64,000 nucleotides of DNA. Origin: an uncultured Fibrobacteraceae bacterium. GTDB lineage: Bacteria; Krumholzibacteriota; Krumholzibacteriia; LZORAL124-64-63. Location: assembly GCA_964420395.1 (NCBI GenBank), contig CAYQTJ010000004.1, positions 2,506-66,505 of the forward strand, read 5' to 3'. Shown here one piece after another: positions 1 to 64,000 of the stretch (within the stretch, counting starts at the first letter, position 1; each line of letters opens with the position of its first letter). The translations under genes and the position numbers were made by a program. Below the pieces are notes generated by a model that searched no databases, was not told the DNA's origin, and saw only the letters and a list, made by a program, of their open reading frames with translations.

Positions 1-1
1 C

Positions 2-121
2 CGCAGCTGGGAATCGCTGTTCGCCGCCGGGATGATCGCGCTGCTGCTGCTGTTCCTGGGCGTCTGGCCGGGCGGCCTGCAGCGCCTGGCCGAGGCGACG
101 TTCCGGACGCTGGCCGGCTAG
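2..121 (+). CDS. 3' end of a membrane-protein gene (partial; C-terminal fragment ...GMIALLLLFLGVWPGGLQRLAEATFRTLAG*)
   Basis: Open frame runs from the window edge to TAG at 119-121. The fragment is a hydrophobic helix. No family assignment is possible. Confidence 0.3.
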   Translation, partial: RSWESLFAAGMIALLLLFLGVWPGGLQRLAEATFRTLAG

Positions 122-147
122 GCGCGGCCCGACGGCCGCGGACGCGG

Positions 148-1317
148 TCAGCCGCGGAACGCCGGAATGCCGGTGATCTCCGCGCCGACGACCAGCGTGT
201 GGATCTCGTGGGTCCCTTCGTACGTCTTCACGGACTCGAGATTCGTGAGGTGGCGGCCGACGGGATACTCGTCGGTGATGCCGGCAGCGCCGAGGATCTC
301 CCGCGCGGAACGGGCGCAGTCGAGCGCCATCGCCACGTTGTTGCGCTTGGCGAGGGAGACCAGCGGCACCGGATTGACCCCGCGGTCCTTGAGCCGCCCG
401 AGCTGGTGCGCCAGCCCCTGCGCCTTGGTGATCTCCGTCAGCATGTCGACCAGGCGCGCCTGCACCAGCTGGAAGGAGGCCACGGGGCGATCGAACTGGC
501 GCCGCTCGAGGGCGTAGGCGAGCGCCGTGTGGTAGCAGTCGGCCGCCGCGCCGACGGCGCCCCAGGCGATGCCGTAGCGCGCCTCGTTGAGGCAGGCCAG
601 GGGCGCCCTGAGGCCGCGCGCGCCCGGGAGGCGGGCGCTGTCGGGCAGCCGCACGGCGTCCAGCGACAATTCTCCCGTGTCGCTCGCCCGCAGGCTGTAC
701 TTGCCGCGGATCGTCTGCGCGGCGAAGCCGGGCGCGTCCCGCTCGACGAGGAAGCCGAGCACGCCATCGGGCCCGCGCGCCCAGACCAGGGCCACGTCGG
801 CGAGGGTGGCGTTGGTGATCCACACCTTGGCTCCGTGGAGGACCCAGCCGTCGCCGTCGCGGACCGCGGTCGTTTCCATCCCCCCCGGATCGCTGCCGTG
901 GCCGGCCTCGGTCAGGCCGAAGCAGCCGAGCAGGCGGCCGGCCGCCAGCTCGGGCAGCCACTTCCGCTGCTGCGCCTCGCTGCCGTAGACGCTGATCGGC
1001 CACATGACGAGACTGCCCTGGACGGAGGCGAAGCTGCGCAGGCCGCTGTCACCCCGTTCGAGCTCCTGGCAGATCATTCCGTACAGGGTCGAGGAGAGGC
1101 CGGCGCAGCCGGGACCCCGCACGCTCGGGCCGAGCAGCCCCAGTTCGCCCAACTCGCGCCCCAGTTCGACGGGAAAGGTGCCGGCGGCGTGGTGTTCGCG
1201 CACCACCGGCAGGAAGCGCCGCTCGACCCAGCCGCGGACGGTGTCGCGCACCGAGCGCTCCTCGTCGCCGAGTTGGGCCTCGAAGCCGTAGAAATCGACG
1301 CCGCGATAGGCCTGCAT
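148..1317 (-). CDS. acyl-CoA dehydrogenase (glutaryl-CoA dehydrogenase-like)
   Basis: ORF 148..1392(-). Internal Met (MQAYRGVDFYGFEAQL...) gives a 389-aa product of typical ACAD length. ACAD motifs are present: GCFGLTEAGHGSDPGGMETTA, ...YEGTHEIHTLVVG. The N-terminal 25 aa of the long ORF are R/G-rich and were discarded. Confidence 0.85.
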   Translation of the reverse strand: MQAYRGVDFYGFEAQLGDEERSVRDTVRGWVERRFLPVVREHHAAGTFPVELGRELGELGLLGPSVRGPGCAGLSSTLYGMICQELERGDSGLRSFASVQGSLVMWPISVYGSEAQQRKWLPELAAGRLLGCFGLTEAGHGSDPGGMETTAVRDGDGWVLHGAKVWITNATLADVALVWARGPDGVLGFLVERDAPGFAAQTIRGKYSLRASDTGELSLDAVRLPDSARLPGARGLRAPLACLNEARYGIAWGAVGAAADCYHTALAYALERRQFDRPVASFQLVQARLVDMLTEITKAQGLAHQLGRLKDRGVNPVPLVSLAKRNNVAMALDCARSAREILGAAGITDEYPVGRHLTNLESVKTYEGTHEIHTLVVGAEITGIPAFRG

Positions 1318-1491
1318 GCTGCCTCCGATCCCGCGAGGACGGCCGGTCCGGACGCGGTCCGCGGCCGGCACCGCTGCGCGGCGCATTCCCAATCTGCCGC
1401 AAGCCGCGCTTGACCGCCAGCCGCATTTGATCGATCAATACGGCGCGCCGTCGCCGCCCGCGGGGGGAGTCGCGGCGCGGGGGAGGGCGCG

Positions 1492-3468
1492 TTGCGCGGC
1501 TGGTTGCGAAGCGGGGCGGCGGCGCTGCTGGCCGCGTGGGCGGTCGGCGCGGCGCTCGGGGGGCTGGAGGCGGTCCTGCAGTGGTTGCGCTTCGGCCCGC
1601 CGGCGGATCTGCCGCAGCAGGGATTCTGGCGCGCCTGCCTGCCGTCCGCGGTCGTCTGCGGCGCCGCCGCGGCCGCGGCCGCGCTCTTCGTCTTCCCGGC
1701 CGCCGGGCTGGTGTTGCGGCTGCGGCGGGCGCGCCGGCCGCGTCGCGGGGCCTTCGCCGCGGCGGTCGCCGGGGCGGCGTCCTCCCTGCTGGTCGTCTGG
1801 TCCGCCTACCTGCTGCGGGAGCACCTCGTGCCGGCCTGGTGGAGCGCGCACGGCGGCGTGGCCGGCAAGGGGGCGCTCGGCCTGCTCTGGCTCGGCGCCG
1901 CCGGCCTCGGCTGCGTCGCGCTGCGACCGGTGGCCGACCGCCTGGCCCGGCGCTCCGCCTGGCTGCTGCTCGGGCCGCTGGCGGCGATCGCCGCCGGTGC
2001 GCTCGCCTGGCCGCACTGGCGCGCCGACGAGCCGCGCCGTCGCACCGCGGGGCTGGAGCGGCGGGTCGCGGCGCCGGCGGGGGCGCCGAACGTCGTCCTG
2101 CTCACCATCGACGCCTGGCGGCGCGATCACCTGTCCTGCCTGGATCCGGCGTCGCCGCCCACGCCGCACCTCGACCGGCTGGCGGGGGAGGGGGCGCTGT
2201 TCGCGAACGCCTGGACGCCGAGTCCCTGGACGCTGCCGGCGGCCGGCGCCCTGCTGACCGGCTGGCCCCCGGCCGCGCTCGGCGTGCGCCAGTACCGGCC
2301 GCTGCCTGCCGGGGTCGGCACGCTGGCCGCGACGGCGTGGAGCGGCGGCTGGGAGACGGCGGCCTTCGTCACCAATCCGTACCTTTCGCGCTGGTACGGC
2401 TGCGACCGCGGCTTCGCCACCTTCGCGCACTCCCTCGTTCTGGAGCCGCTCGAGCCGGCGGCGCGTTGCGTGCTGGTGCGGGAGCTGTCCCGCTACGCCG
2501 ATCTCCATTTCGAGGCTTCGGAGGCGGGGGTCGTGATGCCGCAGGCGCTGCGCTGGCTGCGCCGCCACGGCGGCGAGCGCCCGTTCTTCCTCTGGATCCA
2601 CCTGCTCGACCCGCACCTGCCGTACAGCTGGCGCGAGCTGCCGGACGACCGGCCGGGGGCGGCCGGGGAAGGCCGCGGCGTCGCGCCGCTGGCCGCGGAC
2701 GTGCCGGATACCGGCCATTTCCGCGGGCGCCGCTTCATGGCGCTGCGCGAGGTGCGCTCGGGGGCCTGGGTGCCGGACGCGGCGGCGCGCCGCGCGATCG
2801 CCGCGCTCTACGGGCGGGAGGTGCAGTACGCCGACGCCTGGGCGGGCCGGCTGTTCGCGCAGTTGCGGGAGTCGGCGCTGCTGGACCGCACGCTGATCGT
2901 CGTCACGGCCGATCACGGCGAGGAGCTGTTCGATCACGGCGGAATCGACCACGGCCACAGCCTGTTGCCGGAGGTGACGGGGGTGCCGTTGATCGTCCGC
3001 TTCCCCGACGGCGCGGGGGCGGGGAGCGTGAGCCGCGAGCCGGTCTCGCTGCTCGACGTGGTTCCCACCATCGCGGCGGCGCTCCGCTGGCCGCGGCCGG
3101 CGGGGACCGTGGGCCGGAACCTGGCCCCGGCGCCTGCCGACCCGTCCGCGGAGGCGTCGCGGGGCGGGCCGCTGGTCCTGGAGAACCTGCTCTACGGTCC
3201 GCAGCAGGTGGGCTGGCTGCAGTGGCCATGGCTGGGTGTGGCGCCGGACTCGGGCGGTCGCGAAAGCTGGTACGACCTCGCGGCTTCGCCCCGGGCGGTC
3301 GTCGCCGCGCCGGCGCCGGCGGAGGCGGACTCGATCGTGGCGAGAGGGGCGCGGCTGCGCGCCGTCTGGCGACAGGCCGGCGACCTGCTGCGCGACGGAG
3401 CCGGCGGCCCTGCGGCCGGCGGGGTGCCGGAGGACCTGCGCCGCCAGTTGCGCAGCCTCGGCTACTGA
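1492..3468 (+). CDS. membrane-anchored sulfatase-like hydrolase/transferase (LtaS/EptA-like alkaline-phosphatase superfamily)
   Basis: N-terminal ~190 aa carry several hydrophobic helices. The sulfatase-family core follows (NVVLLTIDAWRRDHLSCLDP..TPHLDRLAGEGALFANAWTPSPWTLPAAGALLTGW; TADHGEELFDHGGIDHGHS). The exact start is uncertain. The overlapping 660-aa alternate-frame ORF 1536..3518 is rejected. Confidence 0.7.
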   Translation: MRGWLRSGAAALLAAWAVGAALGGLEAVLQWLRFGPPADLPQQGFWRACLPSAVVCGAAAAAAALFVFPAAGLVLRLRRARRPRRGAFAAAVAGAASSLLVVWSAYLLREHLVPAWWSAHGGVAGKGALGLLWLGAAGLGCVALRPVADRLARRSAWLLLGPLAAIAAGALAWPHWRADEPRRRTAGLERRVAAPAGAPNVVLLTIDAWRRDHLSCLDPASPPTPHLDRLAGEGALFANAWTPSPWTLPAAGALLTGWPPAALGVRQYRPLPAGVGTLAATAWSGGWETAAFVTNPYLSRWYGCDRGFATFAHSLVLEPLEPAARCVLVRELSRYADLHFEASEAGVVMPQALRWLRRHGGERPFFLWIHLLDPHLPYSWRELPDDRPGAAGEGRGVAPLAADVPDTGHFRGRRFMALREVRSGAWVPDAAARRAIAALYGREVQYADAWAGRLFAQLRESALLDRTLIVVTADHGEELFDHGGIDHGHSLLPEVTGVPLIVRFPDGAGAGSVSREPVSLLDVVPTIAAALRWPRPAGTVGRNLAPAPADPSAEASRGGPLVLENLLYGPQQVGWLQWPWLGVAPDSGGRESWYDLAASPRAVVAAPAPAEADSIVARGARLRAVWRQAGDLLRDGAGGPAAGGVPEDLRRQLRSLGY

Positions 3469-3497
3469 AGCCCGGGGCGGCCCCGCCGCGCCGGGCT
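3469..3497. terminator. putative bidirectional stem-loop between convergent genes (AGCCCGGGGCGG ccc CGCCGCGCCGGGCT)
   Basis: Inverted repeat of about 11-12 bp with one mismatch, lying between the sulfatase-like gene end (3468) and the nfu-like gene stop (3496-3498). There is no T-tract, which is usual for high-GC genomes. Confidence 0.3.
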
Positions 3498-3714
3498 ACA
3501 GCGCCTCGACCGACCTGACCTCGGGGATCTCGCTGCGCAGCCGGGCCTCGATCCCCTGCTTGAGCGTCATGAGCGACATGGGGCAACTGCCGCAGGCGCC
3601 GGTGAGCCTCAGCGTCACCACGCCGGCGTTGAAGTCGATGTATTCGAGGTCTCCGCCATCGGCCTGCAGGGCGGGCCTGATCCGCTCGAGGGCGGCCTTG
3701 ATCTTCTCTTCCAT
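3496..3714 (-). CDS. NifU/Nfu-type Fe-S cluster assembly scaffold, C-terminal NifU domain only (72 aa)
   Basis: MEEKIKAALERIRPALQADGGDLEYIDF..GVVTLRLTGACGSCPMSLMTLKQGIEARL matches the Nfu CxxC motif architecture. Confidence 0.85.
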   Translation of the reverse strand: MEEKIKAALERIRPALQADGGDLEYIDFNAGVVTLRLTGACGSCPMSLMTLKQGIEARLRSEIPEVRSVEAL

Positions 3715-3880
3715 GGCGCTTTGTCATCCTTTCTCAGGGTGGCGTGCGGCAAAGGTCGCCCACAAGCTACCGCGCGCCGCGGCGCTGTCAAGCGGGCGCG
3801 CAGCGCGCGGTTGCCGTGACGCGGCGGCCGCCCTATGATCGGCCGGCGGCGGCGGAACGGGCACGCGGTACGGGAGGGAC

Positions 3881-4705
3881 ATGGACGACCGGACCGGGTC
3901 GGAGCTGGCGCGGCTGCGCGCGATGGTGCTGCCGGCGGGGGAGCGGCTGCTGGCCGAGCAGGGCCGGCGACGCGAGATCGCCTGGAAGTCGCAGACGGAA
4001 CTGGTGACGGATCTCGACCGCCTGCTCGAGCGGGACCTCGTCGCCGCCCTGGCCGCGGCGCATCCCGACGACGGGGTGGTGGCCGAGGAGGGGGGGGCGC
4101 GCGCCGACGGTTCCGGCCGCGTCTGGTACCTCGATCCGATCGACGGTACGACGAACTACGTCCACGACTATCCGATGTACTGCGTCTCGCTGGCCTGCGC
4201 CGACGCGGAGGGGCCGCTGCTGGCCGCGGTCTACGCCCCCTACCTGGACGAGCTGTACCTGGCCGCCCGGGGCGCCGGCGCGTGGCTCGAACAGCCACGG
4301 GCCGGTGGCCGGCGTGCGCTGGCGCCGCGCGAGCCGGTGCCGATGCGCCGCGCCCTGCTCGCCACCGGCTTCCCCTACGTGCGCGACCGGCTCGTGGCGC
4401 GCAATGCCGCCAGCCTGCAGCGCTTCCTCATGATGGGGTGCGCCGACGTGCGGCGCGGCGGCAGCGCGGCGCTCGACCTGTGCCACGTGGGGGCCGGCAA
4501 GCTGGACGGCTACTGGGAACTGAGCCTGCGGGTCTGGGACGCCGCCGCCGGCACGCTGGTGGCGCGCGAAGCCGGCGCGCTGGTGACCGACTTCGCGGGG
4601 CGCGGCGGGTTGCTGAGCGGGAGCACGGTGCTGGCCGCCGCGCCGCAGCTGCACGGCGTGATGCTGGAGGCGCTGCGGGAGGGGGAGGATGGAAGCGGCG
4701 GCTGA
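3881..4705 (+). CDS. inositol monophosphatase family protein (SuhB/IMPase-like)
   Basis: IMPase metal-binding motifs are present: VAEEGG, WYLDPIDGTTNYVHDYPMYCVSLA, and the C-terminal WDAAAGTLVAREAGA. Confidence 0.85.
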   Translation: MDDRTGSELARLRAMVLPAGERLLAEQGRRREIAWKSQTELVTDLDRLLERDLVAALAAAHPDDGVVAEEGGARADGSGRVWYLDPIDGTTNYVHDYPMYCVSLACADAEGPLLAAVYAPYLDELYLAARGAGAWLEQPRAGGRRALAPREPVPMRRALLATGFPYVRDRLVARNAASLQRFLMMGCADVRRGGSAALDLCHVGAGKLDGYWELSLRVWDAAAGTLVAREAGALVTDFAGRGGLLSGSTVLAAAPQLHGVMLEALREGEDGSGG

Positions 4706-5024
4706 GGCGCTCTGGGTGCTGGTCACCACCTTCCCGCGGCGCGACCTCGCCCTGGCGGCGGGCCGGCGCCTCGTGGCGGAGGAGCTGGCCGCCTGCGCCC
4801 AGGTGGGGGGGGATCTCGTGTCGTTCTACCGCTGGCGCGGCGAGGTGCGGGAGGAGGCCGAGGTGGCCATGACGCTCAAGGTCCGCGCGTCGCGCTACGC
4901 CGCCTGCGCGGCCCGGCTGCGCGAGTTGCACCCCTACGAGGTGCCGCAGATCGCCGGCTGGCCGCTCGCGCGCGTGGACCCCGACTACGCGCGGTGGGCC
5001 CGGGGCGGGGAGGAGCCGGCGTGA
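4689..5024 (+). CDS. cutA: divalent-cation tolerance protein CutA
   Basis: 111 aa. VLVTTFPRRDLALAAGRRLVAEELAACAQVG..VSFYRWRGEVREEAEVAMTLKVRASRYAA..LHPYEVPQIAGWP matches the CutA1 fold signature. Overlaps the upstream gene by 17 nt. Confidence 0.8.
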   Translation: MEAAAEALWVLVTTFPRRDLALAAGRRLVAEELAACAQVGGDLVSFYRWRGEVREEAEVAMTLKVRASRYAACAARLRELHPYEVPQIAGWPLARVDPDYARWARGGEEPA

Positions 5025-5848
5025 TCCGCGCGCTGACGCTGACGACCGATTTCGGCCTCGCCGATCCGTACGTCGCGGAGTTGAAGGCGGCGCTGCTCGC
5101 GGAGTGGCGCCGCTTCCCCGACCCGTTTCCGCTCCCGCTCCTGGTCGACATCTCGCACGCCCTCGCGCCGGGCGACGTGCCGGCGGCCGCCTGGCTGCTG
5201 GGGCGGGTCGCACCGGCGTTCCCCCCGGGAACGGTGCACCTGGCGATCGTCGACCCGGGGGTCGGCACGGATCGGCCCGCGGTGGCGGTCGCCGCCGGCG
5301 GCCAGTTCTTCGTCGGTCCGGGCAACGGGCTGTTCGGCTTCCTCGCGCGGGGCGGGCCGGTGGCGGTGGTCCGGCTCGACAACCCGCTCTACCGGCGCGG
5401 CGGCGCGGGGGGTCCGGCGCCCACGTTCGCGGGGCGCGATCTGTTCGCCCCGGCAGCTGCCCACCTGGCGATGGGGGTGCCGCTGCATCAACTCGGGTCG
5501 CCGGCCGGTGAAGACGCCCTCGGCGCGCCGGCCGTCCGGATCGACGCGCCGGACGGAGCGGCGGGGCCGGAGCTCGGGCGGATCGTCTGGATCGACCGCT
5601 TCGGCAATGCGATCACGGACATCGCGCGGGACGGTCCCCACGGCGCGCGGCTGGGCGGAGGGAGCGCCGTGGCCGTCGGCGCGACCGCGGTCGCCGGACC
5701 GGTCCTCACCTTCGCGTTCGGCCCCGCGCAGCGGCCCTTCTGGTACTGGGGCAGCGGCGGCACGCTCGAGCTCGCCCTGCGCGACGGGGACGCGGCGGCC
5801 CGGCACGGCTGGCAGGTCGGCATGGCGGTGCGGCTCGCCGCGCCGTAG
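5021..5848 (+). CDS. SAM hydroxide adenosyltransferase family protein (DUF62)
   Basis: A GTG start overlaps the cutA stop (GTGA). ALTLTTDFGLADPYVAELKAALL..DISHAL is the N-terminal signature of the SAM-hydroxide adenosyltransferase/fluorinase-like family. The C-terminal half is consistent with its beta-barrel domain. Confidence 0.6.
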   Translation: MIRALTLTTDFGLADPYVAELKAALLAEWRRFPDPFPLPLLVDISHALAPGDVPAAAWLLGRVAPAFPPGTVHLAIVDPGVGTDRPAVAVAAGGQFFVGPGNGLFGFLARGGPVAVVRLDNPLYRRGGAGGPAPTFAGRDLFAPAAAHLAMGVPLHQLGSPAGEDALGAPAVRIDAPDGAAGPELGRIVWIDRFGNAITDIARDGPHGARLGGGSAVAVGATAVAGPVLTFAFGPAQRPFWYWGSGGTLELALRDGDAAARHGWQVGMAVRLAAP

Positions 5849-5887
5849 CTTCATTCGGTTCGGACCGCTCCGGGCAGGGAGGTACGC

Positions 5888-6673
5888 ATGACTGGTGATC
5901 GTCGTCCGGCGGCGCGGCGCCTGGCCCCCTGGCTGGGGTTCTGCCTGCCGGTCGCCTGCGCGCTGCTGCTCGGTTCGTGCAGCAGCCAGCGCATCGGGCT
6001 GCCCTATCCCGACGAGCAGGCGGGGATGGCCTTCGCCGACTCCCTGCCGCCGCCGCGCGTGTTCCTCGGCGCCATCGAGGACCGGCGTCCCCCGGAGCAG
6101 CACGAGGGACGAGGCGGGTTCTTCGGCATCACCTACCCGGCCGACGACACCTGGCAGCGCCCGGTCGACCAGCTGTACCGCGCCGCGCTGGCGCAGGACC
6201 TGACCCAGACCCGCATCGTGGAGCTGACCCCGCTCCCGCGGCAGGCCGCCTTCACGCTGGAGGCCGAGGTCTTCTCGCTCGCCTGCCGCCTGAAGCGCAC
6301 GCCGGGGGCCTACCTGCTCCCGATGAGCGCCGGGATGCTCGGCGGCATGGTCTTCGGCGAGACGGCGTCGGACCGCGTCCGCACCGGGATCGTGGCGGGC
6401 ATCGCGCTGATGATCGCCGCGCCGATGCCGACCGCGCATCGGGCCGAGTGCGAGGTGCGCCTGACGCTGCGCGACGCGGCGGGGGAAGTGGTCTGGCAGC
6501 AGACCTGCCTGGGCGAGGTCGACGGCCACATCTACGTGCCGGCGACCTCCCGCGAGGACAAGAAGCAGGCCGAGAAGACCCTGCCCCGGGCGGTCAAGCG
6601 GTGCAACGCCTGCCTGCTGGGGCAGTTGCGGCAGTTCCTGGCCGGCGCGCAGGCGGCCCCGGCCGGCGGCTGA
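5888..6673 (+). CDS. hypothetical lipoprotein
   Basis: Signal peptide with lipobox (LLLGSC|SSQ). No recognisable catalytic motif. Confidence 0.5.
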   Translation: MTGDRRPAARRLAPWLGFCLPVACALLLGSCSSQRIGLPYPDEQAGMAFADSLPPPRVFLGAIEDRRPPEQHEGRGGFFGITYPADDTWQRPVDQLYRAALAQDLTQTRIVELTPLPRQAAFTLEAEVFSLACRLKRTPGAYLLPMSAGMLGGMVFGETASDRVRTGIVAGIALMIAAPMPTAHRAECEVRLTLRDAAGEVVWQQTCLGEVDGHIYVPATSREDKKQAEKTLPRAVKRCNACLLGQLRQFLAGAQAAPAGG

Positions 6674-6688
6674 GCCGGCCCGCCCGGA

Positions 6689-8041
6689 TCAGAGCAGGCG
6701 GGCCGCGAGGCTCGCGAGTTCGCTGCGCTCGCTCTTGGCGAGCGTGATGTGGCCGTAGATCGCCTCCTGCTTGAACCGCTCCACGACGTAGGTGAGTCCG
6801 TTGCTCGACGCGTCGAGGTAGGGATTGTCGATCTGATAGGCGTCGCCGGCGAGGATGACCTTGGAGCCGGTGCCGGCCCGGCTGACGACGGTCTTCACCT
6901 CGTGCGGCGTGAGGTTCTGGGCCTCGTCGATGATGATGAACAGCTTGGGCAGGCTCCGCCCGCGGATGTAGGTGACCGCCTCGACCTCGATCAGTCCCGC
7001 ATCGAACAGGTACTGCACCTTGCCGGCCGATTTCTCCATCTCCGGATCGACCAGGAACTGCAGGTTGTCGTAGATCGGCTCCATCCAGCTCTCGAGCTTC
7101 TCGTCCTTGGAGCCGGGCAGGTAGCCGATGTCGCGGCCGAGCGGCATGATCGGGCGCGACACCATGATCTTGCGATAGCTCTTCTCCTCGGCCACCTGGT
7201 GCAGGCCGACGGCGAGGGCGAGCAGGGTCTTGCCGGTGCCGGCCTGGCCGAGCATGGTCACGAGCTGGATGTCGGGGCGCATCAGCAGTTCGAGGGCGAA
7301 GCGCTGCTGCAGGTTCAGCGGCTGCAGGCCCCAGGGGCGCGCCGCCTCGTGCTTCAGCGGCTCGACCCGCGCCGTGTCCCGGCGATAGATCCCCAGGGCG
7401 GTGTGCTTGGCGTTGCCGGCGGCGCGCAGCAGCACTCCCTCGTTGGGCAGCAGCGGCTCGGCCGGGGCGCACGGCTCGCCGCGGTAGAAGGCGTCGACGG
7501 CGGCGTCGGGCACCTCCAGCTCGCGCCAGCCGGTGTAGAGCTCGTCGAAGTTGACCGTGCTGCGCTGCAGGTCCTCGGCGACGAGGCCGAGGGCATCGCC
7601 CTTGACGCGGGCGTTGATGTCCTTGGTGACGAAGACCACGTCGGCGCCGTGGGCTTTCAGCCAGAGGCCGGCGGCCAGGATCCGGTTGTCGGGGATGCTG
7701 CCGTCGAGGCCGCGCGGCAACTGGTCGACGTAGGTGTCGACCAGCACGAAGAGGCGCCCGCCGTGGGGCAGCGGCACCCCTTCGCGCAGGTTGCCGGCCG
7801 CGCGCAGGGCGTCGATCTGCCGGATCACCCGCCGGGCGTTGCGGCCGCGCTCGTCGTTCTCGCGCTTGAACCGGTCCAGTTCCTCGAGCACGTCCACCGT
7901 CAGGATGATGTCGCGCCGCTCGAACGCCTCGAGGGCCGTGGCGTCGTGCAGCAGGACATTGGTGTCGAGCAGGTAGCAGCGCCCGCTCAGCTTGGCGAGG
8001 CTGGCGCCGTTGGCCCGGGTGACCGACGTCGAATCGGACAT
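6689..8041 (-). CDS. PhoH-like ATPase with N-terminal PIN domain (YlaK/PhoH2-like)
   Basis: N-terminal PIN motif (CYLLDTNVLLHD...VDVLEELDRFK). C-terminal PhoH P-loop ATPase (TMLGQAGTGKTLLALA, IIIDEAQNLTPHEVKTVVSRAG). Confidence 0.85.
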   Translation of the reverse strand: MSDSTSVTRANGASLAKLSGRCYLLDTNVLLHDATALEAFERRDIILTVDVLEELDRFKRENDERGRNARRVIRQIDALRAAGNLREGVPLPHGGRLFVLVDTYVDQLPRGLDGSIPDNRILAAGLWLKAHGADVVFVTKDINARVKGDALGLVAEDLQRSTVNFDELYTGWRELEVPDAAVDAFYRGEPCAPAEPLLPNEGVLLRAAGNAKHTALGIYRRDTARVEPLKHEAARPWGLQPLNLQQRFALELLMRPDIQLVTMLGQAGTGKTLLALAVGLHQVAEEKSYRKIMVSRPIMPLGRDIGYLPGSKDEKLESWMEPIYDNLQFLVDPEMEKSAGKVQYLFDAGLIEVEAVTYIRGRSLPKLFIIIDEAQNLTPHEVKTVVSRAGTGSKVILAGDAYQIDNPYLDASSNGLTYVVERFKQEAIYGHITLAKSERSELASLAARLL

Positions 8042-8268
8042 GGTCCCTCCATGGCAGAGAGCAGCGACCGGCGTGGCCGCGCCCGTTCCGTATCGGCCGA
8101 ACGGCGGGCGGATTGAGCCGTCCGGGGACCGCCAGCCCCCGAACGGGCTCAGGCGGTGGTGGCCGGGGCCGATTCTAGTAGATTGTGCCCCTTTGCGGGA
8201 CGAGAATCCGCGCGGGCGCCGGCCTGGCGGTCGCGCGGCGCGGGGGGACAGTCAGCCGAGGAGGGATC

Positions 8269-9666
8269 ATGTCCGGGGAAGCCTCGAAGTCGGATTACAT
8301 GCGGCCGTTCGCGGACGGGGTGGTGGCGTCGCCGGAGGAGCGGTCGGCGCTGCTGGAGCGGATGCAGCGGGACGGCGTCCGGTTCCTGCGCCTGATCTTC
8401 ACCGACATCATGGGCCAGAACAAGAACGTGGAGGTTCCGGCCAGCCAGTTCGCCAAGGCGCTGCAGGGCGAGATCATGTTCGACGGCTCCTCGATCGAGG
8501 GCTTCAGCCGCATCGAGGAGTCCGACATGCTGCTGGTGCCCGATCTCACCTCCTACGCGGTCTTCCCCTTCGACGGCGACCAGGGCAAGGTGGCGCGGCT
8601 GATCTGCGACGTCTACAACGCCGACCGCACGCCGTTCGCCGGCTGTCCCCGGCTGGCCCTGCGCCGGACGTTGCAACTGTTCGCCGAACACGGGCTGGCG
8701 CCGGTGTGCGGGCCGGAGCTCGAGTTCTTCCTCTTCCAGCGCGATGCCGCCGGGGATCCGACGGTGCGCACGCACGACGCCGGCGGCTACTTCGACCTGT
8801 CGCCCGTGGACCGCGGCGAGGAGGCGCGCCGCGAGATCGTCAACGCGCTCGAGGCCATGGGCTTCGAGATCGAGGCGGCGCACCACGAGGTCGCGCCGGG
8901 GCAGCACGAGATCGACTTCAAGTACGCGGGGGCGCTCGAGACGGCCGATCGCGTCACCACGTTCCGGCTGATCGTCAAGAAGGTGGCGTTCGACTACGGC
9001 CTGCACGCCACCTTCATGCCCAAGCCGATCCGCGGCATCAACGGCTCCGGCATGCACACGCACCAGTCGCTGTTCCGCACGGCTGGCGATCACGGCAACG
9101 CCTTCTTCGATCCGGCGGCGCCGTTCCAGCTGAGCGAGATCGCCCGGCACTACATGGGCGGCATCCTGGCGCACGCGCGCGCCTTCGTGGCCATCACGAA
9201 TCCCCTGGTGAACTCGTACAAGCGGCTGATGCCGGGCTACGAGGCGCCGGTGAACGTGGCGTGGTCGGAGCACAACCGGTCGCCGCTGCTGCGCGTGCCG
9301 GCGCGGCGCGGCGTCGGCACGCGGGTCGAGGTGCGCGTGCCGGATCCGAGCTGCAACCCGTACCTGGCGTTCGCGGTGATGCTCCGCTCCGGGCTGGACG
9401 GCATGGAACGCCGGCTCGATCCGGGCCCGCCGGTGAACCAGAACATCTTCGAGATGAGCGACCGCGAGAAGCGGCGGCTGAAGATCACGCAGCTGCCGGC
9501 CAACCTCAAGGAGGCGATCGACTGCCTGCGCCGGGACGCCGTGATGCGCGAAGTGCTCGGCGAGCACATCTTCACGCACTTCCTGGAGGCCAAGGAGGCG
9601 GTCTGGGCCGACTTCAACGCGCAGGTCCACGAGTGGGAACTGGAGCGCTATCTCGCGACCTACTAG
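8269..9666 (+). CDS. glnA: glutamine synthetase type I
   Basis: 465 aa from the internal ATG, which is preceded by GAGGAGGGA. GS-I signatures are present: RFLRLIFTDIMGQ, FDGSSIEGF, VAFDYGLHATFMPKP, NRSPLLRVP, and the C-terminal ...EWELERYL. Confidence 0.9.
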   Translation: MSGEASKSDYMRPFADGVVASPEERSALLERMQRDGVRFLRLIFTDIMGQNKNVEVPASQFAKALQGEIMFDGSSIEGFSRIEESDMLLVPDLTSYAVFPFDGDQGKVARLICDVYNADRTPFAGCPRLALRRTLQLFAEHGLAPVCGPELEFFLFQRDAAGDPTVRTHDAGGYFDLSPVDRGEEARREIVNALEAMGFEIEAAHHEVAPGQHEIDFKYAGALETADRVTTFRLIVKKVAFDYGLHATFMPKPIRGINGSGMHTHQSLFRTAGDHGNAFFDPAAPFQLSEIARHYMGGILAHARAFVAITNPLVNSYKRLMPGYEAPVNVAWSEHNRSPLLRVPARRGVGTRVEVRVPDPSCNPYLAFAVMLRSGLDGMERRLDPGPPVNQNIFEMSDREKRRLKITQLPANLKEAIDCLRRDAVMREVLGEHIFTHFLEAKEAVWADFNAQVHEWELERYLATY

Positions 9667-9693
9667 CGGTCGCCGGAGGGGGGGCGGGCCGTC

Positions 9694-10125
9694 GTGCCGC
9701 TGATCGGATTGCTGGCGGTGGCGACCGGGCTGGCCACGCAGGTGGCCAAGGTGCTCGTGTCGTCGTGGCGGCGCGGACGGCCCGACTTCTCCCTCCTGCT
9801 GGCCTCCGGCGGGATGCCGAGTTCGCACACGGCGACCGTGACCGCCCTCGCCCTGTTCGTCGGCAGCGGGTCGGGCTGGGGCGGCCCCCTCTTCTCGGTG
9901 ACGCTGGTGTTCGCGGGCTACGTGGTCTTCGAGGCGACCGGGCTGCGGCAGGAGGTGGGCAAGCAGGCCCGCGTCCTGAACGATCTGGTGGACGCGCTGA
10001 TCGCCACCCACACGCTCGATCGCGGACGCCTGCGCGAACTGACCGGCCACACCTGGGGCGAAGTGGCCGGCGGCCTGCTCTGCGGGGTCGCGGGGTGGCT
10101 TCTGGGACGGCGTTTCCTGCCGTAG
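9694..10125 (+). CDS. divergent PAP2 / acid phosphatase-vanadium haloperoxidase-related membrane protein (YuiD-like)
   Basis: 143 aa. ASGGMPSSHTATVTALA is the characteristic motif of the DUF212/divergent PAP2 family. Confidence 0.55.
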   Translation: MPLIGLLAVATGLATQVAKVLVSSWRRGRPDFSLLLASGGMPSSHTATVTALALFVGSGSGWGGPLFSVTLVFAGYVVFEATGLRQEVGKQARVLNDLVDALIATHTLDRGRLRELTGHTWGEVAGGLLCGVAGWLLGRRFLP

Positions 10126-10294
10126 CGCCCGCGTCGCGCGCGGGCGAATCCGCTTGACACGCGCCTCCTCTCACCTAAGCTCCGCGGGAATGGCCGGTCC
10201 GGCGGACGGTCGGGGCCGTCCGTCCGCGGCCGACCGGGGGTGATCGGCCGGTCGTGCCGCGCCGCCACGGCGCGGGTGCGGAAAGGACGGGGTC

Positions 10295-11368
10295 ATGAGA
10301 ATCATCGCCCTGGCCAACCAGAAGGGCGGCTGCGGCAAGACGACGGTCGCCACCAATCTCGCCGCCGCGCTCGCCGAGTCCGGGCAGCGGGTGCTGCTGT
10401 TCGACAACGATCCGCAGGGGCACGCCACCCTCGCCAGCGGCCTGGGCGAGGGGGATTTCGCCGCCGGCGCGTACGATCTCTACCTCACCCTGGACGCGCG
10501 CGTCGAGGAGGTCCGGCGGACGGTCGCGCCGAACCTCGACCTGGTTCCGGCGGGGATCGAACTGAGCGCCGTCGAGCAGGCGCTCGCCGGCGAACCGGGT
10601 CGCGAGTGGCGCCTGCGCCGGGCGCTGGACCGTTCCTCCCTGCCCTACGATGTCGTGCTGATCGACTGCCCGCCCAGCGTCGGCCTGCTCACCTTCAACG
10701 CCCTGCTGGCCAGCGGCGAGGTGATCGTTCCGGTGGACGCGAGCGTGCAGAGCGCGCAGGCCGTGCGCAAGTTCCGCGAAACCCTGACGGTCATCGACGA
10801 GCGACGGGGCCACCAGGCCCGGCCGCGCCTGCTGCTGTCGAACCACGATCCCCGTTCGCGGTTCGCGCGCGACTTCGCGGCGGATCTCGCCCGGGACTTC
10901 GGCGACCTGCTGCTCGACACCGTGGTCCACCACACCGTGCGTCTGAAGGAGGCCGTCGCGGCCGGCCTGGCCGTGGGACGGCTCGACGCCGGCTCGCGGG
11001 GGGCGCGCGACTTCCGGAGCCTGGCGGCGGAACTGCTCGCGGCCGGCGCGGGCCTGGCCGATCCGGCGGCGTTCCCGTTGCCACCGGCGGCGGGCGGGCC
11101 GCTCCTGACCCCCGCGGGGGTGCGCTTCGCGGCGCGCTTCCCGGAGGCCCGCGCCGTGCGGGTTACCGGGTCGTTCACCGACTGGGCGGCGGAGGGGGAG
11201 CCGCTCACGGCGAAGGGTGACGGAGAGTGGGAGGCCGTGCTGCCGGTGCCGCCGGGGCGCTACGAGTACCGCTTCATCGTGGACGGCGACTGGCTGCCCG
11301 ACCCGCAGAACGCCGAGGCCGTGCCGAACGACTTCGGCGGCGTGAATTCCCTGCTGGTCGTGCCGTGA
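10295..11368 (+). CDS. ParA/Soj-type partition ATPase fused to a C-terminal CBM48 (AMPK-beta/glycogen-binding) domain
   Basis: N-terminal deviant Walker A (IALANQKGGCGKTTVATNLAAALA) and the ParA core (LLFDNDPQGHAT, VLIDCPPSVG). C-terminal ~90 aa (VRVTGSFTDWAAEGEPL..GEWEAVLPVPPGRYEYRFIVDGDWLPDP) match the CBM48/AMPK1_CBM beta-sandwich. Confidence 0.8.
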   Translation: MRIIALANQKGGCGKTTVATNLAAALAESGQRVLLFDNDPQGHATLASGLGEGDFAAGAYDLYLTLDARVEEVRRTVAPNLDLVPAGIELSAVEQALAGEPGREWRLRRALDRSSLPYDVVLIDCPPSVGLLTFNALLASGEVIVPVDASVQSAQAVRKFRETLTVIDERRGHQARPRLLLSNHDPRSRFARDFAADLARDFGDLLLDTVVHHTVRLKEAVAAGLAVGRLDAGSRGARDFRSLAAELLAAGAGLADPAAFPLPPAAGGPLLTPAGVRFAARFPEARAVRVTGSFTDWAAEGEPLTAKGDGEWEAVLPVPPGRYEYRFIVDGDWLPDPQNAEAVPNDFGGVNSLLVVP

Positions 11369-11381
11369 GATCGGGACGAAC

Positions 11382-12242
11382 GTGGCCGTCGAACTGACCC
11401 CCCGCAACCACGACATCCGCACCGTCGTCGACCACTTCCTCGAACCTGCGGTCGCCCCGGCGGGGCGCGCCCGGGGGGGGACGCGGGCCTATCGCTTCGC
11501 CGTGGCCGCCGGGGCCCACGGCTTCCTGGCCGCCTGGACCGCCGCGGGGCTCGCGCGGGCAAGCCTGCTGCTCGGCGGCAGCGGTGCCCGGCAGGCCCCG
11601 ATGCGGGTCACCCTCGAGGAGTGGCACCGGCAGGCGTGGGCCGCGGCGCCGTTCCTGGGGGGGGGCGACCGGGAGCGGCTGCGCACGCTGTTCCGCCCGG
11701 AGGCGTTCGGCCACGCGGAGGGGGACGCGCGGCGCTGGCTGGGCGGCGTGGAGGTGGTGCCGCCGCGCTTCGTCGGCCGATCCGGCGGCGGGGAGCCGGG
11801 ACCGGTCTGCGCCTGGATCAATCTGGGCGGGGTGGCGGGACGGTCGCTCGCGGCCCTCGAGGCGGCCCATGCCTGGGACGGGGGAGGTCTCTTCGACGGC
11901 GGCCTGGACGGGCTCGTGTGGTGCGTGCGCGCGGAGGAGGCGGGGGCGCTCGGCACCGCCTACGGCCTGGGCCGGCTGGCGGCGGCGCTGCGCCCGCGCC
12001 AACTGAAGCTGCTGGTCTACGCGGATGGGGCGCGGACCGGTGCCGCGCGGGACCGCTGGCGGGAACTGGCCGGGCTGGCCGCCCCCGCCGCGGCGATCGA
12101 ACTGCTCGCGGAGGCCTGCGATCCCCGGAGCGCGGCGGCGGAGGGGAGCGCCAGCCCGTTCGCCTCCCTGGCCGCCAGCCTGGCGCTCGGCGCGGAGGGG
12201 GCCAGGCGGTCGGGCGCCGCGGCGCGGGAGGCCGGCGCGTGA
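11382..12242 (+). CDS. hypothetical protein (Ala/Gly-rich), co-operonic with the ParA-CBM48 gene
   Basis: GTG start 14 nt after the parA-like stop. No family recognised. Reality of the coding call is uncertain because of GC bias. Confidence 0.35.
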   Translation: MAVELTPRNHDIRTVVDHFLEPAVAPAGRARGGTRAYRFAVAAGAHGFLAAWTAAGLARASLLLGGSGARQAPMRVTLEEWHRQAWAAAPFLGGGDRERLRTLFRPEAFGHAEGDARRWLGGVEVVPPRFVGRSGGGEPGPVCAWINLGGVAGRSLAALEAAHAWDGGGLFDGGLDGLVWCVRAEEAGALGTAYGLGRLAAALRPRQLKLLVYADGARTGAARDRWRELAGLAAPAAAIELLAEACDPRSAAAEGSASPFASLAASLALGAEGARRSGAAAREAGA

Positions 12243-12556
12243 ACGGCGAGGCGGGAGCCGTGCAGGCGGGGCTGGTCCGCGCCGGACCGCTGCGGGAGGA
12301 CTTCCGCCGCTTCCTGGAACTGCTGGGCGAGCTCGACCCCGGTGTCACGCTGCACGAGGAACCGTTCCGGATCGTGGTCCGCCTCCACGGGCGCCCGCTC
12401 TGTGACTGCCACCCTCAATCCCACGCCGTGCACGTTCGGCTTGGCCGGGAGGCGGGGGGCGAGGTACGCTGTCGCACGCATGAGGACTTTGTCGACATCC
12501 TGGCGCGGTTGCTCGGCGAGCTGCGCGGCGCGGCCCGGCCGCTGCCGCCGGTCTGA
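12239..12556 (+). CDS. small hypothetical protein (~105 aa) with a CxC...H...H motif
   Basis: GTG start overlaps the upstream stop (GTGA). The sequence ...HGRPLCDCHPQSHAVHVRLGREAGGEVRCRTHEDF suggests a possible metal-binding site. Confidence 0.3.
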   Translation: MNGEAGAVQAGLVRAGPLREDFRRFLELLGELDPGVTLHEEPFRIVVRLHGRPLCDCHPQSHAVHVRLGREAGGEVRCRTHEDFVDILARLLGELRGAARPLPPV

Positions 12557-12586
12557 ACCGGACCGCGTGCGCGCGGCAGGCGCGGC

Positions 12587-13975
12587 GTGACGCGGGCGGG
12601 CGCGGCGCAATTCCTGTACGGCGGTTGCCTGCTGACCCTCCCGCTGATCGGGTGCGATCCGGTGCGCCTGGCGAGCGGGGCCGATCTGGGCGCCGGCTTC
12701 CAGCCGGCCTATCTGTTCCTGGCCGGGGCGACCCTGCTCGCCTGCGCCGCGACCGGGCGGCGGCGGCTGTGGGCCGGCTGGGCCGCGGCCCGTCCGTGGA
12801 GCACGCTCGGCCTGTGGGCCGCCGGGGCGGTGGCCGTCTCGGCGCTCGGCCTCGTGATCCGGCCTCCGGCGGGGGGGCCGGAAGCCGCGGCGCGGCTGTG
12901 GCGCCTGGGCAAGCAGTTCGGGCAGCTCCTGATCATGTTCACGTTCGTGGCCTGGCCGCTGCTCTGGACCCGGGGCAGCGCCCGCTGGGAGTGGACCCGC
13001 CGGCTGTTCGGCCTCGCCCTGCTCGGGCAACTGCTCTACGGGCTGGTGCAGGGGGCCCTGTTCGGCCACGCCTGCGCGCCGTTCGCGGCCCTGGAGCGGG
13101 TCTTCACCGCCAATCCTGCCATCCTGTCCGGCTCCGAGGAGCTGTACCTCGGCCACGGCTTCACCGGAATCCCCCGCCTGCGCGGCACCTGCTGCGAGCC
13201 GCTCTATCTCGGCAATTACCTCCTGCTGGCGCTGCCGGTGGTGCTGTTGCCGGGCGCACGGCATCGTCACCAGGCACTGGCGCTCGGCGGAGGCCTCCTG
13301 CTGCTGCTGACCTGGTCGCGCGGCGCCTGGCTGGCGGCGGGCGGCGCAGCCGTCGTCTGGGCGTTGCTGGCGGCGCGCGCGGGGCCTCGCCGGCGACCGG
13401 AGGCCGGGACGGAGTCCCCGCGGCGGTGGCTCATCGTTGCGGCGCTGTCGGGCATGGCGGTCGCGTTGCTGCTCTGGCGCCCCGACCTGGTCACGCTGCC
13501 GGCCCGACGGCTGGCGCAGTCGGTCAACCGCGAGGACTGGTCCAACCTCACGCGCCTCTACTCGATGCAGGCCGCCTGGCGCGCCTTCCTGCTGAGCCCG
13601 GTGGTGGGGGTGGGGTGGGGCCAGTTCGGCTTCCACTTCGTGGGGCTGGTCGATCCCCTCGGGCTGCAGAGCCAGTTCAGCTGGCCGGTCGTCAACTCCT
13701 ACCCGCTCCAGGTCCTCTGCGAAACGGGCCTCATCGGCTTCGCGGTCTTCGTCGGGGGGGCCGCGCTGGTGGCCCGGGCGATCGCGCGGGCGCTGGGCGG
13801 GGGAGGGGGAGTGGCGGGCGTCGAGGCCCGCCGCCGCACCGCCCTGCTCGCGGCGGCGCTCGTCGGGGTCTGGGGGCAGCTTCTGACGTTTTCCCAGTAC
13901 AACCTGCCCCACATATGGGTCGCCCTGGGGCTGCTGCTGGCGGCGACGCGGGAAGCGGAGGCGGGCCGTGGCTGA
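12587..13975 (+). CDS. O-antigen ligase/polymerase-like polytopic membrane protein (WaaL/Wzy_C family)
   Basis: About 10-12 hydrophobic helices. LTWSRGAWLAAGGAAVVWALL is the O-antigen-ligase (Wzy_C) signature. Confidence 0.65.
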   Translation: MTRAGAAQFLYGGCLLTLPLIGCDPVRLASGADLGAGFQPAYLFLAGATLLACAATGRRRLWAGWAAARPWSTLGLWAAGAVAVSALGLVIRPPAGGPEAAARLWRLGKQFGQLLIMFTFVAWPLLWTRGSARWEWTRRLFGLALLGQLLYGLVQGALFGHACAPFAALERVFTANPAILSGSEELYLGHGFTGIPRLRGTCCEPLYLGNYLLLALPVVLLPGARHRHQALALGGGLLLLLTWSRGAWLAAGGAAVVWALLAARAGPRRRPEAGTESPRRWLIVAALSGMAVALLLWRPDLVTLPARRLAQSVNREDWSNLTRLYSMQAAWRAFLLSPVVGVGWGQFGFHFVGLVDPLGLQSQFSWPVVNSYPLQVLCETGLIGFAVFVGGAALVARAIARALGGGGGVAGVEARRRTALLAAALVGVWGQLLTFSQYNLPHIWVALGLLLAATREAEAGRG

Positions 13976-15152
13976 GCGCCCCCTCGTGCTGCTGGACGCC
14001 CTGCTGGTGCAGCCGGAGCCGACCGGCGTCGGGCGGTCGATCCTGGAACTGACCCGGGCGCTGGCGGCCCGGGACCGGGGCTTCGATTTCGGGCTGCTGA
14101 CCACGCATCCGGAAGCGTTCGCGCCGCTGGAGGGGGTGCCGGGCTGGCGGGTGCTCACCTGTGCCGGCGCTCGCGGCGGCACCCTGCGCAAGGCGCTGTA
14201 CACCCAGTTCGCCCTGCCGGCGCTGGCGACGCGCCTGCGGGCGGCGGTCCTGCACAGCCTGCAGTTCGTGGCGCCACTGAGGCTGCCGTGCCGGAGCGTG
14301 GTCACCGTGCACGACCTGGCCTTCCGCCGTTTCCCGGGCACGGTGGAGGTGCCGCGGCGCTGGTACTACGAGGCCCTGGTGCCGGCGACCCTGCGGCGCG
14401 CCGGCCGGGTCGTCACGAATTCGCAGGCGACCGCGGACGACGTGGCGGCGCTGTTCCCCTCCGTCAGGGGGCGCCTGCGGGTGACCCCCTTCGGCACCCC
14501 CTCCTGGGTCTGGGAGCAGCCGGAGCGGCGGCGGGAGGGGGAGGCCGGGGGTCCGTTCCTGTTCGTGGGGACGCTCGAGCCGCGGAAGAACCTGCCGCGT
14601 ATCCTGGAGGCTTTTCGCCGGTTCCGAAACCGGGCCGAGGCCGCCGGCGGGCCGCCGCCGCCCGTTCTGAGCCTGGTGGGCGGTCGCGGCTGGGGAGATT
14701 CCCCCCTGCGGGAGCCGATCCGGGCCCTCTCGGCGCGGGGGGCGCTGCGGCTCGAGGGGTACTGCCAGCCGGCTCGTTTGTGGGAACTGTACGGCGCGGC
14801 ACGGGCGTTGCTATTTCCCTCCCTTCACGAGGGTTTCGGCTTCCCGATCCTGGAGGCGATGGCGGCCGGCCTGCCGGTCCTGACCGCCGACCGGGGGGCG
14901 ATGCGGGAGGTGGCGGGGGACGCGGCGCTGCTCGTGGATCCCGACGACGTCGAAGCGATCGCCGACGGGCTCGCCCGGCTGGACCGGGACGCCGCGCTGC
15001 GGGCGCGATTGATCGCGCGCGGCAGGGAGCGGGCGCGGGAGTGGTCGTGGGAGCGCACGGCCGCGGCCACGGTGGCGGTTTACGCGGAGTTGGTGGCGGC
15101 GCCCGGTCCCCGCGACGAAATTGCCGTTGCCGCGCCTGAGGATAGCGTTTAG
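13968..15152 (+). CDS. glycosyltransferase family 4 (GT-B, retaining)
   Basis: FVGTLEPRKNLPRILEAF... and FPSLHEGFGFPILEAMAAGLPVLTADRGAMREVAGDAALLVDPDD match the EX7E GT4 motif. Start overlaps the upstream stop. Confidence 0.85.
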   Translation: MAERPLVLLDALLVQPEPTGVGRSILELTRALAARDRGFDFGLLTTHPEAFAPLEGVPGWRVLTCAGARGGTLRKALYTQFALPALATRLRAAVLHSLQFVAPLRLPCRSVVTVHDLAFRRFPGTVEVPRRWYYEALVPATLRRAGRVVTNSQATADDVAALFPSVRGRLRVTPFGTPSWVWEQPERRREGEAGGPFLFVGTLEPRKNLPRILEAFRRFRNRAEAAGGPPPPVLSLVGGRGWGDSPLREPIRALSARGALRLEGYCQPARLWELYGAARALLFPSLHEGFGFPILEAMAAGLPVLTADRGAMREVAGDAALLVDPDDVEAIADGLARLDRDAALRARLIARGRERAREWSWERTAAATVAVYAELVAAPGPRDEIAVAAPEDSV

Positions 15153-15203
15153 CCTGCCGTAGCGACCAGCCGGCGATCGAGCCGCCAGGACAAGGAGCGC
15201 CGC

Positions 15204-16505
15204 GTGGATAGGGAGATCGTCGCGCTGTTGTGCGGACTGCTGGCGTTCAGCATGTCGTGGCTGGTGCAGCCGCACTTCCGCAACCTCGGCTTCCTCACCA
15301 AGATCGTGGACCATCCCGGCTACCGTCGCTCCCATCTGGAGCCGGTTCCGCGCACCGGCGGCATGGCCATATTCATCTCCTTCTTCTTCACCCTCTACAT
15401 CCAGGAGCGCCTCAGCCTCACGGATGCCATGCCGTGGTCGTGGCTCGGCATCCTGATCGGGGCCGGCCTGGCGATCCTGGCGCTGGGAGTGGGCGACGAT
15501 CGCTTCGGGATCCACGCGGAGAAGAAGCTCTACGGGCAGCTGCTCGTGATCGTGGGGCTGATGCTGTTCGGGCAGCGGCTCGAGGTGGTGAACCTGCCGC
15601 CGTTCGGCGAGGTGAACCTCGGCGGCTGGGCCTGGCCGGTCACCATGCTCTGGTACCTCGGCTTCATCAATTCGATGAACCTGATCGACGGGCTCGACGG
15701 ACTGGCGAGCGGCATCAGCGTGCTGGTCCTGCTCTCGCTCGGCGCGATCTCCCTGGCGGTGGGCGAATTCGTGCCGCTGGTGTGCGCGGCCACGCTGTGC
15801 GGGGCGACCGTGGCCTTCTTCTACTGGAACATCAGCCGGCGCAAGATCTTCCTCGGCGACTCCGGCAGCATGTGGATGGGGCTCGTGCTCGGCACGCTGC
15901 TGCTCGACCTGGGGCGCCGGACGAGCGTGGCGCTGCCGGTCCTGCTGGCGCCGATGGTGGTGCCGATCTGGGACACAGGAACCACGATCATCCGCCGCTG
16001 GCGCAAGCGGGCGTCGATCTTCCAGGCCGACGATTATCACCTGCACCACCGCCTGGTGCGGGTCGGCTTCTCGCCCCGCGCCGCGGTGGCGTTCCTGCTG
16101 CTGATCACCGCCGGCACCGTCCTGTTCGCGATGTCCGATTTTCTGGGCGCGCCGTGGATCGGGATGCCGGCGCTCGGTTGCTGGCTGCTCTCCCTGCACC
16201 TCGAAGCGACGCAGCACCGGCGCAACCGCGCGCTCGGCTTCGACTCGTTCACCGAAATCCTCTACATCCTCGGCTTCGACGACCGGCTCGAACTGCGCCT
16301 CGGGGCGCGGGGACGCAGGGTGGCGGAGATCGTCGACCTCCAGGCCGAGCGGCAGCGCGTGGAACGCACGCTCGCGGCGGCCGTCGGCGGCAGCGCGCCG
16401 GAGCGACTGGCGTCGCCCGCGCCGCGCCGACGCTCGACCAAGGCCGGCGCGGTGGAGGAAGCGGGCGAGGATGTCGTTCTCCCCACTACCCGCGATCTTT
16501 CTTGA
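15204..16505 (+). CDS. polyprenyl-phosphate N-acetylhexosamine-1-phosphate transferase (WecA/MraY family)
   Basis: Polytopic membrane protein. HPGYRRSHLEPVPRTGGMAIF and INSMNLIDGLDGLASGISVL are the MraY/WecA signatures. Confidence 0.85.
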   Translation: MDREIVALLCGLLAFSMSWLVQPHFRNLGFLTKIVDHPGYRRSHLEPVPRTGGMAIFISFFFTLYIQERLSLTDAMPWSWLGILIGAGLAILALGVGDDRFGIHAEKKLYGQLLVIVGLMLFGQRLEVVNLPPFGEVNLGGWAWPVTMLWYLGFINSMNLIDGLDGLASGISVLVLLSLGAISLAVGEFVPLVCAATLCGATVAFFYWNISRRKIFLGDSGSMWMGLVLGTLLLDLGRRTSVALPVLLAPMVVPIWDTGTTIIRRWRKRASIFQADDYHLHHRLVRVGFSPRAAVAFLLLITAGTVLFAMSDFLGAPWIGMPALGCWLLSLHLEATQHRRNRALGFDSFTEILYILGFDDRLELRLGARGRRVAEIVDLQAERQRVERTLAAAVGGSAPERLASPAPRRRSTKAGAVEEAGEDVVLPTTRDLS

Positions 16506-17139
16506 CGACCTGGCGCGGAGCGCCGGCCGACCCGCCCTCGAGGTGGGGTGCGGCGACGGACGCTTCAGCGCCGTGCTCGCGGCCCACGGGGCGCGCCCGT
16601 GGCGGCTCGACCGTCTGCCGCCGCGCCGGGGCACGGTGGCCGACGCCGTGGCCGACGCGCGCGCGCTGCCGCTGGCGGACGGGAGCCTGGGGCTGCTGGT
16701 CGCCGCCAACCTGCTGCGGCACCTCTGGTCGCCCCGCGGCCCGGAGGCGGTGCCCGAGGATTGGCTCCGCTGCATCGCCCCCGACGGCCGGCTCTGGATC
16801 TTCGAGGACGAGCCGGTGTCGCGGCCGCCGGCCGCGCGGCACTACCGGGACGCGATGACCCTGCTGGCGAGGCTCGACCCGGGAGGGCGCCGGCCGCTGC
16901 TGCCGCTCGGCCGGTTCCTGGCGCGGCTGGACGCGGCGGGACGAAGGGACGGCTGGAGGCACGGCATGGCGGTCAACGCCACGCCCGCGGCGGCGCCCGG
17001 AGCGCTGGCGGAGCTGCTCGCCGGGCAGGGGGGTGGGCCCGAGGCGCCCGGCGTCCGGCTGGCGGCCGCCATCCGGCGCGAAGGCCTCAGCTACGGGCCG
17101 TACTGGTGGGCGCGCTGGAGCCGGGAGGAGTCGGCGTGA
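16471..17139 (+). CDS. class I SAM-dependent methyltransferase
   Basis: ALEVGCGDGRFSAVLAAHG (motif I) ... DGSLGLLVAANLLRHL (motif II/III). Confidence 0.65.
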   Translation: MSFSPLPAIFLDDLARSAGRPALEVGCGDGRFSAVLAAHGARPWRLDRLPPRRGTVADAVADARALPLADGSLGLLVAANLLRHLWSPRGPEAVPEDWLRCIAPDGRLWIFEDEPVSRPPAARHYRDAMTLLARLDPGGRRPLLPLGRFLARLDAAGRRDGWRHGMAVNATPAAAPGALAELLAGQGGGPEAPGVRLAAAIRREGLSYGPYWWARWSREESA

Positions 17140-18470
17140 ACGGCTGGCGACGTCGGGGGGCGGGACTGGCGGCCGGGGGGGCGGCGCTGCTGCTGGGCGT
17201 GGCCGGCCTGCTGCTGGACGGCCCCCGGGGCCTGGTGGACTGGCGCGCCGCGCGCGTGGTGGTCCTCGAGAGCGACGACTGGGGCCTGAGCGGCTTCTTC
17301 CCGGAGAGCGCGCCGGCCGCCCCGGCGCGGGCCCTGCTCGGCGGGGGCTTCCCGGCCCCCTATTGGGACTCGACGCTCGAGGACAGCCTCGATGTGGCGT
17401 CCCTGGCCGCGCTCCTGGCGAGGCACGTCGGGCGGGACGGCCTGCCGCCGGTCCTGCAGGCGAACATGATCGTCTCCGCCCTGGAGCCTGAGCGGGCGGA
17501 GGGGGACGCCGCCGCGCCGCTCGCCTGGCGGCGGATCGACCTGCCCGACCTGCCGCGCGGCTACCCGCGCCCCGGCCTGGCCGCGGCGGTGGACGCGGCG
17601 ATCGCCGCGGGGGTCTGGCGGCCCGAGTTCCACGGCGCCTTCCACTACGATCCCGCCCGCCGCCGCGCGGCGCTGGAGTCGCGTCCCGATCTGCGCCCGT
17701 TGCTCGAGGAGACGGTGCTGTTTCCCGGCAGCGACACGGCGTGGGAATTGGGGGCCTGGCGGGCCACCGGGGAGTTGCGGGCGGAACTGGCCGCGGCCGT
17801 GGCGGTCTTCACGGCCCGCTTCGGCCACCGCCCGGTGTCGATCTGCGCGCCCGACTACGTCTGGGATCCCCGTTGCGAGGGGCTGTGGGCGGAGCAGGGG
17901 CTGACGGTGATCCAGGCCAAGCGCGAGCAGCGCGACTCCCGCCGGCCGGGGGGCGGGCCGGCGGCGCGGTTGCGCAAGGTGCTCGGGCGTGCCTGGGATC
18001 GCTGGCGCCACCCGGAGCGGCTCTACCTCGACCGCAATTGCCGGTTCGAGCCGGCGCAGGCGGCCGACAGCGCGGCCGCCGTGGCGGGCTGTGTCGCCGC
18101 GGTCCGGCGGGCCTGGGCTCGCGGCGAGCCGGCCGTCATCGAGACCCACCGCGTGAACTTCGTCAGCCTCGCCCCCGGGGCCGCCGCGCGGGGGCGGCGC
18201 CAACTCGACCTCCTGCTGGCTGCCCTGGCGGCCGAGCCGGGGGGAGGGCCCCTCTATCTGACCGATGCCGAACTGGCCCAATTGGCGCGGGGAGGCACCT
18301 GCCTGGCGTGGCGCGGCGACCGCGTCGTGCTCCGCAACCTGACCCGCGGGACCCGCGTGGCGACGATTCCCGGCCCGGCGGGCGGGGCGGACTCGCTGCT
18401 GGCGATCGCCCCCGGGACCACGCTCGTCCGGCGGGCCGCGGGGGGCCATTTGCGGGCGCCCCGACGGTGA
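17136..18470 (+). CDS. hypothetical protein with N-terminal membrane anchor (possibly a polysaccharide deacetylase-like fold; unassigned)
   Basis: GTG start overlaps the methyltransferase stop. One N-terminal helix (LAAGGAALLLGVAGLLL). No confident family. Confidence 0.4.
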   Translation: MNGWRRRGAGLAAGGAALLLGVAGLLLDGPRGLVDWRAARVVVLESDDWGLSGFFPESAPAAPARALLGGGFPAPYWDSTLEDSLDVASLAALLARHVGRDGLPPVLQANMIVSALEPERAEGDAAAPLAWRRIDLPDLPRGYPRPGLAAAVDAAIAAGVWRPEFHGAFHYDPARRRAALESRPDLRPLLEETVLFPGSDTAWELGAWRATGELRAELAAAVAVFTARFGHRPVSICAPDYVWDPRCEGLWAEQGLTVIQAKREQRDSRRPGGGPAARLRKVLGRAWDRWRHPERLYLDRNCRFEPAQAADSAAAVAGCVAAVRRAWARGEPAVIETHRVNFVSLAPGAAARGRRQLDLLLAALAAEPGGGPLYLTDAELAQLARGGTCLAWRGDRVVLRNLTRGTRVATIPGPAGGADSLLAIAPGTTLVRRAAGGHLRAPRR

Positions 18471-18474
18471 GGAA

Positions 18475-18503
18475 TTGACCCGCCGTCCCTGCTTGTGATA
18501 TCC
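18475..18503 (+). promoter_or_regulatory. putative sigma70-type promoter for giant gene 1 (-35 TTGACC, ~16-17-nt spacer ending in TG, AT-rich -10 GATATC/ATATCC)
   Basis: Lies in the only AT-rich patch of the 283-bp intergenic region. It shares TTGACC-cgCCc..CTT architecture with the promoter upstream of giant gene 2. Confidence 0.35.
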
Positions 18504-18753
18504 TAATAACCAGATCCGGATTCTGGGGAATCTCACCCGCTTTCCTCGGGACCCGGGCCTGCGCCAGTCAAGACAGCGGGCGCGCCGGGCGCGCCGATGA
18601 GACAGCAACCAGCGCTGGACCGGCGGGCTGGTGCCCCGGCCCATTCGCCATCCCGATCGCGCGGCATGCAGGATCCACGTCGTCTCCGGCCGGGCCGGAG
18701 GCAGCTCCCCTGCCGTAGCCCTATCGCCCACCCCCGTCGTTCGGAGGCCGCGG

Positions 18754-21700
18754 ATGAGATTGCGCCCCGCTCTCCTGGCCCTGTTCCTCTGGGTGATGCC
18801 GGCCCTCACCATCACGCTCTGTTCGAGCCCGCGGGAGGCGTGCGGCGCCGTCTCCGGTAGCGGCGCTCAGCTGCGCCAGGAGGTCACGTTCCCCCTTTCC
18901 CGCTCCGGATGGCCGGTGGCGGGGGAGGTCGGCGCCGCGCTGCTCACCGACGAACCGGGCGATCCGCGGGTGCCTTACCACGACGTCGTGCTGCTGCTCC
19001 CGCCGGGGCGGCGGGTCGCGGAGGCACGCTTCGCTCCTCGCGATCCGAGCGAGCGGGAACTGCCGGCGGCGGTGGTCACCGCGGCCCCGGCGCGGGTTTC
19101 CGCCGGGGGCGAGGTGGCCTGGGACCGGCTGCCGGCCGACGGGCCGGCGTATCCGCCGGCCTGGGGGGAACTGCTGGGCGAGACGGTCTGGCACGGCTAC
19201 CGCCTGGCCCACGTACGGCTCTACCCCTGGCAACTGACGCGGGGGGGCACGGGGACGTGGGACGGCGCACGCGCCGCAGCGGGGATGACGATCGAACTGG
19301 CGCTGGCTCCCGTGGCGGACGGCGGCGGTCGCCGGCGCCCGGCGCCGGAGCCGGACGCCGCGCTCAGGGCGCGGCTGCGGGGGCTGGTGGCGAATCCGGA
19401 CGCCGTCGCCGCCTACCCGCTGCCGGGCGTGGCGGCGGCGCGGGATGGCGCCGGCTTCTCGCCGACCTGGGCGCCGAGCCTGCTGGGCGACGATGTGGCC
19501 TACGTGATCATCACGAGCGCCGCGCTCGCGGCGGAGTTCCAGCGCCTGGCCGATTACAAGACCGCGCGGGGCGTCCCGACGGTCGTGCGCACGATCGAGG
19601 CGATCGTCGCCGCGGCGCCGGCCGGGATCGATCTGCCGGCGCAGATCCGCGCCTATTGCGCCGAGGCATACCGCGACTGGGGGACGACGGCTGTCCTGCT
19701 GGGCGGCGACACGCAGATCGTGCCGACGCGACGGATCCTCAACACGCTATATCCCGCGGGCGAGGGGACCGAGATGCCCGTGGACCTCTACTTCGCCTGC
19801 CTGGACGGGGACTGGAACGCCGACCACGACGAGAAGCTCGGCGAAGCCTACATGAATCCCTACGATTCGGGTGACTGGGCCGATCTGGCGGCCGAACTGG
19901 CGGTCGGGCGGGCGCCGGTCGCCACGGCGGCGGAGGCCGCCGTGTTCGTGGACAAGGTCATGGCCTACGAGGGGGGAACCGTCGCCGCGCCGGCTGGCCG
20001 CGCCCTCTTCCTGAGCGAAGTGCTCTTCCCGAGCGCCTGGACCGTCGGCACCCCCATCACCGACGACGGCGCGACGTACAGCGAGGCGATCATCAACGAA
20101 GTCATGGCGGAGTCGCCCATGCCCCCGGCGGCGACGCGGATGTACGAGGCGACCGCGCTCTGGCCCGGCTCGGTCCCCGAGCGGCGCCTCGCGGTGATCG
20201 ACTCGCTCAACACCGGGCACTTCGGGCTGGTCAACCACATCGGCCACGGTTTCTTCTACAACCTGTCCGTGGGCGATGCGACGCTCGATCTGAAGGATGC
20301 CGCCGGGGTCCACAACGACCCGAGCTACTTCATCCTGAACAGCCTCAACTGCTCCTCGTCCGCCTTCGACTACAACAGCATCCTCGAGCGGCTGGTGCTG
20401 AATCCGGGAGGCGGCGCCGTGGCCACGATCGGCTCGGCGCGCGCCGCCTTCCCGACCACCGCCAGCCAGTACCAGCGGGAGTTCTACGCCGCGCTGTTCC
20501 GCGACGGGATCCGGGAGGTGGGCGCAGCGGTGGCGGCCTGCCGCCTGCCTTTCCAGGGGCTGACCGCCGGGAACACGCCGGAGCGCTGGACGCACATGAC
20601 CCTGACGCTGCTCGGCGATCCGACGCTGGCGGTCTGGACCGCGCCGCCGGTGCCTCTCGTGGTCAGCGCGCCGGACACCCTGCCGCTCGGCGGGCAGGAG
20701 GTCGTCGTGAAGGTGACCCGCGGCGGGCTGGCCGTGGCGGGGGCCATGGTCTGCCTGCTCAAGACGGGCGAGTGCTACGCGCGCGGCTACACCGATGCGG
20801 GCGGGGAGGCCCGCCTGCCGGTCGTGGTGAAGTCGGCGGGGGCCGTCGCGCTGAGCGTGACGGCGGCCGACTCGCGCCCCGCGACGCGGACCCTGCCGGT
20901 GAGCGTCGCGCCGAGCCCGTACCTGAAGGTGACCTCGGTCCAGTTCCGGGATGACGGCACGCTCGGCTCGGTCGGCAACGGCGACGGCCTGCCGGATGCC
21001 GGCGAAACGGTGGCGTTGCTGCCGACCTTCACGAACAGCGGGACGGTCCTGGCCACCGGCGCGGTCTCGATGTCGGCATGGACCCTGACCCCGGGGGCGA
21101 CGCTGCTGTCGACCGCGACCGCCGTGCCGCCGCTGGCGCCCGGCGCGTCCGCGGTCGGCGGGAGCCCGCTGCTGCTGCGTCTCGAGGCCGGCGTGCCGGA
21201 CGGCACCCTGTTCACGGTGCAACTGGCCGCCATCGACGGCGGGCGGGTCTACTTGGACGAGATCTCCGAGCGGGGACGCGCGCCCGACCTGCGGCCGACG
21301 ATCATGACGTGGAGCGACTCGCCCGGGGGGGACGGCGACGGCGTGATCGAGCCCGACGAGGAGATCGTGCTGCGCGTGACGCTCCTGAATCCAGGCGGCG
21401 GGCGGGCCTCCGGCCTGACGGCCACCGTCGAGCCGGGAATCGGACTGACGGTGGTGGATGGCAGCGGCGCCTGGCCCGACATCGCGCCGGGGGGCGAGGC
21501 GACTCCGTCCGACGCGGTGAGCGTGCGCCCCGCCTCGCCGGTGTCGGCCGCCCGCGGCACGCTGGTCGTGCAGGACGCCTTCGGACACGAGTGGCGCCAG
21601 CGCTTCGACCTCACGCCGCCCGAACGGCCGACGGGAGTGACCGGCACCTCGCCCGCCGGCGGGGAGTGCCTCCTGCTCTGGACGCCGAACCCGGAGGCGG

Positions 21701-23562
21701 ACCTCTACGGGTATCACGTCTACCGGTCGCTGCAGCCGAATTACGGCTACGTGCGGCTCACCGCGGAACCGGTCACGGGCGGGAGCTTCTACCGCGACAC
21801 CGGACTCGCCGCGCTCACCCGGTACTACTATCAGATCGCCGCCGCCGACTCGTCGCGGCTGCTGAGCCGCGTCACCTCGACGCTCGGCGTCAGCACGGTG
21901 CCGTCGGAGCAGACCGGCTTCCCGATCGAGCTGCCCGCGGAGACGTCGAGCCATCCGGTCGTCGGAGACGTCAACGGCGACGGCCGGCTCGACGTGGTGC
22001 TGCCGGCCAATTACATCTACGTGTGGGACGCGGATGGGGTGGAACTGCGGAACGGCGACGGCGACAGCCAGACGCTCGGCCCCTTCAACTCCACGGCCGC
22101 CGACTGGGCGCCGGCCGGTGCCACGCTGGCCAACCTGACCAGCCGTCCGGGGCTGGAGATCATCGCCTCGAATCGCACCGCGCGGCAGATCTTCGTCTAC
22201 CAGGGGGACGGCACGGTGGCCGCGGGCTGGCCGCGCACGATGAGCGACTGGAACTGGGCGACGCCGGTGGCGGGGGATCTCGACGGGGACGGCGACCTGG
22301 AGGTCATCGCGAACACCGTCACGGGGACGCTCTACGTCTGGCACCACGACGGCACGGACTTCTTCGACGGCGACGCCAACCCCGCCACGGTCGGGGTGTT
22401 CCAGGTGCGCGTCAACGAGTGGTACAGCTTCTGCTCGCCGGCGCTCGCCGACCTCGACCAGGACGGGAAGCTGGAGATCATCCTCGGCACCCGCTACAGC
22501 GGCACGACGCCGGACGTGCTGATGGCGCTGCGCAACGACGGCACGAACCTGCCCGGCTTCCCGGTCAGCTTCGGCCTCTACGGCGAGACGCTCTGCAGCC
22601 CGGCCGTGGGCGATCTCGACCTGGACGGGCGGCTGGAGATCGTGGTGGTCACCGAGAACGATCGCCTGCAGGTCATCCGGCACACCGGGCTGTCGATGGC
22701 GCCGTTCCCGATCCTCTTCGTCTCCAACAACAACCCCGACGGGCTGAGCACCCCGTCGCCGGCGCTCGCCGACCTCGACGGCGACGGCTATCCGGAGATC
22801 GTGGCGGTGTCGGTCACCGACGCGCTGACCGCCGCGGTGCACGCGGTCAGGCGGACCGGCGTCAACCTGTCCGGCTGGCCGCGGGCGGTGGGGGGGAATT
22901 CGGAATCGTCGCCGGTGGTGGCGGACATCAGCGGCGACGGGCATCCGGACGTCCTGTTCGGCATCGGCGGCGGGGCCGACAGCAGCCCCAACGCGCTCTA
23001 CGCGTGGCGCCACGACGGCGGCGTGGTGCCGGGATTCCCGCTGCAGCTCAGCGGGCCGATCCGCCCGACCCCCTGCCTGACGGACCTGAACCAGGACGGG
23101 GACATCGACCTCGTCTACGGCGGCTGGGACCTGCAGATGCACGTCTGGGACCTGCCGGCGGCCTGGAATCCCGACCTGGCGTTCTGGCCCACCTTCAAGG
23201 GCAATCCGCTGCGCAGCGGCCTGGCCGGCCAGCTGTGGATCACCGCCGTGCCCGGGGGGGAGGACGGCGCCCCGCCGGCGGCGGTCGCGCTCGAGGGGAA
23301 TCGGCCCAACCCGTTCAATCCGCGCACGCGGATCACCTTCGCCCTGCCCGGCCCCGGCGCGGTCCGGGCCCGGCTGACCATCTACGACCTGCGGGGGCGG
23401 CGCGTGGCGCAGCTGGTGGACGGCTCCCTGCGGCCCGGGCGCCACACCGTCGACTGGTACGGGCGCGACGACGGGGGCGGGGCGGTCGCCAGCGGGGTCT
23501 ATCTCTGCCGGCTGACGGCCGGCGGGGTGGTGACGGAGCGCAAGATGACCCTGGTGCGGTGA
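18754..23562 (+). CDS. giant secreted multidomain protein: gingipain-like cysteine peptidase (C25) + FN3-like module + ~8 FG-GAP repeats + T9SS-type C-terminal sorting domain
   Basis: Signal peptide (MRLRPALLALFLWVMPALTITLC). C25 region (YVIITSAALAAEFQRLADYKTARGVPTVV..; LLGGDTQIVPTRRI; catalytic-type HIGHG and SLNCSSSAFD). FN3-like segment (GYHVYRS...YYYQIAAADSS). Repeated D-x-[DN]-x-D-G-x-x-[DE] FG-GAP units (DVNGDGRLDVV, GDLDGDGDLEVI, ADLDQDGKLEII, GDLDLDGRLEIV, ADLDGDGYPEIV, ADISGDGHPDVL, TDLNQDGDIDLV). C-terminal NRPNPFNPRTRITFALP...VYLCRLTAGGVVTERKMTLVR tail. Confidence 0.85.
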   Translation: MRLRPALLALFLWVMPALTITLCSSPREACGAVSGSGAQLRQEVTFPLSRSGWPVAGEVGAALLTDEPGDPRVPYHDVVLLLPPGRRVAEARFAPRDPSERELPAAVVTAAPARVSAGGEVAWDRLPADGPAYPPAWGELLGETVWHGYRLAHVRLYPWQLTRGGTGTWDGARAAAGMTIELALAPVADGGGRRRPAPEPDAALRARLRGLVANPDAVAAYPLPGVAAARDGAGFSPTWAPSLLGDDVAYVIITSAALAAEFQRLADYKTARGVPTVVRTIEAIVAAAPAGIDLPAQIRAYCAEAYRDWGTTAVLLGGDTQIVPTRRILNTLYPAGEGTEMPVDLYFACLDGDWNADHDEKLGEAYMNPYDSGDWADLAAELAVGRAPVATAAEAAVFVDKVMAYEGGTVAAPAGRALFLSEVLFPSAWTVGTPITDDGATYSEAIINEVMAESPMPPAATRMYEATALWPGSVPERRLAVIDSLNTGHFGLVNHIGHGFFYNLSVGDATLDLKDAAGVHNDPSYFILNSLNCSSSAFDYNSILERLVLNPGGGAVATIGSARAAFPTTASQYQREFYAALFRDGIREVGAAVAACRLPFQGLTAGNTPERWTHMTLTLLGDPTLAVWTAPPVPLVVSAPDTLPLGGQEVVVKVTRGGLAVAGAMVCLLKTGECYARGYTDAGGEARLPVVVKSAGAVALSVTAADSRPATRTLPVSVAPSPYLKVTSVQFRDDGTLGSVGNGDGLPDAGETVALLPTFTNSGTVLATGAVSMSAWTLTPGATLLSTATAVPPLAPGASAVGGSPLLLRLEAGVPDGTLFTVQLAAIDGGRVYLDEISERGRAPDLRPTIMTWSDSPGGDGDGVIEPDEEIVLRVTLLNPGGGRASGLTATVEPGIGLTVVDGSGAWPDIAPGGEATPSDAVSVRPASPVSAARGTLVVQDAFGHEWRQRFDLTPPERPTGVTGTSPAGGECLLLWTPNPEADLYGYHVYRSLQPNYGYVRLTAEPVTGGSFYRDTGLAALTRYYYQIAAADSSRLLSRVTSTLGVSTVPSEQTGFPIELPAETSSHPVVGDVNGDGRLDVVLPANYIYVWDADGVELRNGDGDSQTLGPFNSTAADWAPAGATLANLTSRPGLEIIASNRTARQIFVYQGDGTVAAGWPRTMSDWNWATPVAGDLDGDGDLEVIANTVTGTLYVWHHDGTDFFDGDANPATVGVFQVRVNEWYSFCSPALADLDQDGKLEIILGTRYSGTTPDVLMALRNDGTNLPGFPVSFGLYGETLCSPAVGDLDLDGRLEIVVVTENDRLQVIRHTGLSMAPFPILFVSNNNPDGLSTPSPALADLDGDGYPEIVAVSVTDALTAAVHAVRRTGVNLSGWPRAVGGNSESSPVVADISGDGHPDVLFGIGGGADSSPNALYAWRHDGGVVPGFPLQLSGPIRPTPCLTDLNQDGDIDLVYGGWDLQMHVWDLPAAWNPDLAFWPTFKGNPLRSGLAGQLWITAVPGGEDGAPPAAVALEGNRPNPFNPRTRITFALPGPGAVRARLTIYDLRGRRVAQLVDGSLRPGRHTVDWYGRDDGGGAVASGVYLCRLTAGGVVTERKMTLVR

Positions 23563-23580
23563 GGGAACGGGGCGCGGCCA

Positions 23581-23609
23581 TTGACCGCGCCCCGCTTCTC
23601 TGGTAAAAT
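23581..23609 (+). promoter_or_regulatory. sigma70-type promoter: -35 TTGACC (23581-86), 17-nt spacer, -10 TAAAAT (23604-09)
   Basis: Near-consensus hexamers with optimal spacing. It sits 245 nt upstream of the giant gene 2 start, implying a long 5' leader. Confidence 0.5.
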
Positions 23610-23853
23610 GGACGAAGTCACACCGGAGTGGGGCGCCGTCGGCGCCGCCGCTCCGCTACCACCTCCCGGAGGGCTGGACGACCGCACCTGGGTAACGGGC
23701 AGCAGTGGCGGGCCGGCAGGGCCGGCCCCGCATTGGCAGCAGCGTTCACAGTCCCCCGAGGAGGCATCCGTTTCCTCACGCAGAAGTCGATGAAGACACG
23801 TGCTTCTCGCGGCTCCGGCCGCGAGTTACGTCGCTATTGACCGGAGGGTATGC

Positions 23854-26800
23854 ATGGATCGCCATCGCCTGATGAGCCGCATCAGCCTGACCGTCGCGAC
23901 GGCCGCGGCGCTGACCTGGGGGACCGTGGCCCTCGGCGCCGGGGCCCCCGCCGCCTTCTTCGAGGGGAGGATCACCGGCGAGCTCTCGTGGGAAACGAAC
24001 GCCTCCGGGGCGGTGACGCCCCGCCTCGCCGGCGGTCGGGCCTGGGCCGAGACGGATCGGCCCGCGCTGGCGGTGCTCGACCTGCGCCTGCTGGTGCCGC
24101 TGGAGGCGGCGCCGGGCGGCGTCGAGGTGGTGCCCCTGGCGACGCACCGCGTGCGGGTGCCGGGGCGGCTGGCCGTCGGTTCGCCGCTCATCAGCAGCGA
24201 CGGGGTCGCCGTGGTCGCGGCCCGGCTCCCTCTGGACGGGGCGGTCTTTCCGGCGCAGTGGGGCGAATTCGGCGGCACGCAGGTCTGGCGGGGCTTCCGT
24301 CTCGCGTCGGTGCGGGTCTACCCGCTGCGGGCCGTGCGTGACGCGGCGGGCGAGTGGAGCGAACTCGAGGTGCTCGACAGCTACGCCATCCGGTTCCTGC
24401 CGGGCGGCGGCAAGCTCGCGGCGGGGGACGCCGCGGAGATCGCCGTGCGCGAACGTCGGGTGCCGGGCGAGCGGGCGCGCGCCGAGGCGGCGCTGGCCGG
24501 CCTGATCGCGAACCCCGGAGGGCTGTCCGGCTACGCGCGCGCCGACGGTGCGGTCGTGGCGGAGCCGGCGGGGGGCTTCGCGCCGAGCCAGACCCCCAGC
24601 CTGGAGGGGAGCCCGGTCCGTTACCTGATCATCACCCGGGAGGCGCTGGCCCCGGCCTTCCAGCGCCTGGCCGATCATCGCACCGCCCTGGGGGACCCTG
24701 CGGTCGTGCAGACGGTGGAGTGGATCGAGGCCAACTACCGCCACGGCGCGGATGTCCAGGAGACGATCCGGCTCTTCATCCGCGAGGCCTATCAGCGCTG
24801 GGGTGTGGAGTACGTCCTGCTCGGCGGCGACACCGACGTGGTCCCGGCCCGCTACATCCACAGCGAGTACTATCCCCCCTCGTCCAGCACCGACGTGCCG
24901 ACCGACCTCTATTTCGGGTGCCTGGACGGGAACTGGAACGCCGATGCCGACGATCTCTTCGGCGAGCACTACGCCAGCTATCTGAATCCCGGCGACAACG
25001 CCGATCTCGCCGACGAGGTGCGGGTGGGGCGCGCCCCGGTCAGCACCGTGAACGCGGTGAACGCGTTCATCGACAAGGTCATCGGCTACGAGCAGCAGGT
25101 GGCGGGGACGGGCTGGCCCAACCGGATGCTGTTCGCCGCGGAGGTGCTGTTCCCGGCCGACTACACCGCGGGGGCGACGATCACCCTCGACGGCGCGAGC
25201 TTCGCCGAGCAGTTGAACAACACCGCGCTCACCCCCTGCACCGGGATGACGCCGACGCGGCTTTACGAGTCGTATCCGCTCTGGCCCGGCTCGACGCGCC
25301 TCTCGCGCGCGGCGTTCACGGACTCCGTCAATACCGGTCACTTCGGCATCGTGAACCAGATCGGTCACGGCTTCTTCGTCAACATGTCGCTGGGCGACGC
25401 CAATTTCACCGTCGCCGACGCCGACGGATTGCACAACACGGGGCGCCCGTTCCTGCTCTATGCCCTCAACTGCGCCTCCGCGGCGTTCGACTACGCCTGT
25501 CTGATGGAGCGCTTCGTGCAGAATCCCAACGGCGGCGCGGTCGCGGCGATCGGCGCGGCCCGGGCCGCGTTCCCGTATACGGCGAACGACTATCAGATTG
25601 AGTTCTTCCGGCTGCTGTTCTGCAACGGCATCCACCGGCTGGGCGACCTGATGAGCCTCAGCCGCCTCCCGCAGCTGGCAGACACCTACTACAACACGGC
25701 CGACCGCTGGACCTTCCTGAACTACACGCTGCTCGGCGACCCCGGCCTGGCGGTGTGGACCGGTGCTCCGCGGCCGGCGAGCGTGGCGGCTCCCGCCTCC
25801 CTCACGGCCGGCGCCCAGTCGGTGACGGTGACCGTGACGGCCGACGGCCTGCCGGTCGAGGGGGCGCTCGTCTGCCTGAGCAAGGAGGGCGACGACTACG
25901 CCTCGGACTTCACGGATGCCGCGGGCCAGGTCTCCCTCGCCTACACCCCGGTCAGCGCCGGCGCGGCCAGCCTGGTCGTAAGCGGAGCGGGGCTGGCCCG
26001 CGAGGCGCGCGATCTGCCGGTGACGGTCCCCGGCGCGTACATCGCGCTCGACGCGGTGACGATCACCGATGACGGCTCCGCCGGCAGCAGCGGCAACGGG
26101 GACGGGCGCTTCGACGCCGGCGAGACGGTGGCGGTGGTCACCCAGTATCGCGACACCGGCACGGGGGGGGCGCTGAACTGCCTCGCCACTCTCAGCGGGG
26201 GGGCGGCCGGCCTGACCATCCTGGACGGCACGGCCAGCGTCGGCAACGTGCCGTCGGGCAGCGTCAAGGCGGCCACGGAGCCGTTCCTGGTGCGTGCCGA
26301 CGCCGCCCTGCCCGACGGTCTGCACGTGGCGTTCTCGGTCACGGTGACCGCGCAGGCCGGGGGGCCGTTCGCCAGCGAGTGGAATCCGGTCGTGCTGGCG
26401 CCGGAGCTGGCGCCGATCGCGCTGACCTGGTCGGACCTGGTCTACGGCAACGGGGACGGCGTGCAGCAGAACGGCGAGCGGATCACCGTGGCGGTGAAGC
26501 TCAAGAACTACGGCGACGGGCTGGCCGGGGCGATCACCGGGCGGCTGCGCAGCATGGACCCGGGCGTGGTCCTGCGCGACACCGTCGCGTCCTACGGCAC
26601 GCTGGCGCTGCTGCAGGAAGGGACCGGATCGGTGCCGTTCTCGCTGTCGGAGACGGACGTCAGCGTCGACCACCCCTGCTGGATCCTCTTCAGCGATCCG
26701 CAGGGGCGCACGGTGCGGCACGACTTCGTACTGAACGCGCCGGCGGCGCCGGCGGCGCCGGCGACCAGCGGCACGCTCGGGCCCGACGTCATCGGCCTGA

Positions 26801-28725
26801 CCTGGGCGCCGGTGACGACCCCGCACCTGCGCGGCTACCACGTCTACCGCGGCACCAGCGCCGGCGGTCCGTTCGTGCGGGCGAACGCCGACCTGGTCGA
26901 GCGCACGTCCTACTTCCGCGACTCCGGTCTCGCCCTGCTGACCCAGTACTTCTACCGGATCGCGGCGGTGGACTCCTCGCTGGTGGAGGGGCCGTTCTCG
27001 GCCGTGGTCTCGCAGAGCACCGCACCGCCGGAAATGGGCGGCTTCCCGCTGCCCATGACTAAGGAGACGAGCGGCCACAACGCCGTCGGCGACGTGGACG
27101 GCGACGGCACGCTCGAGGTCGTGCTCGGGGCGGACGAGGTCTACGTCTGGACCGCCGGCGGTGGCGAGCTGCGCGACGGTGACAACGACGCCCAGACGCT
27201 CGGGCCGTTCACGAACATGTCCAGCGGCACCACGAATCTGAGCTTCTCGCCGTCCGGCATCACCCTGGCCGATCTGGACGACGTACCGGGGCTCGAGATC
27301 ATCGCCAGCGAGAGGGTCCAGAACAAGATCCACATCTTCCGCCGGGACGGCAGCGAACTGCCGGGCTGGCCGCGGTCCCTGGTCGGCACGAGCTGGAACT
27401 GGACCACGCCCGCGGTCGGCGACGTGGACGGCGACGGCGCCCCGGAGATCGTCTGCAACGACATCGCCGGCCGCACCTTCGCCTGGCACCTCGACGGCAC
27501 GGAACTGAGGGACGGCGACAGCAATCCCGCCACGCTCGGCGTGTTCGTGGCGCGCGCCGGCGCGACCTACGAGTATGGCTTCAGCTCGCCCGCGCTGTGC
27601 GACCTGGACGGTGACGGGCGCAAGGAGATCATCTTCGGCTCGAAGCTCTCCGGCGTGCCCAACTACCTCTACGCCTATCGCTACGACGGCAGCCAGGCGA
27701 CCGGCTTCCCGTTCGCGACCGGCAACCTCGGCGCCATCGGGTGCAGCCCCAGCCTTGGAGACCTCGACAACGACGGTCAGCGGGAGATCGTCTTCGTGTC
27801 GGAAGCCGACTCGCTCTATGTCCTGCGGCGGAACGGCAGCCGCTATCCCGGCTTCCCGATCTGGTTCACCGCCAACAGCACCAGCAGCGGCGCCTCCTGT
27901 CCCAGCCCGGCGCTGGCCGACTTCGACGGCGACGGGCGGCTGGAGATCGCGGCGGTGACGGTCACGAACGCCGCGAGCGCGGCCCTGCGGCTGATCGACA
28001 CCGACGTCGCGGGCGGCACCTCCGGCCAGACCATGCCGGGCTGGCCGAAGAGCCTGCCGGGCAACTCGGAGTCCAGTCCCCTGGCGGGGGACATCGACGG
28101 CGACGGCGGCATCGACATCGTGTTCGGGATCGGCGGGGGCGACGAATCGACCCCCAACAACATCTACGCCTTCGAGGCGAGCGGCGCCGCGGTGCCTGGC
28201 TTCCCGATCACCGTCGGGGGGCCGATCCGGCCCTGCCCCGTGCTGTGCGACCTCGACGGGGACGGCAAAGTCAACATCGTCTATGGCGGATGGGACCTGC
28301 AGGTCCACGTCTGGAACCTGCCGTTCGCCTACGATCCGGATCTGATGCCGTGGCCCACCTTCCGCGGCAGCCACTGGCGCGACGGCGTCTACCGGCAGCC
28401 CACCCTGACCGGTGCGCCGGGGGAGGCGCCTCCGGCGGCGCTGGCCGTGGCGCCGAACTTCCCGAACCCGTTCAATCCCGTCACGACGGTGCGGCTCAAC
28501 GTGCCGGGCCCGTCCGGGCAGAGCGTGCCGCTCGGCCTGCGGGTGTACGACCTGCAGGGGCGGCTGGTGCGCGTCCTGCACGCCGGCCCGGCCGCGACCG
28601 GCTGGCGGACCTGGATCTGGGACGGTCGCGACGGCGCCGGGCAGCCGCAGGCGAGCGGCGTGTACCTGCTCCGGGCCGAAGCGGGCGGGCAGGTGCGGAC
28701 GCAAAAGATGGCCCTGGTGAAATGA
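23854..28725 (+). CDS. giant secreted multidomain protein (paralog of 18754..23562): C25 peptidase-like + FN3-like + FG-GAP repeats + T9SS-type C-terminal domain
   Basis: ATG preceded by GGAGGG. Signal peptide (MSRISLTVATAAALTWGTVALGAGA). Same architecture as the upstream giant: YLIITREALAPAFQRLADHRTALGDPAVV; LLGGDTDVVPARYI; QIGHG; ALNCASAAFD; GYHVYRGTSAG...YFYRIAAVDSS; DVDGDGTLEVV, GDVDGDGAPEIV, CDLDGDGRKEII, GDLDNDGQREIV, ADFDGDGRLEIA, GDIDGDGGIDIV, CDLDGDGKVNIV. C-terminal NFPNPFNPVTTVRLNVP...VYLLRAEAGGQVRTQKMALVK. Confidence 0.85.
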   Translation: MDRHRLMSRISLTVATAAALTWGTVALGAGAPAAFFEGRITGELSWETNASGAVTPRLAGGRAWAETDRPALAVLDLRLLVPLEAAPGGVEVVPLATHRVRVPGRLAVGSPLISSDGVAVVAARLPLDGAVFPAQWGEFGGTQVWRGFRLASVRVYPLRAVRDAAGEWSELEVLDSYAIRFLPGGGKLAAGDAAEIAVRERRVPGERARAEAALAGLIANPGGLSGYARADGAVVAEPAGGFAPSQTPSLEGSPVRYLIITREALAPAFQRLADHRTALGDPAVVQTVEWIEANYRHGADVQETIRLFIREAYQRWGVEYVLLGGDTDVVPARYIHSEYYPPSSSTDVPTDLYFGCLDGNWNADADDLFGEHYASYLNPGDNADLADEVRVGRAPVSTVNAVNAFIDKVIGYEQQVAGTGWPNRMLFAAEVLFPADYTAGATITLDGASFAEQLNNTALTPCTGMTPTRLYESYPLWPGSTRLSRAAFTDSVNTGHFGIVNQIGHGFFVNMSLGDANFTVADADGLHNTGRPFLLYALNCASAAFDYACLMERFVQNPNGGAVAAIGAARAAFPYTANDYQIEFFRLLFCNGIHRLGDLMSLSRLPQLADTYYNTADRWTFLNYTLLGDPGLAVWTGAPRPASVAAPASLTAGAQSVTVTVTADGLPVEGALVCLSKEGDDYASDFTDAAGQVSLAYTPVSAGAASLVVSGAGLAREARDLPVTVPGAYIALDAVTITDDGSAGSSGNGDGRFDAGETVAVVTQYRDTGTGGALNCLATLSGGAAGLTILDGTASVGNVPSGSVKAATEPFLVRADAALPDGLHVAFSVTVTAQAGGPFASEWNPVVLAPELAPIALTWSDLVYGNGDGVQQNGERITVAVKLKNYGDGLAGAITGRLRSMDPGVVLRDTVASYGTLALLQEGTGSVPFSLSETDVSVDHPCWILFSDPQGRTVRHDFVLNAPAAPAAPATSGTLGPDVIGLTWAPVTTPHLRGYHVYRGTSAGGPFVRANADLVERTSYFRDSGLALLTQYFYRIAAVDSSLVEGPFSAVVSQSTAPPEMGGFPLPMTKETSGHNAVGDVDGDGTLEVVLGADEVYVWTAGGGELRDGDNDAQTLGPFTNMSSGTTNLSFSPSGITLADLDDVPGLEIIASERVQNKIHIFRRDGSELPGWPRSLVGTSWNWTTPAVGDVDGDGAPEIVCNDIAGRTFAWHLDGTELRDGDSNPATLGVFVARAGATYEYGFSSPALCDLDGDGRKEIIFGSKLSGVPNYLYAYRYDGSQATGFPFATGNLGAIGCSPSLGDLDNDGQREIVFVSEADSLYVLRRNGSRYPGFPIWFTANSTSSGASCPSPALADFDGDGRLEIAAVTVTNAASAALRLIDTDVAGGTSGQTMPGWPKSLPGNSESSPLAGDIDGDGGIDIVFGIGGGDESTPNNIYAFEASGAAVPGFPITVGGPIRPCPVLCDLDGDGKVNIVYGGWDLQVHVWNLPFAYDPDLMPWPTFRGSHWRDGVYRQPTLTGAPGEAPPAALAVAPNFPNPFNPVTTVRLNVPGPSGQSVPLGLRVYDLQGRLVRVLHAGPAATGWRTWIWDGRDGAGQPQASGVYLLRAEAGGQVRTQKMALVK

Positions 28726-28856
28726 CCCGGCGGCGGGCCGACGTCACGCCGCCGGTTGACGGCGCGGCGCCCGCTCCTTAGCATCACGGTCCGGCCCGCG
28801 GCCCCTCCCAGCCGGAGGGGCCGCGGCTTTGGCGGCTCCGGACGGCGGGAGAGGGC

Positions 28857-30476
28857 ATGGGCGGACGACGGGCCACGTCGCTGGCGCTGGGGGTGGCGCT
28901 GGCCGCGCTGGCCGCGCTGGGGGGCGGCGGCTGCGGTGGCGGGGGGGGCGCGGGGCCGCGCGCCGGCGGCACCGCCATCCTCGCCCTGGCGGCCGAGCCC
29001 GATCTCCTCAATCCGCTGCTCACCGGCTCCGCCTACGCGACGCAGCTGCTGGGGCTGATGCAGGACGGGCTGATCGAGATGGACGAGGACCTCGAGTTCC
29101 GTCCCCGCATCGCCAGCGGCTGGACGTTCGCTCCGGACAGCCTCTCCGTGACTTTCCGGCTGCGACCCTGGGTCTGGTCCGACGGCGAGCCGCTGACCGC
29201 GCGCGACGTGGCGGCGAGCTTCGCCCTGCTGACCGATCCGGTCATCGCCAGCCCGCGTCGCGGGGGGCTGGCGAACGTCACCGCGGTGACGGCGCTGGAT
29301 CCGGCCACGGTGCGCTACGACTTCCGGAGCCGCCGCCCGCGAACGGAGGCGCTGTTCGCCGCGGCGCACGCGCTGCTGCCGGCGCACCGGACCGCCACGC
29401 TGGAGCCTGCCCGGGTGCGGGAGTGGCCGCTCAATCAGCAACCGCTCTCCTCCGGTCCGTACCGGCTCGAGAGCTGGCAGCGCAACCGCCAGGTGGTGCT
29501 GACGCGCAACGAACGCTATCCCGGACCGCGGCCGCGGCTCGATCGACTCGTCTTCCGGATCATTCCGGACGAGACGTCGCGGCTGATCGAGTTGGAAACG
29601 GGCGGCGTCGATTTCGTGGACGAGATCCCGCCGCAGGCGGCCCGCGCCCTGGCGGCCTCGGGCCGGGCTACGGTGCTGCGGGTTGGCGGCCGGCTGGTGG
29701 GGCAGGTGCAGTGGAACCTGCGCAGTCCCCTGCTGGCCGACCGCGCGGTCCGCCGCGCCCTCTCGTTCGCCATCGATCGCGCGGCGTTCATCGACGGCCT
29801 GCTGTGCGGTTACGGGGCGCCGGCGGCGAGCCCCATCCCGCCCTGCCTCTGGGCCCACGACGCCTCGCTGCTGCCCGACCGCCACGAGCCGCAGCGGGCG
29901 CGTGACCTGCTCGACTCCGCCGGCTGGCGCGACAGCGACGGGGACGGCGTGCGCGAGCGGGATGGCCGCCGCCTGTCGCTGCTGCTGATCACCCGCAAGG
30001 GCGACCCGGTGCGGGAGGACGGCGCGGCGCTGATCGCGGCGAACCTGCGGTCGGTGGGGGTGGAGGTGCGCCCGCGGATCCTCGAATTCGGGGCGGCGCT
30101 CGACGAGGTGCGGCAGGGCCGCTTCGACGGCTACCTCGGCTATTTCCAGCCGCGGCTGGTGCCCGATCCCTCGGCCCAGTTGCGCTCCGACGCCACGGAC
30201 CGCTTCAACTACGGCAGCTACGCGAGCGCCGCCGTCGATTCCCTGCTCGACGCCGCGCTCGCCTGCCCCGACCGGGCCCGCGCCGCACCGCTCTGGCACC
30301 GCCTGCAGCGGATCGTGGCGGAGGACGCGCCGTTCGCCTTCCTCTTCTACCCGGAAACGCTCTGCGGCGTCGGCCCGCGCCTGCGGGGGGTGCGCCCGCA
30401 CGTGCTGTCGCCGTTCAACAACGTGGGCGAATGGTGGATCGGCTCGCCGGACCGCGAGGCGAAGGCCGGGCATTGA
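28857..30476 (+). CDS. ABC transporter substrate-binding lipoprotein, family 5 (peptide/nickel/opine-type, DppA/OppA-like)
   Basis: Lipobox (AALGGGGC). SBP_bac_5 hallmarks are present: ILALAAEPDLLNP...GLIEMDEDLEFRPRIASGWTF..D...TFRLRP.V.WSDGEPLTARDV. No permease or ATPase genes are adjacent. Confidence 0.8.
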   Translation: MGGRRATSLALGVALAALAALGGGGCGGGGGAGPRAGGTAILALAAEPDLLNPLLTGSAYATQLLGLMQDGLIEMDEDLEFRPRIASGWTFAPDSLSVTFRLRPWVWSDGEPLTARDVAASFALLTDPVIASPRRGGLANVTAVTALDPATVRYDFRSRRPRTEALFAAAHALLPAHRTATLEPARVREWPLNQQPLSSGPYRLESWQRNRQVVLTRNERYPGPRPRLDRLVFRIIPDETSRLIELETGGVDFVDEIPPQAARALAASGRATVLRVGGRLVGQVQWNLRSPLLADRAVRRALSFAIDRAAFIDGLLCGYGAPAASPIPPCLWAHDASLLPDRHEPQRARDLLDSAGWRDSDGDGVRERDGRRLSLLLITRKGDPVREDGAALIAANLRSVGVEVRPRILEFGAALDEVRQGRFDGYLGYFQPRLVPDPSAQLRSDATDRFNYGSYASAAVDSLLDAALACPDRARAAPLWHRLQRIVAEDAPFAFLFYPETLCGVGPRLRGVRPHVLSPFNNVGEWWIGSPDREAKAGH

Positions 30477-30516
30477 ACCACTTGGCCCCGGGACCGATTC
30501 TCCGTATCCTGTAGAC

Positions 30517-32157
30517 ATGAAAGCAAGCGTGCCGATCCGGACCGCGGTCGCCCTGGCGGGCCTGCTCGCGGCGGCCGGCTGCGGCGATTCGCCGACGCCC
30601 CCGCCACCCCCGCCGGCGGGCTATGTCTTCACCCCCGCGGGCGACGACGTGACCGTGCTGTACGAGGGGCAGGTCGACTTCTCGGTGCGCACGGCGGCGG
30701 GGGGCGAGGTGGCGGCCGTCTTCCGGCGGGGGGACACGGTCCTCGCCACCGGCAGTTCCTACGCCTACGCCGGGACACGGGCCGGGCGGGACTCGCTGCG
30801 GGCCGAGGTGCCGGGGGCGCCGGCCGGCGTGAAGGACTGGCGGATCTGGGTGGAGAGCGGGTACGGCGACCGCCCCGCGCCGGTGCTCGCGTTGACGGCG
30901 GTGATCGGCGCGCGGCCGGGAACGCTGCGCGTGAACTGGCTGCGCGCCGCGCCCGAGCTCAACCCGCTGCCGGTCGCCCGCTACCTGGTGGGGCTGGGTC
31001 GGGACGGGCCGTTGACCGAGCTGAACTGGGACGTGGCGGAGCTGCTGGAAGAGGTGCCGAGCCTCGAAGCGACGGTCGGGTACGGGCGCGACTATGCCGG
31101 ACTGGCCGGCGGCGACACGGTCTGGGTGGGGGTGCGCGCCGAGGACGAGGCCGGCCGCCTCTCGCCGCTGGGGCCGGTGCCCCGGGTCCGGGTGGCGGGG
31201 GCGTACCGCATCGTCGGGACGGCCATCGGGATCGCGGGCGAGCCGCTCGTGGGAATCCTCGCCAGCGTTGGCGAGGCGCCGGAACTGCGGGCCATCACCG
31301 CGGACGGCGGCGGCTTCGACCTGCCGCGGCCGGCGCTCGTGCCCGAGGGCTTCCGGGACATCGACCGGTACGTGCTGTCGGTGCGCGACGAGACCGGCCC
31401 GGACATCGGCACGTACTACGACGTCCGGACCGACACGCTGTCGGCCGCCGATTCCTACCCGCGACCGATCACGCTGGTCGCCGCGCGGACCGCGCAGGGC
31501 GATCCACTCCTCGACCCGGACTGCGCCGCGCTGGTCTACCAGGGGGAGTTCCTCACCTTCCTGAAGCGGATGACCTTCACGGGCATGGGCGGGAACACCC
31601 GGCTCTATCGCTGGGGCCACTATCCGATCACCTACTGGGTGCAGCCGACGGGCGACTGGACGGCCCCGGGCGGCTTCGAGATGGGCCCGCTCGCGCGGGC
31701 CGCCGCCGCCGCCTGGAACGCCCGGCTCGGGGGGACCTTCTTCACGGAATCGGCGGACAGCGTCGCGGCGGACCTGAAGGTTGTCTTCAAGTCCCTCGGC
31801 GGCACGATCTACGGACTCACGGAGATCGTGGCGCCGTACTACGCGGCAATCAACACCATCGTGCCGACCAAGATGAAGATCACGCTGTCGCGCGAATTCA
31901 CGCGCCTGGCCTATGCGCAGGGGGTGGTGCTGCACGAGTTCGGCCACGCGCTCTGCATCGGCAACCACAGCGAATGCCCCGGCTACATGCACATCATGAG
32001 AATCGGCGCGCACGACGTGCCGCTCAGCCCCGAAATCCCGGGCGTCGATACGCAGGGCGAGATGGAGGCGGCCATCAGCGACGACGAGGTGCGCCTCGTG
32101 CACTACATCCGCAATCTCCCGCAGGGCGTCAACATGAATCAATATTTGCTTGACTGA
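30517..32157 (+). CDS. lipoprotein with C-terminal zincin-like HExxH motif (putative secreted metallopeptidase)
   Basis: Lipobox (LLAAAGC), Pro-rich linker (PTPPPPPPAGY), and HEFGHALCIGNHSECPGYMHIM near the C-terminus. Confidence 0.5.
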   Translation: MKASVPIRTAVALAGLLAAAGCGDSPTPPPPPPAGYVFTPAGDDVTVLYEGQVDFSVRTAAGGEVAAVFRRGDTVLATGSSYAYAGTRAGRDSLRAEVPGAPAGVKDWRIWVESGYGDRPAPVLALTAVIGARPGTLRVNWLRAAPELNPLPVARYLVGLGRDGPLTELNWDVAELLEEVPSLEATVGYGRDYAGLAGGDTVWVGVRAEDEAGRLSPLGPVPRVRVAGAYRIVGTAIGIAGEPLVGILASVGEAPELRAITADGGGFDLPRPALVPEGFRDIDRYVLSVRDETGPDIGTYYDVRTDTLSAADSYPRPITLVAARTAQGDPLLDPDCAALVYQGEFLTFLKRMTFTGMGGNTRLYRWGHYPITYWVQPTGDWTAPGGFEMGPLARAAAAAWNARLGGTFFTESADSVAADLKVVFKSLGGTIYGLTEIVAPYYAAINTIVPTKMKITLSREFTRLAYAQGVVLHEFGHALCIGNHSECPGYMHIMRIGAHDVPLSPEIPGVDTQGEMEAAISDDEVRLVHYIRNLPQGVNMNQYLLD

Positions 32158-32195
32158 ATTCCCCCTCCGCCCGAGCATTCCGACATTACACCAGC

Positions 32196-32226
32196 GACGC
32201 GACCGGTAATAATCGTCGGGCGCGTC
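32196..32226. terminator. possible stem-loop between convergent genes (GACGCGaCCGG taataat CGTCGGGCGCGTC)
   Basis: Imperfect inverted repeat around the only AT-rich heptamer in the 87-bp convergent intergenic region. Confidence 0.2.
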
Positions 32227-32244
32227 CGGCGATGGGCGGCGCCG

Positions 32245-32589
32245 TCAGCCGGGGGGCCAGCCGAGACGACGTCCGGCCAGCAGATGCAGGTGCAGGTGGG
32301 GCACGGTCTGACCCGCCGCTTCGCCGCAGTTGATGACCAGCCTGTAGCCCGCGGACTCCAGCCCGAGTTCGCGGGCCAGGCGCGCGGCCGTCGTGGCGAG
32401 TCGCCCGAGCAGCCCGGCGTCGTCGTCGGCGAGGTCGGCCAGGGAGGCGACGTGCCGGCGCGGGATCAGCAGGAGGTGCGTCGGCGCCTGCGGGTTGACG
32501 TCGTGGAAGGCCACGACCGCCTCGTCGCTGTAGGCCTGCCGGCTCGGGATGCGTCCGGCGGCGATCTCGCAGAACAGGCACTTTTCCAT
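32245..32589 (-). CDS. HIT-family (histidine triad) nucleotide hydrolase
   Basis: MEKCLFCEIAAGRIPS...AFHDVNPQAPTHLLLIPRRHV...VPHLHLHLLAG. The HxHxHxx triad is intact. The 15-aa N-terminal extension of the long ORF was discarded. Confidence 0.85.
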   Translation of the reverse strand: MEKCLFCEIAAGRIPSRQAYSDEAVVAFHDVNPQAPTHLLLIPRRHVASLADLADDDAGLLGRLATTAARLARELGLESAGYRLVINCGEAAGQTVPHLHLHLLAGRRLGWPPG

Positions 32590-32682
32590 CGGATGCCTCC
32601 CGGCGGCCGCCGGCGTTTCCGGCAGCGCGGCCACGGAGGCAGCCTACCACGCCGCCGCCGCGGGCGGCAACGGGGAGTGGGC

Positions 32683-33618
32683 ATGCCATCGCTGCTGGTG
32701 GTCGGCTACAACGCCTGGGATCTGCTGGCGCCGCTGCCGGCTCCCATCCCCCGCGACGCCAAGCTCGAAACGCCGGGCCTGACCATGGGGGGGGGAGGGC
32801 CGGCGGCCACCGCCGCGGTGGCGCTGGCGCGGCTCGGCGCGCGGGTCCGCCTGGTCACGCCGCTGGCGGACGATCTCGCGGGGCGGCTGCAGCGGCAGGA
32901 ACTGGTCTCCGCCGGGGTGGACCTGGCCCTCTCGCCGGCGCGTCCCGGCGGCGCCTCGCCCCTGGCCGTCAGCCTGATCGACGCCGACGGCTCGCGCGCG
33001 ATCCTCTGGCGCCGGGGCGATCTCGAACCGCTCGCGGCGTCGGAAGTCGCGGCGGACTGGCTGGACGGCACGGACGCGCTGCTGTGCGACAGCCACGAAC
33101 CGGTCGCCGCCGGGGCGCTGGCGCGGGCGGCGCGCGCCCGCGGCGTGCCGGTGGTGCTGGACGGTGGCAGCGTGCGCCCCGGGCTGGCCGAACTCGTGGC
33201 GCTGTGCGACGACGTGATCGGCTCCGCCGCCTTCGCGACGTCCCTGACCGGCGAGCCCGACCCGGGAGAGGCGCTGCGGGCGCTGGCTCGCCGCGGTCCC
33301 GGCCGCGTGGCCGCCACTTTCGGACCGGCCGGCTGCCTGCGGCTGGCCGACGGCCAACTGGCGCACCGGCCGGCCTTCGCCGTCCCGGTGGTCGATACGA
33401 CCGGTGCGGGCGATGCCTTCCACGCCGGCTACGCCTTCGCGCGCAGCCTCGGCCGCGACTTCGATGGCTGCCTCGCCTGGGGCGCCGCCGTGGCGGCGCT
33501 CGGCTGCCGCGCGCTCGGCGGCCGGGCGGGGCTTCCTGACCGGGCGGAGGCGGAGGCGCTGCTGCGGCACGGGCGGTTCCGGGCGGAGCGGCCGGTCTGG
33601 CGCGGGCGGCCCGACTGA
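32683..33618 (+). CDS. PfkB-family carbohydrate/nucleoside kinase (ribokinase-like)
   Basis: Internal ATG at 32683. GGGGPAATAAVALARLGARV matches the N-terminal GG motif. VVDTTGAGDAFHAGYAFA matches the C-terminal PfkB anion-hole/DTxGAGD motif. Confidence 0.8.
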   Translation: MPSLLVVGYNAWDLLAPLPAPIPRDAKLETPGLTMGGGGPAATAAVALARLGARVRLVTPLADDLAGRLQRQELVSAGVDLALSPARPGGASPLAVSLIDADGSRAILWRRGDLEPLAASEVAADWLDGTDALLCDSHEPVAAGALARAARARGVPVVLDGGSVRPGLAELVALCDDVIGSAAFATSLTGEPDPGEALRALARRGPGRVAATFGPAGCLRLADGQLAHRPAFAVPVVDTTGAGDAFHAGYAFARSLGRDFDGCLAWGAAVAALGCRALGGRAGLPDRAEAEALLRHGRFRAERPVWRGRPD

Positions 33619-33718
33619 GGCGCCGATCGGGGCTGGACTTTCGTCTATGTTTCGCCTATCATGAGCTGCAGGGCGCGGCGAGCCGCCGCGCCGCAACGCG
33701 TCGACCGGAGGCCGGAGC

Positions 33719-34321
33719 ATGGGACTGACGCCGCGCCAGGCGGAGATCCTGACCTTCATCGAGGACTACACCCGCCGCCACGGCTACGCGCCGACGCTCG
33801 TGGAGATCGCGCAGCGCCTGTCGCTCTCGTCCGTGGCCACCGTGCACAAGCATGTCAGCCGGCTGGTGGAGCAGGGACGCCTGCGACACGGACGGCACGC
33901 GCGACGGGAGCTCGAGGTGGTGGCCCTCCCCGGCGTCCGCGCCGCCCGGACCGTGCCGCTGCTCGGCGCCGTGGCGGCGGGCCGTCCCATCGAGCCGCTG
34001 CCGGAGACGGAGCAGCTCGAACTTCCGGAGGGCTGGCTCGGCCGCGCCCGCACCTACGCGCTGCGCGTGCGGGGCGATTCGATGATCGAAGAGCAGATCC
34101 GCGACGGCGACGTCGTCATCGTCGAGGAGCGCGAAACCGCGCGCAACGGGGAGACGGTCATTGCGCTCGTGGACGGCGAAGGGGTCACGGTGAAGCGGTA
34201 CCGGCGCGACGGCGGCCTGATCCGACTCGAACCGGCCAACCACGAGCTCTCCCCGCTCGTGCTGCCGGAGGAGCGGGTGCGTGTGCAGGGCGTCGTCATC
34301 GGCGTGCTCAGGCGCCTCTAG
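33719..34321 (+). CDS. lexA: LexA repressor (S24 peptidase, SOS regulator)
   Basis: N-terminal wHTH (LTPRQAEILTFIEDYTRRHGYAPTLVEIAQRL). Cleavage and catalytic region (...VRGDSMIEEQIRDGDVVIVEE..NGETVIALVDGEGVTVKRY). The Ser/Lys dyad context is conserved. Confidence 0.9.
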   Translation: MGLTPRQAEILTFIEDYTRRHGYAPTLVEIAQRLSLSSVATVHKHVSRLVEQGRLRHGRHARRELEVVALPGVRAARTVPLLGAVAAGRPIEPLPETEQLELPEGWLGRARTYALRVRGDSMIEEQIRDGDVVIVEERETARNGETVIALVDGEGVTVKRYRRDGGLIRLEPANHELSPLVLPEERVRVQGVVIGVLRRL

Positions 34322-35354
34322 CGGCGGGGGGCGGGAGCGCCCGCCGCGCTGCCTGCTCCACCTGCGTCCCCGCGATCCCGCCTGGGGGCGCTCCGCGGTG
34401 GCGTTCCACTGCGACCGCTGGGCGCCCGCCTGGGAGGCGGCCGACGGCGGCGTCCACCTCGACCTGACCGGCACCGGCCGGCTGTACGGCCGTGGCGCGG
34501 ATGGCCCGGTGCGTCTCTGCCGCGAGGCGGTCCGCGTCTGGGGGCCGCTGGCGGCGGGCGCCGCCCCCTCGCGCCTGGCCGCCGCGCTCGCCTCGCGCTG
34601 CGTGGCGGGCGAGGCGGGCGCCGGCGCGCTCCTGTACCTCCCCCCGACCGGCGTGCCCGGCTTCCTCGCCCCCTATCCGCTGAGCGTGCTGGGCGTTCGC
34701 CATGCCGCAGCCGTGACCCTGCTGACGGGGCGGGGCGTGCGGACGCTGGGGGACCTGCAGGCACTGCCGCCGGCGCTGCTGGCCGGTCTGCTCGGAGCGG
34801 AGGGAGCCTGGATCGCCGCGACCGCGGCGGGGGACGACGCGGCGCCGCTGGGCCGGGAGCGCCCCGCCGGCCGGCCGGTGGTGGCGGTCCGTCTGGCGCG
34901 GCCGCTGACCGGCGGCGAGGGGACGACGGCGCTGCTGCAGGCGGTGGCGGCGCGCGCCCTGCTGGGCTCGCCCGAAGGACCGTCCGGGCGCGCGTCCTGG
35001 ACCCTGCGGGTGCGCCGGGACGGGGCCTGGGAGCAGAGCGCGCTGGCCGGGGCACCCCTGCCCGACACCCTCGCCGGCTGGCGACGACTGCTGTCGCTGC
35101 TGTGGCGTCGGCTGCCGTCGCGCCGCGCCGGCGTGACCGCGCTGACGCTGTTGCCGGGACCGCGGTGCGTGGCGCCGGGCGGGACACAGGGGGACTGCTT
35201 CGCTTCCGGCGCCGATGGCCGGCTCACCAGGGGGTGGCGCCGCGTCGGCGCACCGCGGGCGCTCCACCCGGCCGCCGAGGAGTCGCTGCGGCGGTGGGGC
35301 GCCGTCTGGGACGAGGGGGAGGGGCCGCGGGGCGGGGGTTCCCCGTCCGGTTAG
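34281..35354 (+). CDS. ImuB-like Y-family DNA polymerase homolog (catalytically degenerate; SOS mutagenesis cassette component)
   Basis: Non-ATG start overlaps the lexA 3' end; the true start is uncertain. VHLDLTGTGRLYG matches the Y-family LDVTGS.RLFG motif. GVRTLGDLQALPPALLAGLLGAEGAWIAATAAGDDAAPL matches the HhH/little-finger linker region. The N-terminal DxD/FFA/VE catalytic motif is absent, as in ImuB. Confidence 0.55.
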   Translation: MCRASSSACSGASSGGGRERPPRCLLHLRPRDPAWGRSAVAFHCDRWAPAWEAADGGVHLDLTGTGRLYGRGADGPVRLCREAVRVWGPLAAGAAPSRLAAALASRCVAGEAGAGALLYLPPTGVPGFLAPYPLSVLGVRHAAAVTLLTGRGVRTLGDLQALPPALLAGLLGAEGAWIAATAAGDDAAPLGRERPAGRPVVAVRLARPLTGGEGTTALLQAVAARALLGSPEGPSGRASWTLRVRRDGAWEQSALAGAPLPDTLAGWRRLLSLLWRRLPSRRAGVTALTLLPGPRCVAPGGTQGDCFASGADGRLTRGWRRVGAPRALHPAAEESLRRWGAVWDEGEGPRGGGSPSG

Positions 35355-36352
35355 AAGAGCGTGGGTGCGGCATCGCCGCCACCGCGCCGGCCCGCCGCGC
35401 GGGGGGCGGCAGCCGGTAGGTCGGGAAACGGCCGGAGCTGCCGGGGATAGGCGGCGCGCAGCCCGGCCGGCACGGCGGGCGACAGGCCGCTCCAGAGCCG
35501 CTGCAACTGCAGCGCGTTCACCACGGCCTGTCCCCGGAAGTGGTTGTTCGCGATCACGTGGATCGCCGCGCCGGCCGGCAGGCGCGCGGCGGCCGCGCTC
35601 AACCGGGCCAGCAGGCCGCTCAACTCGGCGTCATCGTAGAGGTAGTCGTAGCGCGCATCGCGACCGGCGTCCGGGGCGAACCACGCGGCGCTGTTGCGGC
35701 CGTGCAGACGGACGTAGAGCGGTGCCGTCGCCCCGGGCGGTGGGGGCGGCCCTCCGAGCGCCGCCGCCAGGGCGTCGTCGGTCGACAGGTTGCCGCGCAG
35801 CGGCGGCTGGTCGCAGACGACGGGCCGGATGGGTGGCGAGGCGCCCCAGGCGGCGTGCCGCACCTCGATGGCGAGCGGCCAGCCGGCGTCGGCGGCGGCG
35901 CGCGCCAGTTCGGACAGCCGCTGCGCCCCGGCGGGCGAGGCGCGCAGCGACCAGGGGAACTGCAGCAACAGCGCCCCGAGGCGGCCGGCGTCGCGCGCCG
36001 GCCGGAAGGGGCCGGTCGCGTCGAGCAGGGCGTGCGGCGACGGCGGGGCACCGCCGTGGCTGAGTCGGCGGTGCAGCTTGAAGTTCCAGCGGAAGTCGGG
36101 ACGGCTCTCCACCCGGCGGCACCAGGACTCGACCTGGCGCGCCGACACGTCGCGGTAGAACGTGGCGTTGACCTCGACGGTGGCGAACAGCGTCGCCAGC
36201 AGGTCGAGCGGGTGGAAGCCGCGCGGACGTGGCCGGGGATAGACGATCCCCTCCCAGTCGGCATAGCTCCAGCCGGCGGGCCCGAAGCGGACCTCCGGTC
36301 CGGGCGCGGTCTTTCCCCCGGCCGGGCCGGGAGCCTCAGGCGCAACGTGCAT
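35351..36352 (-). CDS. DUF72 (YecE/UPF0759) family protein
   Basis: VRFGPAGWSYADWEGIVYP...TVEVNATFYR is the diagnostic DUF72 N-terminal signature. Confidence 0.75.
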   Translation of the reverse strand: MHVAPEAPGPAGGKTAPGPEVRFGPAGWSYADWEGIVYPRPRPRGFHPLDLLATLFATVEVNATFYRDVSARQVESWCRRVESRPDFRWNFKLHRRLSHGGAPPSPHALLDATGPFRPARDAGRLGALLLQFPWSLRASPAGAQRLSELARAAADAGWPLAIEVRHAAWGASPPIRPVVCDQPPLRGNLSTDDALAAALGGPPPPPGATAPLYVRLHGRNSAAWFAPDAGRDARYDYLYDDAELSGLLARLSAAAARLPAGAAIHVIANNHFRGQAVVNALQLQRLWSGLSPAVPAGLRAAYPRQLRPFPDLPAAAPRAAGRRGGGDAAPTLF

Positions 36353-36441
36353 CGCGACCCCCGCCGCGCCCCGGGCGGGGGCGGCGCGCGATTGTAGGCC
36401 GGACGGGCCCGGCGGGCAATGCCGTGGCGGCGCGGTCGCGG

Positions 36442-36470
36442 TTGACGCTGTGCCCGCGCCCCGTTAACAT
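36442..36470 (+). promoter_or_regulatory. putative promoter upstream of hsp20-lon (-35 TTGACG, ~17-nt spacer, -10 TAACAT; overlaps CCCCGTTAACAT, weakly sigma32-like)
   Basis: Hexamers with good spacing, 12-40 nt upstream of the hsp20 start. No CIRCE or HAIR element was seen. Confidence 0.35.
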
Positions 36471-36481
36471 CCGATCGGCAA

Positions 36482-36964
36482 ATGTCTTGTCGCGGACCAG
36501 TCAGGGGGGACGCCATGGTCGGCGAGCGCGCGGGCAATCCCGAGGGCCGGGGAGGGGCGGAGGATGTCTTCGAAATCCTCGTCACCTCGTTCTCCGGGCA
36601 GGAGGGGGGCCTGCCGGGGGAGGGGGACCTGTCGTGGCGTCCGGCCACCGACGCCTACGAGACCGCGGAGGCGTTCGTCGTGCAGATGGACCTGGCGGGG
36701 CTCGAGCCGCGCGGCATCGAGGTGGCGCTGGACGGCGACTGCCTCGTGGTACGGGGCGTGAGGCGGGACATCGCGCCGCCCGGCAAGAAGCACTATTCCA
36801 AGATGGAGATCAGCGTGGGACCGTTCGAGCGCCGCATCGTGGTGCCGATCGAGATCGATCCGCAGGGGGCGGTCGCGCGCTACCGCAACGGATTCCTGTT
36901 CGTGGAGCTGCGCAAGGGCAAGCGACGCACCTTCACGCGAAGGCGGATCGATGTCGACGCGTGA
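36482..36964 (+). CDS. Hsp20/alpha-crystallin family small heat-shock protein
   Basis: WRPATDAYETAEAFVVQMDLAGLEPRGIEVALDGDCLVVRGVRR...GPFERRIVVPIEIDPQGAVARYRNGFLFVEL is a canonical ACD domain. An alternative start lies at ATG 36515. Confidence 0.85.
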   Translation: MSCRGPVRGDAMVGERAGNPEGRGGAEDVFEILVTSFSGQEGGLPGEGDLSWRPATDAYETAEAFVVQMDLAGLEPRGIEVALDGDCLVVRGVRRDIAPPGKKHYSKMEISVGPFERRIVVPIEIDPQGAVARYRNGFLFVELRKGKRRTFTRRRIDVDA

Positions 36965-39413
36965 GGGGGGTCGGCGGCCCCGCGGCCGCGCAGACGGGGA
37001 GAGGAGCGGGCGTGCGATGAGCGGCGAAAAGACCAAAGGCGGCTCGGGCGGGTCGGATGTGGCGGAGGCGCGGGTCCCCGACGTGCTGCCGATCCTGCCG
37101 ATCAGCGAGGCCGTCATCTTCCCGTACATGATGGTCCCGCTGGTCCTGAGCGACCGCAAGCTGATCCAGCTCGCCGACGACTGCCTGGCGGGCGACAAGA
37201 TGCTCGGCGCGTTCGCGCAGCGACCCACCCCGGATGACGAAGAGGAGAAGGAGACGGCCGGCGCCGAGGAGGAACTGATCTACACCGTCGGCACGGCGGT
37301 CAAGCTGCAGAAGATGCTGCGCTTCCCGGACGGCAGCATGCGGCTGCTCGGGCAGGGGGTGGCGCGGGTGCAGCTGAGGGGGCTGACGTCGCGCCGGCCG
37401 TACCTGAAGGGCCGCGTGTCGGTCGTCGAGGAGGATGACAGCCGTGACTCGCGGACGCTGGCCTACATGCGCGGCGTGGCGAACAACTTCATGAAGATCG
37501 TCGACGCCAGCGAGAACCTGTCGGAGGAGCTGAAGGTCGTCGTCATGAACATCGACGACCCCGGCCGCCTCGCCGACCTGATCGCCACCAACCTCGACAT
37601 CGAGATCGGCGAGAAGCAGCAGGTGCTCGAGGAGCCGAGCCCGCGCAAGCGGCTCCAGCTGTTGACGAAGATCGTCATGCGCGAGCTGGAGGTCGTGGAG
37701 CTCGGGCGCAAGCTCCAGCTGCGCGTGCGCAAGTCGATCGACAAGGACCAGCGCGAGTACTACCTGCGGCAGCAGTTGAAGGCGATCCAGCGCGAGCTGG
37801 GCGACACGGACGAGGCGTCCGTGGAGATGGACGAGCTGAAGGAGCGGATCGCCGCGGCCGACCTGCCGGAGACGACGCGGGCCGCCGTCGAGCGGGAGTA
37901 CGACCGGCTGGCGCGCATGTCGCCCGGGGCGAGCGAGTACACAGTCAGCAAGACCTACGTGGACTGGCTGCTCGACCTGCCGTGGCACGTGGCCTCGGAG
38001 GACAAGCTCGACCTGCGCCGCGCCGAACGGCTGCTCGAGCGGGACCACTACGGACTGGCGGACGTCAAGGAGCGGATCCTCGAGTTTCTCGCCGTGCGCA
38101 AGCTCAAGGCCGACAACCGCGGCCCGATCCTCTGCCTCGTCGGCCCTCCCGGCGTGGGCAAGACGTCGCTGGGACGCAGCGTGGCGGAGGCGGTGGGCCG
38201 CAAGTTCTTCCGCTTCTCCCTGGGCGGCATGCGCGACGAAGCGGAGATCCGCGGGCACCGCCGCACCTACGTCGGCGCGATGCCGGGGCGGATCATCGCC
38301 GGGCTGAAGGAGTGCGGCACCAACAACCCGCTCATCATGCTCGACGAGATCGACAAGCTCGGCCAGGACTTCCGCGGGGACCCGGCCAGCGCGCTGCTGG
38401 AGGTGCTCGACCCGGAGCAGAACTGGTCCTTCACCGACCACTACCTGGCGCTGCCGTTCGACCTGTCGAAGGTCCTCTTCATCACGACGGCGAACGTTCT
38501 CGACTCGATCCCGCGCCCCCTGCTCGACCGCATGGAGATCATCAGTCTCGCCGGGTACACCAACCTCGAGAAGCTGGAGATCGCGCGGCGCTACCTGGTG
38601 CCGCGGCAGATCGAGTCGAACGGGCTCTCCGGGGGGTTGATCCGCTTCTCGGACGCCGCCGTGCAGCAGATCATCGCCGAGCACACGCGGGAGGCGGGGG
38701 TGCGCGAGCTGGAGCGGCGCATCGGCGCGGTGTGCCGGAAGGTGGCTCGCGACGTGGCCCGGGGAAAGCGCGGACAGCGCCGCATCACCGCCGCGAACCT
38801 CAACGACTATCTCGGCTCGCCCCCGTACGCCGACGACCGTCTGCGCAGCCGGGCGCGGGTGGGCGTGGCGACGGGGCTCGCCTGGACCGCCGTGGGCGGA
38901 AAGATCCTCTACCTCGAGGGGGTGCTGCTGCCCAACGGGAGCGGCACGATGAAGCTGACCGGACAGCTCGGCAGCGTGATGCAGGAGTCGGCCAGCGCCG
39001 CCTTCTCCTACCTGCGCAGCCGGTTCGGGGAGCGGCCGGAGCATCGCGAGTTCTTCCGCGCCCACGACCTGCACATCCACATCCCGGCGGGCGCCACCCC
39101 GAAGGACGGGCCGAGCGCGGGCATCGCGCTGGCTTCGGTGATGCTGTCGCTGCTGCTCGGCCGCCCGATCGACCGGCTGACGGCCATGACCGGGGAGATC
39201 ACGCTCACCGGCGACGTGCTGCCGATCGGCGGCCTCAAGGAGAAGGTGCTGGCCGCGCACCGGGCGGGCGTGCGGCGAATCATCCTGCCGGCGGCGAACG
39301 AGCCCGACCTGGACGACATCCCGAAGGAGGCGGCGCGCGAGATCCGCTTCGTTCCGGTGAAGCACATCGATGCGGTCTGGCGGGAGATCTTCCCGCGGCT
39401 GCGGCTGGACTGA
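36951..39413 (+). CDS. lon: ATP-dependent Lon protease (LonA)
   Basis: LON N-domain ([19 protein letters not shown]). AAA+ Walker A ([21 protein letters not shown]). Sensor ([14 protein letters not shown]). Catalytic serine context ([43 protein letters not shown]). The start is either 36951 (overlapping the hsp20 end) or ATG 37017. Confidence 0.9.
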
Positions 39414-39430
39414 AGCGGCGGGGAGGTCAC

Positions 39431-40552
39431 GTGGTGAGCCCGCTCATCGACCGGCTGCTGGATCCCTGGTCGCGCCGCGGCCGGGAGGCGGCCTTCACGC
39501 TGCCGGGGGCCCTGGCGCCCGGCGCCGCGGTCCTGGTGCTGGACAGCGGGGACCTGGCCGACCTCGTCTTCCACGGCCCGTTGCTGCACGGCCTGCGGGC
39601 GGGGGTGCCGGATCTGCGCGTGGACGTGCTGCTGCCGGAGGGGCACGCCCAGTTCGTGGCGGCGAGCGGCCTGGCGCGCAACTGCCTCACCTACCGGGAG
39701 GCGCAGCTGCGCCCCTTCCGCCGCGGTTTCTTTCCCCTGCTGCGGGCGGCCCGCGCGGGGGGGTACGACGCGACGATCATCGCCAGCCAGGAGCCGCAGC
39801 CGGCCCTGGCCCGGGTGGCGATGGCCACCGGCGCGCCGCTGAGGCTGGGACCGTCGCACGCGAACGCCTGGCCGGCCGTGAACCTGGAGATCCGCCGCGG
39901 CGCGGACGATGCCACGTACCGCGGGCGCCGGCCGGCCGCGGCCCTGCCGCTGCTGGGGCTGCCGGAGCCGGCGCCCGGCTGGAGCTGGCCCCTGCCGGAG
40001 GAGCGGCGGCGACACGTCCGGCAGCTGGTGCGCTTCAACAAGACCCGCCCCGACGACCTGCTGGTCGCCGTCGATCCGGGGGCGGGGAAGAACGGCCCTC
40101 CGCTGGCCCTGGCGAGCCTGCAGTTCCTGATCGCCCAACTGGCCGGCCGCCACGCCTGCCAGATCGTGCCGCTGTGCGCCAACGGCGGCGGGGAGCGGCT
40201 GCGCGAGCTCACCGCGGCGCTGCCGGCCGCGCCGCCGGCCCTGCCGCGGGCCGACCTCCTGGAGACCGCGCTGCTGCTGTCGCAGTGCGACCTCTTCCTG
40301 GGCGGGAACACCGATCTGTTCCATCTCGCGGTGTCGCTCGGCGTGCCGGCGATCGGCCTGTTCACCGAGGAGGATGGCGCCGACTGGGAGCCGCGGGGCC
40401 GGCCGACCGCGCGGGGGCTGCGGGTGAAACGGGGTGAGCGGGTGGACGCGGAGGCGCTGTTCGCCGCCGTGGCGGCCGTCGGCATCCGCAGCGGGCCGCG
40501 GGCGGCCGCCGCCGCGGACGGAGCGTCGGCATGGCGCGAGGGAGCGGTCTGA
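39431..40552 (+). CDS. glycosyltransferase family 9 (LPS heptosyltransferase-like) #1
   Basis: GTG start preceded by GGGAGG. ADP-heptose transferase fold motifs are present: VAVDPGAGKNGP..., LLLSQCDLFLGGNTDLFHLAVSLGVPAIGLF. The 856-aa long ORF 37982..40552 is rejected upstream of 39431 because that part overlaps lon in another frame. Confidence 0.7.
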   Translation: MVSPLIDRLLDPWSRRGREAAFTLPGALAPGAAVLVLDSGDLADLVFHGPLLHGLRAGVPDLRVDVLLPEGHAQFVAASGLARNCLTYREAQLRPFRRGFFPLLRAARAGGYDATIIASQEPQPALARVAMATGAPLRLGPSHANAWPAVNLEIRRGADDATYRGRRPAAALPLLGLPEPAPGWSWPLPEERRRHVRQLVRFNKTRPDDLLVAVDPGAGKNGPPLALASLQFLIAQLAGRHACQIVPLCANGGGERLRELTAALPAAPPALPRADLLETALLLSQCDLFLGGNTDLFHLAVSLGVPAIGLFTEEDGADWEPRGRPTARGLRVKRGERVDAEALFAAVAAVGIRSGPRAAAAADGASAWREGAV

Positions 40553-40553
40553 G

Positions 40554-41660
40554 ATGGACGCCGCGGCGCGGCCGCCGCGTGGCCGGCGCCTGCTGGTGGT
40601 CGCGCCGAACTGGCTCGGCGATCTGATCATGGCCACGCCGGCCCTCGACCGGCTGGCGGAGGCGCGCGCCGCGGGGTGGTCGCCGGTGCTGAGCCTCCCC
40701 GCGCGCTGGGCCCCCCTGTTCGCCGGCGATTCCCGCTGCGACGCCCTGTTGCCCTGGGACCGCCAGGGTCGCCACGCCGGGATCCTCGGCGTGCCGCGGC
40801 TGGCCGCCCTGTGGCGGGGGGCGCGGGCGGAGGCGGTGGTGTTGATGCCCCCGTCGCTGCGTGTGGCGCTCGCCGCGCGCCTGGCCGGGATCCCGCTGCG
40901 TGCCGGTCACGCGACGGACGGGCGGCGGGCCCTGCTGAGCCACCCCCTGCCGCGCCCGCCGCGCGGTTCCCGGCACTTCAGCCGCGAGATGCTCGATCTG
41001 GCCGAGGCGGCGCTCGCCGCGGTGGGGGGGGCGGCGGCCGGGGAGTCGGCGGCGCCGCGCCACCCGTCCCTGCCTGTCTGCGCGCGGGTGGCGCCCGATC
41101 CGCGGCTGGCGGGCGGTCCGCCGGTCTGGGCGCTGGGTGTGGGGACCACCTTCGGCGACGCCAAGAGCTGGCCGCCGGGTCGCCTCGCCGCCTTCGCCGC
41201 CCGGGCGGTCGGCGAGGAGGGGGTGCGGGTGCTGCTGCTGGGCGAGCCGGCGGGGCGGGCGGCGGCGGACGCGGCCCGGGCGGCCGGGGGCGCGCCGTGG
41301 CGGGAGACGCCGGAGGGGGGACCGGGCGTGGTCGATCTCGTCGGGCGCACCTCCCTGCTCGATGCGGTGGCGCTGTTGCGCGGCTGCGCGCTCTATGTGG
41401 GCAACGATTCCGGGCTGATGCATCTGGCGGCGGCCCTCGGCACGCCGACGCTCGGGCTGTTCGGCTCCACGAGCCCGGCCTGGACGGCGCCGCGCGGCCC
41501 CCGCGCGGCGTGCGTCGTCGCGGAGGGGTTCGCCTGCTCGCCCTGCTACCTGCGGCGCTGCCCGCAGCCGCTCTTCTGCCTCGAAACGGTCACGCCGGGG
41601 CAGGTGCTGGAACGGGCCCGGGCGCTGCTGGCCGCGCCGGCGGAGGGGGAGCCGGAATGA
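40554..41660 (+). CDS. glycosyltransferase family 9, ADP-heptose:LPS heptosyltransferase II-like (WaaF/RfaF-like) #2
   Basis: RRLLVVAPNWLGDLIMATPALDRL, ALGVGTTFGDAKSWPPGRLAAFA, VGRTSLLDAVALLRGCALYVGNDSGLMHLAAALGTPTLGLFGSTSPAWTAP and CSPCYLRRCP are canonical WaaF motifs. Confidence 0.8.
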   Translation: MDAAARPPRGRRLLVVAPNWLGDLIMATPALDRLAEARAAGWSPVLSLPARWAPLFAGDSRCDALLPWDRQGRHAGILGVPRLAALWRGARAEAVVLMPPSLRVALAARLAGIPLRAGHATDGRRALLSHPLPRPPRGSRHFSREMLDLAEAALAAVGGAAAGESAAPRHPSLPVCARVAPDPRLAGGPPVWALGVGTTFGDAKSWPPGRLAAFAARAVGEEGVRVLLLGEPAGRAAADAARAAGGAPWRETPEGGPGVVDLVGRTSLLDAVALLRGCALYVGNDSGLMHLAAALGTPTLGLFGSTSPAWTAPRGPRAACVVAEGFACSPCYLRRCPQPLFCLETVTPGQVLERARALLAAPAEGEPE

Positions 41661-42259
41661 GCCTGTGGCTGCCGGAGGGGTGCCCCGAGGCGGACGCCCG
41701 GAAGGACCGGACGGACGGTGGCGCCCTGTTCGTCGACCGCGACGGCGTGGTCATCGCGGACGCCGACTACCCGGCGGATCCGTCCGCCGTCCGGCTGCTG
41801 CCGGGCGCGGCGGCGGCCCTCGCGCGCGCCCGCGCCGCCGGCTACCTGGTGATCGGGGTGTCCAACCAGTCCGGCATCGGACGCGGTTACTACGGCGAGG
41901 CGGATTTCGCGGCGGTGCAGCGGCGCGTCGATGCGCAACTCGCCGCCGCCGGCGCCGGACTGGACGCGCTCTATTACTGTCCGCACGCCCCGGCGCAGGA
42001 CTGCCGCTGCCGCAAGCCGCGGCCCGGCCTGCTGGAGGAGGCGGCGACGCGCTTCCGGTGGCGCGCCGACCGCTCCTGGCTGGTGGGCGACAAGCTGACG
42101 GACGCGGAACTGGCGCGGGCGGCGGGGCTGCGTCCCGTTCTGGTGCTGACCGGCAAGGCGGAGGCGCGGTCCGCCGGCCTCCCGCCCGACGGGGCGGTGC
42201 TGGTGGTGGCGGATCTGGCGGAGGCGGTCTCCCGCCTCCTGAGCGGGGAGCGGGCGTGA
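41657..42259 (+). CDS. gmhB: D-glycero-D-manno-heptose-1,7-bisphosphate phosphatase (HAD-IIIA, GmhB)
   Basis: ATG overlaps the upstream stop (ATGA). ALFVDRDGVV (HAD motif I), IGVSNQSGIGRGYY (motif II), and the GmhB zinc-finger cysteines (CPHAPAQDCRCRKP). Confidence 0.8.
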   Translation: MSLWLPEGCPEADARKDRTDGGALFVDRDGVVIADADYPADPSAVRLLPGAAAALARARAAGYLVIGVSNQSGIGRGYYGEADFAAVQRRVDAQLAAAGAGLDALYYCPHAPAQDCRCRKPRPGLLEEAATRFRWRADRSWLVGDKLTDAELARAAGLRPVLVLTGKAEARSAGLPPDGAVLVVADLAEAVSRLLSGERA

Positions 42260-43482
42260 GCTGGCTGCTGGACGACCGACCGTTGCGGGCCATCCTCGTG
42301 ACCCGGCTGCGCTACCTCGGCGACGTGGCGATGGCGACCGTCGTGGCGGAGGCGCTGCGCCGGGGCGATCCGCAAGTCGACCTCGGCTTCCTCTGCGAGG
42401 AGGCGTACGCGCCGGTGCTGGCCGGCCAGCCGTCCCTGCGGCGCGTGCACGTGCTGCGGACCAGGCGGCGCTCGGCGGACGCGCGGGCCCGGTCGGTGCG
42501 CGCCGACCCGCGCACCCTCGCGGTGGCGCCGGTCCTGCCCGACGATTGCGAACCGGCCGGCGGGGCCCACCTCGGCCTGCCGCACGGCGGCGGCGGCATA
42601 ATGCGCGAACTGCGCACCGCCCGGTACGATCTGGCGGTCGATCTCCTGTTCAATCCGCGCAGCGCCCTGCTGCTCCGGCTGTCGGGGGCCGGGGCCCGGG
42701 TGGGGGGGCCGGCCGGTTGGCGGCGCCGGCTCTACACCCACCTGGCCGGGCCGGAGGCGCTGGACGGAGACCCGCAGCTGCGTCGGCTCGCGCCCGGCTG
42801 TCTCGGGGATCACCTGTCGCGGCTGGCGCCGCTGCGGCACGGGCCGAGCGGGCTGCCGTTCCTGGCGTGGTACCGGCGGGAGTACGCCGCCGCGCCGGCG
42901 AGGCCCCTGGTGGCCCGCCCCCCCCTGGGGGGAGGGGCGGCGCGCCGGGCCCTCGACGTGCTCGGCGTCGGGGGCGGGAACGGCTTCGTGCTGCTGGCTC
43001 CCGGTGCCACCTGGCCGAGCAAGGAGTGGCCGGCGGCGCGCTGGGCGCAGTTGGTCGGGCTGCTGGCGGCGCGGCAGGCGCGGCCGATCGTGCTCCTGTC
43101 GCCGCCGCTGCGGGGAGAGCTCTACGCGCCGCTGGCGCGCGAGGTGCCGCCGGGACGCGGCGGGCTGCTGCCGCCGCTGCCGCTGGTCGAGGTGCTGCGC
43201 ACGGTGGCGGCCGCGGATCTCGTGGTGAGCGTGGACGGGGGGATCATGCACGCGGCGGTGGCGATGGACCGGCCGACCCTGGCGCTCTTCGGCCCCACCG
43301 ATCCGGCGATCTGGTTCCCCTACCCCGGCCACGGCCGGCAGCGGGTGCTGGGGACCGCCCCCGCCTGCCACCCCTGCGACCGCCACGACTGCCAGGAGTT
43401 CGTCTGCCTGCCGGACCTCGCGGCGGACGCGGTGGCGGCGGCGGCGCTCTCCCTGCTGGCGACCGCCGGGAGCGACCGGTGA
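42256..43482 (+). CDS. glycosyltransferase family 9 (LPS heptosyltransferase-like) #3
   Basis: GTGA overlap with gmhB. ILVTRLRYLGDVAMATVVAEALR; VLLAPGATWPSKEWPAARWAQLV; VVSVDGGIMHAAVAMDRPTLALFGPTDP; CHPCDRHDC. Confidence 0.75.
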   Translation: MSWLLDDRPLRAILVTRLRYLGDVAMATVVAEALRRGDPQVDLGFLCEEAYAPVLAGQPSLRRVHVLRTRRRSADARARSVRADPRTLAVAPVLPDDCEPAGGAHLGLPHGGGGIMRELRTARYDLAVDLLFNPRSALLLRLSGAGARVGGPAGWRRRLYTHLAGPEALDGDPQLRRLAPGCLGDHLSRLAPLRHGPSGLPFLAWYRREYAAAPARPLVARPPLGGGAARRALDVLGVGGGNGFVLLAPGATWPSKEWPAARWAQLVGLLAARQARPIVLLSPPLRGELYAPLAREVPPGRGGLLPPLPLVEVLRTVAAADLVVSVDGGIMHAAVAMDRPTLALFGPTDPAIWFPYPGHGRQRVLGTAPACHPCDRHDCQEFVCLPDLAADAVAAAALSLLATAGSDR

Positions 43483-44534
43483 TCGGCGGAGCGGCGGCAG
43501 CTCCCGGCCGCGTGAGGAGCATCCTCGTGATCCGCCGGCGGGCCCTCGGAGACGCGCTGGTCACGCTGCCGGCCGTGTTGCGGCTGGCGGAGGCGTTCCC
43601 CGCGGCCCGGATCGACCTGGTCGTGGACCGCGCTTTCGCCGCGCTGCTCACCGGCCTGGCGCCGGGGCTGACGATCCTGCCGTGGCCGCCGGGGCGGGGC
43701 GAACGACCGCGCTGGATCGCCCGGCTGCGCGCGGCGCGGTACGACCTGGCGCTCGATTACCTCGGCAGCCCCCGCACGGCGCTCTGGACGGCGCTGACCG
43801 GCGCCCCGCTGCGGGTCGGCTACGCGCTGCGGGGGCGCGCCTGGGCCTACAACGTGCGCGTCCCGCGCAACCGGGACGGCGCGACGCCGCTGGCCGCCTT
43901 CGCCGGGGAGGCGTTCCTCGATCCGCTGCGGGCGCTCGGGCTGGCCCCGGCGCCGTGGCGGGCCGTTGGAGCGGCCGCCGCCCATCCGAACCCAGGCTCC
44001 GCGGGACCGTCCGGCCCGCGGATCGGCCTGGCCCTCGGCGCCACCTGGCCCGCGAAGGGGTGGCCGCTGGCGCACGCGGCCGAACTGGCGGCGCTGGCCG
44101 CGGCGGCGGGGGCGACCGTGCTGCTGCTGCCGGGGCCGGGCGAGGAGCGGCTGGCGGCCGAGTTCCGGAGCGTGGCGCCGGCGGCGGAGGTGGCGCCGCC
44201 GACCAGCCTCGTCGAACTCGCGGCGCTGCTGGCCACGCTCGACCTGCTGGTGGCCACCGATTGCGGCGCCCGTCACCTGGCCGCCGCGCTCGAGGTGCCG
44301 ACCGTGACCCTGTTCGGCCCGACCGATCCCCGGGGCTGGAACCCCGCGGATCCGCGCCATGTTGCAGCACGGACCGGCGAGTCGTGCTCGCCGTGCGATC
44401 TCACGATCTGCCCGATCCCCGGTCATCCCTGCATGACCGGCTTGACCGGGTCGCTCGTCTGGGACAAGGTGCAGGCACTGCTGGCGCGCCGCGCGGCCGC
44501 GGACGGCCGGCGCGGGGAAGGGACGGGCGCATGA
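43479..44534 (+). CDS. glycosyltransferase family 9 (LPS heptosyltransferase-like) #4
   Basis: GTGA overlap with the upstream gene. ILVIRRRALGDALVTLPAVLRLAEAFP; IGLALGATWPAKGWP; LVATDCGARHLAAALEVPTVTLFGPTDP; CSPCDLTICP. Confidence 0.75.
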   Translation: MIGGAAAAPGRVRSILVIRRRALGDALVTLPAVLRLAEAFPAARIDLVVDRAFAALLTGLAPGLTILPWPPGRGERPRWIARLRAARYDLALDYLGSPRTALWTALTGAPLRVGYALRGRAWAYNVRVPRNRDGATPLAAFAGEAFLDPLRALGLAPAPWRAVGAAAAHPNPGSAGPSGPRIGLALGATWPAKGWPLAHAAELAALAAAAGATVLLLPGPGEERLAAEFRSVAPAAEVAPPTSLVELAALLATLDLLVATDCGARHLAAALEVPTVTLFGPTDPRGWNPADPRHVAARTGESCSPCDLTICPIPGHPCMTGLTGSLVWDKVQALLARRAAADGRRGEGTGA

Positions 44535-45361
44535 CGGGGCGGAAGCAGGGGGCGACGTGGCTCGCGGCGACCCTCGTATCGGCATGGCTCGTGGCGGCGT
44601 CGGCGGGGTCGGCGTCGGCCCAGGCCGGGACCGACAGCCTGCCGGCCGGTGCGCCGGCGGCGGGGGCCGGTCCCGATTCCGCGGCCGTTGTCCCGTTCGC
44701 GCCGGGCGAGCGGCTGGTCTTCTCCATCGACTACGGACCGGTCAACGCCGGCGAGGGCACGCTGGAGGTGCGGGGGCTGGTCGAGACCGACGGGCACCCC
44801 TGCTATCTGATCGAGAGCCGTGCCTCGTCCAATCGATTCTTCTCCGCCTTCTACATGGTGCGGGACAAGGTCGTCTCGCATGTCGACGTGGCGCGCCTCT
44901 ACTCCCGCTACTTCGCGAAGCGGCTGCGGGAGGGGGAGTACCGGCAGAACATCGAGGTGCGGTTCGACCAGGTGGCCGGGAAGGCGCACTATGCCGACGG
45001 GCGGACTTTTGATACCATGCCGGGCGTCCACGACGTGCTGTCGGCCTTCTATTTCGTGCGGACGCTCGCGCTCGAGCCGGGCCGGACCTACCACGTCGAC
45101 ACCCACAGTTCGCGCAAGAACTATCCGCTGGAAGTCATCGTGCACGGGCGGGAGAGGGTGAAGGTGCCGGCGGGGGAGTTCGACTGCCTGGTGGTGGAGC
45201 CGGTGATCCTGGGCGACGGCCTGTTCCAGCACGAGGGCAGCCTGACCATCTGGCTGACCGACGACGCCCGCAAGATGCCGGTCCTCATGAAGACCAAGGT
45301 GAAGGTCGGGTCGATCGACGCCTCGCTCAAGGAGTTCGTGACGGGAGGGGCGCCGCGCTGA
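44531..45361 (+). CDS. secreted DUF3108-like protein
   Basis: ATGA overlap with the upstream gene. Signal peptide (WLAATLVSAWLVAASAGSASA). The pattern GERLVFSIDYGPVNAGEGTLEV...YLIESRASSNRFFSAFYMVRDKV...D is as in the DUF3108 beta-barrel family that is often LPS-cluster-associated. Confidence 0.55.
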   Translation: MTGRKQGATWLAATLVSAWLVAASAGSASAQAGTDSLPAGAPAAGAGPDSAAVVPFAPGERLVFSIDYGPVNAGEGTLEVRGLVETDGHPCYLIESRASSNRFFSAFYMVRDKVVSHVDVARLYSRYFAKRLREGEYRQNIEVRFDQVAGKAHYADGRTFDTMPGVHDVLSAFYFVRTLALEPGRTYHVDTHSSRKNYPLEVIVHGRERVKVPAGEFDCLVVEPVILGDGLFQHEGSLTIWLTDDARKMPVLMKTKVKVGSIDASLKEFVTGGAPR

Positions 45362-45383
45362 GGCGGGGCCCGGGGAGGGATCC

Positions 45384-46412
45384 GTGTCGTCATCGGGGAA
45401 CGACGGTCGGTCGCCTGGCCTGCCGCTGCGCGGCTGGCCGGAGGTCGACCTGGACCGGGTGCGTCGGCTCCCGTTCCAGGCGCGCCTGAACAAGGTCTCC
45501 ATCGACGACTTCGGCCGGCCGTCCGCCCCGGGCGACGGCGGCGGCGCGTGGAACCGCTGGCTCGACGGCCTGCCACGGCTGCTGGCGGCGGACAACCTGC
45601 GCCTGCTCGTGGCCCGGCTGCGGGAGGCCCGGCGCGACCGCCGCGTCATCCTCTGGCTGCTCGGCGGGCACGTCGTCAAGACCGGCCTCGCCCCCTACCT
45701 GATCGACCTGATGGATCGCGGCTACCTGACGGCCGTGGCGATGAACGGCTCGGCCTCCATCCATGACGTGGAGGCGGCGCTGTTCGGTCGCACCAGCGAG
45801 GACGTGGCGCGGAATCTCGAGGACGGCAGCTTCGGGATGGTCGCCGAAACCGGCGACTTCTTCCGCGCGGCCTACCGCGAGGCCTTCGCGGACGGATGCG
45901 GCATGGGCGAAGGGGTCGCCCGGAAGCTCGAGCGGGCGGCCGCGCCCCATCGCGACCGGAGCGTGCTGCACGGAGCCTGGCGGCGCGACCTGCCGTGCAC
46001 CGTGCACGTCGCCATCGGCACCGACATCATCCATCAGCAGCCCGGCGCCGACGGCGCGGCCATCGGCGAGTTGACGATGCGCGACTTCCGCGTGCTGGCC
46101 GAGGTGACGCGCGGCCTGGCGCCGGTCGGCGTGGTGGTCAACCTGGGCTCGGCGGTGGTCATGCCGGAGGTGTTCCTGAAGGCCTATACGGTCGCGCGCA
46201 ATCTGGGCTGTCGCCCCGACCGACTGACGACCGCCAATCTGGACATGCTCCAGCACTACCGACCGCGCGAGAACGTGCTGCAGCGCCCCACCGCGCTCGG
46301 CGGCGACGCGATCCCGCTGACCGGTCACCACGAGATCATGGTGCCGCTGCTGCACGCGCTGCTGGTCGACGCGGATGACGCCGACGCGGGCGCGCGGCGG
46401 GGGCCGGCATGA
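45384..46412 (+). CDS. hypothetical protein with deoxyhypusine-synthase-like fold features
   Basis: ILWLLGGHVVKTGLAPYLIDLMDRGYLTAVAMNGSASIHDVE resembles the DHS LGYTSN..SG...I..L.....VD.LVTTAGG.EED block. DLPCTVHVAIGTDIIHQ resembles the IPVF.PA.TDGS.GDM block. Assignment is by eye only. Confidence 0.4.
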   Translation: MSSSGNDGRSPGLPLRGWPEVDLDRVRRLPFQARLNKVSIDDFGRPSAPGDGGGAWNRWLDGLPRLLAADNLRLLVARLREARRDRRVILWLLGGHVVKTGLAPYLIDLMDRGYLTAVAMNGSASIHDVEAALFGRTSEDVARNLEDGSFGMVAETGDFFRAAYREAFADGCGMGEGVARKLERAAAPHRDRSVLHGAWRRDLPCTVHVAIGTDIIHQQPGADGAAIGELTMRDFRVLAEVTRGLAPVGVVVNLGSAVVMPEVFLKAYTVARNLGCRPDRLTTANLDMLQHYRPRENVLQRPTALGGDAIPLTGHHEIMVPLLHALLVDADDADAGARRGPA

Positions 46413-48001
46413 GGAGCCGCGGACGCGCCGACTCCGCCTGGGTGCCCGACCCGGCCTGGCTCCATCCGGACCGGGCGGCGCAGGACGCCGAGGGGATCAG
46501 CGGCGGCTTCCTGCTGCTGGTCACGCTGCTGGCGGCGGTGGTGCGGTTCTACCACCTCGGCGGGCAGCCGCTCTGGGTCGACGAGGAGATGACCTGGGCG
46601 ATGATCCGCCCCGACGCAGGGCTGTCGTTCGGCCGCCAGCTGCTCGACGAGATCCAGGGACCGCTCTATCTCGCGGCGAGCTGGCCGCTGGCGCGGGAGT
46701 TCGGGCTGTCGGAGTCGTGGGTGCGGGCGCCGGCGGCGCTGGCCGGCGTGCTGGCGGTGCCGCTGGCCGGGCTGCTCGGGCGGCGGCTGTGCGGGGCGCG
46801 CACGGGGCGCCTGCTGGCGCTCCTGCTGGCCGTCAGTCCGTTCCACCTCTGGTACAGCCAGGAGGCGCGGGGCTACAGCTTCCTGGTGCTGTTCGCGATC
46901 CTCTCGACCCTGGCCTTCCTGCGGCTCGCGGAGTCGCCGCGCGGCGGACGGGCGGCGGCCTACGCGCTGGCCGCGGCCGCGATGGCCTGGAGCAATCTGT
47001 CGGGGCTGTTCCTGATCGGGGCGCAGGCCGTGGCGGTCCTGATCGTGGTGCGTCCCCGGGGCGCGCGTGCCCGCTGGCTCTGGGTGGCCGCCTTCGGCCT
47101 GGTGGGGCTGGGGGTCCTGCCGTGGCTGCTGCGGGCGTCGGGCATCCTCGCCGTGGACCGGCTGCTGCCGGGGGCGGCGGCCGGCGCGGCGCTGAGGGGG
47201 GAAACCACCTTCAGCCCGCTGGCCCTGCCGTTCACCCTGTTCGCCTTCCTCTTCGGCTACAGCCTCGGCCCGTCGCTCGCGGAACTGCACCAGGCGGATC
47301 GCCTGGGGGTGGTGCGGGCGCACTGGCCGGTGCTGGCCGCGGCGGCCACCGCCGCCGCGGTGGTGCTCGCGGCCGGCGTGGCGCGCCTGGGTCGCCGCAC
47401 CGGGACCCTGCTCGCGCTCTGGATCCTGTTGCCGGCCGCGGCGATCAGCCTGCTGGCGCTGCAGAACGTGAAGCCGTTCAATCCCCGATACCTGGCGGCG
47501 ACCTTCCCGCTGGTGCTGCTGGTCGCGGCCCGCGGCCTGGGGGGGCTGCCACGGCGCCTGGGCCGGGCGGGCGGTTTCCTGCTCTGCGGGCTCTGCCTCT
47601 GGTCGCTCTGGGGCTACCACGGCGACCCGCGCTACGCGAAGGAGGACGTGCGGGACGCGGCGGCGTGGGTCGGGGGGCGGGCCGAAGCGGGCGATCCGGT
47701 GATCGTGCCGGTGATCACCCGGGTCTGGAACCTCTATCACCAGGGACCGGGCCGCGTCGTGCCGATGTGGGAATCGACCACGGTCGCCGATGCCGCCACC
47801 GCGCGCGCCTTCCTGGTCCCGCGGATGGCCGGCGCCGCCCACGGCTTCCTGGTGCTGTCGCGAGCCTGGGAGATCGACCCCGACGGTCGGCTGGCCGCCG
47901 CGCTGGCTAGCGAGGCGCGCGTGGTCGAAGAGGTGCGTTTCCCCGGCGTGCGGGTGATGGAGTGGAGGCGCGAGCCGCCCCGGGCGGGGGACGGGCCATG
48001 A
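46409..48001 (+). CDS. ArnT/PMT-family (GT39/GT83-type) membrane glycosyltransferase
   Basis: ATGA overlap with the upstream gene. Polytopic. The N-terminal loop YHLGGQPLWVDEEMTWAMI and FHLWYSQEARGYSF resemble the 4-amino-arabinose/Dol-P-Man-dependent transferase family. Confidence 0.7.
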   Translation: MRSRGRADSAWVPDPAWLHPDRAAQDAEGISGGFLLLVTLLAAVVRFYHLGGQPLWVDEEMTWAMIRPDAGLSFGRQLLDEIQGPLYLAASWPLAREFGLSESWVRAPAALAGVLAVPLAGLLGRRLCGARTGRLLALLLAVSPFHLWYSQEARGYSFLVLFAILSTLAFLRLAESPRGGRAAAYALAAAAMAWSNLSGLFLIGAQAVAVLIVVRPRGARARWLWVAAFGLVGLGVLPWLLRASGILAVDRLLPGAAAGAALRGETTFSPLALPFTLFAFLFGYSLGPSLAELHQADRLGVVRAHWPVLAAAATAAAVVLAAGVARLGRRTGTLLALWILLPAAAISLLALQNVKPFNPRYLAATFPLVLLVAARGLGGLPRRLGRAGGFLLCGLCLWSLWGYHGDPRYAKEDVRDAAAWVGGRAEAGDPVIVPVITRVWNLYHQGPGRVVPMWESTTVADAATARAFLVPRMAGAAHGFLVLSRAWEIDPDGRLAAALASEARVVEEVRFPGVRVMEWRREPPRAGDGP

Positions 48002-48684
48002 GCCACGATCTCTTCGCGGCGCGGGGGGGCTTCGACGCCTTCCTGGGCGACGCCGCGGGCGACCTGCCGCGCCCGGACACCGTCCCGTTCGCCGTGGGCA
48101 AGCGGCTGTTCGACCTGGCCGCCGCGCTCGGCGGCCTGCTGCTGCTGCTGCCGCTCTTCCCGTTCCTCGTGCTCCTGATCCGTCTCGACACCCCGGGGCC
48201 GATCTTCTTCCGCCAGGAGCGGGTCGGGCGGTACGGGCGCCGGTTCACCTGCTGGAAGTTCCGCTCCATGGTGTGCGATGCCGAGGCGCGCAAGCGGGAC
48301 ATCTCCTATCTCAACGAAGCCACCGGCGCCGCCTTCAAGATCAAGGACGATCCGCGCATCACCGGCGTCGGCCGGTTCATTCGGCGCAGCAGCCTCGACG
48401 AATTCCCGCAGCTGTTCAACGTCCTGCGGGGGGAGATGTCGATCGTCGGACCGCGGCCGCAGATCCCCGACGAGGTGGCACAGTACACGCCACGACAGGC
48501 CGCGCGCCTGCTCGTCAAGCCGGGGCTGACCTGCCTGTGGCAGGTGTCGGGGCGCAGCCAGCTCGATTTCGAGGAGTGGATGTCGCTGGACCTGGAATAC
48601 GTGCGGCGCCGCAGCCTCGGCCTCGACTTCTGGATCCTGGGCCGCACCCTGCCGGCGGTCATCGAGCGCAAAGGCGCGTACTAG
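47998..48684 (+). CDS. polyprenyl-phosphate sugar phosphotransferase (bacterial sugar transferase, WbaP/CpsE/PglC C-terminal-domain type)
   Basis: ATGA overlap with the upstream gene. KRLFDLAAALGGLLLLLPLFPFLVLLIRLDTPGPIFFRQERVGRYGRRFTCWKFRSMVCDAE...DDPRITGVGRFIRRSSLDEFPQLFNVLRGEMSIVGPRP is canonical. Confidence 0.8.
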   Translation: MSHDLFAARGGFDAFLGDAAGDLPRPDTVPFAVGKRLFDLAAALGGLLLLLPLFPFLVLLIRLDTPGPIFFRQERVGRYGRRFTCWKFRSMVCDAEARKRDISYLNEATGAAFKIKDDPRITGVGRFIRRSSLDEFPQLFNVLRGEMSIVGPRPQIPDEVAQYTPRQAARLLVKPGLTCLWQVSGRSQLDFEEWMSLDLEYVRRRSLGLDFWILGRTLPAVIERKGAY

Positions 48685-48692
48685 GGGGCCTC

Positions 48693-49067
48693 TTGCTCGG
48701 ACTCGGGGCCGACCTGGTGGAGGTTTCGCGCGTGGAGGCGCTGCTGCGGCGTCACGGCGCCCGCTTCCGGGAGCGGATCTCGAGCGCGGCCGAGCTGGCC
48801 GGCGGTCCCGCGGCGACCGCCGCCGGCGAGGCGGCGGCGCTGGCGGAGCGCTGGGCGGCCAAGGAGGCCTGCCTGAAGGCGCTGGGGGCGGGCGCCGCCG
48901 GCGTGCCCCTGTCGGCGATCGAGGTGATCGCCGGGCGGGAGGGGGCGCCGGCGCTGCGGCTGCGGGGGGCCGCGGCGGCGGCGCTGGCGGCGATGGGGGG
49001 CAGCTCGGCCCACCTCGCGCTCGCGCGGGCCGGCGACTGGGCCGCGGCGCTCGTGGCGATCGCCTGA
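48693..49067 (+). CDS. acpS: holo-[acyl-carrier-protein] synthase (4'-phosphopantetheinyl transferase, AcpS type)
   Basis: TTG start 8 nt after AGGGGG. LGLGADLVEVSRVEALL...RFRERISSAAEL...ERWAAKEACLKALG is the AcpS signature. Confidence 0.7.
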   Translation: MLGLGADLVEVSRVEALLRRHGARFRERISSAAELAGGPAATAAGEAAALAERWAAKEACLKALGAGAAGVPLSAIEVIAGREGAPALRLRGAAAAALAAMGGSSAHLALARAGDWAAALVAIA

Positions 49068-49168
49068 GATGACGCGGCGGAGGGAGCTTGCCCGGCCGCG
49101 CTCCTGCGGATATCATCCGGCTGCCGACGATCGGGCGAAACCGCGGTCGTTCCGGGAGGGACGTGCCT

Positions 49169-50101
49169 TTGCTCCGGCTGGACTACCTGCAGTTGGACGT
49201 CTTCACCGACCGCCCGTTCGGGGGGAGTCGGCTCACGCTCTTTCCGCGCGGCGAGGGGCTCTCCGGCCGCCTGATGCAGGCCATCGCCGGCGAGGTGGGC
49301 TGCGGCGAGACCGCCTTCGTGCTGCCCAGCCGCCAGCGTCGGCAGAACTGGTGGGCGCTGCGCATCTTCACGCCCCGCGCGGAGATCCCGTTCGCCGGCC
49401 ATTCGGTGCTCGGCGCCGCCTGCGCGCTCGACCACCTCGGCCTGCTCGCGCACAGTGGCGATCGCACGCTGTGCGAGTGGGAACTCGAGGCGGGGTATTT
49501 TCCGGTGGTGATCCGGGACGAGGGGGGCAGTCCCCTCTACAGCCTCGTGCACAACCCGCCGGTGTTCCTCGGCCGCTACTACCACCGGGATCGCGTGGCG
49601 CGTGCGCTTGGCCTGCCGGTGGAAGAGCTGGCGATCACCGGACTGCCGTGCGAGGTGATCTCGACCGGCCTGCCGATCCACGTCGTGCCGGTCGGCTCGC
49701 TGGCTGCCGTGCAGAGCATCGTGCCGCGCGCGGCCGAGACCGAGGCGATCGCCGCCGATCTCGGCTTCGGCGACCTGTTCGTGTTCACGTGCGAGACGGA
49801 AGCCGAAGACGCCGACGTGCATTGCCGGATGTTCGCGCCCCACTTCGGCATTCCCGAGGATCCGGCGAGCGGCTCGGCCATGGGGGCGCTGGCGGCGTAC
49901 CTGATCAAGCACCGCCTCGTGGCCATGGAGCCGCACCTGCGGCTCGTCGGCGAGCAGGGGCTGGAGATGGGCCGTCCCAGCCGCCTGATCGTCGAGGCCG
50001 AGATCGAGAACGGACAGGCCAGCCTGATCCAGGTGGGGGGGCGCTGCCTCGTCGTGGGCGAGGGGCGGCTCACCCTCGCGGGTGACCCCTTCGCGAGTTG
50101 A
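49169..50101 (+). CDS. PhzF-family phenazine-biosynthesis-like isomerase
   Basis: LQLDVFTDRPFGGSRLTLF...GEVGCGETAFVLP...PFAGHSVLGAACAL match the conserved PhzF motifs. The start is ambiguous (GTG 49163 or TTG 49169, after GGGAGGG). Confidence 0.7.
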   Translation: MLRLDYLQLDVFTDRPFGGSRLTLFPRGEGLSGRLMQAIAGEVGCGETAFVLPSRQRRQNWWALRIFTPRAEIPFAGHSVLGAACALDHLGLLAHSGDRTLCEWELEAGYFPVVIRDEGGSPLYSLVHNPPVFLGRYYHRDRVARALGLPVEELAITGLPCEVISTGLPIHVVPVGSLAAVQSIVPRAAETEAIAADLGFGDLFVFTCETEAEDADVHCRMFAPHFGIPEDPASGSAMGALAAYLIKHRLVAMEPHLRLVGEQGLEMGRPSRLIVEAEIENGQASLIQVGGRCLVVGEGRLTLAGDPFAS

Positions 50102-50138
50102 ATCCTGCGACTGCCGGAGCGAAAGGAGCCGACGCCCG

Positions 50139-51797
50139 ATGACCACGCCCGCCGGACTGAGCCCCGAGATGTGCGACATGGTGGTGCAGACCCTGCGCCA
50201 GGTGGTGAAGCGCGACCTTCCCGACGAACGGGTGCTGGCGCTCGATCACGACGAGACCTTCCCGGAGGAGTTCATCCGAACCCTGCTTTCGCCCGAGGTG
50301 GGACTGCACCTGCTGTTCCTCCCCGAAGCCGTGGGGGGGCTCGGCGGCGGCGCGCGCGACATCTGCCGCGTCTCGGAAGAGATGGCGGGCATCGACCTGG
50401 GGGTGGCCACCGCGTTCCTGGCCATCTGCCTCGGAACCGATCCGATCATCGTGGGGGGCACGCCGGAGCAGAAGACGCGCTGGTTGTCGCGCATCGCGGG
50501 CGAGGGGCTGATCGTCGCCTACGGCGTGACCGAGCCGGCGGCCGGCAGCAACGTGGCGGCGCTCCAGACGCGGGCCGAGCCGGTGCGCGATCCGGCCGGC
50601 ACGATCACGCACTACCGCCTCAACGGCGCGAAGCAGTTCATCACCAATGGCGGCGTGGCGCAGCTGTACACGATCCTGGCGCAGGCCCCCGCGGGGCCGA
50701 CATTCTTCGTGGTGGAGCGCGACACGCCCGGGGTGTCGGCCGGCAGGCAGGAGGACAAGCACGGCATCCGGGCGTCCAACACGACCAGCGTCCTGCTCGA
50801 GGACGTGCTGGTGCCGGCGGACCAGTTGATCGGTCTCGAGGAGGGGCGGGGCCTGAAGCAGGCCAACGCGGTCTTCGGCTACACGCGGCTCATGGTGGGC
50901 GCGTTCGGGCTCGGCGCGGGCCAGATGGCGCTCGACCGGGCGCTCGACTACGCCCGCTCGCGCGTCCAGTTCGGCTCGCCGCTGATCGAGAAGCAGGGTT
51001 ACACGCACAAGCTGCTGGTGCCGAACTGGGTCGACCTGGCGGCCGGCCGGGCGTACGTGCGGGAGATCGCGCTGCGCATCGACTCGGGGGAGCACGACCT
51101 GCAGGTGGAGGGCTCGATCGCCAAGCTCTGGTGCACCGAGGCGGGCAACCGCGCCGCGGACGCCGCGCTGCAGGCCTTCGGCGGCTATGGCTACACGCGC
51201 GAGTACATGGTCGAGAAGATCCGGCGCGACGTGCGCATCACGAGCATCTACGAGGGAACCAGCGAGATCCAGCAGAGCATCATCGGACTGTTCCGCTGGA
51301 AGGAGACCGTCCGCTCGAAGGGGGCCTTCTACGGCGACGCCGCCGCCTCGCTCGACGCGCTGCACGAGCGGCATCCGCAGGTGGGGGCCCGGCTCGCGGC
51401 GGTGGCGCTGCGCACGCTGGGGGAGGCGATCCTCCATTGCCACGCGGCGGGGTTGACCAGGCAGCAGATCGTCCAGTTCACCCTCGCCGACATGGCCACG
51501 GCGGCGGAGGTGGCGGGGGCGTTCTGCCGCCTGACCGCCGCCGAGGCCGACGCCGGCGCGGCCGACGCGACGACGCGGGCCGCGATGAGCCGGCAGTGCG
51601 CGCGGCAGGCGCTGGCGGCGGTGCGGCGCGGAGCCCTGGAGTGCGCGTTGGGCCAGGTCGATCCGGCGGACGAGGCGCAACTGGCACAGGCGGCGCCGGC
51701 GGTGGCGACCCTGGCGCCGGTGGAGGCCTGGCGGACCCTGGCGGGCGGGTGGCGGGACCACGATCTGATCGCGCAGCACCTGCGGGGGCTCGCCTAG
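50139..51797 (+). CDS. acyl-CoA dehydrogenase with ~170-aa Ala-rich C-terminal extension
   Basis: ATG after AAAGGAG. ACAD core (GVTEPAAGSNVAALQTRAE, QAFGGYGYTREYMVEKIRRDVRITSIYEGTSEIQ) followed by an extra C-terminal domain. Confidence 0.85.
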   Translation: MTTPAGLSPEMCDMVVQTLRQVVKRDLPDERVLALDHDETFPEEFIRTLLSPEVGLHLLFLPEAVGGLGGGARDICRVSEEMAGIDLGVATAFLAICLGTDPIIVGGTPEQKTRWLSRIAGEGLIVAYGVTEPAAGSNVAALQTRAEPVRDPAGTITHYRLNGAKQFITNGGVAQLYTILAQAPAGPTFFVVERDTPGVSAGRQEDKHGIRASNTTSVLLEDVLVPADQLIGLEEGRGLKQANAVFGYTRLMVGAFGLGAGQMALDRALDYARSRVQFGSPLIEKQGYTHKLLVPNWVDLAAGRAYVREIALRIDSGEHDLQVEGSIAKLWCTEAGNRAADAALQAFGGYGYTREYMVEKIRRDVRITSIYEGTSEIQQSIIGLFRWKETVRSKGAFYGDAAASLDALHERHPQVGARLAAVALRTLGEAILHCHAAGLTRQQIVQFTLADMATAAEVAGAFCRLTAAEADAGAADATTRAAMSRQCARQALAAVRRGALECALGQVDPADEAQLAQAAPAVATLAPVEAWRTLAGGWRDHDLIAQHLRGLA

Positions 51798-51902
51798 GTC
51801 CGGATGGCGCCGCCGCGCCGCTCAAGCCGGGGGCGGGAGGCGCGATGTACAGACGCTGGCGGTCGCGGAGCGCCTCGCCGCCGCGGAGCCGGCAGGAGTG
51901 GC

Positions 51903-52703
51903 ATGGATGAGCCGGACGAAATGTCATGGACGACCCACCCGTTCCGCCGCCACCCCGGGCGCGGCCTGGCCGGTCTCGGCGTGAGCCTCGCCGCGCTGGC
52001 GCTGGTGCAGGCGTGGGCGCGGACGGCCGCGCTCACCGGGCTGGGGGCGCTGCTGCTGGCGGTGTCGCTCTGGCCGTTCTACTTCCCCACGCGCTGGCGG
52101 GTCGACGGGACCGGCGTCGCGGCCGACTACGGGCTGTGGCGACGGCGATGGCCCTGGGAGCGTTTCCGGGCCTGCGTCCCGCTGCCGGGCGCGGTGGTGC
52201 TGACCCCCCTTCGCCCGGCCGCACCCGCTGGAGCGCTGGCGCGCGGTCGTGGTGCCGTGCCCGGACGCGGGGGAGCGGCTGCTGGCGACGCTGTCCCGGC
52301 GTCTGCCCTGCCGGGACGGGAAGGGGGGGGGTGCCGCGTGAACGCGCCCCGGTCCCAGCCGCCGGCCCTGCCCGGCGCGGCGGCGCTCGCCGAAGCGACC
52401 GGCCCTCGGCCCGCCACACTCGAGGCCGCGGACGACCTCCTGCTGGCCGAACTGGCCCTCGCGGTGCAGCGGCGCGGCCTGGCCACCCCCGCGGTGCTTT
52501 GGCTGGAGAGCCTGCGGCCGCTCTCGTTCGTCGGCGCGCAGGCGATGCACGCGCTGACCCCCTTCGTCCAACTGCTGACCAGGGGTGCCCGGTTCGAACG
52601 GCTCGCCGAGATCTTCGAGGATCGCGGGCACCTGGAGCGCTTCCTGCGCCTGATCGAGACCGCGGCGGCGGCGCCGGCCGCAAGGACGGAGGGCCCGCAG
52701 TGA
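51903..52703 (+). CDS. hypothetical protein; N-terminal two-helix membrane/bPH-like part, possibly two fused or adjacent genes
   Basis: Two hydrophobic helices, then RWRVDGTGVAADYGLWRRRWPWERF. An in-frame GTG at 52338 after a G-rich SD-like run could start a separate ~121-aa soluble protein. Ends in GTGA overlap with the next gene. Confidence 0.35.
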   Translation: MDEPDEMSWTTHPFRRHPGRGLAGLGVSLAALALVQAWARTAALTGLGALLLAVSLWPFYFPTRWRVDGTGVAADYGLWRRRWPWERFRACVPLPGAVVLTPLRPAAPAGALARGRGAVPGRGGAAAGDAVPASALPGREGGGCRVNAPRSQPPALPGAAALAEATGPRPATLEAADDLLLAELALAVQRRGLATPAVLWLESLRPLSFVGAQAMHALTPFVQLLTRGARFERLAEIFEDRGHLERFLRLIETAAAAPAARTEGPQ

Positions 52704-54553
52704 GCGCCCCCGCCGGCGGTCCGCACCCGGCCGCGCCGCCCCCCGCCGCCTGCGACGTCATTCTGGTCACCGACTGCGGATCGACCTCGACGAAGGCGAT
52801 CCTCGTCGAGCGCCGCGACGGACGGTTCCGCCTGACCGCCCGGGGCGAGGCGCCGACGACCGTGGAGGCCCCCTGGGAGGACGTCACGCGCGGCGTGCGC
52901 AACGCGATCGCCGAAGTGTCCGAACTGTCCGGCCGGCGGCTCCTCGACCCCGCGACCGGCGCCCTGCTCCGCCCGGCGCGCGACGGCGAGGGGGTGGACC
53001 TCTTCCTCAGCACCAGCAGCGCCGGCGGCGGGCTGCAGATGCTGGTGGCGGGAGTCGTGCGCAACATGACCGCCGAGAGCGCCGAGCGGGCCGCGCTGGG
53101 CGCCGGGGCCATCGTGATGGACGTCATCGCGTTCAACGATCCGCGCCGGCCGCACGAGCAGATCGAGCGGATCCGGCAGCTTCGTCCCGACATGATCCTG
53201 CTCAGCGGCGCCGTCGACGGGGGCAGCACCAGCCACGTGGTCAAGCTGGCGGAGCTGGTCGCCGCGGCCGAGCCGCGGCCGCGCCTCGGCGGGGCGGGCG
53301 AGCTGCCGGTCGTCTACGCGGGCAACGTCGACGCGCGGGCCGCGGTCGCCGCCGCCTTCGGCGGCCGGGTGGACCTCGTGATGGTGGACAACCTGCGGCC
53401 GGTCCTGGAGCGGGAGAACCTCGGTCCGGCGCGGGAGAAGATCCACGACGTCTTCCTGGAGCACGTCATGGCGCGGGCGCCCGGCTACCTCGCCCTGATG
53501 GCCATGTGCGACCATCCGATCATGCCTACGCCCGCGGCCGTCGGCATGATGGTGCAGTCGATCTCGGCCGAGGGGGGGCGCGACGTGCTGGCGGTCGACA
53601 TCGGCGGCGCCACGACCGATGTCTTCTCCGTCTTCGACGGGCAGTTCAACCGCACGGTCAGCGCGAACCTGGGGATGAGCTACAGCGTGGCCAACGTGCT
53701 GCGCAGCGCGGGGCTGGAGAACGTGAAGCGGTGGGTGCCGGCGCCGATCGAGGAGCGCGACCTGCGGGATCGCCTGCTCAACAAGATGATCCGCCCCACG
53801 ACGCTCCCGCAGCTGATGAGCGACCTGCTCGTGGAGCAGGCGGTGGCCCGGGAGGCGCTGCGCCTCGCCTTCGCGCAGCACCGGGCTTTCGCCACGCGAC
53901 GCCTGATGGGGGTCCACCGGCGGCGCACCATCGGCGACGCCTTCCGGCAGGACGACGAGGACCAGAGCCTCGTCAACCTGCTGGACCTCGACCTGCTCAT
54001 CGGATCGGGCGGGGTGCTCTCGCACGCGCCGCGCCGCGCGCAGGCGGCGCTGATGCTGGTGGACGCCTTCCTGCCCGAGGGGCTGACCAGGCTGGCCGTG
54101 GATTCGGTGTTCATGCTGCCGCAACTCGGGGTGCTCAACGGCGTCCACCCGGTCGCGGCGCACGAGGTATTGGCGAGCGACTGCCTGATCCCGCTGGGCT
54201 CCTGCCTGGCGCCCGTCGGTCCGGCGCTCCGGCCCGGCAGCCCGCTGGCGCGCGTGACGCTGGCGCTGGAGAGCGGCGCCACGCTGGAGGCGCGGGTGCT
54301 GGCGGGGGAAGTCGAACTGCTGCCGCTGGCGCGCGGCACGCGGGCGCGGCTGCGGGTGGAGCCGGGCCGCGGCTTCGACGTCGGGCGCGGCCCCGGCACC
54401 CCGCTCGAGACCGATGTCGCGGGGGGCGAGGTGGGCCTGATCCTGGACGGCCGCGGCCGGCCCCTGGCCTGGCCGGCGCGCGAGAGCGAGCGCCTCGATT
54501 GCCTGCGGCGGTGGCATGCCGCGCTCGACATCTACCCCGAGGGAGCCGCGTGA
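52700..54553 (+). CDS. GlmL/MutL-like ASKHA-superfamily ATPase (glutamate-mutase L-component-like) with C-terminal extension
   Basis: VILVTDCGSTSTKAILVE (phosphate-1 motif as in GlmL LIDFGSTFTK) ... VLAVDIGGATTDVFSV (phosphate-2/adenosine motif). The first 258 aa of the 875-aa ORF 51926..54553 are rejected because they overlap the upstream gene in another frame. Confidence 0.5.
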   Translation: MSAPAGGPHPAAPPPAACDVILVTDCGSTSTKAILVERRDGRFRLTARGEAPTTVEAPWEDVTRGVRNAIAEVSELSGRRLLDPATGALLRPARDGEGVDLFLSTSSAGGGLQMLVAGVVRNMTAESAERAALGAGAIVMDVIAFNDPRRPHEQIERIRQLRPDMILLSGAVDGGSTSHVVKLAELVAAAEPRPRLGGAGELPVVYAGNVDARAAVAAAFGGRVDLVMVDNLRPVLERENLGPAREKIHDVFLEHVMARAPGYLALMAMCDHPIMPTPAAVGMMVQSISAEGGRDVLAVDIGGATTDVFSVFDGQFNRTVSANLGMSYSVANVLRSAGLENVKRWVPAPIEERDLRDRLLNKMIRPTTLPQLMSDLLVEQAVAREALRLAFAQHRAFATRRLMGVHRRRTIGDAFRQDDEDQSLVNLLDLDLLIGSGGVLSHAPRRAQAALMLVDAFLPEGLTRLAVDSVFMLPQLGVLNGVHPVAAHEVLASDCLIPLGSCLAPVGPALRPGSPLARVTLALESGATLEARVLAGEVELLPLARGTRARLRVEPGRGFDVGRGPGTPLETDVAGGEVGLILDGRGRPLAWPARESERLDCLRRWHAALDIYPEGAA

Positions 54554-55665
54554 GCCACGCCTATTATCCCGGCCTGCGGGCCAGCGAGTGGGTCGCCCTG
54601 CGGCGGGAGCGCTTCCTGCCGGTCGAGGGCGAGGTCCTGGTGCGCGAAGGGCAGACGGTCGCGTCGGACACCGTGGTGGCGCGCACGATCCTGCGGGGGA
54701 CGCTCACGCCGGTGAACGTGGCGGCCAGTCTGGGGGTCGAGCCGGGCGAGGTCAACGAGGCGCTCCTGAAGCGCGCCGGCGAGGCGGTGTGCCAGGGCGA
54801 GCTGCTCGCCCGCACGAAGGGGGTCTTCGGGCTGTTGCGGGCCGAGTGCCGGGCGCCGGTCACCGGCACGATCGCCACGGCCTCGGTCGCGACCGGTCAG
54901 GTGATGATCGAGGGGCCGCCGCTGCCGGTGGAGGTCAAGGCGCACCTGGCCGGCACGGTGGTGTCGGTGCGGCCGGGGCGCGGGGCGACGATCGCCGCCG
55001 CGGGCACCTGGATCCAGGGGATCTTCGGCATCGGCGGCGAGGCGTGGGGGGCGATCGTCCTGGGGGTCTCGGCGCCGAGCGAACGGCTGACGGAGAAGGA
55101 GATCACCCCCGAGCTGCAGGGCAAGATCGTCGTGGGGGGCGCGCTGGTCACGCGTGAGGCGCTGGCGCGCGCCGCGCAACTCGGGATCGGCGCGATCGTC
55201 ACCGGCGGCGTGCACGCGCTCGATCTGGGCGAATTCATGGGTTGCGAGATCGGCGCCGGCGTGACCGGCGCCGAGCAGGTCGGCCTGACCCTGATCGTGA
55301 CCGAGGGTTTCGGCGAGATCGCCATGGCGCGCCGCACCTTCCGGCTGCTCGGCCAGCGCGAGGGCTTCCTGGCGAGCGTGAGCGGAGCCACCCAGATCCG
55401 GTCCGGGGTGCTGCGCCCCGAGATCATCGTGCCGGCGGCGACGGGGGAGCGCGGCGCGGCGGACGCCGTGGCGGCCGACGGCATCGCCGTCGGCACCTCC
55501 GTGCGGCTGGTGCGCGCGCCGCACTTCGGACAGCTCGGGACGGTGGTGGCCCTGCCGCCCGACCCGTGCGCGGTGGCGAGCGGCGCGGTCGTGCGGATCC
55601 TCGAGGCCGAACTGGAATCGGGCGTGCGGGTCACCGTGCCGCGCAGCAACGTCGAACTGTTCTGA
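54550..55665 (+). CDS. hypothetical soluble protein, coupled to the GlmL-like gene
   Basis: GTGA overlap. Gly-rich segments KIVVGGALV...GIGAIVTGGVHALDLGEFMG. No family recognised. Confidence 0.4.
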   Translation: MSHAYYPGLRASEWVALRRERFLPVEGEVLVREGQTVASDTVVARTILRGTLTPVNVAASLGVEPGEVNEALLKRAGEAVCQGELLARTKGVFGLLRAECRAPVTGTIATASVATGQVMIEGPPLPVEVKAHLAGTVVSVRPGRGATIAAAGTWIQGIFGIGGEAWGAIVLGVSAPSERLTEKEITPELQGKIVVGGALVTREALARAAQLGIGAIVTGGVHALDLGEFMGCEIGAGVTGAEQVGLTLIVTEGFGEIAMARRTFRLLGQREGFLASVSGATQIRSGVLRPEIIVPAATGERGAADAVAADGIAVGTSVRLVRAPHFGQLGTVVALPPDPCAVASGAVVRILEAELESGVRVTVPRSNVELF

Positions 55666-55686
55666 GCCGCTCCGCGAGGAGGCCGC

Positions 55687-56505
55687 GTGGACGCCTGGTT
55701 TGCGCCGGAAAGCTGGAACCTGGCGCTGTTCGCGCTGGTCGTGGGCGGGACGATCATGCTTTCCATCCGCCGGGCCGAACGGGGCCGGCCGCCCCGCGTG
55801 CGCCGCCTGCCGGGCGTGGACGCGATCGCGGAGGCGGTGGGCCGGGCGGTGGAACTGGGGCGGCCGGTGCTGTTCGTGCCCGGCTCGCGCGACCTCGACA
55901 ACGTGCAGACGGTGGCCGGTCTGGCGCTGCTGGGCGAGGTGGCCGGACTGGCCGCCCGGCTGGAGTGCCAGCTCCAGGTTCCGACCAGCCGGAGCCTCGT
56001 GCTGGCGGCCGCCCGCGACGCCTGCCGCACCGCCTTCATCTCCGCCGGCCGCGCGGAGGCCTGGCGTGACGAGACCGTCAGCTACGTCTCGGACGACCAG
56101 CTCGGGCTGGCGGCGCGCGTGGACGGGATGATCGCCCGCGACCGCCCCGCGGCCTGCCTGCTGTTCGGCTTCTTCGGCGCGGAATCGCTGCTGATGGCCG
56201 AGGCGGGCGCGCAGGCGGGGGCGATCCAGATCGCCGGCACCGCGGAGAAGAGCCAGTTGCCGCTGTTCGTGGCGGCGTGCGATTACACCCTCATCGGCGA
56301 GGAGCTCTTCGCCGCCAGCGCCTGCCTGACGGGTGAGCCGGCGCTGCTCGGCACGCTGCGCGGACAGGATCTGGGCAAGGCGTTCGCGGCGGCCTGCCTG
56401 GTCGCCGGCGCTCTGCTCGCCACGGCCGCCACGCTCACGGACTGGGCGCCGCTGGTGGCGCTGCGCGCCGCCTTCCTGCGCCTCTTCGAGACGGGGGTCG
56501 GCTGA
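55687..56505 (+). CDS. hypothetical membrane-anchored protein (N- and C-terminal helices)
   Basis: GTG after GAGGAGG. WNLALFALVVGGTIMLSI helix, then a soluble domain and a C-terminal helix. Confidence 0.4.
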   Translation: MDAWFAPESWNLALFALVVGGTIMLSIRRAERGRPPRVRRLPGVDAIAEAVGRAVELGRPVLFVPGSRDLDNVQTVAGLALLGEVAGLAARLECQLQVPTSRSLVLAAARDACRTAFISAGRAEAWRDETVSYVSDDQLGLAARVDGMIARDRPAACLLFGFFGAESLLMAEAGAQAGAIQIAGTAEKSQLPLFVAACDYTLIGEELFAASACLTGEPALLGTLRGQDLGKAFAAACLVAGALLATAATLTDWAPLVALRAAFLRLFETGVG

Positions 56506-56506
56506 C

Positions 56507-57202
56507 ATGCGCCGTCGCCTCCCGCGGATCGTGGTCGGGATCGTCGGCAGCCTGCTGATCCTGAAGGCGTTCGTGCCGCGGCCGGGCGCGGCCGGTCCCA
56601 CCGAGTGGCAGGCGTTCTTCGCCTACGTCGACGAGAACTTCTCCGTCTGGTTCAACATCCTTGCCGTGTTCGCCTTCGGCCTGGGGGCCGCGAGCCTCCT
56701 GAGGGTCCACGGCGGGCGGGTGCTGCGGCGGCAGCGCGACTGGCCCTATTCCCTGGCGGGGCTGACCGCCTTCGGGGTGGTGCTGATCGCCGGGCTGGCG
56801 CGCGTCGGCGGGGATCCCTCGGACGCCGGCTCGACCGTGCACTGGATCTTCCGGGCCGTGATCAGCCCGTTGCAGGCGAGCATCTTCGCCCTGCTCGCCT
56901 TCTACATCGCCTCCGCCTCCTACCGCGCGTTCCGCGTCCGGTCGCGCGAGGCGGCGGCCCTGCTGGTGGCGGCGCTCATCATCCTGGCGGGGCGCACGCC
57001 GTTCGGCCACTCGCTGACCGACTGGCTGCCGGCGTCGCTGTCGTTCCTGCGCCTGGAGAACGTGGCGCTGTGGGTGGTGCAGGTCCCCAACACGGCCGGC
57101 CAGCGGGCGATCACCATCGGCATCGCGCTCGGGACCGTGGCGATGTCGCTGCGACTGCTGCTGGGGATCGAGCGCGGCCTGCTCGGGCGGGGGGACTCGT
57201 GA
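56507..57202 (+). CDS. hypothetical polytopic membrane protein (about 5-6 helices)
   Basis: ATG 1 nt after the upstream stop. Consecutive hydrophobic helices. Confidence 0.45.
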   Translation: MRRRLPRIVVGIVGSLLILKAFVPRPGAAGPTEWQAFFAYVDENFSVWFNILAVFAFGLGAASLLRVHGGRVLRRQRDWPYSLAGLTAFGVVLIAGLARVGGDPSDAGSTVHWIFRAVISPLQASIFALLAFYIASASYRAFRVRSREAAALLVAALIILAGRTPFGHSLTDWLPASLSFLRLENVALWVVQVPNTAGQRAITIGIALGTVAMSLRLLLGIERGLLGRGDS

Positions 57203-58083
57203 GCGGGGGGGGCGAACGGCCGGTGCGGGGATCGGCGCTCTCGTCGCTCGACCGGCGCTGGGTCCATGCGGCGCTGGCCGGGGCGATCCTGCTCTCGATC
57301 GTGGCGCGGATCCGCTTTCCCGACACCCCGTCGCCGCTCGTGCAGGGGCTGTACGACCGGGTGGAGAGCCTGCCGGCGGGAGCGCCGATCGTGCTCTCGC
57401 TCGACTATTCACCGAATTCCCGTCCGGAGCTGGAGCCGATGGCGCGCGCGCTGGCGCGCCACGCGCTGCTGCGCGGCCACCGCCTGATCCTGCTCTCGGT
57501 CTGGGACACCGGCAACGCGATGATCGAGGAGCTGCGGACCGACGTGCTGGCCGTCGAGTTCCCCGACCGGCGGGAGGGGGCCGACTGGGTGGCGCTGGGC
57601 TACAAGGCCGGGAACGAGATCCTGATCAACGCCATCCGGGACAACTTCGGCTCCATGTACCGCACCGACCTGCGCGACAGCCTGCTCGCGTCGCTGCCGG
57701 CCCTCGCGGGGGTGCGCGGCCTCTCGGACTGCGGGCTGATCGTGTCGCTGTCCGGCGGGTCGCCCGGCCTGAAGGAGTGGATCCTGTTCGCCGGCGACGT
57801 GACCGGCGTGCCGGTGGCCGGGGGCTGCACCGGGGTCGGGACGCCGGAGTTCCTGCCCTATTTCCCGCGGCAGTTGATCGGTCTGCTGGGCGGACTGAAG
57901 GGGGCCGCGGAGTACGAGGCGGCCCTCGAGCGCGGGCATCCCGACTTCCCCCAGCGCACCATGGCCGCCACGGACGGCATGGGACCGCAGTCGGTCGCGC
58001 ACACGGTCATCATCGTCTTCATCCTCCTGGGCAACGCCGGCTACCTGATCGAGCGGCGGCGCCGGCGGCGGGGGTCGCCGTGA
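57199..58083 (+). CDS. hypothetical membrane-anchored protein (architecture resembles 55687..56505)
   Basis: GTGA overlap. N-terminal helix AALAGAILLSIVARI, soluble domain, C-terminal helix VIIVFILLGNAGYLI followed by RRRRRR. Confidence 0.4.
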   Translation: MSGGGERPVRGSALSSLDRRWVHAALAGAILLSIVARIRFPDTPSPLVQGLYDRVESLPAGAPIVLSLDYSPNSRPELEPMARALARHALLRGHRLILLSVWDTGNAMIEELRTDVLAVEFPDRREGADWVALGYKAGNEILINAIRDNFGSMYRTDLRDSLLASLPALAGVRGLSDCGLIVSLSGGSPGLKEWILFAGDVTGVPVAGGCTGVGTPEFLPYFPRQLIGLLGGLKGAAEYEAALERGHPDFPQRTMAATDGMGPQSVAHTVIIVFILLGNAGYLIERRRRRRGSP

Positions 58084-58772
58084 GCGGCGGGCTGCACCCG
58101 AGCGGGAGCCTGGAGGTGTGGGTCGGCGCCTGCCTGACGCTGATGGTCTTCAGCTTCCTGTGGCGGGACAATCCCTTCTACAAGTTCGCCGAGCACGTGC
58201 TCGTCGGCGCGTCCGCCGCCTACGTGATGGTGATCAACTTCTGGAGCACCCTCTGGCCGAACGCGATCGTCAAGCTCTGGCCGGCCGCGGAGCGGGTGGT
58301 CAATCCGGAGGCGGTACCGGGGTCGCCCGAGCCGGTGGTGCTGGTGCCGGTCGCGCTGGGCCTGCTGATGCTCTGCCGCCTGCACCCGCGGACCGCCGCC
58401 TGGAGCCGCTGGCCGACCGCCTTCGCGATCGGCGTCAGCGCCGGCACCAACCTGCTGCGCTACCTGCAATCGGATTTCCTCCTGCAACTGCGCGCGGCGG
58501 CGGCGCCGAGCCTGGTGGTCCTGCACGGGGGCCGGCTGCAGCTGGGGGAGAGCCTGTCCAACATCGTGCTGCTGGTCGGTACGCTGTGCGGCCTCGCCTA
58601 CTTCACGTACACCCGCGAGCACCGCGGCCCGCTGGGCCGGATGGCCCGCTTCGGCATCGGTTTCATGATGGTGACTTTCGGAACCTCCTTCGGCTACACC
58701 GTGATGGCGCGTATATCCTTGCTGGTAAGCAGGTTGCACTTTCTCGTCGGGAACTGGCTCGGCCTGATCTGA
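58080..58772 (+). CDS. hypothetical polytopic membrane protein (about 6 helices)
   Basis: GTGA overlap with the upstream gene. Hydrophobic helices throughout. Confidence 0.45.
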   Translation: MSGGLHPSGSLEVWVGACLTLMVFSFLWRDNPFYKFAEHVLVGASAAYVMVINFWSTLWPNAIVKLWPAAERVVNPEAVPGSPEPVVLVPVALGLLMLCRLHPRTAAWSRWPTAFAIGVSAGTNLLRYLQSDFLLQLRAAAAPSLVVLHGGRLQLGESLSNIVLLVGTLCGLAYFTYTREHRGPLGRMARFGIGFMMVTFGTSFGYTVMARISLLVSRLHFLVGNWLGLI

Positions 58773-58891
58773 ACCCCGCCGCCGGCCGGGCGCCGGCCGG
58801 CGCTACAGGTCGCGCGCCGGGCGGCCGAAGATAAAGTTGACGGCCCAGGGTCCGTATCCATAGACTGGCGCCCCGCGTCAGAGAGGGCTTC

Positions 58892-59815
58892 ATGCTGGAT
58901 TCCGGCACGAATATCGAGCGGCAGATTCAATTCTATCAGCGCAAGTACGAGCTGAATCCGCACTCGCGCGCCTTCGCGCCGCTGGCCGACCTCTACCGCA
59001 AGGCAGGACGGCTCGAGGAGGCGCTGGAGGTGCTGGAGGCGGGACTCGCCGAGCATCCCCAGTACGTTTCCGCGCTGGTGATCATGGCCCGTTGCCACGT
59101 CGACGCGGGACGCGCGGCCGAGTCCGGCGAGGCGTTCACGCGCGTGCTGGCGCTCGACCCGGACAATCTCGTCGCGCTCAAGAGCCTCGCCGAGATGGCC
59201 CTGGCCGGCGGTGACGACGCCCGCGGCGCCTCGTTGCTCGAGCGCGTCGTCTTCCTCGACCCCACGGACGAACCCGCGGCGGAGCGTCTCGAAACGTTGC
59301 GCGGCGGGGCGGTCGCCTCGCCGGCCGGCCCCGAGGAGACCGGGCAGGCCGCCGAGCCTCCCGAGGCGCCGGAGCACGCCGCCGTGGCGCTCCCCCCGCC
59401 CGCCGCCGAGGCGGAGCATGCGCCGCAGACCGCCGTCGCGACAGCGCCGGAGGCGGTGGCGGAAGCCGCCGCGGCCGCGCCGACGCCGGACGGCGAAGGG
59501 GTGTCGGACCGGGAGGCCGTCTCTCCCGTGCAGGAGCGCCAGTCGTTCGCCACGCGGACCCTGGCGGAGATCTACCTGGCCCAGGGCTATCGGGAGAAGG
59601 CCCTGACGGTCCTGCGCGAGATCCTGGCGCGCCATCCGGACCGCGAGGACGTCGCGGCGAAGGTCGCGGAAATCGAGAGCCAGCCGCCCGCCGCCGTTCC
59701 CGCCGGCCCCTCCGCGCCGCCGTCGGCCGCTTCGCCGCCCCCACCGGCGACCGAGAACCGGCTGCACTTCGAGGCGTGGCTCGGCCGCGTGGCCAAGCCG
59801 GAAGAGGGCCCTTGA
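58892..59815 (+). CDS. TPR-repeat protein
   Basis: Multiple 34-aa TPR-like units (..YRKAGRLEEALEVLEAGLAEHPQYVSALVIMARCHVDAGR..; LAEIYLAQGYREKALTVLREIL) with a Pro/Ala-rich linker. Confidence 0.65.
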   Translation: MLDSGTNIERQIQFYQRKYELNPHSRAFAPLADLYRKAGRLEEALEVLEAGLAEHPQYVSALVIMARCHVDAGRAAESGEAFTRVLALDPDNLVALKSLAEMALAGGDDARGASLLERVVFLDPTDEPAAERLETLRGGAVASPAGPEETGQAAEPPEAPEHAAVALPPPAAEAEHAPQTAVATAPEAVAEAAAAAPTPDGEGVSDREAVSPVQERQSFATRTLAEIYLAQGYREKALTVLREILARHPDREDVAAKVAEIESQPPAAVPAGPSAPPSAASPPPPATENRLHFEAWLGRVAKPEEGP

Positions 59816-60264
59816 GCGATCCGATCCCGGTTTCCATCCTGAACGGCCCCAACCTGGACCAGCTCGGACGGCGCGAACCGGCCCTCTACGGCCCGACCAG
59901 CTGGCCCGAACTGGTGTCGCTGTGCGGGCAGTGGGCCACGGCCGCCGGGCTGCGCGCCGACGTGGAGCAGGCCGACGGGGAAGGGGAGCTGATCGCCCGG
60001 CTGCACGCGGCCGGTCGGTCCGCCGCCGGCATCGTCCTGAACGCCGCCGCCTACAGCCACACCTCGGTCGCCCTGCGCGACTGCCTGCTCTGCCTCCAGG
60101 TGCCGGTCGTCGAGGTCCACCTGACGAACCCCCTGCGACGAGAGCCGTTCCGTCGCACCAGCCTCATCGCCGACGTCGTGGCCGCGACCGTCCAGGGTTT
60201 CGGCGTGGACGGCTACCGCCTCGCCATCGAGGGGCTGGCAGGGCTCCTGCGCCAGCGTCGCTGA
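59812..60264 (+). CDS. aroQ: type II 3-dehydroquinate dehydratase
   Basis: TTGA overlap with the upstream gene. ILNGPNLDQLGRREPALYG...IVLNAAAYSHTSVALRD...HLTNPLRREPFR matches the AroQ signature. Confidence 0.85.
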   Translation: MSDPIPVSILNGPNLDQLGRREPALYGPTSWPELVSLCGQWATAAGLRADVEQADGEGELIARLHAAGRSAAGIVLNAAAYSHTSVALRDCLLCLQVPVVEVHLTNPLRREPFRRTSLIADVVAATVQGFGVDGYRLAIEGLAGLLRQRR

Positions 60265-60367
60265 CCGGCGCGCCGCCCATCCTGGCGTTGCCAACCCCGC
60301 CGCGGAATGCTATCAATAGGGGCGCTCGCGGCGGTTGAAGACGATTCTTCAGGAAGAAAGCGAGGCG

Positions 60368-60928
60368 GTGTTGGCCTCCACCAGTGATTTCCGCAATGGC
60401 ATGGTGATCCGCTTCCGCGAGGGGCTCTGGTCCATCGTGGAATTCCAGCATGTCAAGCCGGGCAAGGGTGGCGCCTTCGTGCGCACCAAGCTCAAGAACG
60501 TCGAGACCGGCCGGGTGGTCGAGGAGACCTTCCGCGCCGGGGAGAAGGTCGAGGAGGTCCGCATCGAACGGCAGGACTACCAGTACCTGTACCGCGAGGC
60601 CGATTTCCTGACGTTCATGAACCTGGCCACCTACGAGCAGATGCACCTGCCGATGGAGAACATCGAGGATGTCGTCCCCTACCTGAAGGAGGGGGAGAAG
60701 GTCATCCTCGTCCTGCACGAGGAGCGTCCTCTCGCCGTGGAGCCGCCGTACACGGTCGAATTGAAGGTCGTCACCACCGATCCCGGCGTGCGCGGCGACA
60801 CCGCGCAGGGCGGGTCGAAGCCGGCGACCATGGAGACGGGCCTGGTCGTGCAGGTCCCGCTCTTCATCGAACAGGGGGAGGTGCTGAAGGTCGACACGCG
60901 CACCGGAAAGTACCTGGGCCGCGTCTGA
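60368..60928 (+). CDS. efp: translation elongation factor P
   Basis: 186 aa from GTG. VEFQHVKPGKGGAFVRTKLKNVETGRVVEETFRAGEKVE carries the conserved KPGKG loop. Confidence 0.9.
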   Translation: MLASTSDFRNGMVIRFREGLWSIVEFQHVKPGKGGAFVRTKLKNVETGRVVEETFRAGEKVEEVRIERQDYQYLYREADFLTFMNLATYEQMHLPMENIEDVVPYLKEGEKVILVLHEERPLAVEPPYTVELKVVTTDPGVRGDTAQGGSKPATMETGLVVQVPLFIEQGEVLKVDTRTGKYLGRV

Positions 60929-60956
60929 GTCCGGCCCGACCCGCGGAAAGGAAGCC

Positions 60957-61436
60957 ATGCAGATCGACGACGTCCGCCAACTCGTCAAGCTGGTCGAGGA
61001 GAGCGGGATCGAGGAGCTCGAGATCTCCAGCGAAGGCACCACGATCCGCATCCAGAAGAGGCGGAGCGGGGAGGCGGCCGTGATAGCTCCGCCGCCGCAG
61101 TACTACTATCCGGCGCCCGGCGCTCCCGGCTCGCCGGGCGCTCCGCCGGCCCCGGCCCCGGCCGCGCTGTCGGGCGTGGCCGAGGAGCGCGCGCGCTGGA
61201 AGGAATTCCGCTCCCCGATTGTGGGCACCTTCTACCGGGCCGCCGCCCCCGGCGCGGAGCCGTTCGTCTCCGTTGGCGATCGCATTTCGGTCGGCCAGAC
61301 CGTCTGCATCATCGAGGCGATGAAGGTGATGAACGAGATCGAGGCCGAGACCGCCGGCATCATCCGGGAGATCCTCGTGGAGAACGCGAGCCCCGTGGAG
61401 GCCGAAGCCATCCTGTTCCTCATCGAGCCCCAATAG
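60957..61436 (+). CDS. accB: acetyl-CoA carboxylase biotin carboxyl carrier protein
   Basis: Pro/Ala-rich linker, then SPIVGTFY...VSVGDRISVGQTVCIIEAMKVMNEIEAE (biotinyl-lysine motif EAMKVMN). No accC follows. Confidence 0.85.
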   Translation: MQIDDVRQLVKLVEESGIEELEISSEGTTIRIQKRRSGEAAVIAPPPQYYYPAPGAPGSPGAPPAPAPAALSGVAEERARWKEFRSPIVGTFYRAAAPGAEPFVSVGDRISVGQTVCIIEAMKVMNEIEAETAGIIREILVENASPVEAEAILFLIEPQ

Positions 61437-61633
61437 TCGCCACGCGGTCGCGTGGCGCCACGCGCATCGCCCCGCCCGCCCGTCGCCCCGGCCCCCCGCC
61501 GGGGCGACCTTCGTCCCGCCCCGCCGTTGCGCTCAAGCCTGACGAGCTTCGTGCCGATGATGGTGGAGCCGGATTCCAGTCCGTCGCGGGATTCCGCGCG
61601 GCGTCATCGACCGTCAGCACCGGGGGAGTCCCG

Positions 61634-62776
61634 ATGGAGATCAAGCCGATCCTGCAAGCGATGATCGAACACAAGGCCAGCGACCTGCACCTGAAGGTCG
61701 GCGTGAAGCCGATCCTGCGCGTCAACGGCCGGCTGCTCGCCGTGGACTTCGCCGCCCCCGGCCCCAAGGACATGATCACGATCGCGCAGCAGATCCTCAC
61801 GCCGGCGCAGCGCGAGATCTTCGAGTCGACGCGCGAGATCGACTTCGCGTTCGGCGTGCCCGGCCTGGCCCGCTTCCGCGCCAACTTCTACGTGCAGCGC
61901 GGCACCATCGCGATGGTGTTCCGGCACGTGCCGGTGGAGATCCAGGACTTCGACAGCCTGCGTCTGCCCGCCGCCGTGAAGGAACTCTCAACCCGCCGCC
62001 GCGGACTGATCCTCGTCACCGGCACGGTGGGGAGCGGCAAGTCCACGACCCTGGCCGCGATGGTCGACATCATCAACAGCACCCAGCCGTCGAACATCAT
62101 CACCATCGAGGATCCCATCGAGTTCCTGCATCGCGACAAGATGAGCATCATCAACCAGCGCGAAGTCGGCACCGACACGGGCTCCTTCGCCGAGGCGCTG
62201 CGCCACATCCTGCGGCAGGACCCCGATTGCATCCTCATCGGAGAAATCCGCGACGCCGATTCCATGAAGGTGGCCCTGACCGCCGCCGACACCGGCCACC
62301 TGGTGCTCAGCACCCTGCACACGATCGACACCACCCAGACGATCAGCCGCATCATCTCGTTCTTCCCGCCGCACCAGCACCAGGAGATCCGCTACCTGCT
62401 GGCCTCGACGCTGCAGGCAATCATTTCGCAGCGCCTGATCCCCGACATCAGCGGCACCCGGCGGTACCCGGCGGTGGAGGTCATGATCAACACCAGCACG
62501 ATCCGCGAGTACATCGTGGACGCCGAGAAGACGGTGCTGATCCGCCAGGCGATTCAGGACGGCTTCGTCCAGTACCAGATGCAGACTTTCGACCAGGCGC
62601 TGATGGCGCTCTACCGCGAGAAGACGATCTCCCTCGAGGAGGCGCTCAAGGCCAGCTCCAACCCGCACGAATTTGCGCTGCGCGTGAAGGGGATCCAGGC
62701 GAGTTCGGATGTGAGTTGGGATCGCTTCGAGGCCCCGGCGCCGGCCGAGCCCGAACCCCAATTCTCACGCATCTAG
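61634..62776 (+). CDS. pilT: type IV pilus retraction ATPase PilT
   Basis: Walker A (VTGTVGSGKSTTLAAM). IITIEDPIEFLH. Asp box and His box (LVLSTLHT). The AIRNLIRE-like motif is present as STIREYIVDA. Confidence 0.9.
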   Translation: MEIKPILQAMIEHKASDLHLKVGVKPILRVNGRLLAVDFAAPGPKDMITIAQQILTPAQREIFESTREIDFAFGVPGLARFRANFYVQRGTIAMVFRHVPVEIQDFDSLRLPAAVKELSTRRRGLILVTGTVGSGKSTTLAAMVDIINSTQPSNIITIEDPIEFLHRDKMSIINQREVGTDTGSFAEALRHILRQDPDCILIGEIRDADSMKVALTAADTGHLVLSTLHTIDTTQTISRIISFFPPHQHQEIRYLLASTLQAIISQRLIPDISGTRRYPAVEVMINTSTIREYIVDAEKTVLIRQAIQDGFVQYQMQTFDQALMALYREKTISLEEALKASSNPHEFALRVKGIQASSDVSWDRFEAPAPAEPEPQFSRI

Positions 62777-62782
62777 CCCCTT

Positions 62783-63996
62783 GTGCCGTCGAGATTGTTG
62801 CTCTGTCGCATACGTGGTGGCCGTCGTCACTCTGCGGGCCGGCCTAGAAGGCGTACTTGAGTGCGTGTCGTCGATTGCGCGGCAGCGCCGGCGTGATCAC
62901 GCGGCGCTCGTAGTACTGCGCCCACCGCTCCGGCAGCTCGATCCGGTTCCGGAATAGCCGTTTGCTCAACACATCCTCCACCCGAAGCGGACGGTCGAGC
63001 ACCCCCTTGAGCATCGCCGGCGTCTGCCGGCACCGCTTCTCCCAGCGGTTCTTGATGTAGTTGCGCCAGACCAGCAGGATCGCCAGCCGCTCCGCGGCCG
63101 CCTGCCGCCGTTTCGACGCGGCGATCGTCTCCCGCTTGTGGTTGGCCTGGCTGTGGCGGATCAGCAGGTCGAGCAGGTTGGCCTCGAACAGCGGGTTGTC
63201 GGCGTCGCGCCGGTCCGTGGAGGGGGTGACGAGATGGCGGATCCGGCAGGCGAGCCCGCGAAACGCCCGCGGGTAGGCGCGGTGATCGTCGCTGCGCACG
63301 GTGGCCTCCGTTTCGTGCTCCAGGATCGTCCGGAGCAGGTGATGGACATCCTTCTCGACGGCCCGCGGATCGGGCCGGCCAAGGCATTGTTCGAGCTGCT
63401 CGCGGCGCCGCTTCTGCGCGTCGGTCATGCGGCCCTTGCGGCGCAGCGGACTGTCGGTGAAGTGCCAGAAGAAGCTGTTGTCGGCCTCGGCGAGCACGTG
63501 GAAGTGGAACGGGAAGAACTGGCTGAACTCGAAGGACTCAAGGCCGTCCATGACGAGGTCGCCCTGGGGGCGGACGCCGGCGGTGAGCCGGGTGTGCAGC
63601 AGCAGGCAGTGACGTCCGAGGCGGGCGAGGAGTCGGTCGATGGTGGAGGGGGCGGCGCGGACGTCGCGGGCGATCTGTCGGTTGGCCATGCCACCGACGG
63701 CCTTCATGAAGATGAGTTGGGGGAGGTCGGGACGTTTGAGCCAGTAGGAGGAGGCGAAGGTCTGTGAACTGAAGGAGCGTCGGCAGGCGAGACACGTAAA
63801 GCGCTGGACACGGTGCGGGGCGATGAGTCGGCGGTAGTGGCCGGCGCGCTTGAAGCGCCAGCCTGCGGTCAAGGTGTTGTGGTAGGGGCAGTTGGGGTTG
63901 GGGCAGAAGGGCGGGCGGAACCCGTAGGCAGTGCGATCGGGGGTGTCCATGGTCCCGAACACTGCAACCGGGACGCCAGGGACAATTTCGGCGGCA
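62783..63996. mobile_element. IS-like insertion element (~1.2 kb) with 16-bp imperfect terminal inverted repeats, inserted 7 nt downstream of pilT
   Basis: Left end GTGCCGTCGAGATTGT (62783-98) versus reverse complement of the right end GTGCCGCCGAAATTGT (63981-96), 14/16 identical. The repeats flank a single transposase ORF. The right end is at the window edge, so target-site duplications cannot be checked. Confidence 0.5.
62844..63962 (-). CDS. transposase with N-terminal zinc-ribbon (IS1595/ISXO2-like or related single-ORF IS family)
   Basis: CPNPNCPYHN...FTCLACRRSF zinc ribbon; acidic residues spaced through the central region; basic C-terminus. The composition is lower in GC-skewed codons than the neighbouring genes. 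Confidence 0.6.
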   Translation of the reverse strand: MFGTMDTPDRTAYGFRPPFCPNPNCPYHNTLTAGWRFKRAGHYRRLIAPHRVQRFTCLACRRSFSSQTFASSYWLKRPDLPQLIFMKAVGGMANRQIARDVRAAPSTIDRLLARLGRHCLLLHTRLTAGVRPQGDLVMDGLESFEFSQFFPFHFHVLAEADNSFFWHFTDSPLRRKGRMTDAQKRRREQLEQCLGRPDPRAVEKDVHHLLRTILEHETEATVRSDDHRAYPRAFRGLACRIRHLVTPSTDRRDADNPLFEANLLDLLIRHSQANHKRETIAASKRRQAAAERLAILLVWRNYIKNRWEKRCRQTPAMLKGVLDRPLRVEDVLSKRLFRNRIELPERWAQYYERRVITPALPRNRRHALKYAF

Positions 63997-64000
63997 CAAC

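What the first reader, a model, noticed from the sequence alone, without database searches (positions are those of the whole stretch)
51804..58772. Uncharacterised translationally coupled seven-gene operon: GlmL/MutL-like ASKHA ATPase plus alternating membrane-anchored and polytopic membrane proteins
The operon sits directly downstream of an unusually long acyl-CoA dehydrogenase, separated by a 7-nt gap. Seven ORFs are chained by 4-nt or 1-nt stop/start overlaps: 52700/52703, 54550/54553, 56505/56507, 57199/57202 and 58080/58083. The proteins are: a two-helix bPH-like membrane protein, possibly fused to a small soluble protein; a 617-aa ASKHA ATPase with GlmL-like DCGSTSTKA and DIGGATTDV motifs plus a C-terminal extension; a Gly-rich soluble protein; then two repeats of a single-pass membrane protein followed by a polytopic membrane protein, suggesting an internal duplication of a two-gene membrane module. 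None of the non-ATPase components matches a family recognisable by eye. Tight coupling implies a stoichiometric membrane complex energised or chaperoned by an actin-fold ATPase. The complex could be a transporter, an assembly system or a metabolic membrane module, possibly linked to acyl-CoA chemistry through the upstream ACAD.
Basis: partly seen in the sequence, partly recalled or inferred. Interest (0 to 1): 0.75.

Follow-up and report, generated by a model that had tools for sequence, protein, structure and literature searches.

The report
Conserved uncharacterised ATPase-plus-membrane-complex operon
This is a real operon for an unstudied inner-membrane protein complex and an actin-fold ATPase module, conserved in gene order across about ten named bacterial groups, with no known function, solved structure or paper behind it.

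Summary
GC3 periodicity, start/stop overlaps and cross-phylum conservation support a co-directional, tightly packed gene set at 51.9-58.8 kb.

Corrections:
- The first ORF is a frameshift chimera caused by an extra C in a C-run at 52204-52209. It merges two ancestral genes, so the ancestral operon has eight genes.
- The two "single-pass + polytopic" pairs are not a duplication (hhalign probabilities 1.7% and 0.2%).
- The acyl-CoA dehydrogenase (ACAD) is a lineage-specific neighbour (6 of 58 loci), separated by about 105 nt rather than 7.

Conservation:
- The core is a four-gene membrane module: DUF6754 followed by three families with no Pfam hit. It is collinear in 63 of 64 genome loci, from about ten named bacterial groups.
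- A MutL/GlmL-type ASKHA ATPase and a 371-aa three-domain protein sit directly upstream in 24 of 58 loci.
- o6-o7 and MutL-o3 fusions occur elsewhere.

No component has a sequence relative in the PDB, a defence-system match or a literature record. Databases mislabel the ATPase as "glutamate mutase L".

Best reading, at low confidence: an ASKHA-ATPase-driven envelope transport or assembly machine. The rival is a reactivase-style chaperone that services a membrane enzyme. The function remains unproven.

The parts
51903..52341 (+). o1a: small protein with two transmembrane helices and a soluble tail. In this window it is disrupted by a +1 C in the homopolymer at 52204-52209, so the C-terminus is read in the +1 frame and ends at TGA 52339-52341.
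   Evidence: Frame translations and comparison with L002/L005. DNA alignment shows CCCCCC here against CCCCC in three relatives. AGGAG lies before ATG 51903. Two hydrophobic helices at residues 54-94 of the long ORF. Found in only 8 of 58 genome loci.
52338..52703 (+). o1b: small conserved protein of about 120 aa. The conserved core is ...RGLAxPAxLxLESxRPLxFLGxQxMHFLxPF...LExRG..E.L...IE. It lies immediately upstream of the ATPase.
   Evidence: Alignment A7 across Planctomycetota, Gemmatimonadota, Marinimicrobia and Acidobacteriota loci. Present in 23 of 58 genome loci and in most o3-anchored loci that contain MutL. No Pfam or PADLOC match.
52700..54553 (+). o2: MutL/GlmL-family ASKHA ATPase (617 aa) with a clade-specific conserved C-terminal extension of about 125 aa.
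   Evidence: PF13941 E 1.2e-120, 403.7 bits. Below the NCBIfam GlmL and TIGR01319 cutoffs. D25CGSTxTK32, D300xGGATxD307 and G437G438 are invariant in 32 orthologues, with 50-88% identity to the window protein and 55-64% for most cross-phylum orthologues. No PDB sequence relative.
54550..55665 (+). o3: soluble 371-aa three-domain protein. The domains are an N-terminal barrel-sandwich hybrid, a central swivelling beta/beta/alpha domain and a C-terminal KOW/SH3-like barrel. The loop G279-A-T-Q-I-R-A-G-V-x-R-P-E291 is almost invariant.
55687..56505 (+). o4: DUF6754 protein. It has an N-terminal transmembrane helix, a cytoplasmic Rossmann/SIS-like alpha/beta domain of about 200 aa and C-terminal transmembrane helices.
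56507..57202 (+). o5: polytopic membrane protein (231 aa, about 6 transmembrane helices).
   Evidence: Hydropathy. Alignment A5 with R140, R200 and other invariant residues. No Pfam or PDB match. Collinear after o4 in 63 of 64 loci.
57199..58083 (+). o6: membrane protein (294 aa). It has a transmembrane helix, an extracytoplasmic domain of about 220 aa, a second transmembrane helix and an Arg-rich cytoplasmic tail.
   Evidence: Hydropathy and charge distribution. Alignment A4. No Pfam or PDB match. 2,838 representatives at 50% identity. A relative carries a CARDB Ig-like insertion, which fits an extracytoplasmic location. Fused to o7 in three representatives.
58080..58772 (+). o7: polytopic membrane protein (230 aa, about 5-6 transmembrane helices). 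It is the last gene of the operon.
   Evidence: Hydropathy. Alignment A3 with D30, N31, E38, Q136 and R211 invariant. No Pfam or PDB match. A promoter-like site at 58837-58866 follows it, ahead of the TPR gene.

Best explanation
The operon encodes a two-module envelope machine.

Module 1 is a four-subunit inner-membrane complex:
- o4 (DUF6754), whose cytoplasmic Rossmann/SIS-like domain carries a conserved ligand-binding crest.
- o5 and o7, both polytopic.
- o6, which exposes a domain of about 220 aa to the periplasm.

Module 2 is cytoplasmic:
- A catalytically intact MutL/GlmL-type ASKHA ATPase (o2).
- Its obligate partner o3, which has hybrid-barrel, swivelling and KOW-like domains and an invariant Arg-rich flexible loop.
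- A small accessory protein (o1b).

I propose that o2/o3 dock on the cytoplasmic face of the membrane module, most plausibly on the o4 domain. They would convert ATP binding and hydrolysis into a conformational cycle that moves or assembles an envelope substrate across or at the inner membrane.

Shown: the gene set, its conservation and collinearity, the topology, the domain folds and the intact ATPase motifs.

Inferred: physical contact between the two modules, the direction of energy coupling and the nature of the substrate. A phosphorylated sugar or lipid-linked ligand is only a weak hint from fold matches.
For: - Coding is real: GC3 is 0.93-0.95.
- Translational coupling is present.
- o4-o5-o6-o7 are collinear in 63 of 64 genome loci. 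The loci are labelled Zixibacteria, Eisenbacteria, Gemmatimonadota, Planctomycetota, Ignavibacteria, Marinimicrobia (Neomarinimicrobiota), Cloacimonadota, Caldithrix and Acidobacteriota, among others.
- MutL-o3 lies directly upstream on the same strand in 24 of 58 loci, and in another arrangement within 10 kb in 4 more.
- In the reverse test anchored on o3, MutL is present in 41 of 54 loci with room and all four membrane genes in 16 of 36.
- Fusions support contacts within each module. o6-o7 is fused in three independent representatives, and MutL-o3 is fused in a Marinimicrobia locus.
- The ASKHA phosphate-1, phosphate-2 and adenosine motifs are invariant.
- Invariant residues of o4 sit on the C-terminal edge of its parallel beta-sheet.
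- Extracytoplasmic Ig-like decorations occur in relatives: FN3 on o4 and CARDB in o6.
- Flanking genes are variable and housekeeping, and there is no defence-system hit.
Against: - No precedent was found here for a MutL/hydantoinase-clade ASKHA ATPase that energises a membrane transporter.
- In about half of the loci the two modules are not adjacent. Some genomes show MutL-o3 or o3 alone within 10 kb, so coupling may be loose or facultative.
- No structure or complex prediction was possible for o2, o5, o6 or o7.
- No substrate clue comes from the neighbourhood.
Confidence: 0.35

Rival explanations
1. Reactivase or chaperone model. o2, helped by o3, acts like GlmL/MutL, DdrA or EutA. It would use ATP to pry open a Rossmann-like subunit, here the cytoplasmic domain of o4, to load, exchange or remove a cofactor or ligand. 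The o4-o7 complex would then be a membrane enzyme that is maintained, not powered, by the ATPase.
For: - o2 is a full-length PF13941 member.
- One paper describes MutL/GlmL as a chaperone involved in the reactivation of glutamate mutase (PMC4682846).
- o4 has a Rossmann-like domain with an invariant pocket.
- In Zixibacteria and Ignavibacteria loci, a single MutL-o3 pair sits next to two tandem paralogous membrane modules. That suits a shared servicing factor.
- The ATPase pair is often unlinked from the membrane module.
Against: - No cofactor-binding motif is conserved. There is no invariant His/Cys pattern in o5-o7, no B12 motif and no flavin or Fe-S signature.
- No profile similarity exists between o2 and o4.
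- Reactivase activity of GlmL is poorly documented in the held literature.
Confidence: 0.25
2. Membrane-anchored cytomotive or scaffolding system. o2 would polymerise or act as an actin-fold platform anchored by bitopic and polytopic partners, as in MreB-MreC-MreD or PilM-PilN-PilO. The role would be envelope morphogenesis or assembly of a surface structure.
For: - The operon logic of an ASKHA protein followed by bitopic and polytopic membrane proteins resembles mreBCD and pilMNO (my own knowledge).
- Periplasmic domains and Ig-like decorations are present.
- The genomic context is housekeeping.
Against: - o2 belongs to the hydantoinase/GlmL branch. A review of the actin superfamily lists 'glutamate mutase' among the enzymes, not among the polymer-forming families (PMC5597319).
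- No Pfam match to MreB, FtsA or PilM.
- Its obligate partner o3 has no counterpart in those systems.
Confidence: 0.1
3. Two unrelated systems, a soluble MutL-o3 enzyme pair and a DUF6754 membrane complex, that merely tend to lie next to each other.
For: 26 of 58 DUF6754-anchored loci have neither MutL nor o3 within reach. 20 of 36 o3-anchored loci lack the membrane module. Some loci have o3 alone.
Against: The same order and strand (o1b-MutL-o3-o4-o5-o6-o7) recurs across loci labelled Krumholzibacteria-like, Planctomycetota, Gemmatimonadota, Acidobacteriota, Marinimicrobia and others, at 40-60% protein identity. Every other flanking gene varies. The cluster is translationally coupled in the window.
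Confidence: 0.1
4. A metabolic membrane module tied to acyl-CoA or B12-mutase chemistry, as the first reader proposed for the ACAD and as the database names 'glutamate mutase L' and 'methylaspartate mutase' imply.
For: An ACAD lies upstream in the window. o2 orthologues are named glutamate mutase L or methylaspartate mutase in public records.
Against: - The ACAD is adjacent in only 6 of 58 loci, all close relatives.
- No recurrent mutase-like neighbour appears in about 160 loci.
- o2 scores 221 bits against a 475-bit cutoff for GlmL, and 154 against 204 for TIGR01319.
- acc genes nearby are lineage-specific.
Confidence: 0.03

Closest known systems
GlmL/MutL, accessory protein of coenzyme-B12-dependent glutamate mutase (Pfam PF13941)
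   Same: o2 aligns end to end with the Pfam model (residues 21-494, 403.7 bits). It shares the ASKHA ATPase core and the inserted Rossmann-like segment, which gives a weak B12-binding-domain hit at residues 141-209.
   Different: It scores below the NCBIfam GlmL, Or-4 and TIGR01319 cutoffs. It has a conserved C-terminal extension of about 125 aa. In about 160 loci it is never next to a mutase. Instead it is paired with o3 and o1b, and often with four membrane proteins.
Diol dehydratase reactivase DdrAB and ethanolamine ammonia-lyase reactivase EutA
   Same: These are ASKHA ATPases of a related branch that act on a client enzyme rather than phosphorylating a small molecule. From my own knowledge, DdrA contains a 'swivelling' domain and works by exchanging a Rossmann-like subunit. 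Here a swivelling domain (o3) and a Rossmann-like domain (o4) are also present, but on separate proteins.
Rnf / Na+-NQR ion-translocating complexes
   Same: The resemblance is in subunit architecture only:
- two roughly 230-aa six-helix subunits;
- a subunit with a transmembrane helix and a periplasmic domain;
- a subunit with a transmembrane helix and a cytoplasmic Rossmann-like domain.
   Different: No Pfam or NCBIfam hit to any Rnf or Nqr subunit. o5 and o7 are not homologous to each other. There is no invariant Cys or His to ligate Fe or flavin. An ATPase takes the place of an NADH or ferredoxin module.
PilM-PilN-PilO and MreB-MreC-MreD
   Same: An actin-fold protein is encoded together with bitopic and polytopic inner-membrane partners in one operon.
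   Different: The ASKHA branch is different. No sequence or profile similarity was detected. The partner o3 is unique to this system.
Swivelling beta/beta/alpha domain proteins (PEP-utilizer phosphohistidine domain, RraA, aconitase X small subunit)
   Different: There is no conserved histidine. The conserved motif is GATQIRAGVxRPE, so a phosphohistidine relay is excluded.

Membership tests
Pfam MutL (PF13941) | Full-length match above the gathering score (27 bits) | tested here: met
   403.7 bits, E 1.2e-120, residues 21-494 against profile positions 1-449 of 450
ASKHA ATPase superfamily | Phosphate-1 (DxGxT), phosphate-2 (DxGGxT) and adenosine (GxG) motifs | tested here: met
   D25-C-G-S-T-x-T-K32, D300-x-G-G-A-T-x-D307 and G437-G438 are invariant in 32 orthologues
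GlmL, methylaspartate mutase accessory protein (NCBIfam NF040745 equivalog; TIGR01319 subfamily) | Score above the curated cutoff (475 and 204.05 bits) | tested here: not met
   221 bits and 154.1 bits
GlmL, methylaspartate mutase accessory protein | Encoded between or next to the glutamate mutase subunit genes glmS and glmE | tested here: not met
   No recurrent neighbour other than o1a, o1b, o3 and o4-o7 in neighbour clustering of the 80 genome-derived loci and of 14 o3-only metagenome loci. The window's flanks are ACAD and TPR. No explicit GlmE profile was run.
Pfam DUF6754 (PF20539) | Match above the gathering score (27 bits) | tested here: met
   o4: 315.9 bits, E 2.1e-94, profile positions 4-250 of 257
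Rnf / Na+-NQR complexes | Subunits recognised by the Rnf/Nqr family models | tested here: not met
   No hits for o3-o7 in Pfam or NCBIfam. Only a structural match of the o3 N-terminal domain to the RnfC and NqrA hybrid barrel.
Rnf / Na+-NQR complexes | Conserved cofactor ligands (intramembrane Cys of NqrD/E; the flavinylated Thr motif of NqrC/RnfG) | tested here: not met
   No invariant Cys or His in o5 or o7. The invariant residues of o6 include no such motif.
Biotinyl/lipoyl carrier domains | Strictly conserved modified Lys in an (A/V)MKM or DKA hairpin | tested here: not met
   The hairpin reads A-R-T-K-G. K90 is replaced by R, N or P in several orthologues. Only some relatives trip PF00364 or PF13375.
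PEP-utilising enzyme mobile (phosphohistidine) domain | Conserved phospho-accepting His in the GGxTSHAA motif | tested here: not met
   No invariant His in o3. The conserved loop is GATQIRAGVxRPE.
Known anti-phage defence systems (PADLOC-DB) | Any component matching a defence-system profile | tested here: not met
   No hit at E<=0.01 for seven proteins
   Indirect support only: collinearity in 63 of 64 loci, translational coupling, and o6-o7 and MutL-o3 fusions.

The most novel reading that the evidence does not exclude
This is the first example of a membrane transport or assembly machine powered by a hydantoinase/GlmL-branch ASKHA ATPase rather than by a P-loop, P-type or rotary ATPase or by ion gradients. 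It would use a dedicated swivelling-domain coupling protein (o3) and four membrane subunit families with no described relatives. It would be a housekeeping envelope function in the FCB, PVC and Acidobacteriota lineages sampled here.
Probability: 0.25. Interest if true: 0.9.

Novelty: categorically new. Interest (0 to 1): 0.72.

Why it matters
**Scale of the families.** Thousands of proteins belong to this cluster. The o3 search scored 6,344 proteins at E<=1e-3. The DUF6754 search scored 3,533, among 8,000 candidates in each case. The o6 family has 2,838 representatives at 50% identity.

**Conservation.** Identity across phyla is 40-60%. That level is usually seen for core cellular machinery.

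**Gap in knowledge.**
- o3, o5, o6 and o7 have no Pfam entry, and o1b matched none.
- None of the components has a sequence relative among solved structures.
- No paper in the held library mentions the DUF6754 family.
- The ATPase is systematically misannotated as a glutamate mutase component.

**What follows.** Defining the function would fill a gap in the envelope biology of Planctomycetota, Gemmatimonadota, Zixibacteria, Ignavibacteria and related, mostly uncultured phyla. It could also reveal a new way of coupling ATP hydrolysis to a membrane process. The cluster occurs in MAGs labelled with cultured genera (Gimesia, Singulisphaera, Phycisphaera, Caldithrix), so if the cultured strains carry it too, the question can be tested directly.

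Tried and rejected
- **Internal duplication.** hhalign of o4 vs o6 gave probability 1.7%, and o5 vs o7 gave 0.2%. Rejected.
- **Mimicry between modules.** hhalign of MutL vs o4 and of o3 vs o6 found nothing.
- **PDB sequence and profile searches.** All components were searched. The only result was weak KOW and hybrid-barrel hits for o3.
- **Pfam on family members.** Every member of the o5, o6 and o7 alignments was scanned. Only scattered sub-threshold noise came back.
- **NCBIfam.** Only below-cutoff GlmL-type hits for o2.
- **PADLOC.** Nothing.
- **Literature.** Searches for DUF6754, PF13941, TIGR01319, GlmL and 'glutamate mutase L' found nothing on this system.
- **AFDB Foldseek.** The library was unavailable.
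- **Acetyl-CoA carboxylase link.** accB and accC lie near the window operon, and accA follows o3 in some low-GC loci. Both patterns are lineage-specific synteny. Rejected.
- **Biotin/lipoyl-type modified lysine in o3.** K90 is not strictly conserved. Rejected.
- **Phosphohistidine relay in o3.** There is no conserved His. Rejected.
- **Source contig look-up.** An exact-protein look-up failed. Cluster members instead point to Candidatus Krumholzibacteriia.
Full report
**1. The observation**

The window is 66-78% G+C in 2-kb bins, and 72-75% across the operon, so long spurious ORFs abound. A GC3 frame plot resolves them. On the + strand, 52700-54553, 54550-55665, 55687-56505, 56507-57202, 57199-58083 and 58080-58772 each show GC3 of 0.93-0.95 with GC2 near 0.5.

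The junctions are as reported: GTGA overlaps at 52700, 54550, 57199 and 58080. Two details differ. o4/o5 is TGA-C-ATG, a 1-nt spacer. o3/o4 is a 21-nt gap containing GGAGG.

Start codons are backed by family alignments. The consensus N-termini are MAHAYTPGL for o3 and MxRxxPL for o5.

A promoter-like site at 58837-58866 separates o7 from the downstream TPR gene.

**2. The first ORF is a chimera**

The 299-aa ORF at 51804-52703 has lower GC3 (0.86) and a local frame switch. Close relatives (L002, L005) carry two genes in different frames. One is o1a, about 144 aa with two transmembrane helices. The other is o1b, about 125 aa.

In the window, the conserved o1a C-terminus (PPFARPHPLERWRAVVVPCP...) is read in the +1 frame and ends at TGA 52339-52341. 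A DNA alignment shows one extra C in the run at 52204-52209, compared with three relatives. This is either a homopolymer assembly error or a genuine frameshift.

o1b begins at GTG 52338, another GTGA overlap. ATG 51903 is preceded by AGGAG at 51894-51898. It matches the N-terminus seen in relatives, so the gap to the ACAD is about 105 nt.

The ancestral operon therefore has eight genes.

**3. What the proteins are**

- **o2** is a full-length Pfam MutL (PF13941) member (E 1e-120). It falls below the NCBIfam cutoffs for GlmL (221 against 475 bits) and TIGR01319 (154 against 204). Thirty-two orthologues are 50-88% identical to the window protein, and most cross-phylum orthologues are 55-64% identical. 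The ASKHA phosphate-1, phosphate-2 and adenosine motifs are invariant, and the C-terminal extension of about 125 aa is conserved.

  - The loop GATQIRAGVxRPE is essentially invariant and has low pLDDT, so it is probably flexible.
  - There is no conserved His, and the hairpin Lys (K90) is not strictly conserved.

- **o4** is Pfam DUF6754 (E 2e-94). Its AF2 model (pLDDT 78) shows an N-terminal transmembrane helix, a six-stranded parallel alpha/beta domain and C-terminal helices.
  - The roughly 60 invariant residues cluster in the loops after each beta-strand. That is the usual ligand-binding crest of such folds.
  - The positive-inside rule places this domain in the cytoplasm. Relatives with a signal peptide and FN3 ahead of the first helix agree.

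- **o5** (about 6 helices) and **o7** (about 5-6 helices) are polytopic.

- **o6** has a transmembrane helix, a domain of about 220 aa, a second helix and an Arg-rich tail. That arrangement implies a periplasmic domain. A relative with a CARDB Ig-like insertion supports this.

- o5, o6 and o7 match nothing in Pfam, NCBIfam or the PDB.

- o4 vs o6 and o5 vs o7 show no profile similarity. The proposed internal duplication is not supported.

**4. Conservation elsewhere**

A scan of one genome per species, using a DUF6754 alignment, found at least 590 loci. Eighty were retrieved. They carry the labels Zixibacteria, Eisenbacteria, Gemmatimonadota, Planctomycetota, Ignavibacteria, Neomarinimicrobiota, Cloacimonadota, Caldithrix and Acidobacteriota, among others.

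| Test, anchored on DUF6754 in genome loci | Result |
|---|---|
| o5-o6-o7 collinear directly downstream, of loci with at least 3.3 kb downstream | 63 of 64 |
| MutL-o3 directly upstream on the same strand, of loci with at least 3.6 kb upstream | 24 of 58 |
| MutL-o3 in another arrangement | 4 of 58 |
| Only one of MutL or o3 | 4 of 58 |
| Neither MutL nor o3 | 26 of 58 |
| o1b present | 23 of 58 |
| o1a present | 8 of 58 |
| ACAD present | 6 of 58 |
| Loci with more than one DUF6754 copy | 22 of 80 |

The loci with extra DUF6754 copies are mostly labelled Zixibacteria or Ignavibacteria, and carry tandem paralogous o4-o7 sets.

In the reverse test, 80 metagenome loci were anchored on o3. MutL was present in 41 of 54 loci with room, and all four membrane genes in 16 of 36. 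Some loci had MutL-o3 or o3 alone.

Neighbour clustering found no other recurrent gene.

Fusions occur within each module. o6-o7 is fused in three independent 50%-identity representatives, with an extra helix in the linker. MutL-o3 is fused in a Marinimicrobia locus, in frame and with no stop codon.

The o6 family alone has 2,838 representatives at 50% identity.

The ACAD, TPR, aroQ-efp-accB-accC and upstream glycan genes are shared only with the window's close relatives. These appear to be Candidatus Krumholzibacteriia.

**5. Mechanism**

What is shown:
- a conserved four-subunit membrane module with cytoplasmic and periplasmic domains;
- a conserved, catalytically intact ASKHA ATPase with an obligate three-domain partner;
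- frequent, order-preserving linkage of the two modules across phyla.

What is inferred: the two modules work together.

I favour an ATP-driven conformational machine acting on an envelope substrate (confidence 0.35). The o3 swivelling domain and its Arg loop would couple the ATPase to the cytoplasmic domain of o4.

[quoted passage not shown] On that reading o2/o3 service a membrane enzyme, loading or exchanging a ligand in the o4 pocket. This fits the single MutL-o3 pair that sits next to tandem paralogous membrane modules.

Three readings are less likely:
- A cytoskeletal role (0.1). A review of the actin superfamily lists 'glutamate mutase' among the enzymes rather than the polymer formers (PMC5597319).
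- Independence of the two modules (0.1).
- A link to acyl-CoA or B12-mutase metabolism (0.03).

**6. Comparison with known systems and novelty**

o2 is a member of Pfam MutL and of the ASKHA superfamily. It is not a GlmL orthologue, because it fails both the score cutoffs and the genomic-context test.

The overall subunit architecture loosely recalls Rnf/Nqr. No subunit is homologous to an Rnf or Nqr subunit, and no cofactor ligands are conserved.

No defence-system match was found. No sequence relative has a solved structure. No paper in the held library mentions DUF6754, PF13941 or TIGR01319.

Public records label the o2 orthologues 'glutamate mutase L' or 'methylaspartate mutase'. The context shows this is misleading.

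I rate the system as lying outside every described kind. The caveat is that its function is inferred only from comparative genomics and two predicted structures.

Noticed in passing
window 18631-23562 and 23800-28725: Two tandem paralogous proteins of about 1,640 aa. Each has a Peptidase_C25 (gingipain-like) domain, FG-GAP repeats and a C-terminal FlgD_ig domain.
   Followed up: no
window 40434-48684: A run of envelope-glycan genes: two Glyco_transf_9 heptosyltransferase-like genes, DUF3108, an ArgZ-like gene, PMT_2 and Bac_transf. It lies upstream of the PhzF-like gene and the ACAD. Part of it (ArgZ-like, PMT_2, Bac_transf) recurs in the close relative L002.
   Followed up: partly
window 52204-52209: A run of six C where three relatives have five. 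It frameshifts o1a and creates the apparent 299-aa fusion ORF. A run of nine G at 52323-52331 lies just downstream. The relative L004 shows several split genes. Together these suggest homopolymer errors in this group of assemblies.
   Followed up: yes
L095, L098, L107, L122, L133, L153, L161 (metagenome loci): In these loci o3 stands alone, without MutL or DUF6754 within reach. In L095, L098 and L161 it is followed by a 277-278-aa protein that looks like an outer-membrane beta-barrel (C-terminal ...GIGFEF), then accA, then a DUF4388 protein. L107 and L153 show the barrel-like gene and accA. L122 and L133 were checked only for accA.
   Followed up: partly
L001/L043 (Zixibacteria CP070824), L016, L017, L022, L053 and others: Two or three tandem paralogous copies of the o4-o5-o6-o7 module per locus. 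In several of these loci a single MutL-o3 pair is encoded divergently upstream.
   Followed up: partly
L084 7656-11122 (Armatimonadota-labelled metagenome contig): A 23S_rRNA_IVP-family gene is inserted between MutL and o3. No DUF6754 module lies within 10 kb. The flanking genes are for polysaccharide export and glycosyltransferases.
   Followed up: no
proteins P0408, P0414, P0417, P0420, P0445, P0472-P0475: Public records name o2 orthologues 'glutamate mutase L', 'methylaspartate mutase' or 'GlmL-related ornithine degradation protein'. No retrieved locus with an o2 orthologue had a recurrent mutase neighbour. The contexts of these particular proteins were not examined. This looks like systematic over-annotation.
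   Followed up: partly
protein P0362 (838 aa) and P0249, P0301, P0320, P0386: Some o6 homologues carry insertions of 100-560 aa at one site, between about residues 111 and 124 of the periplasmic domain. The largest contains a CARDB Ig-like domain.
   Followed up: partly
window 58892-59815: A TPR protein with a low-complexity Pro/Ala-rich linker lies downstream of the operon. It is conserved only in close relatives and is preceded by its own promoter-like site.
   Followed up: partly
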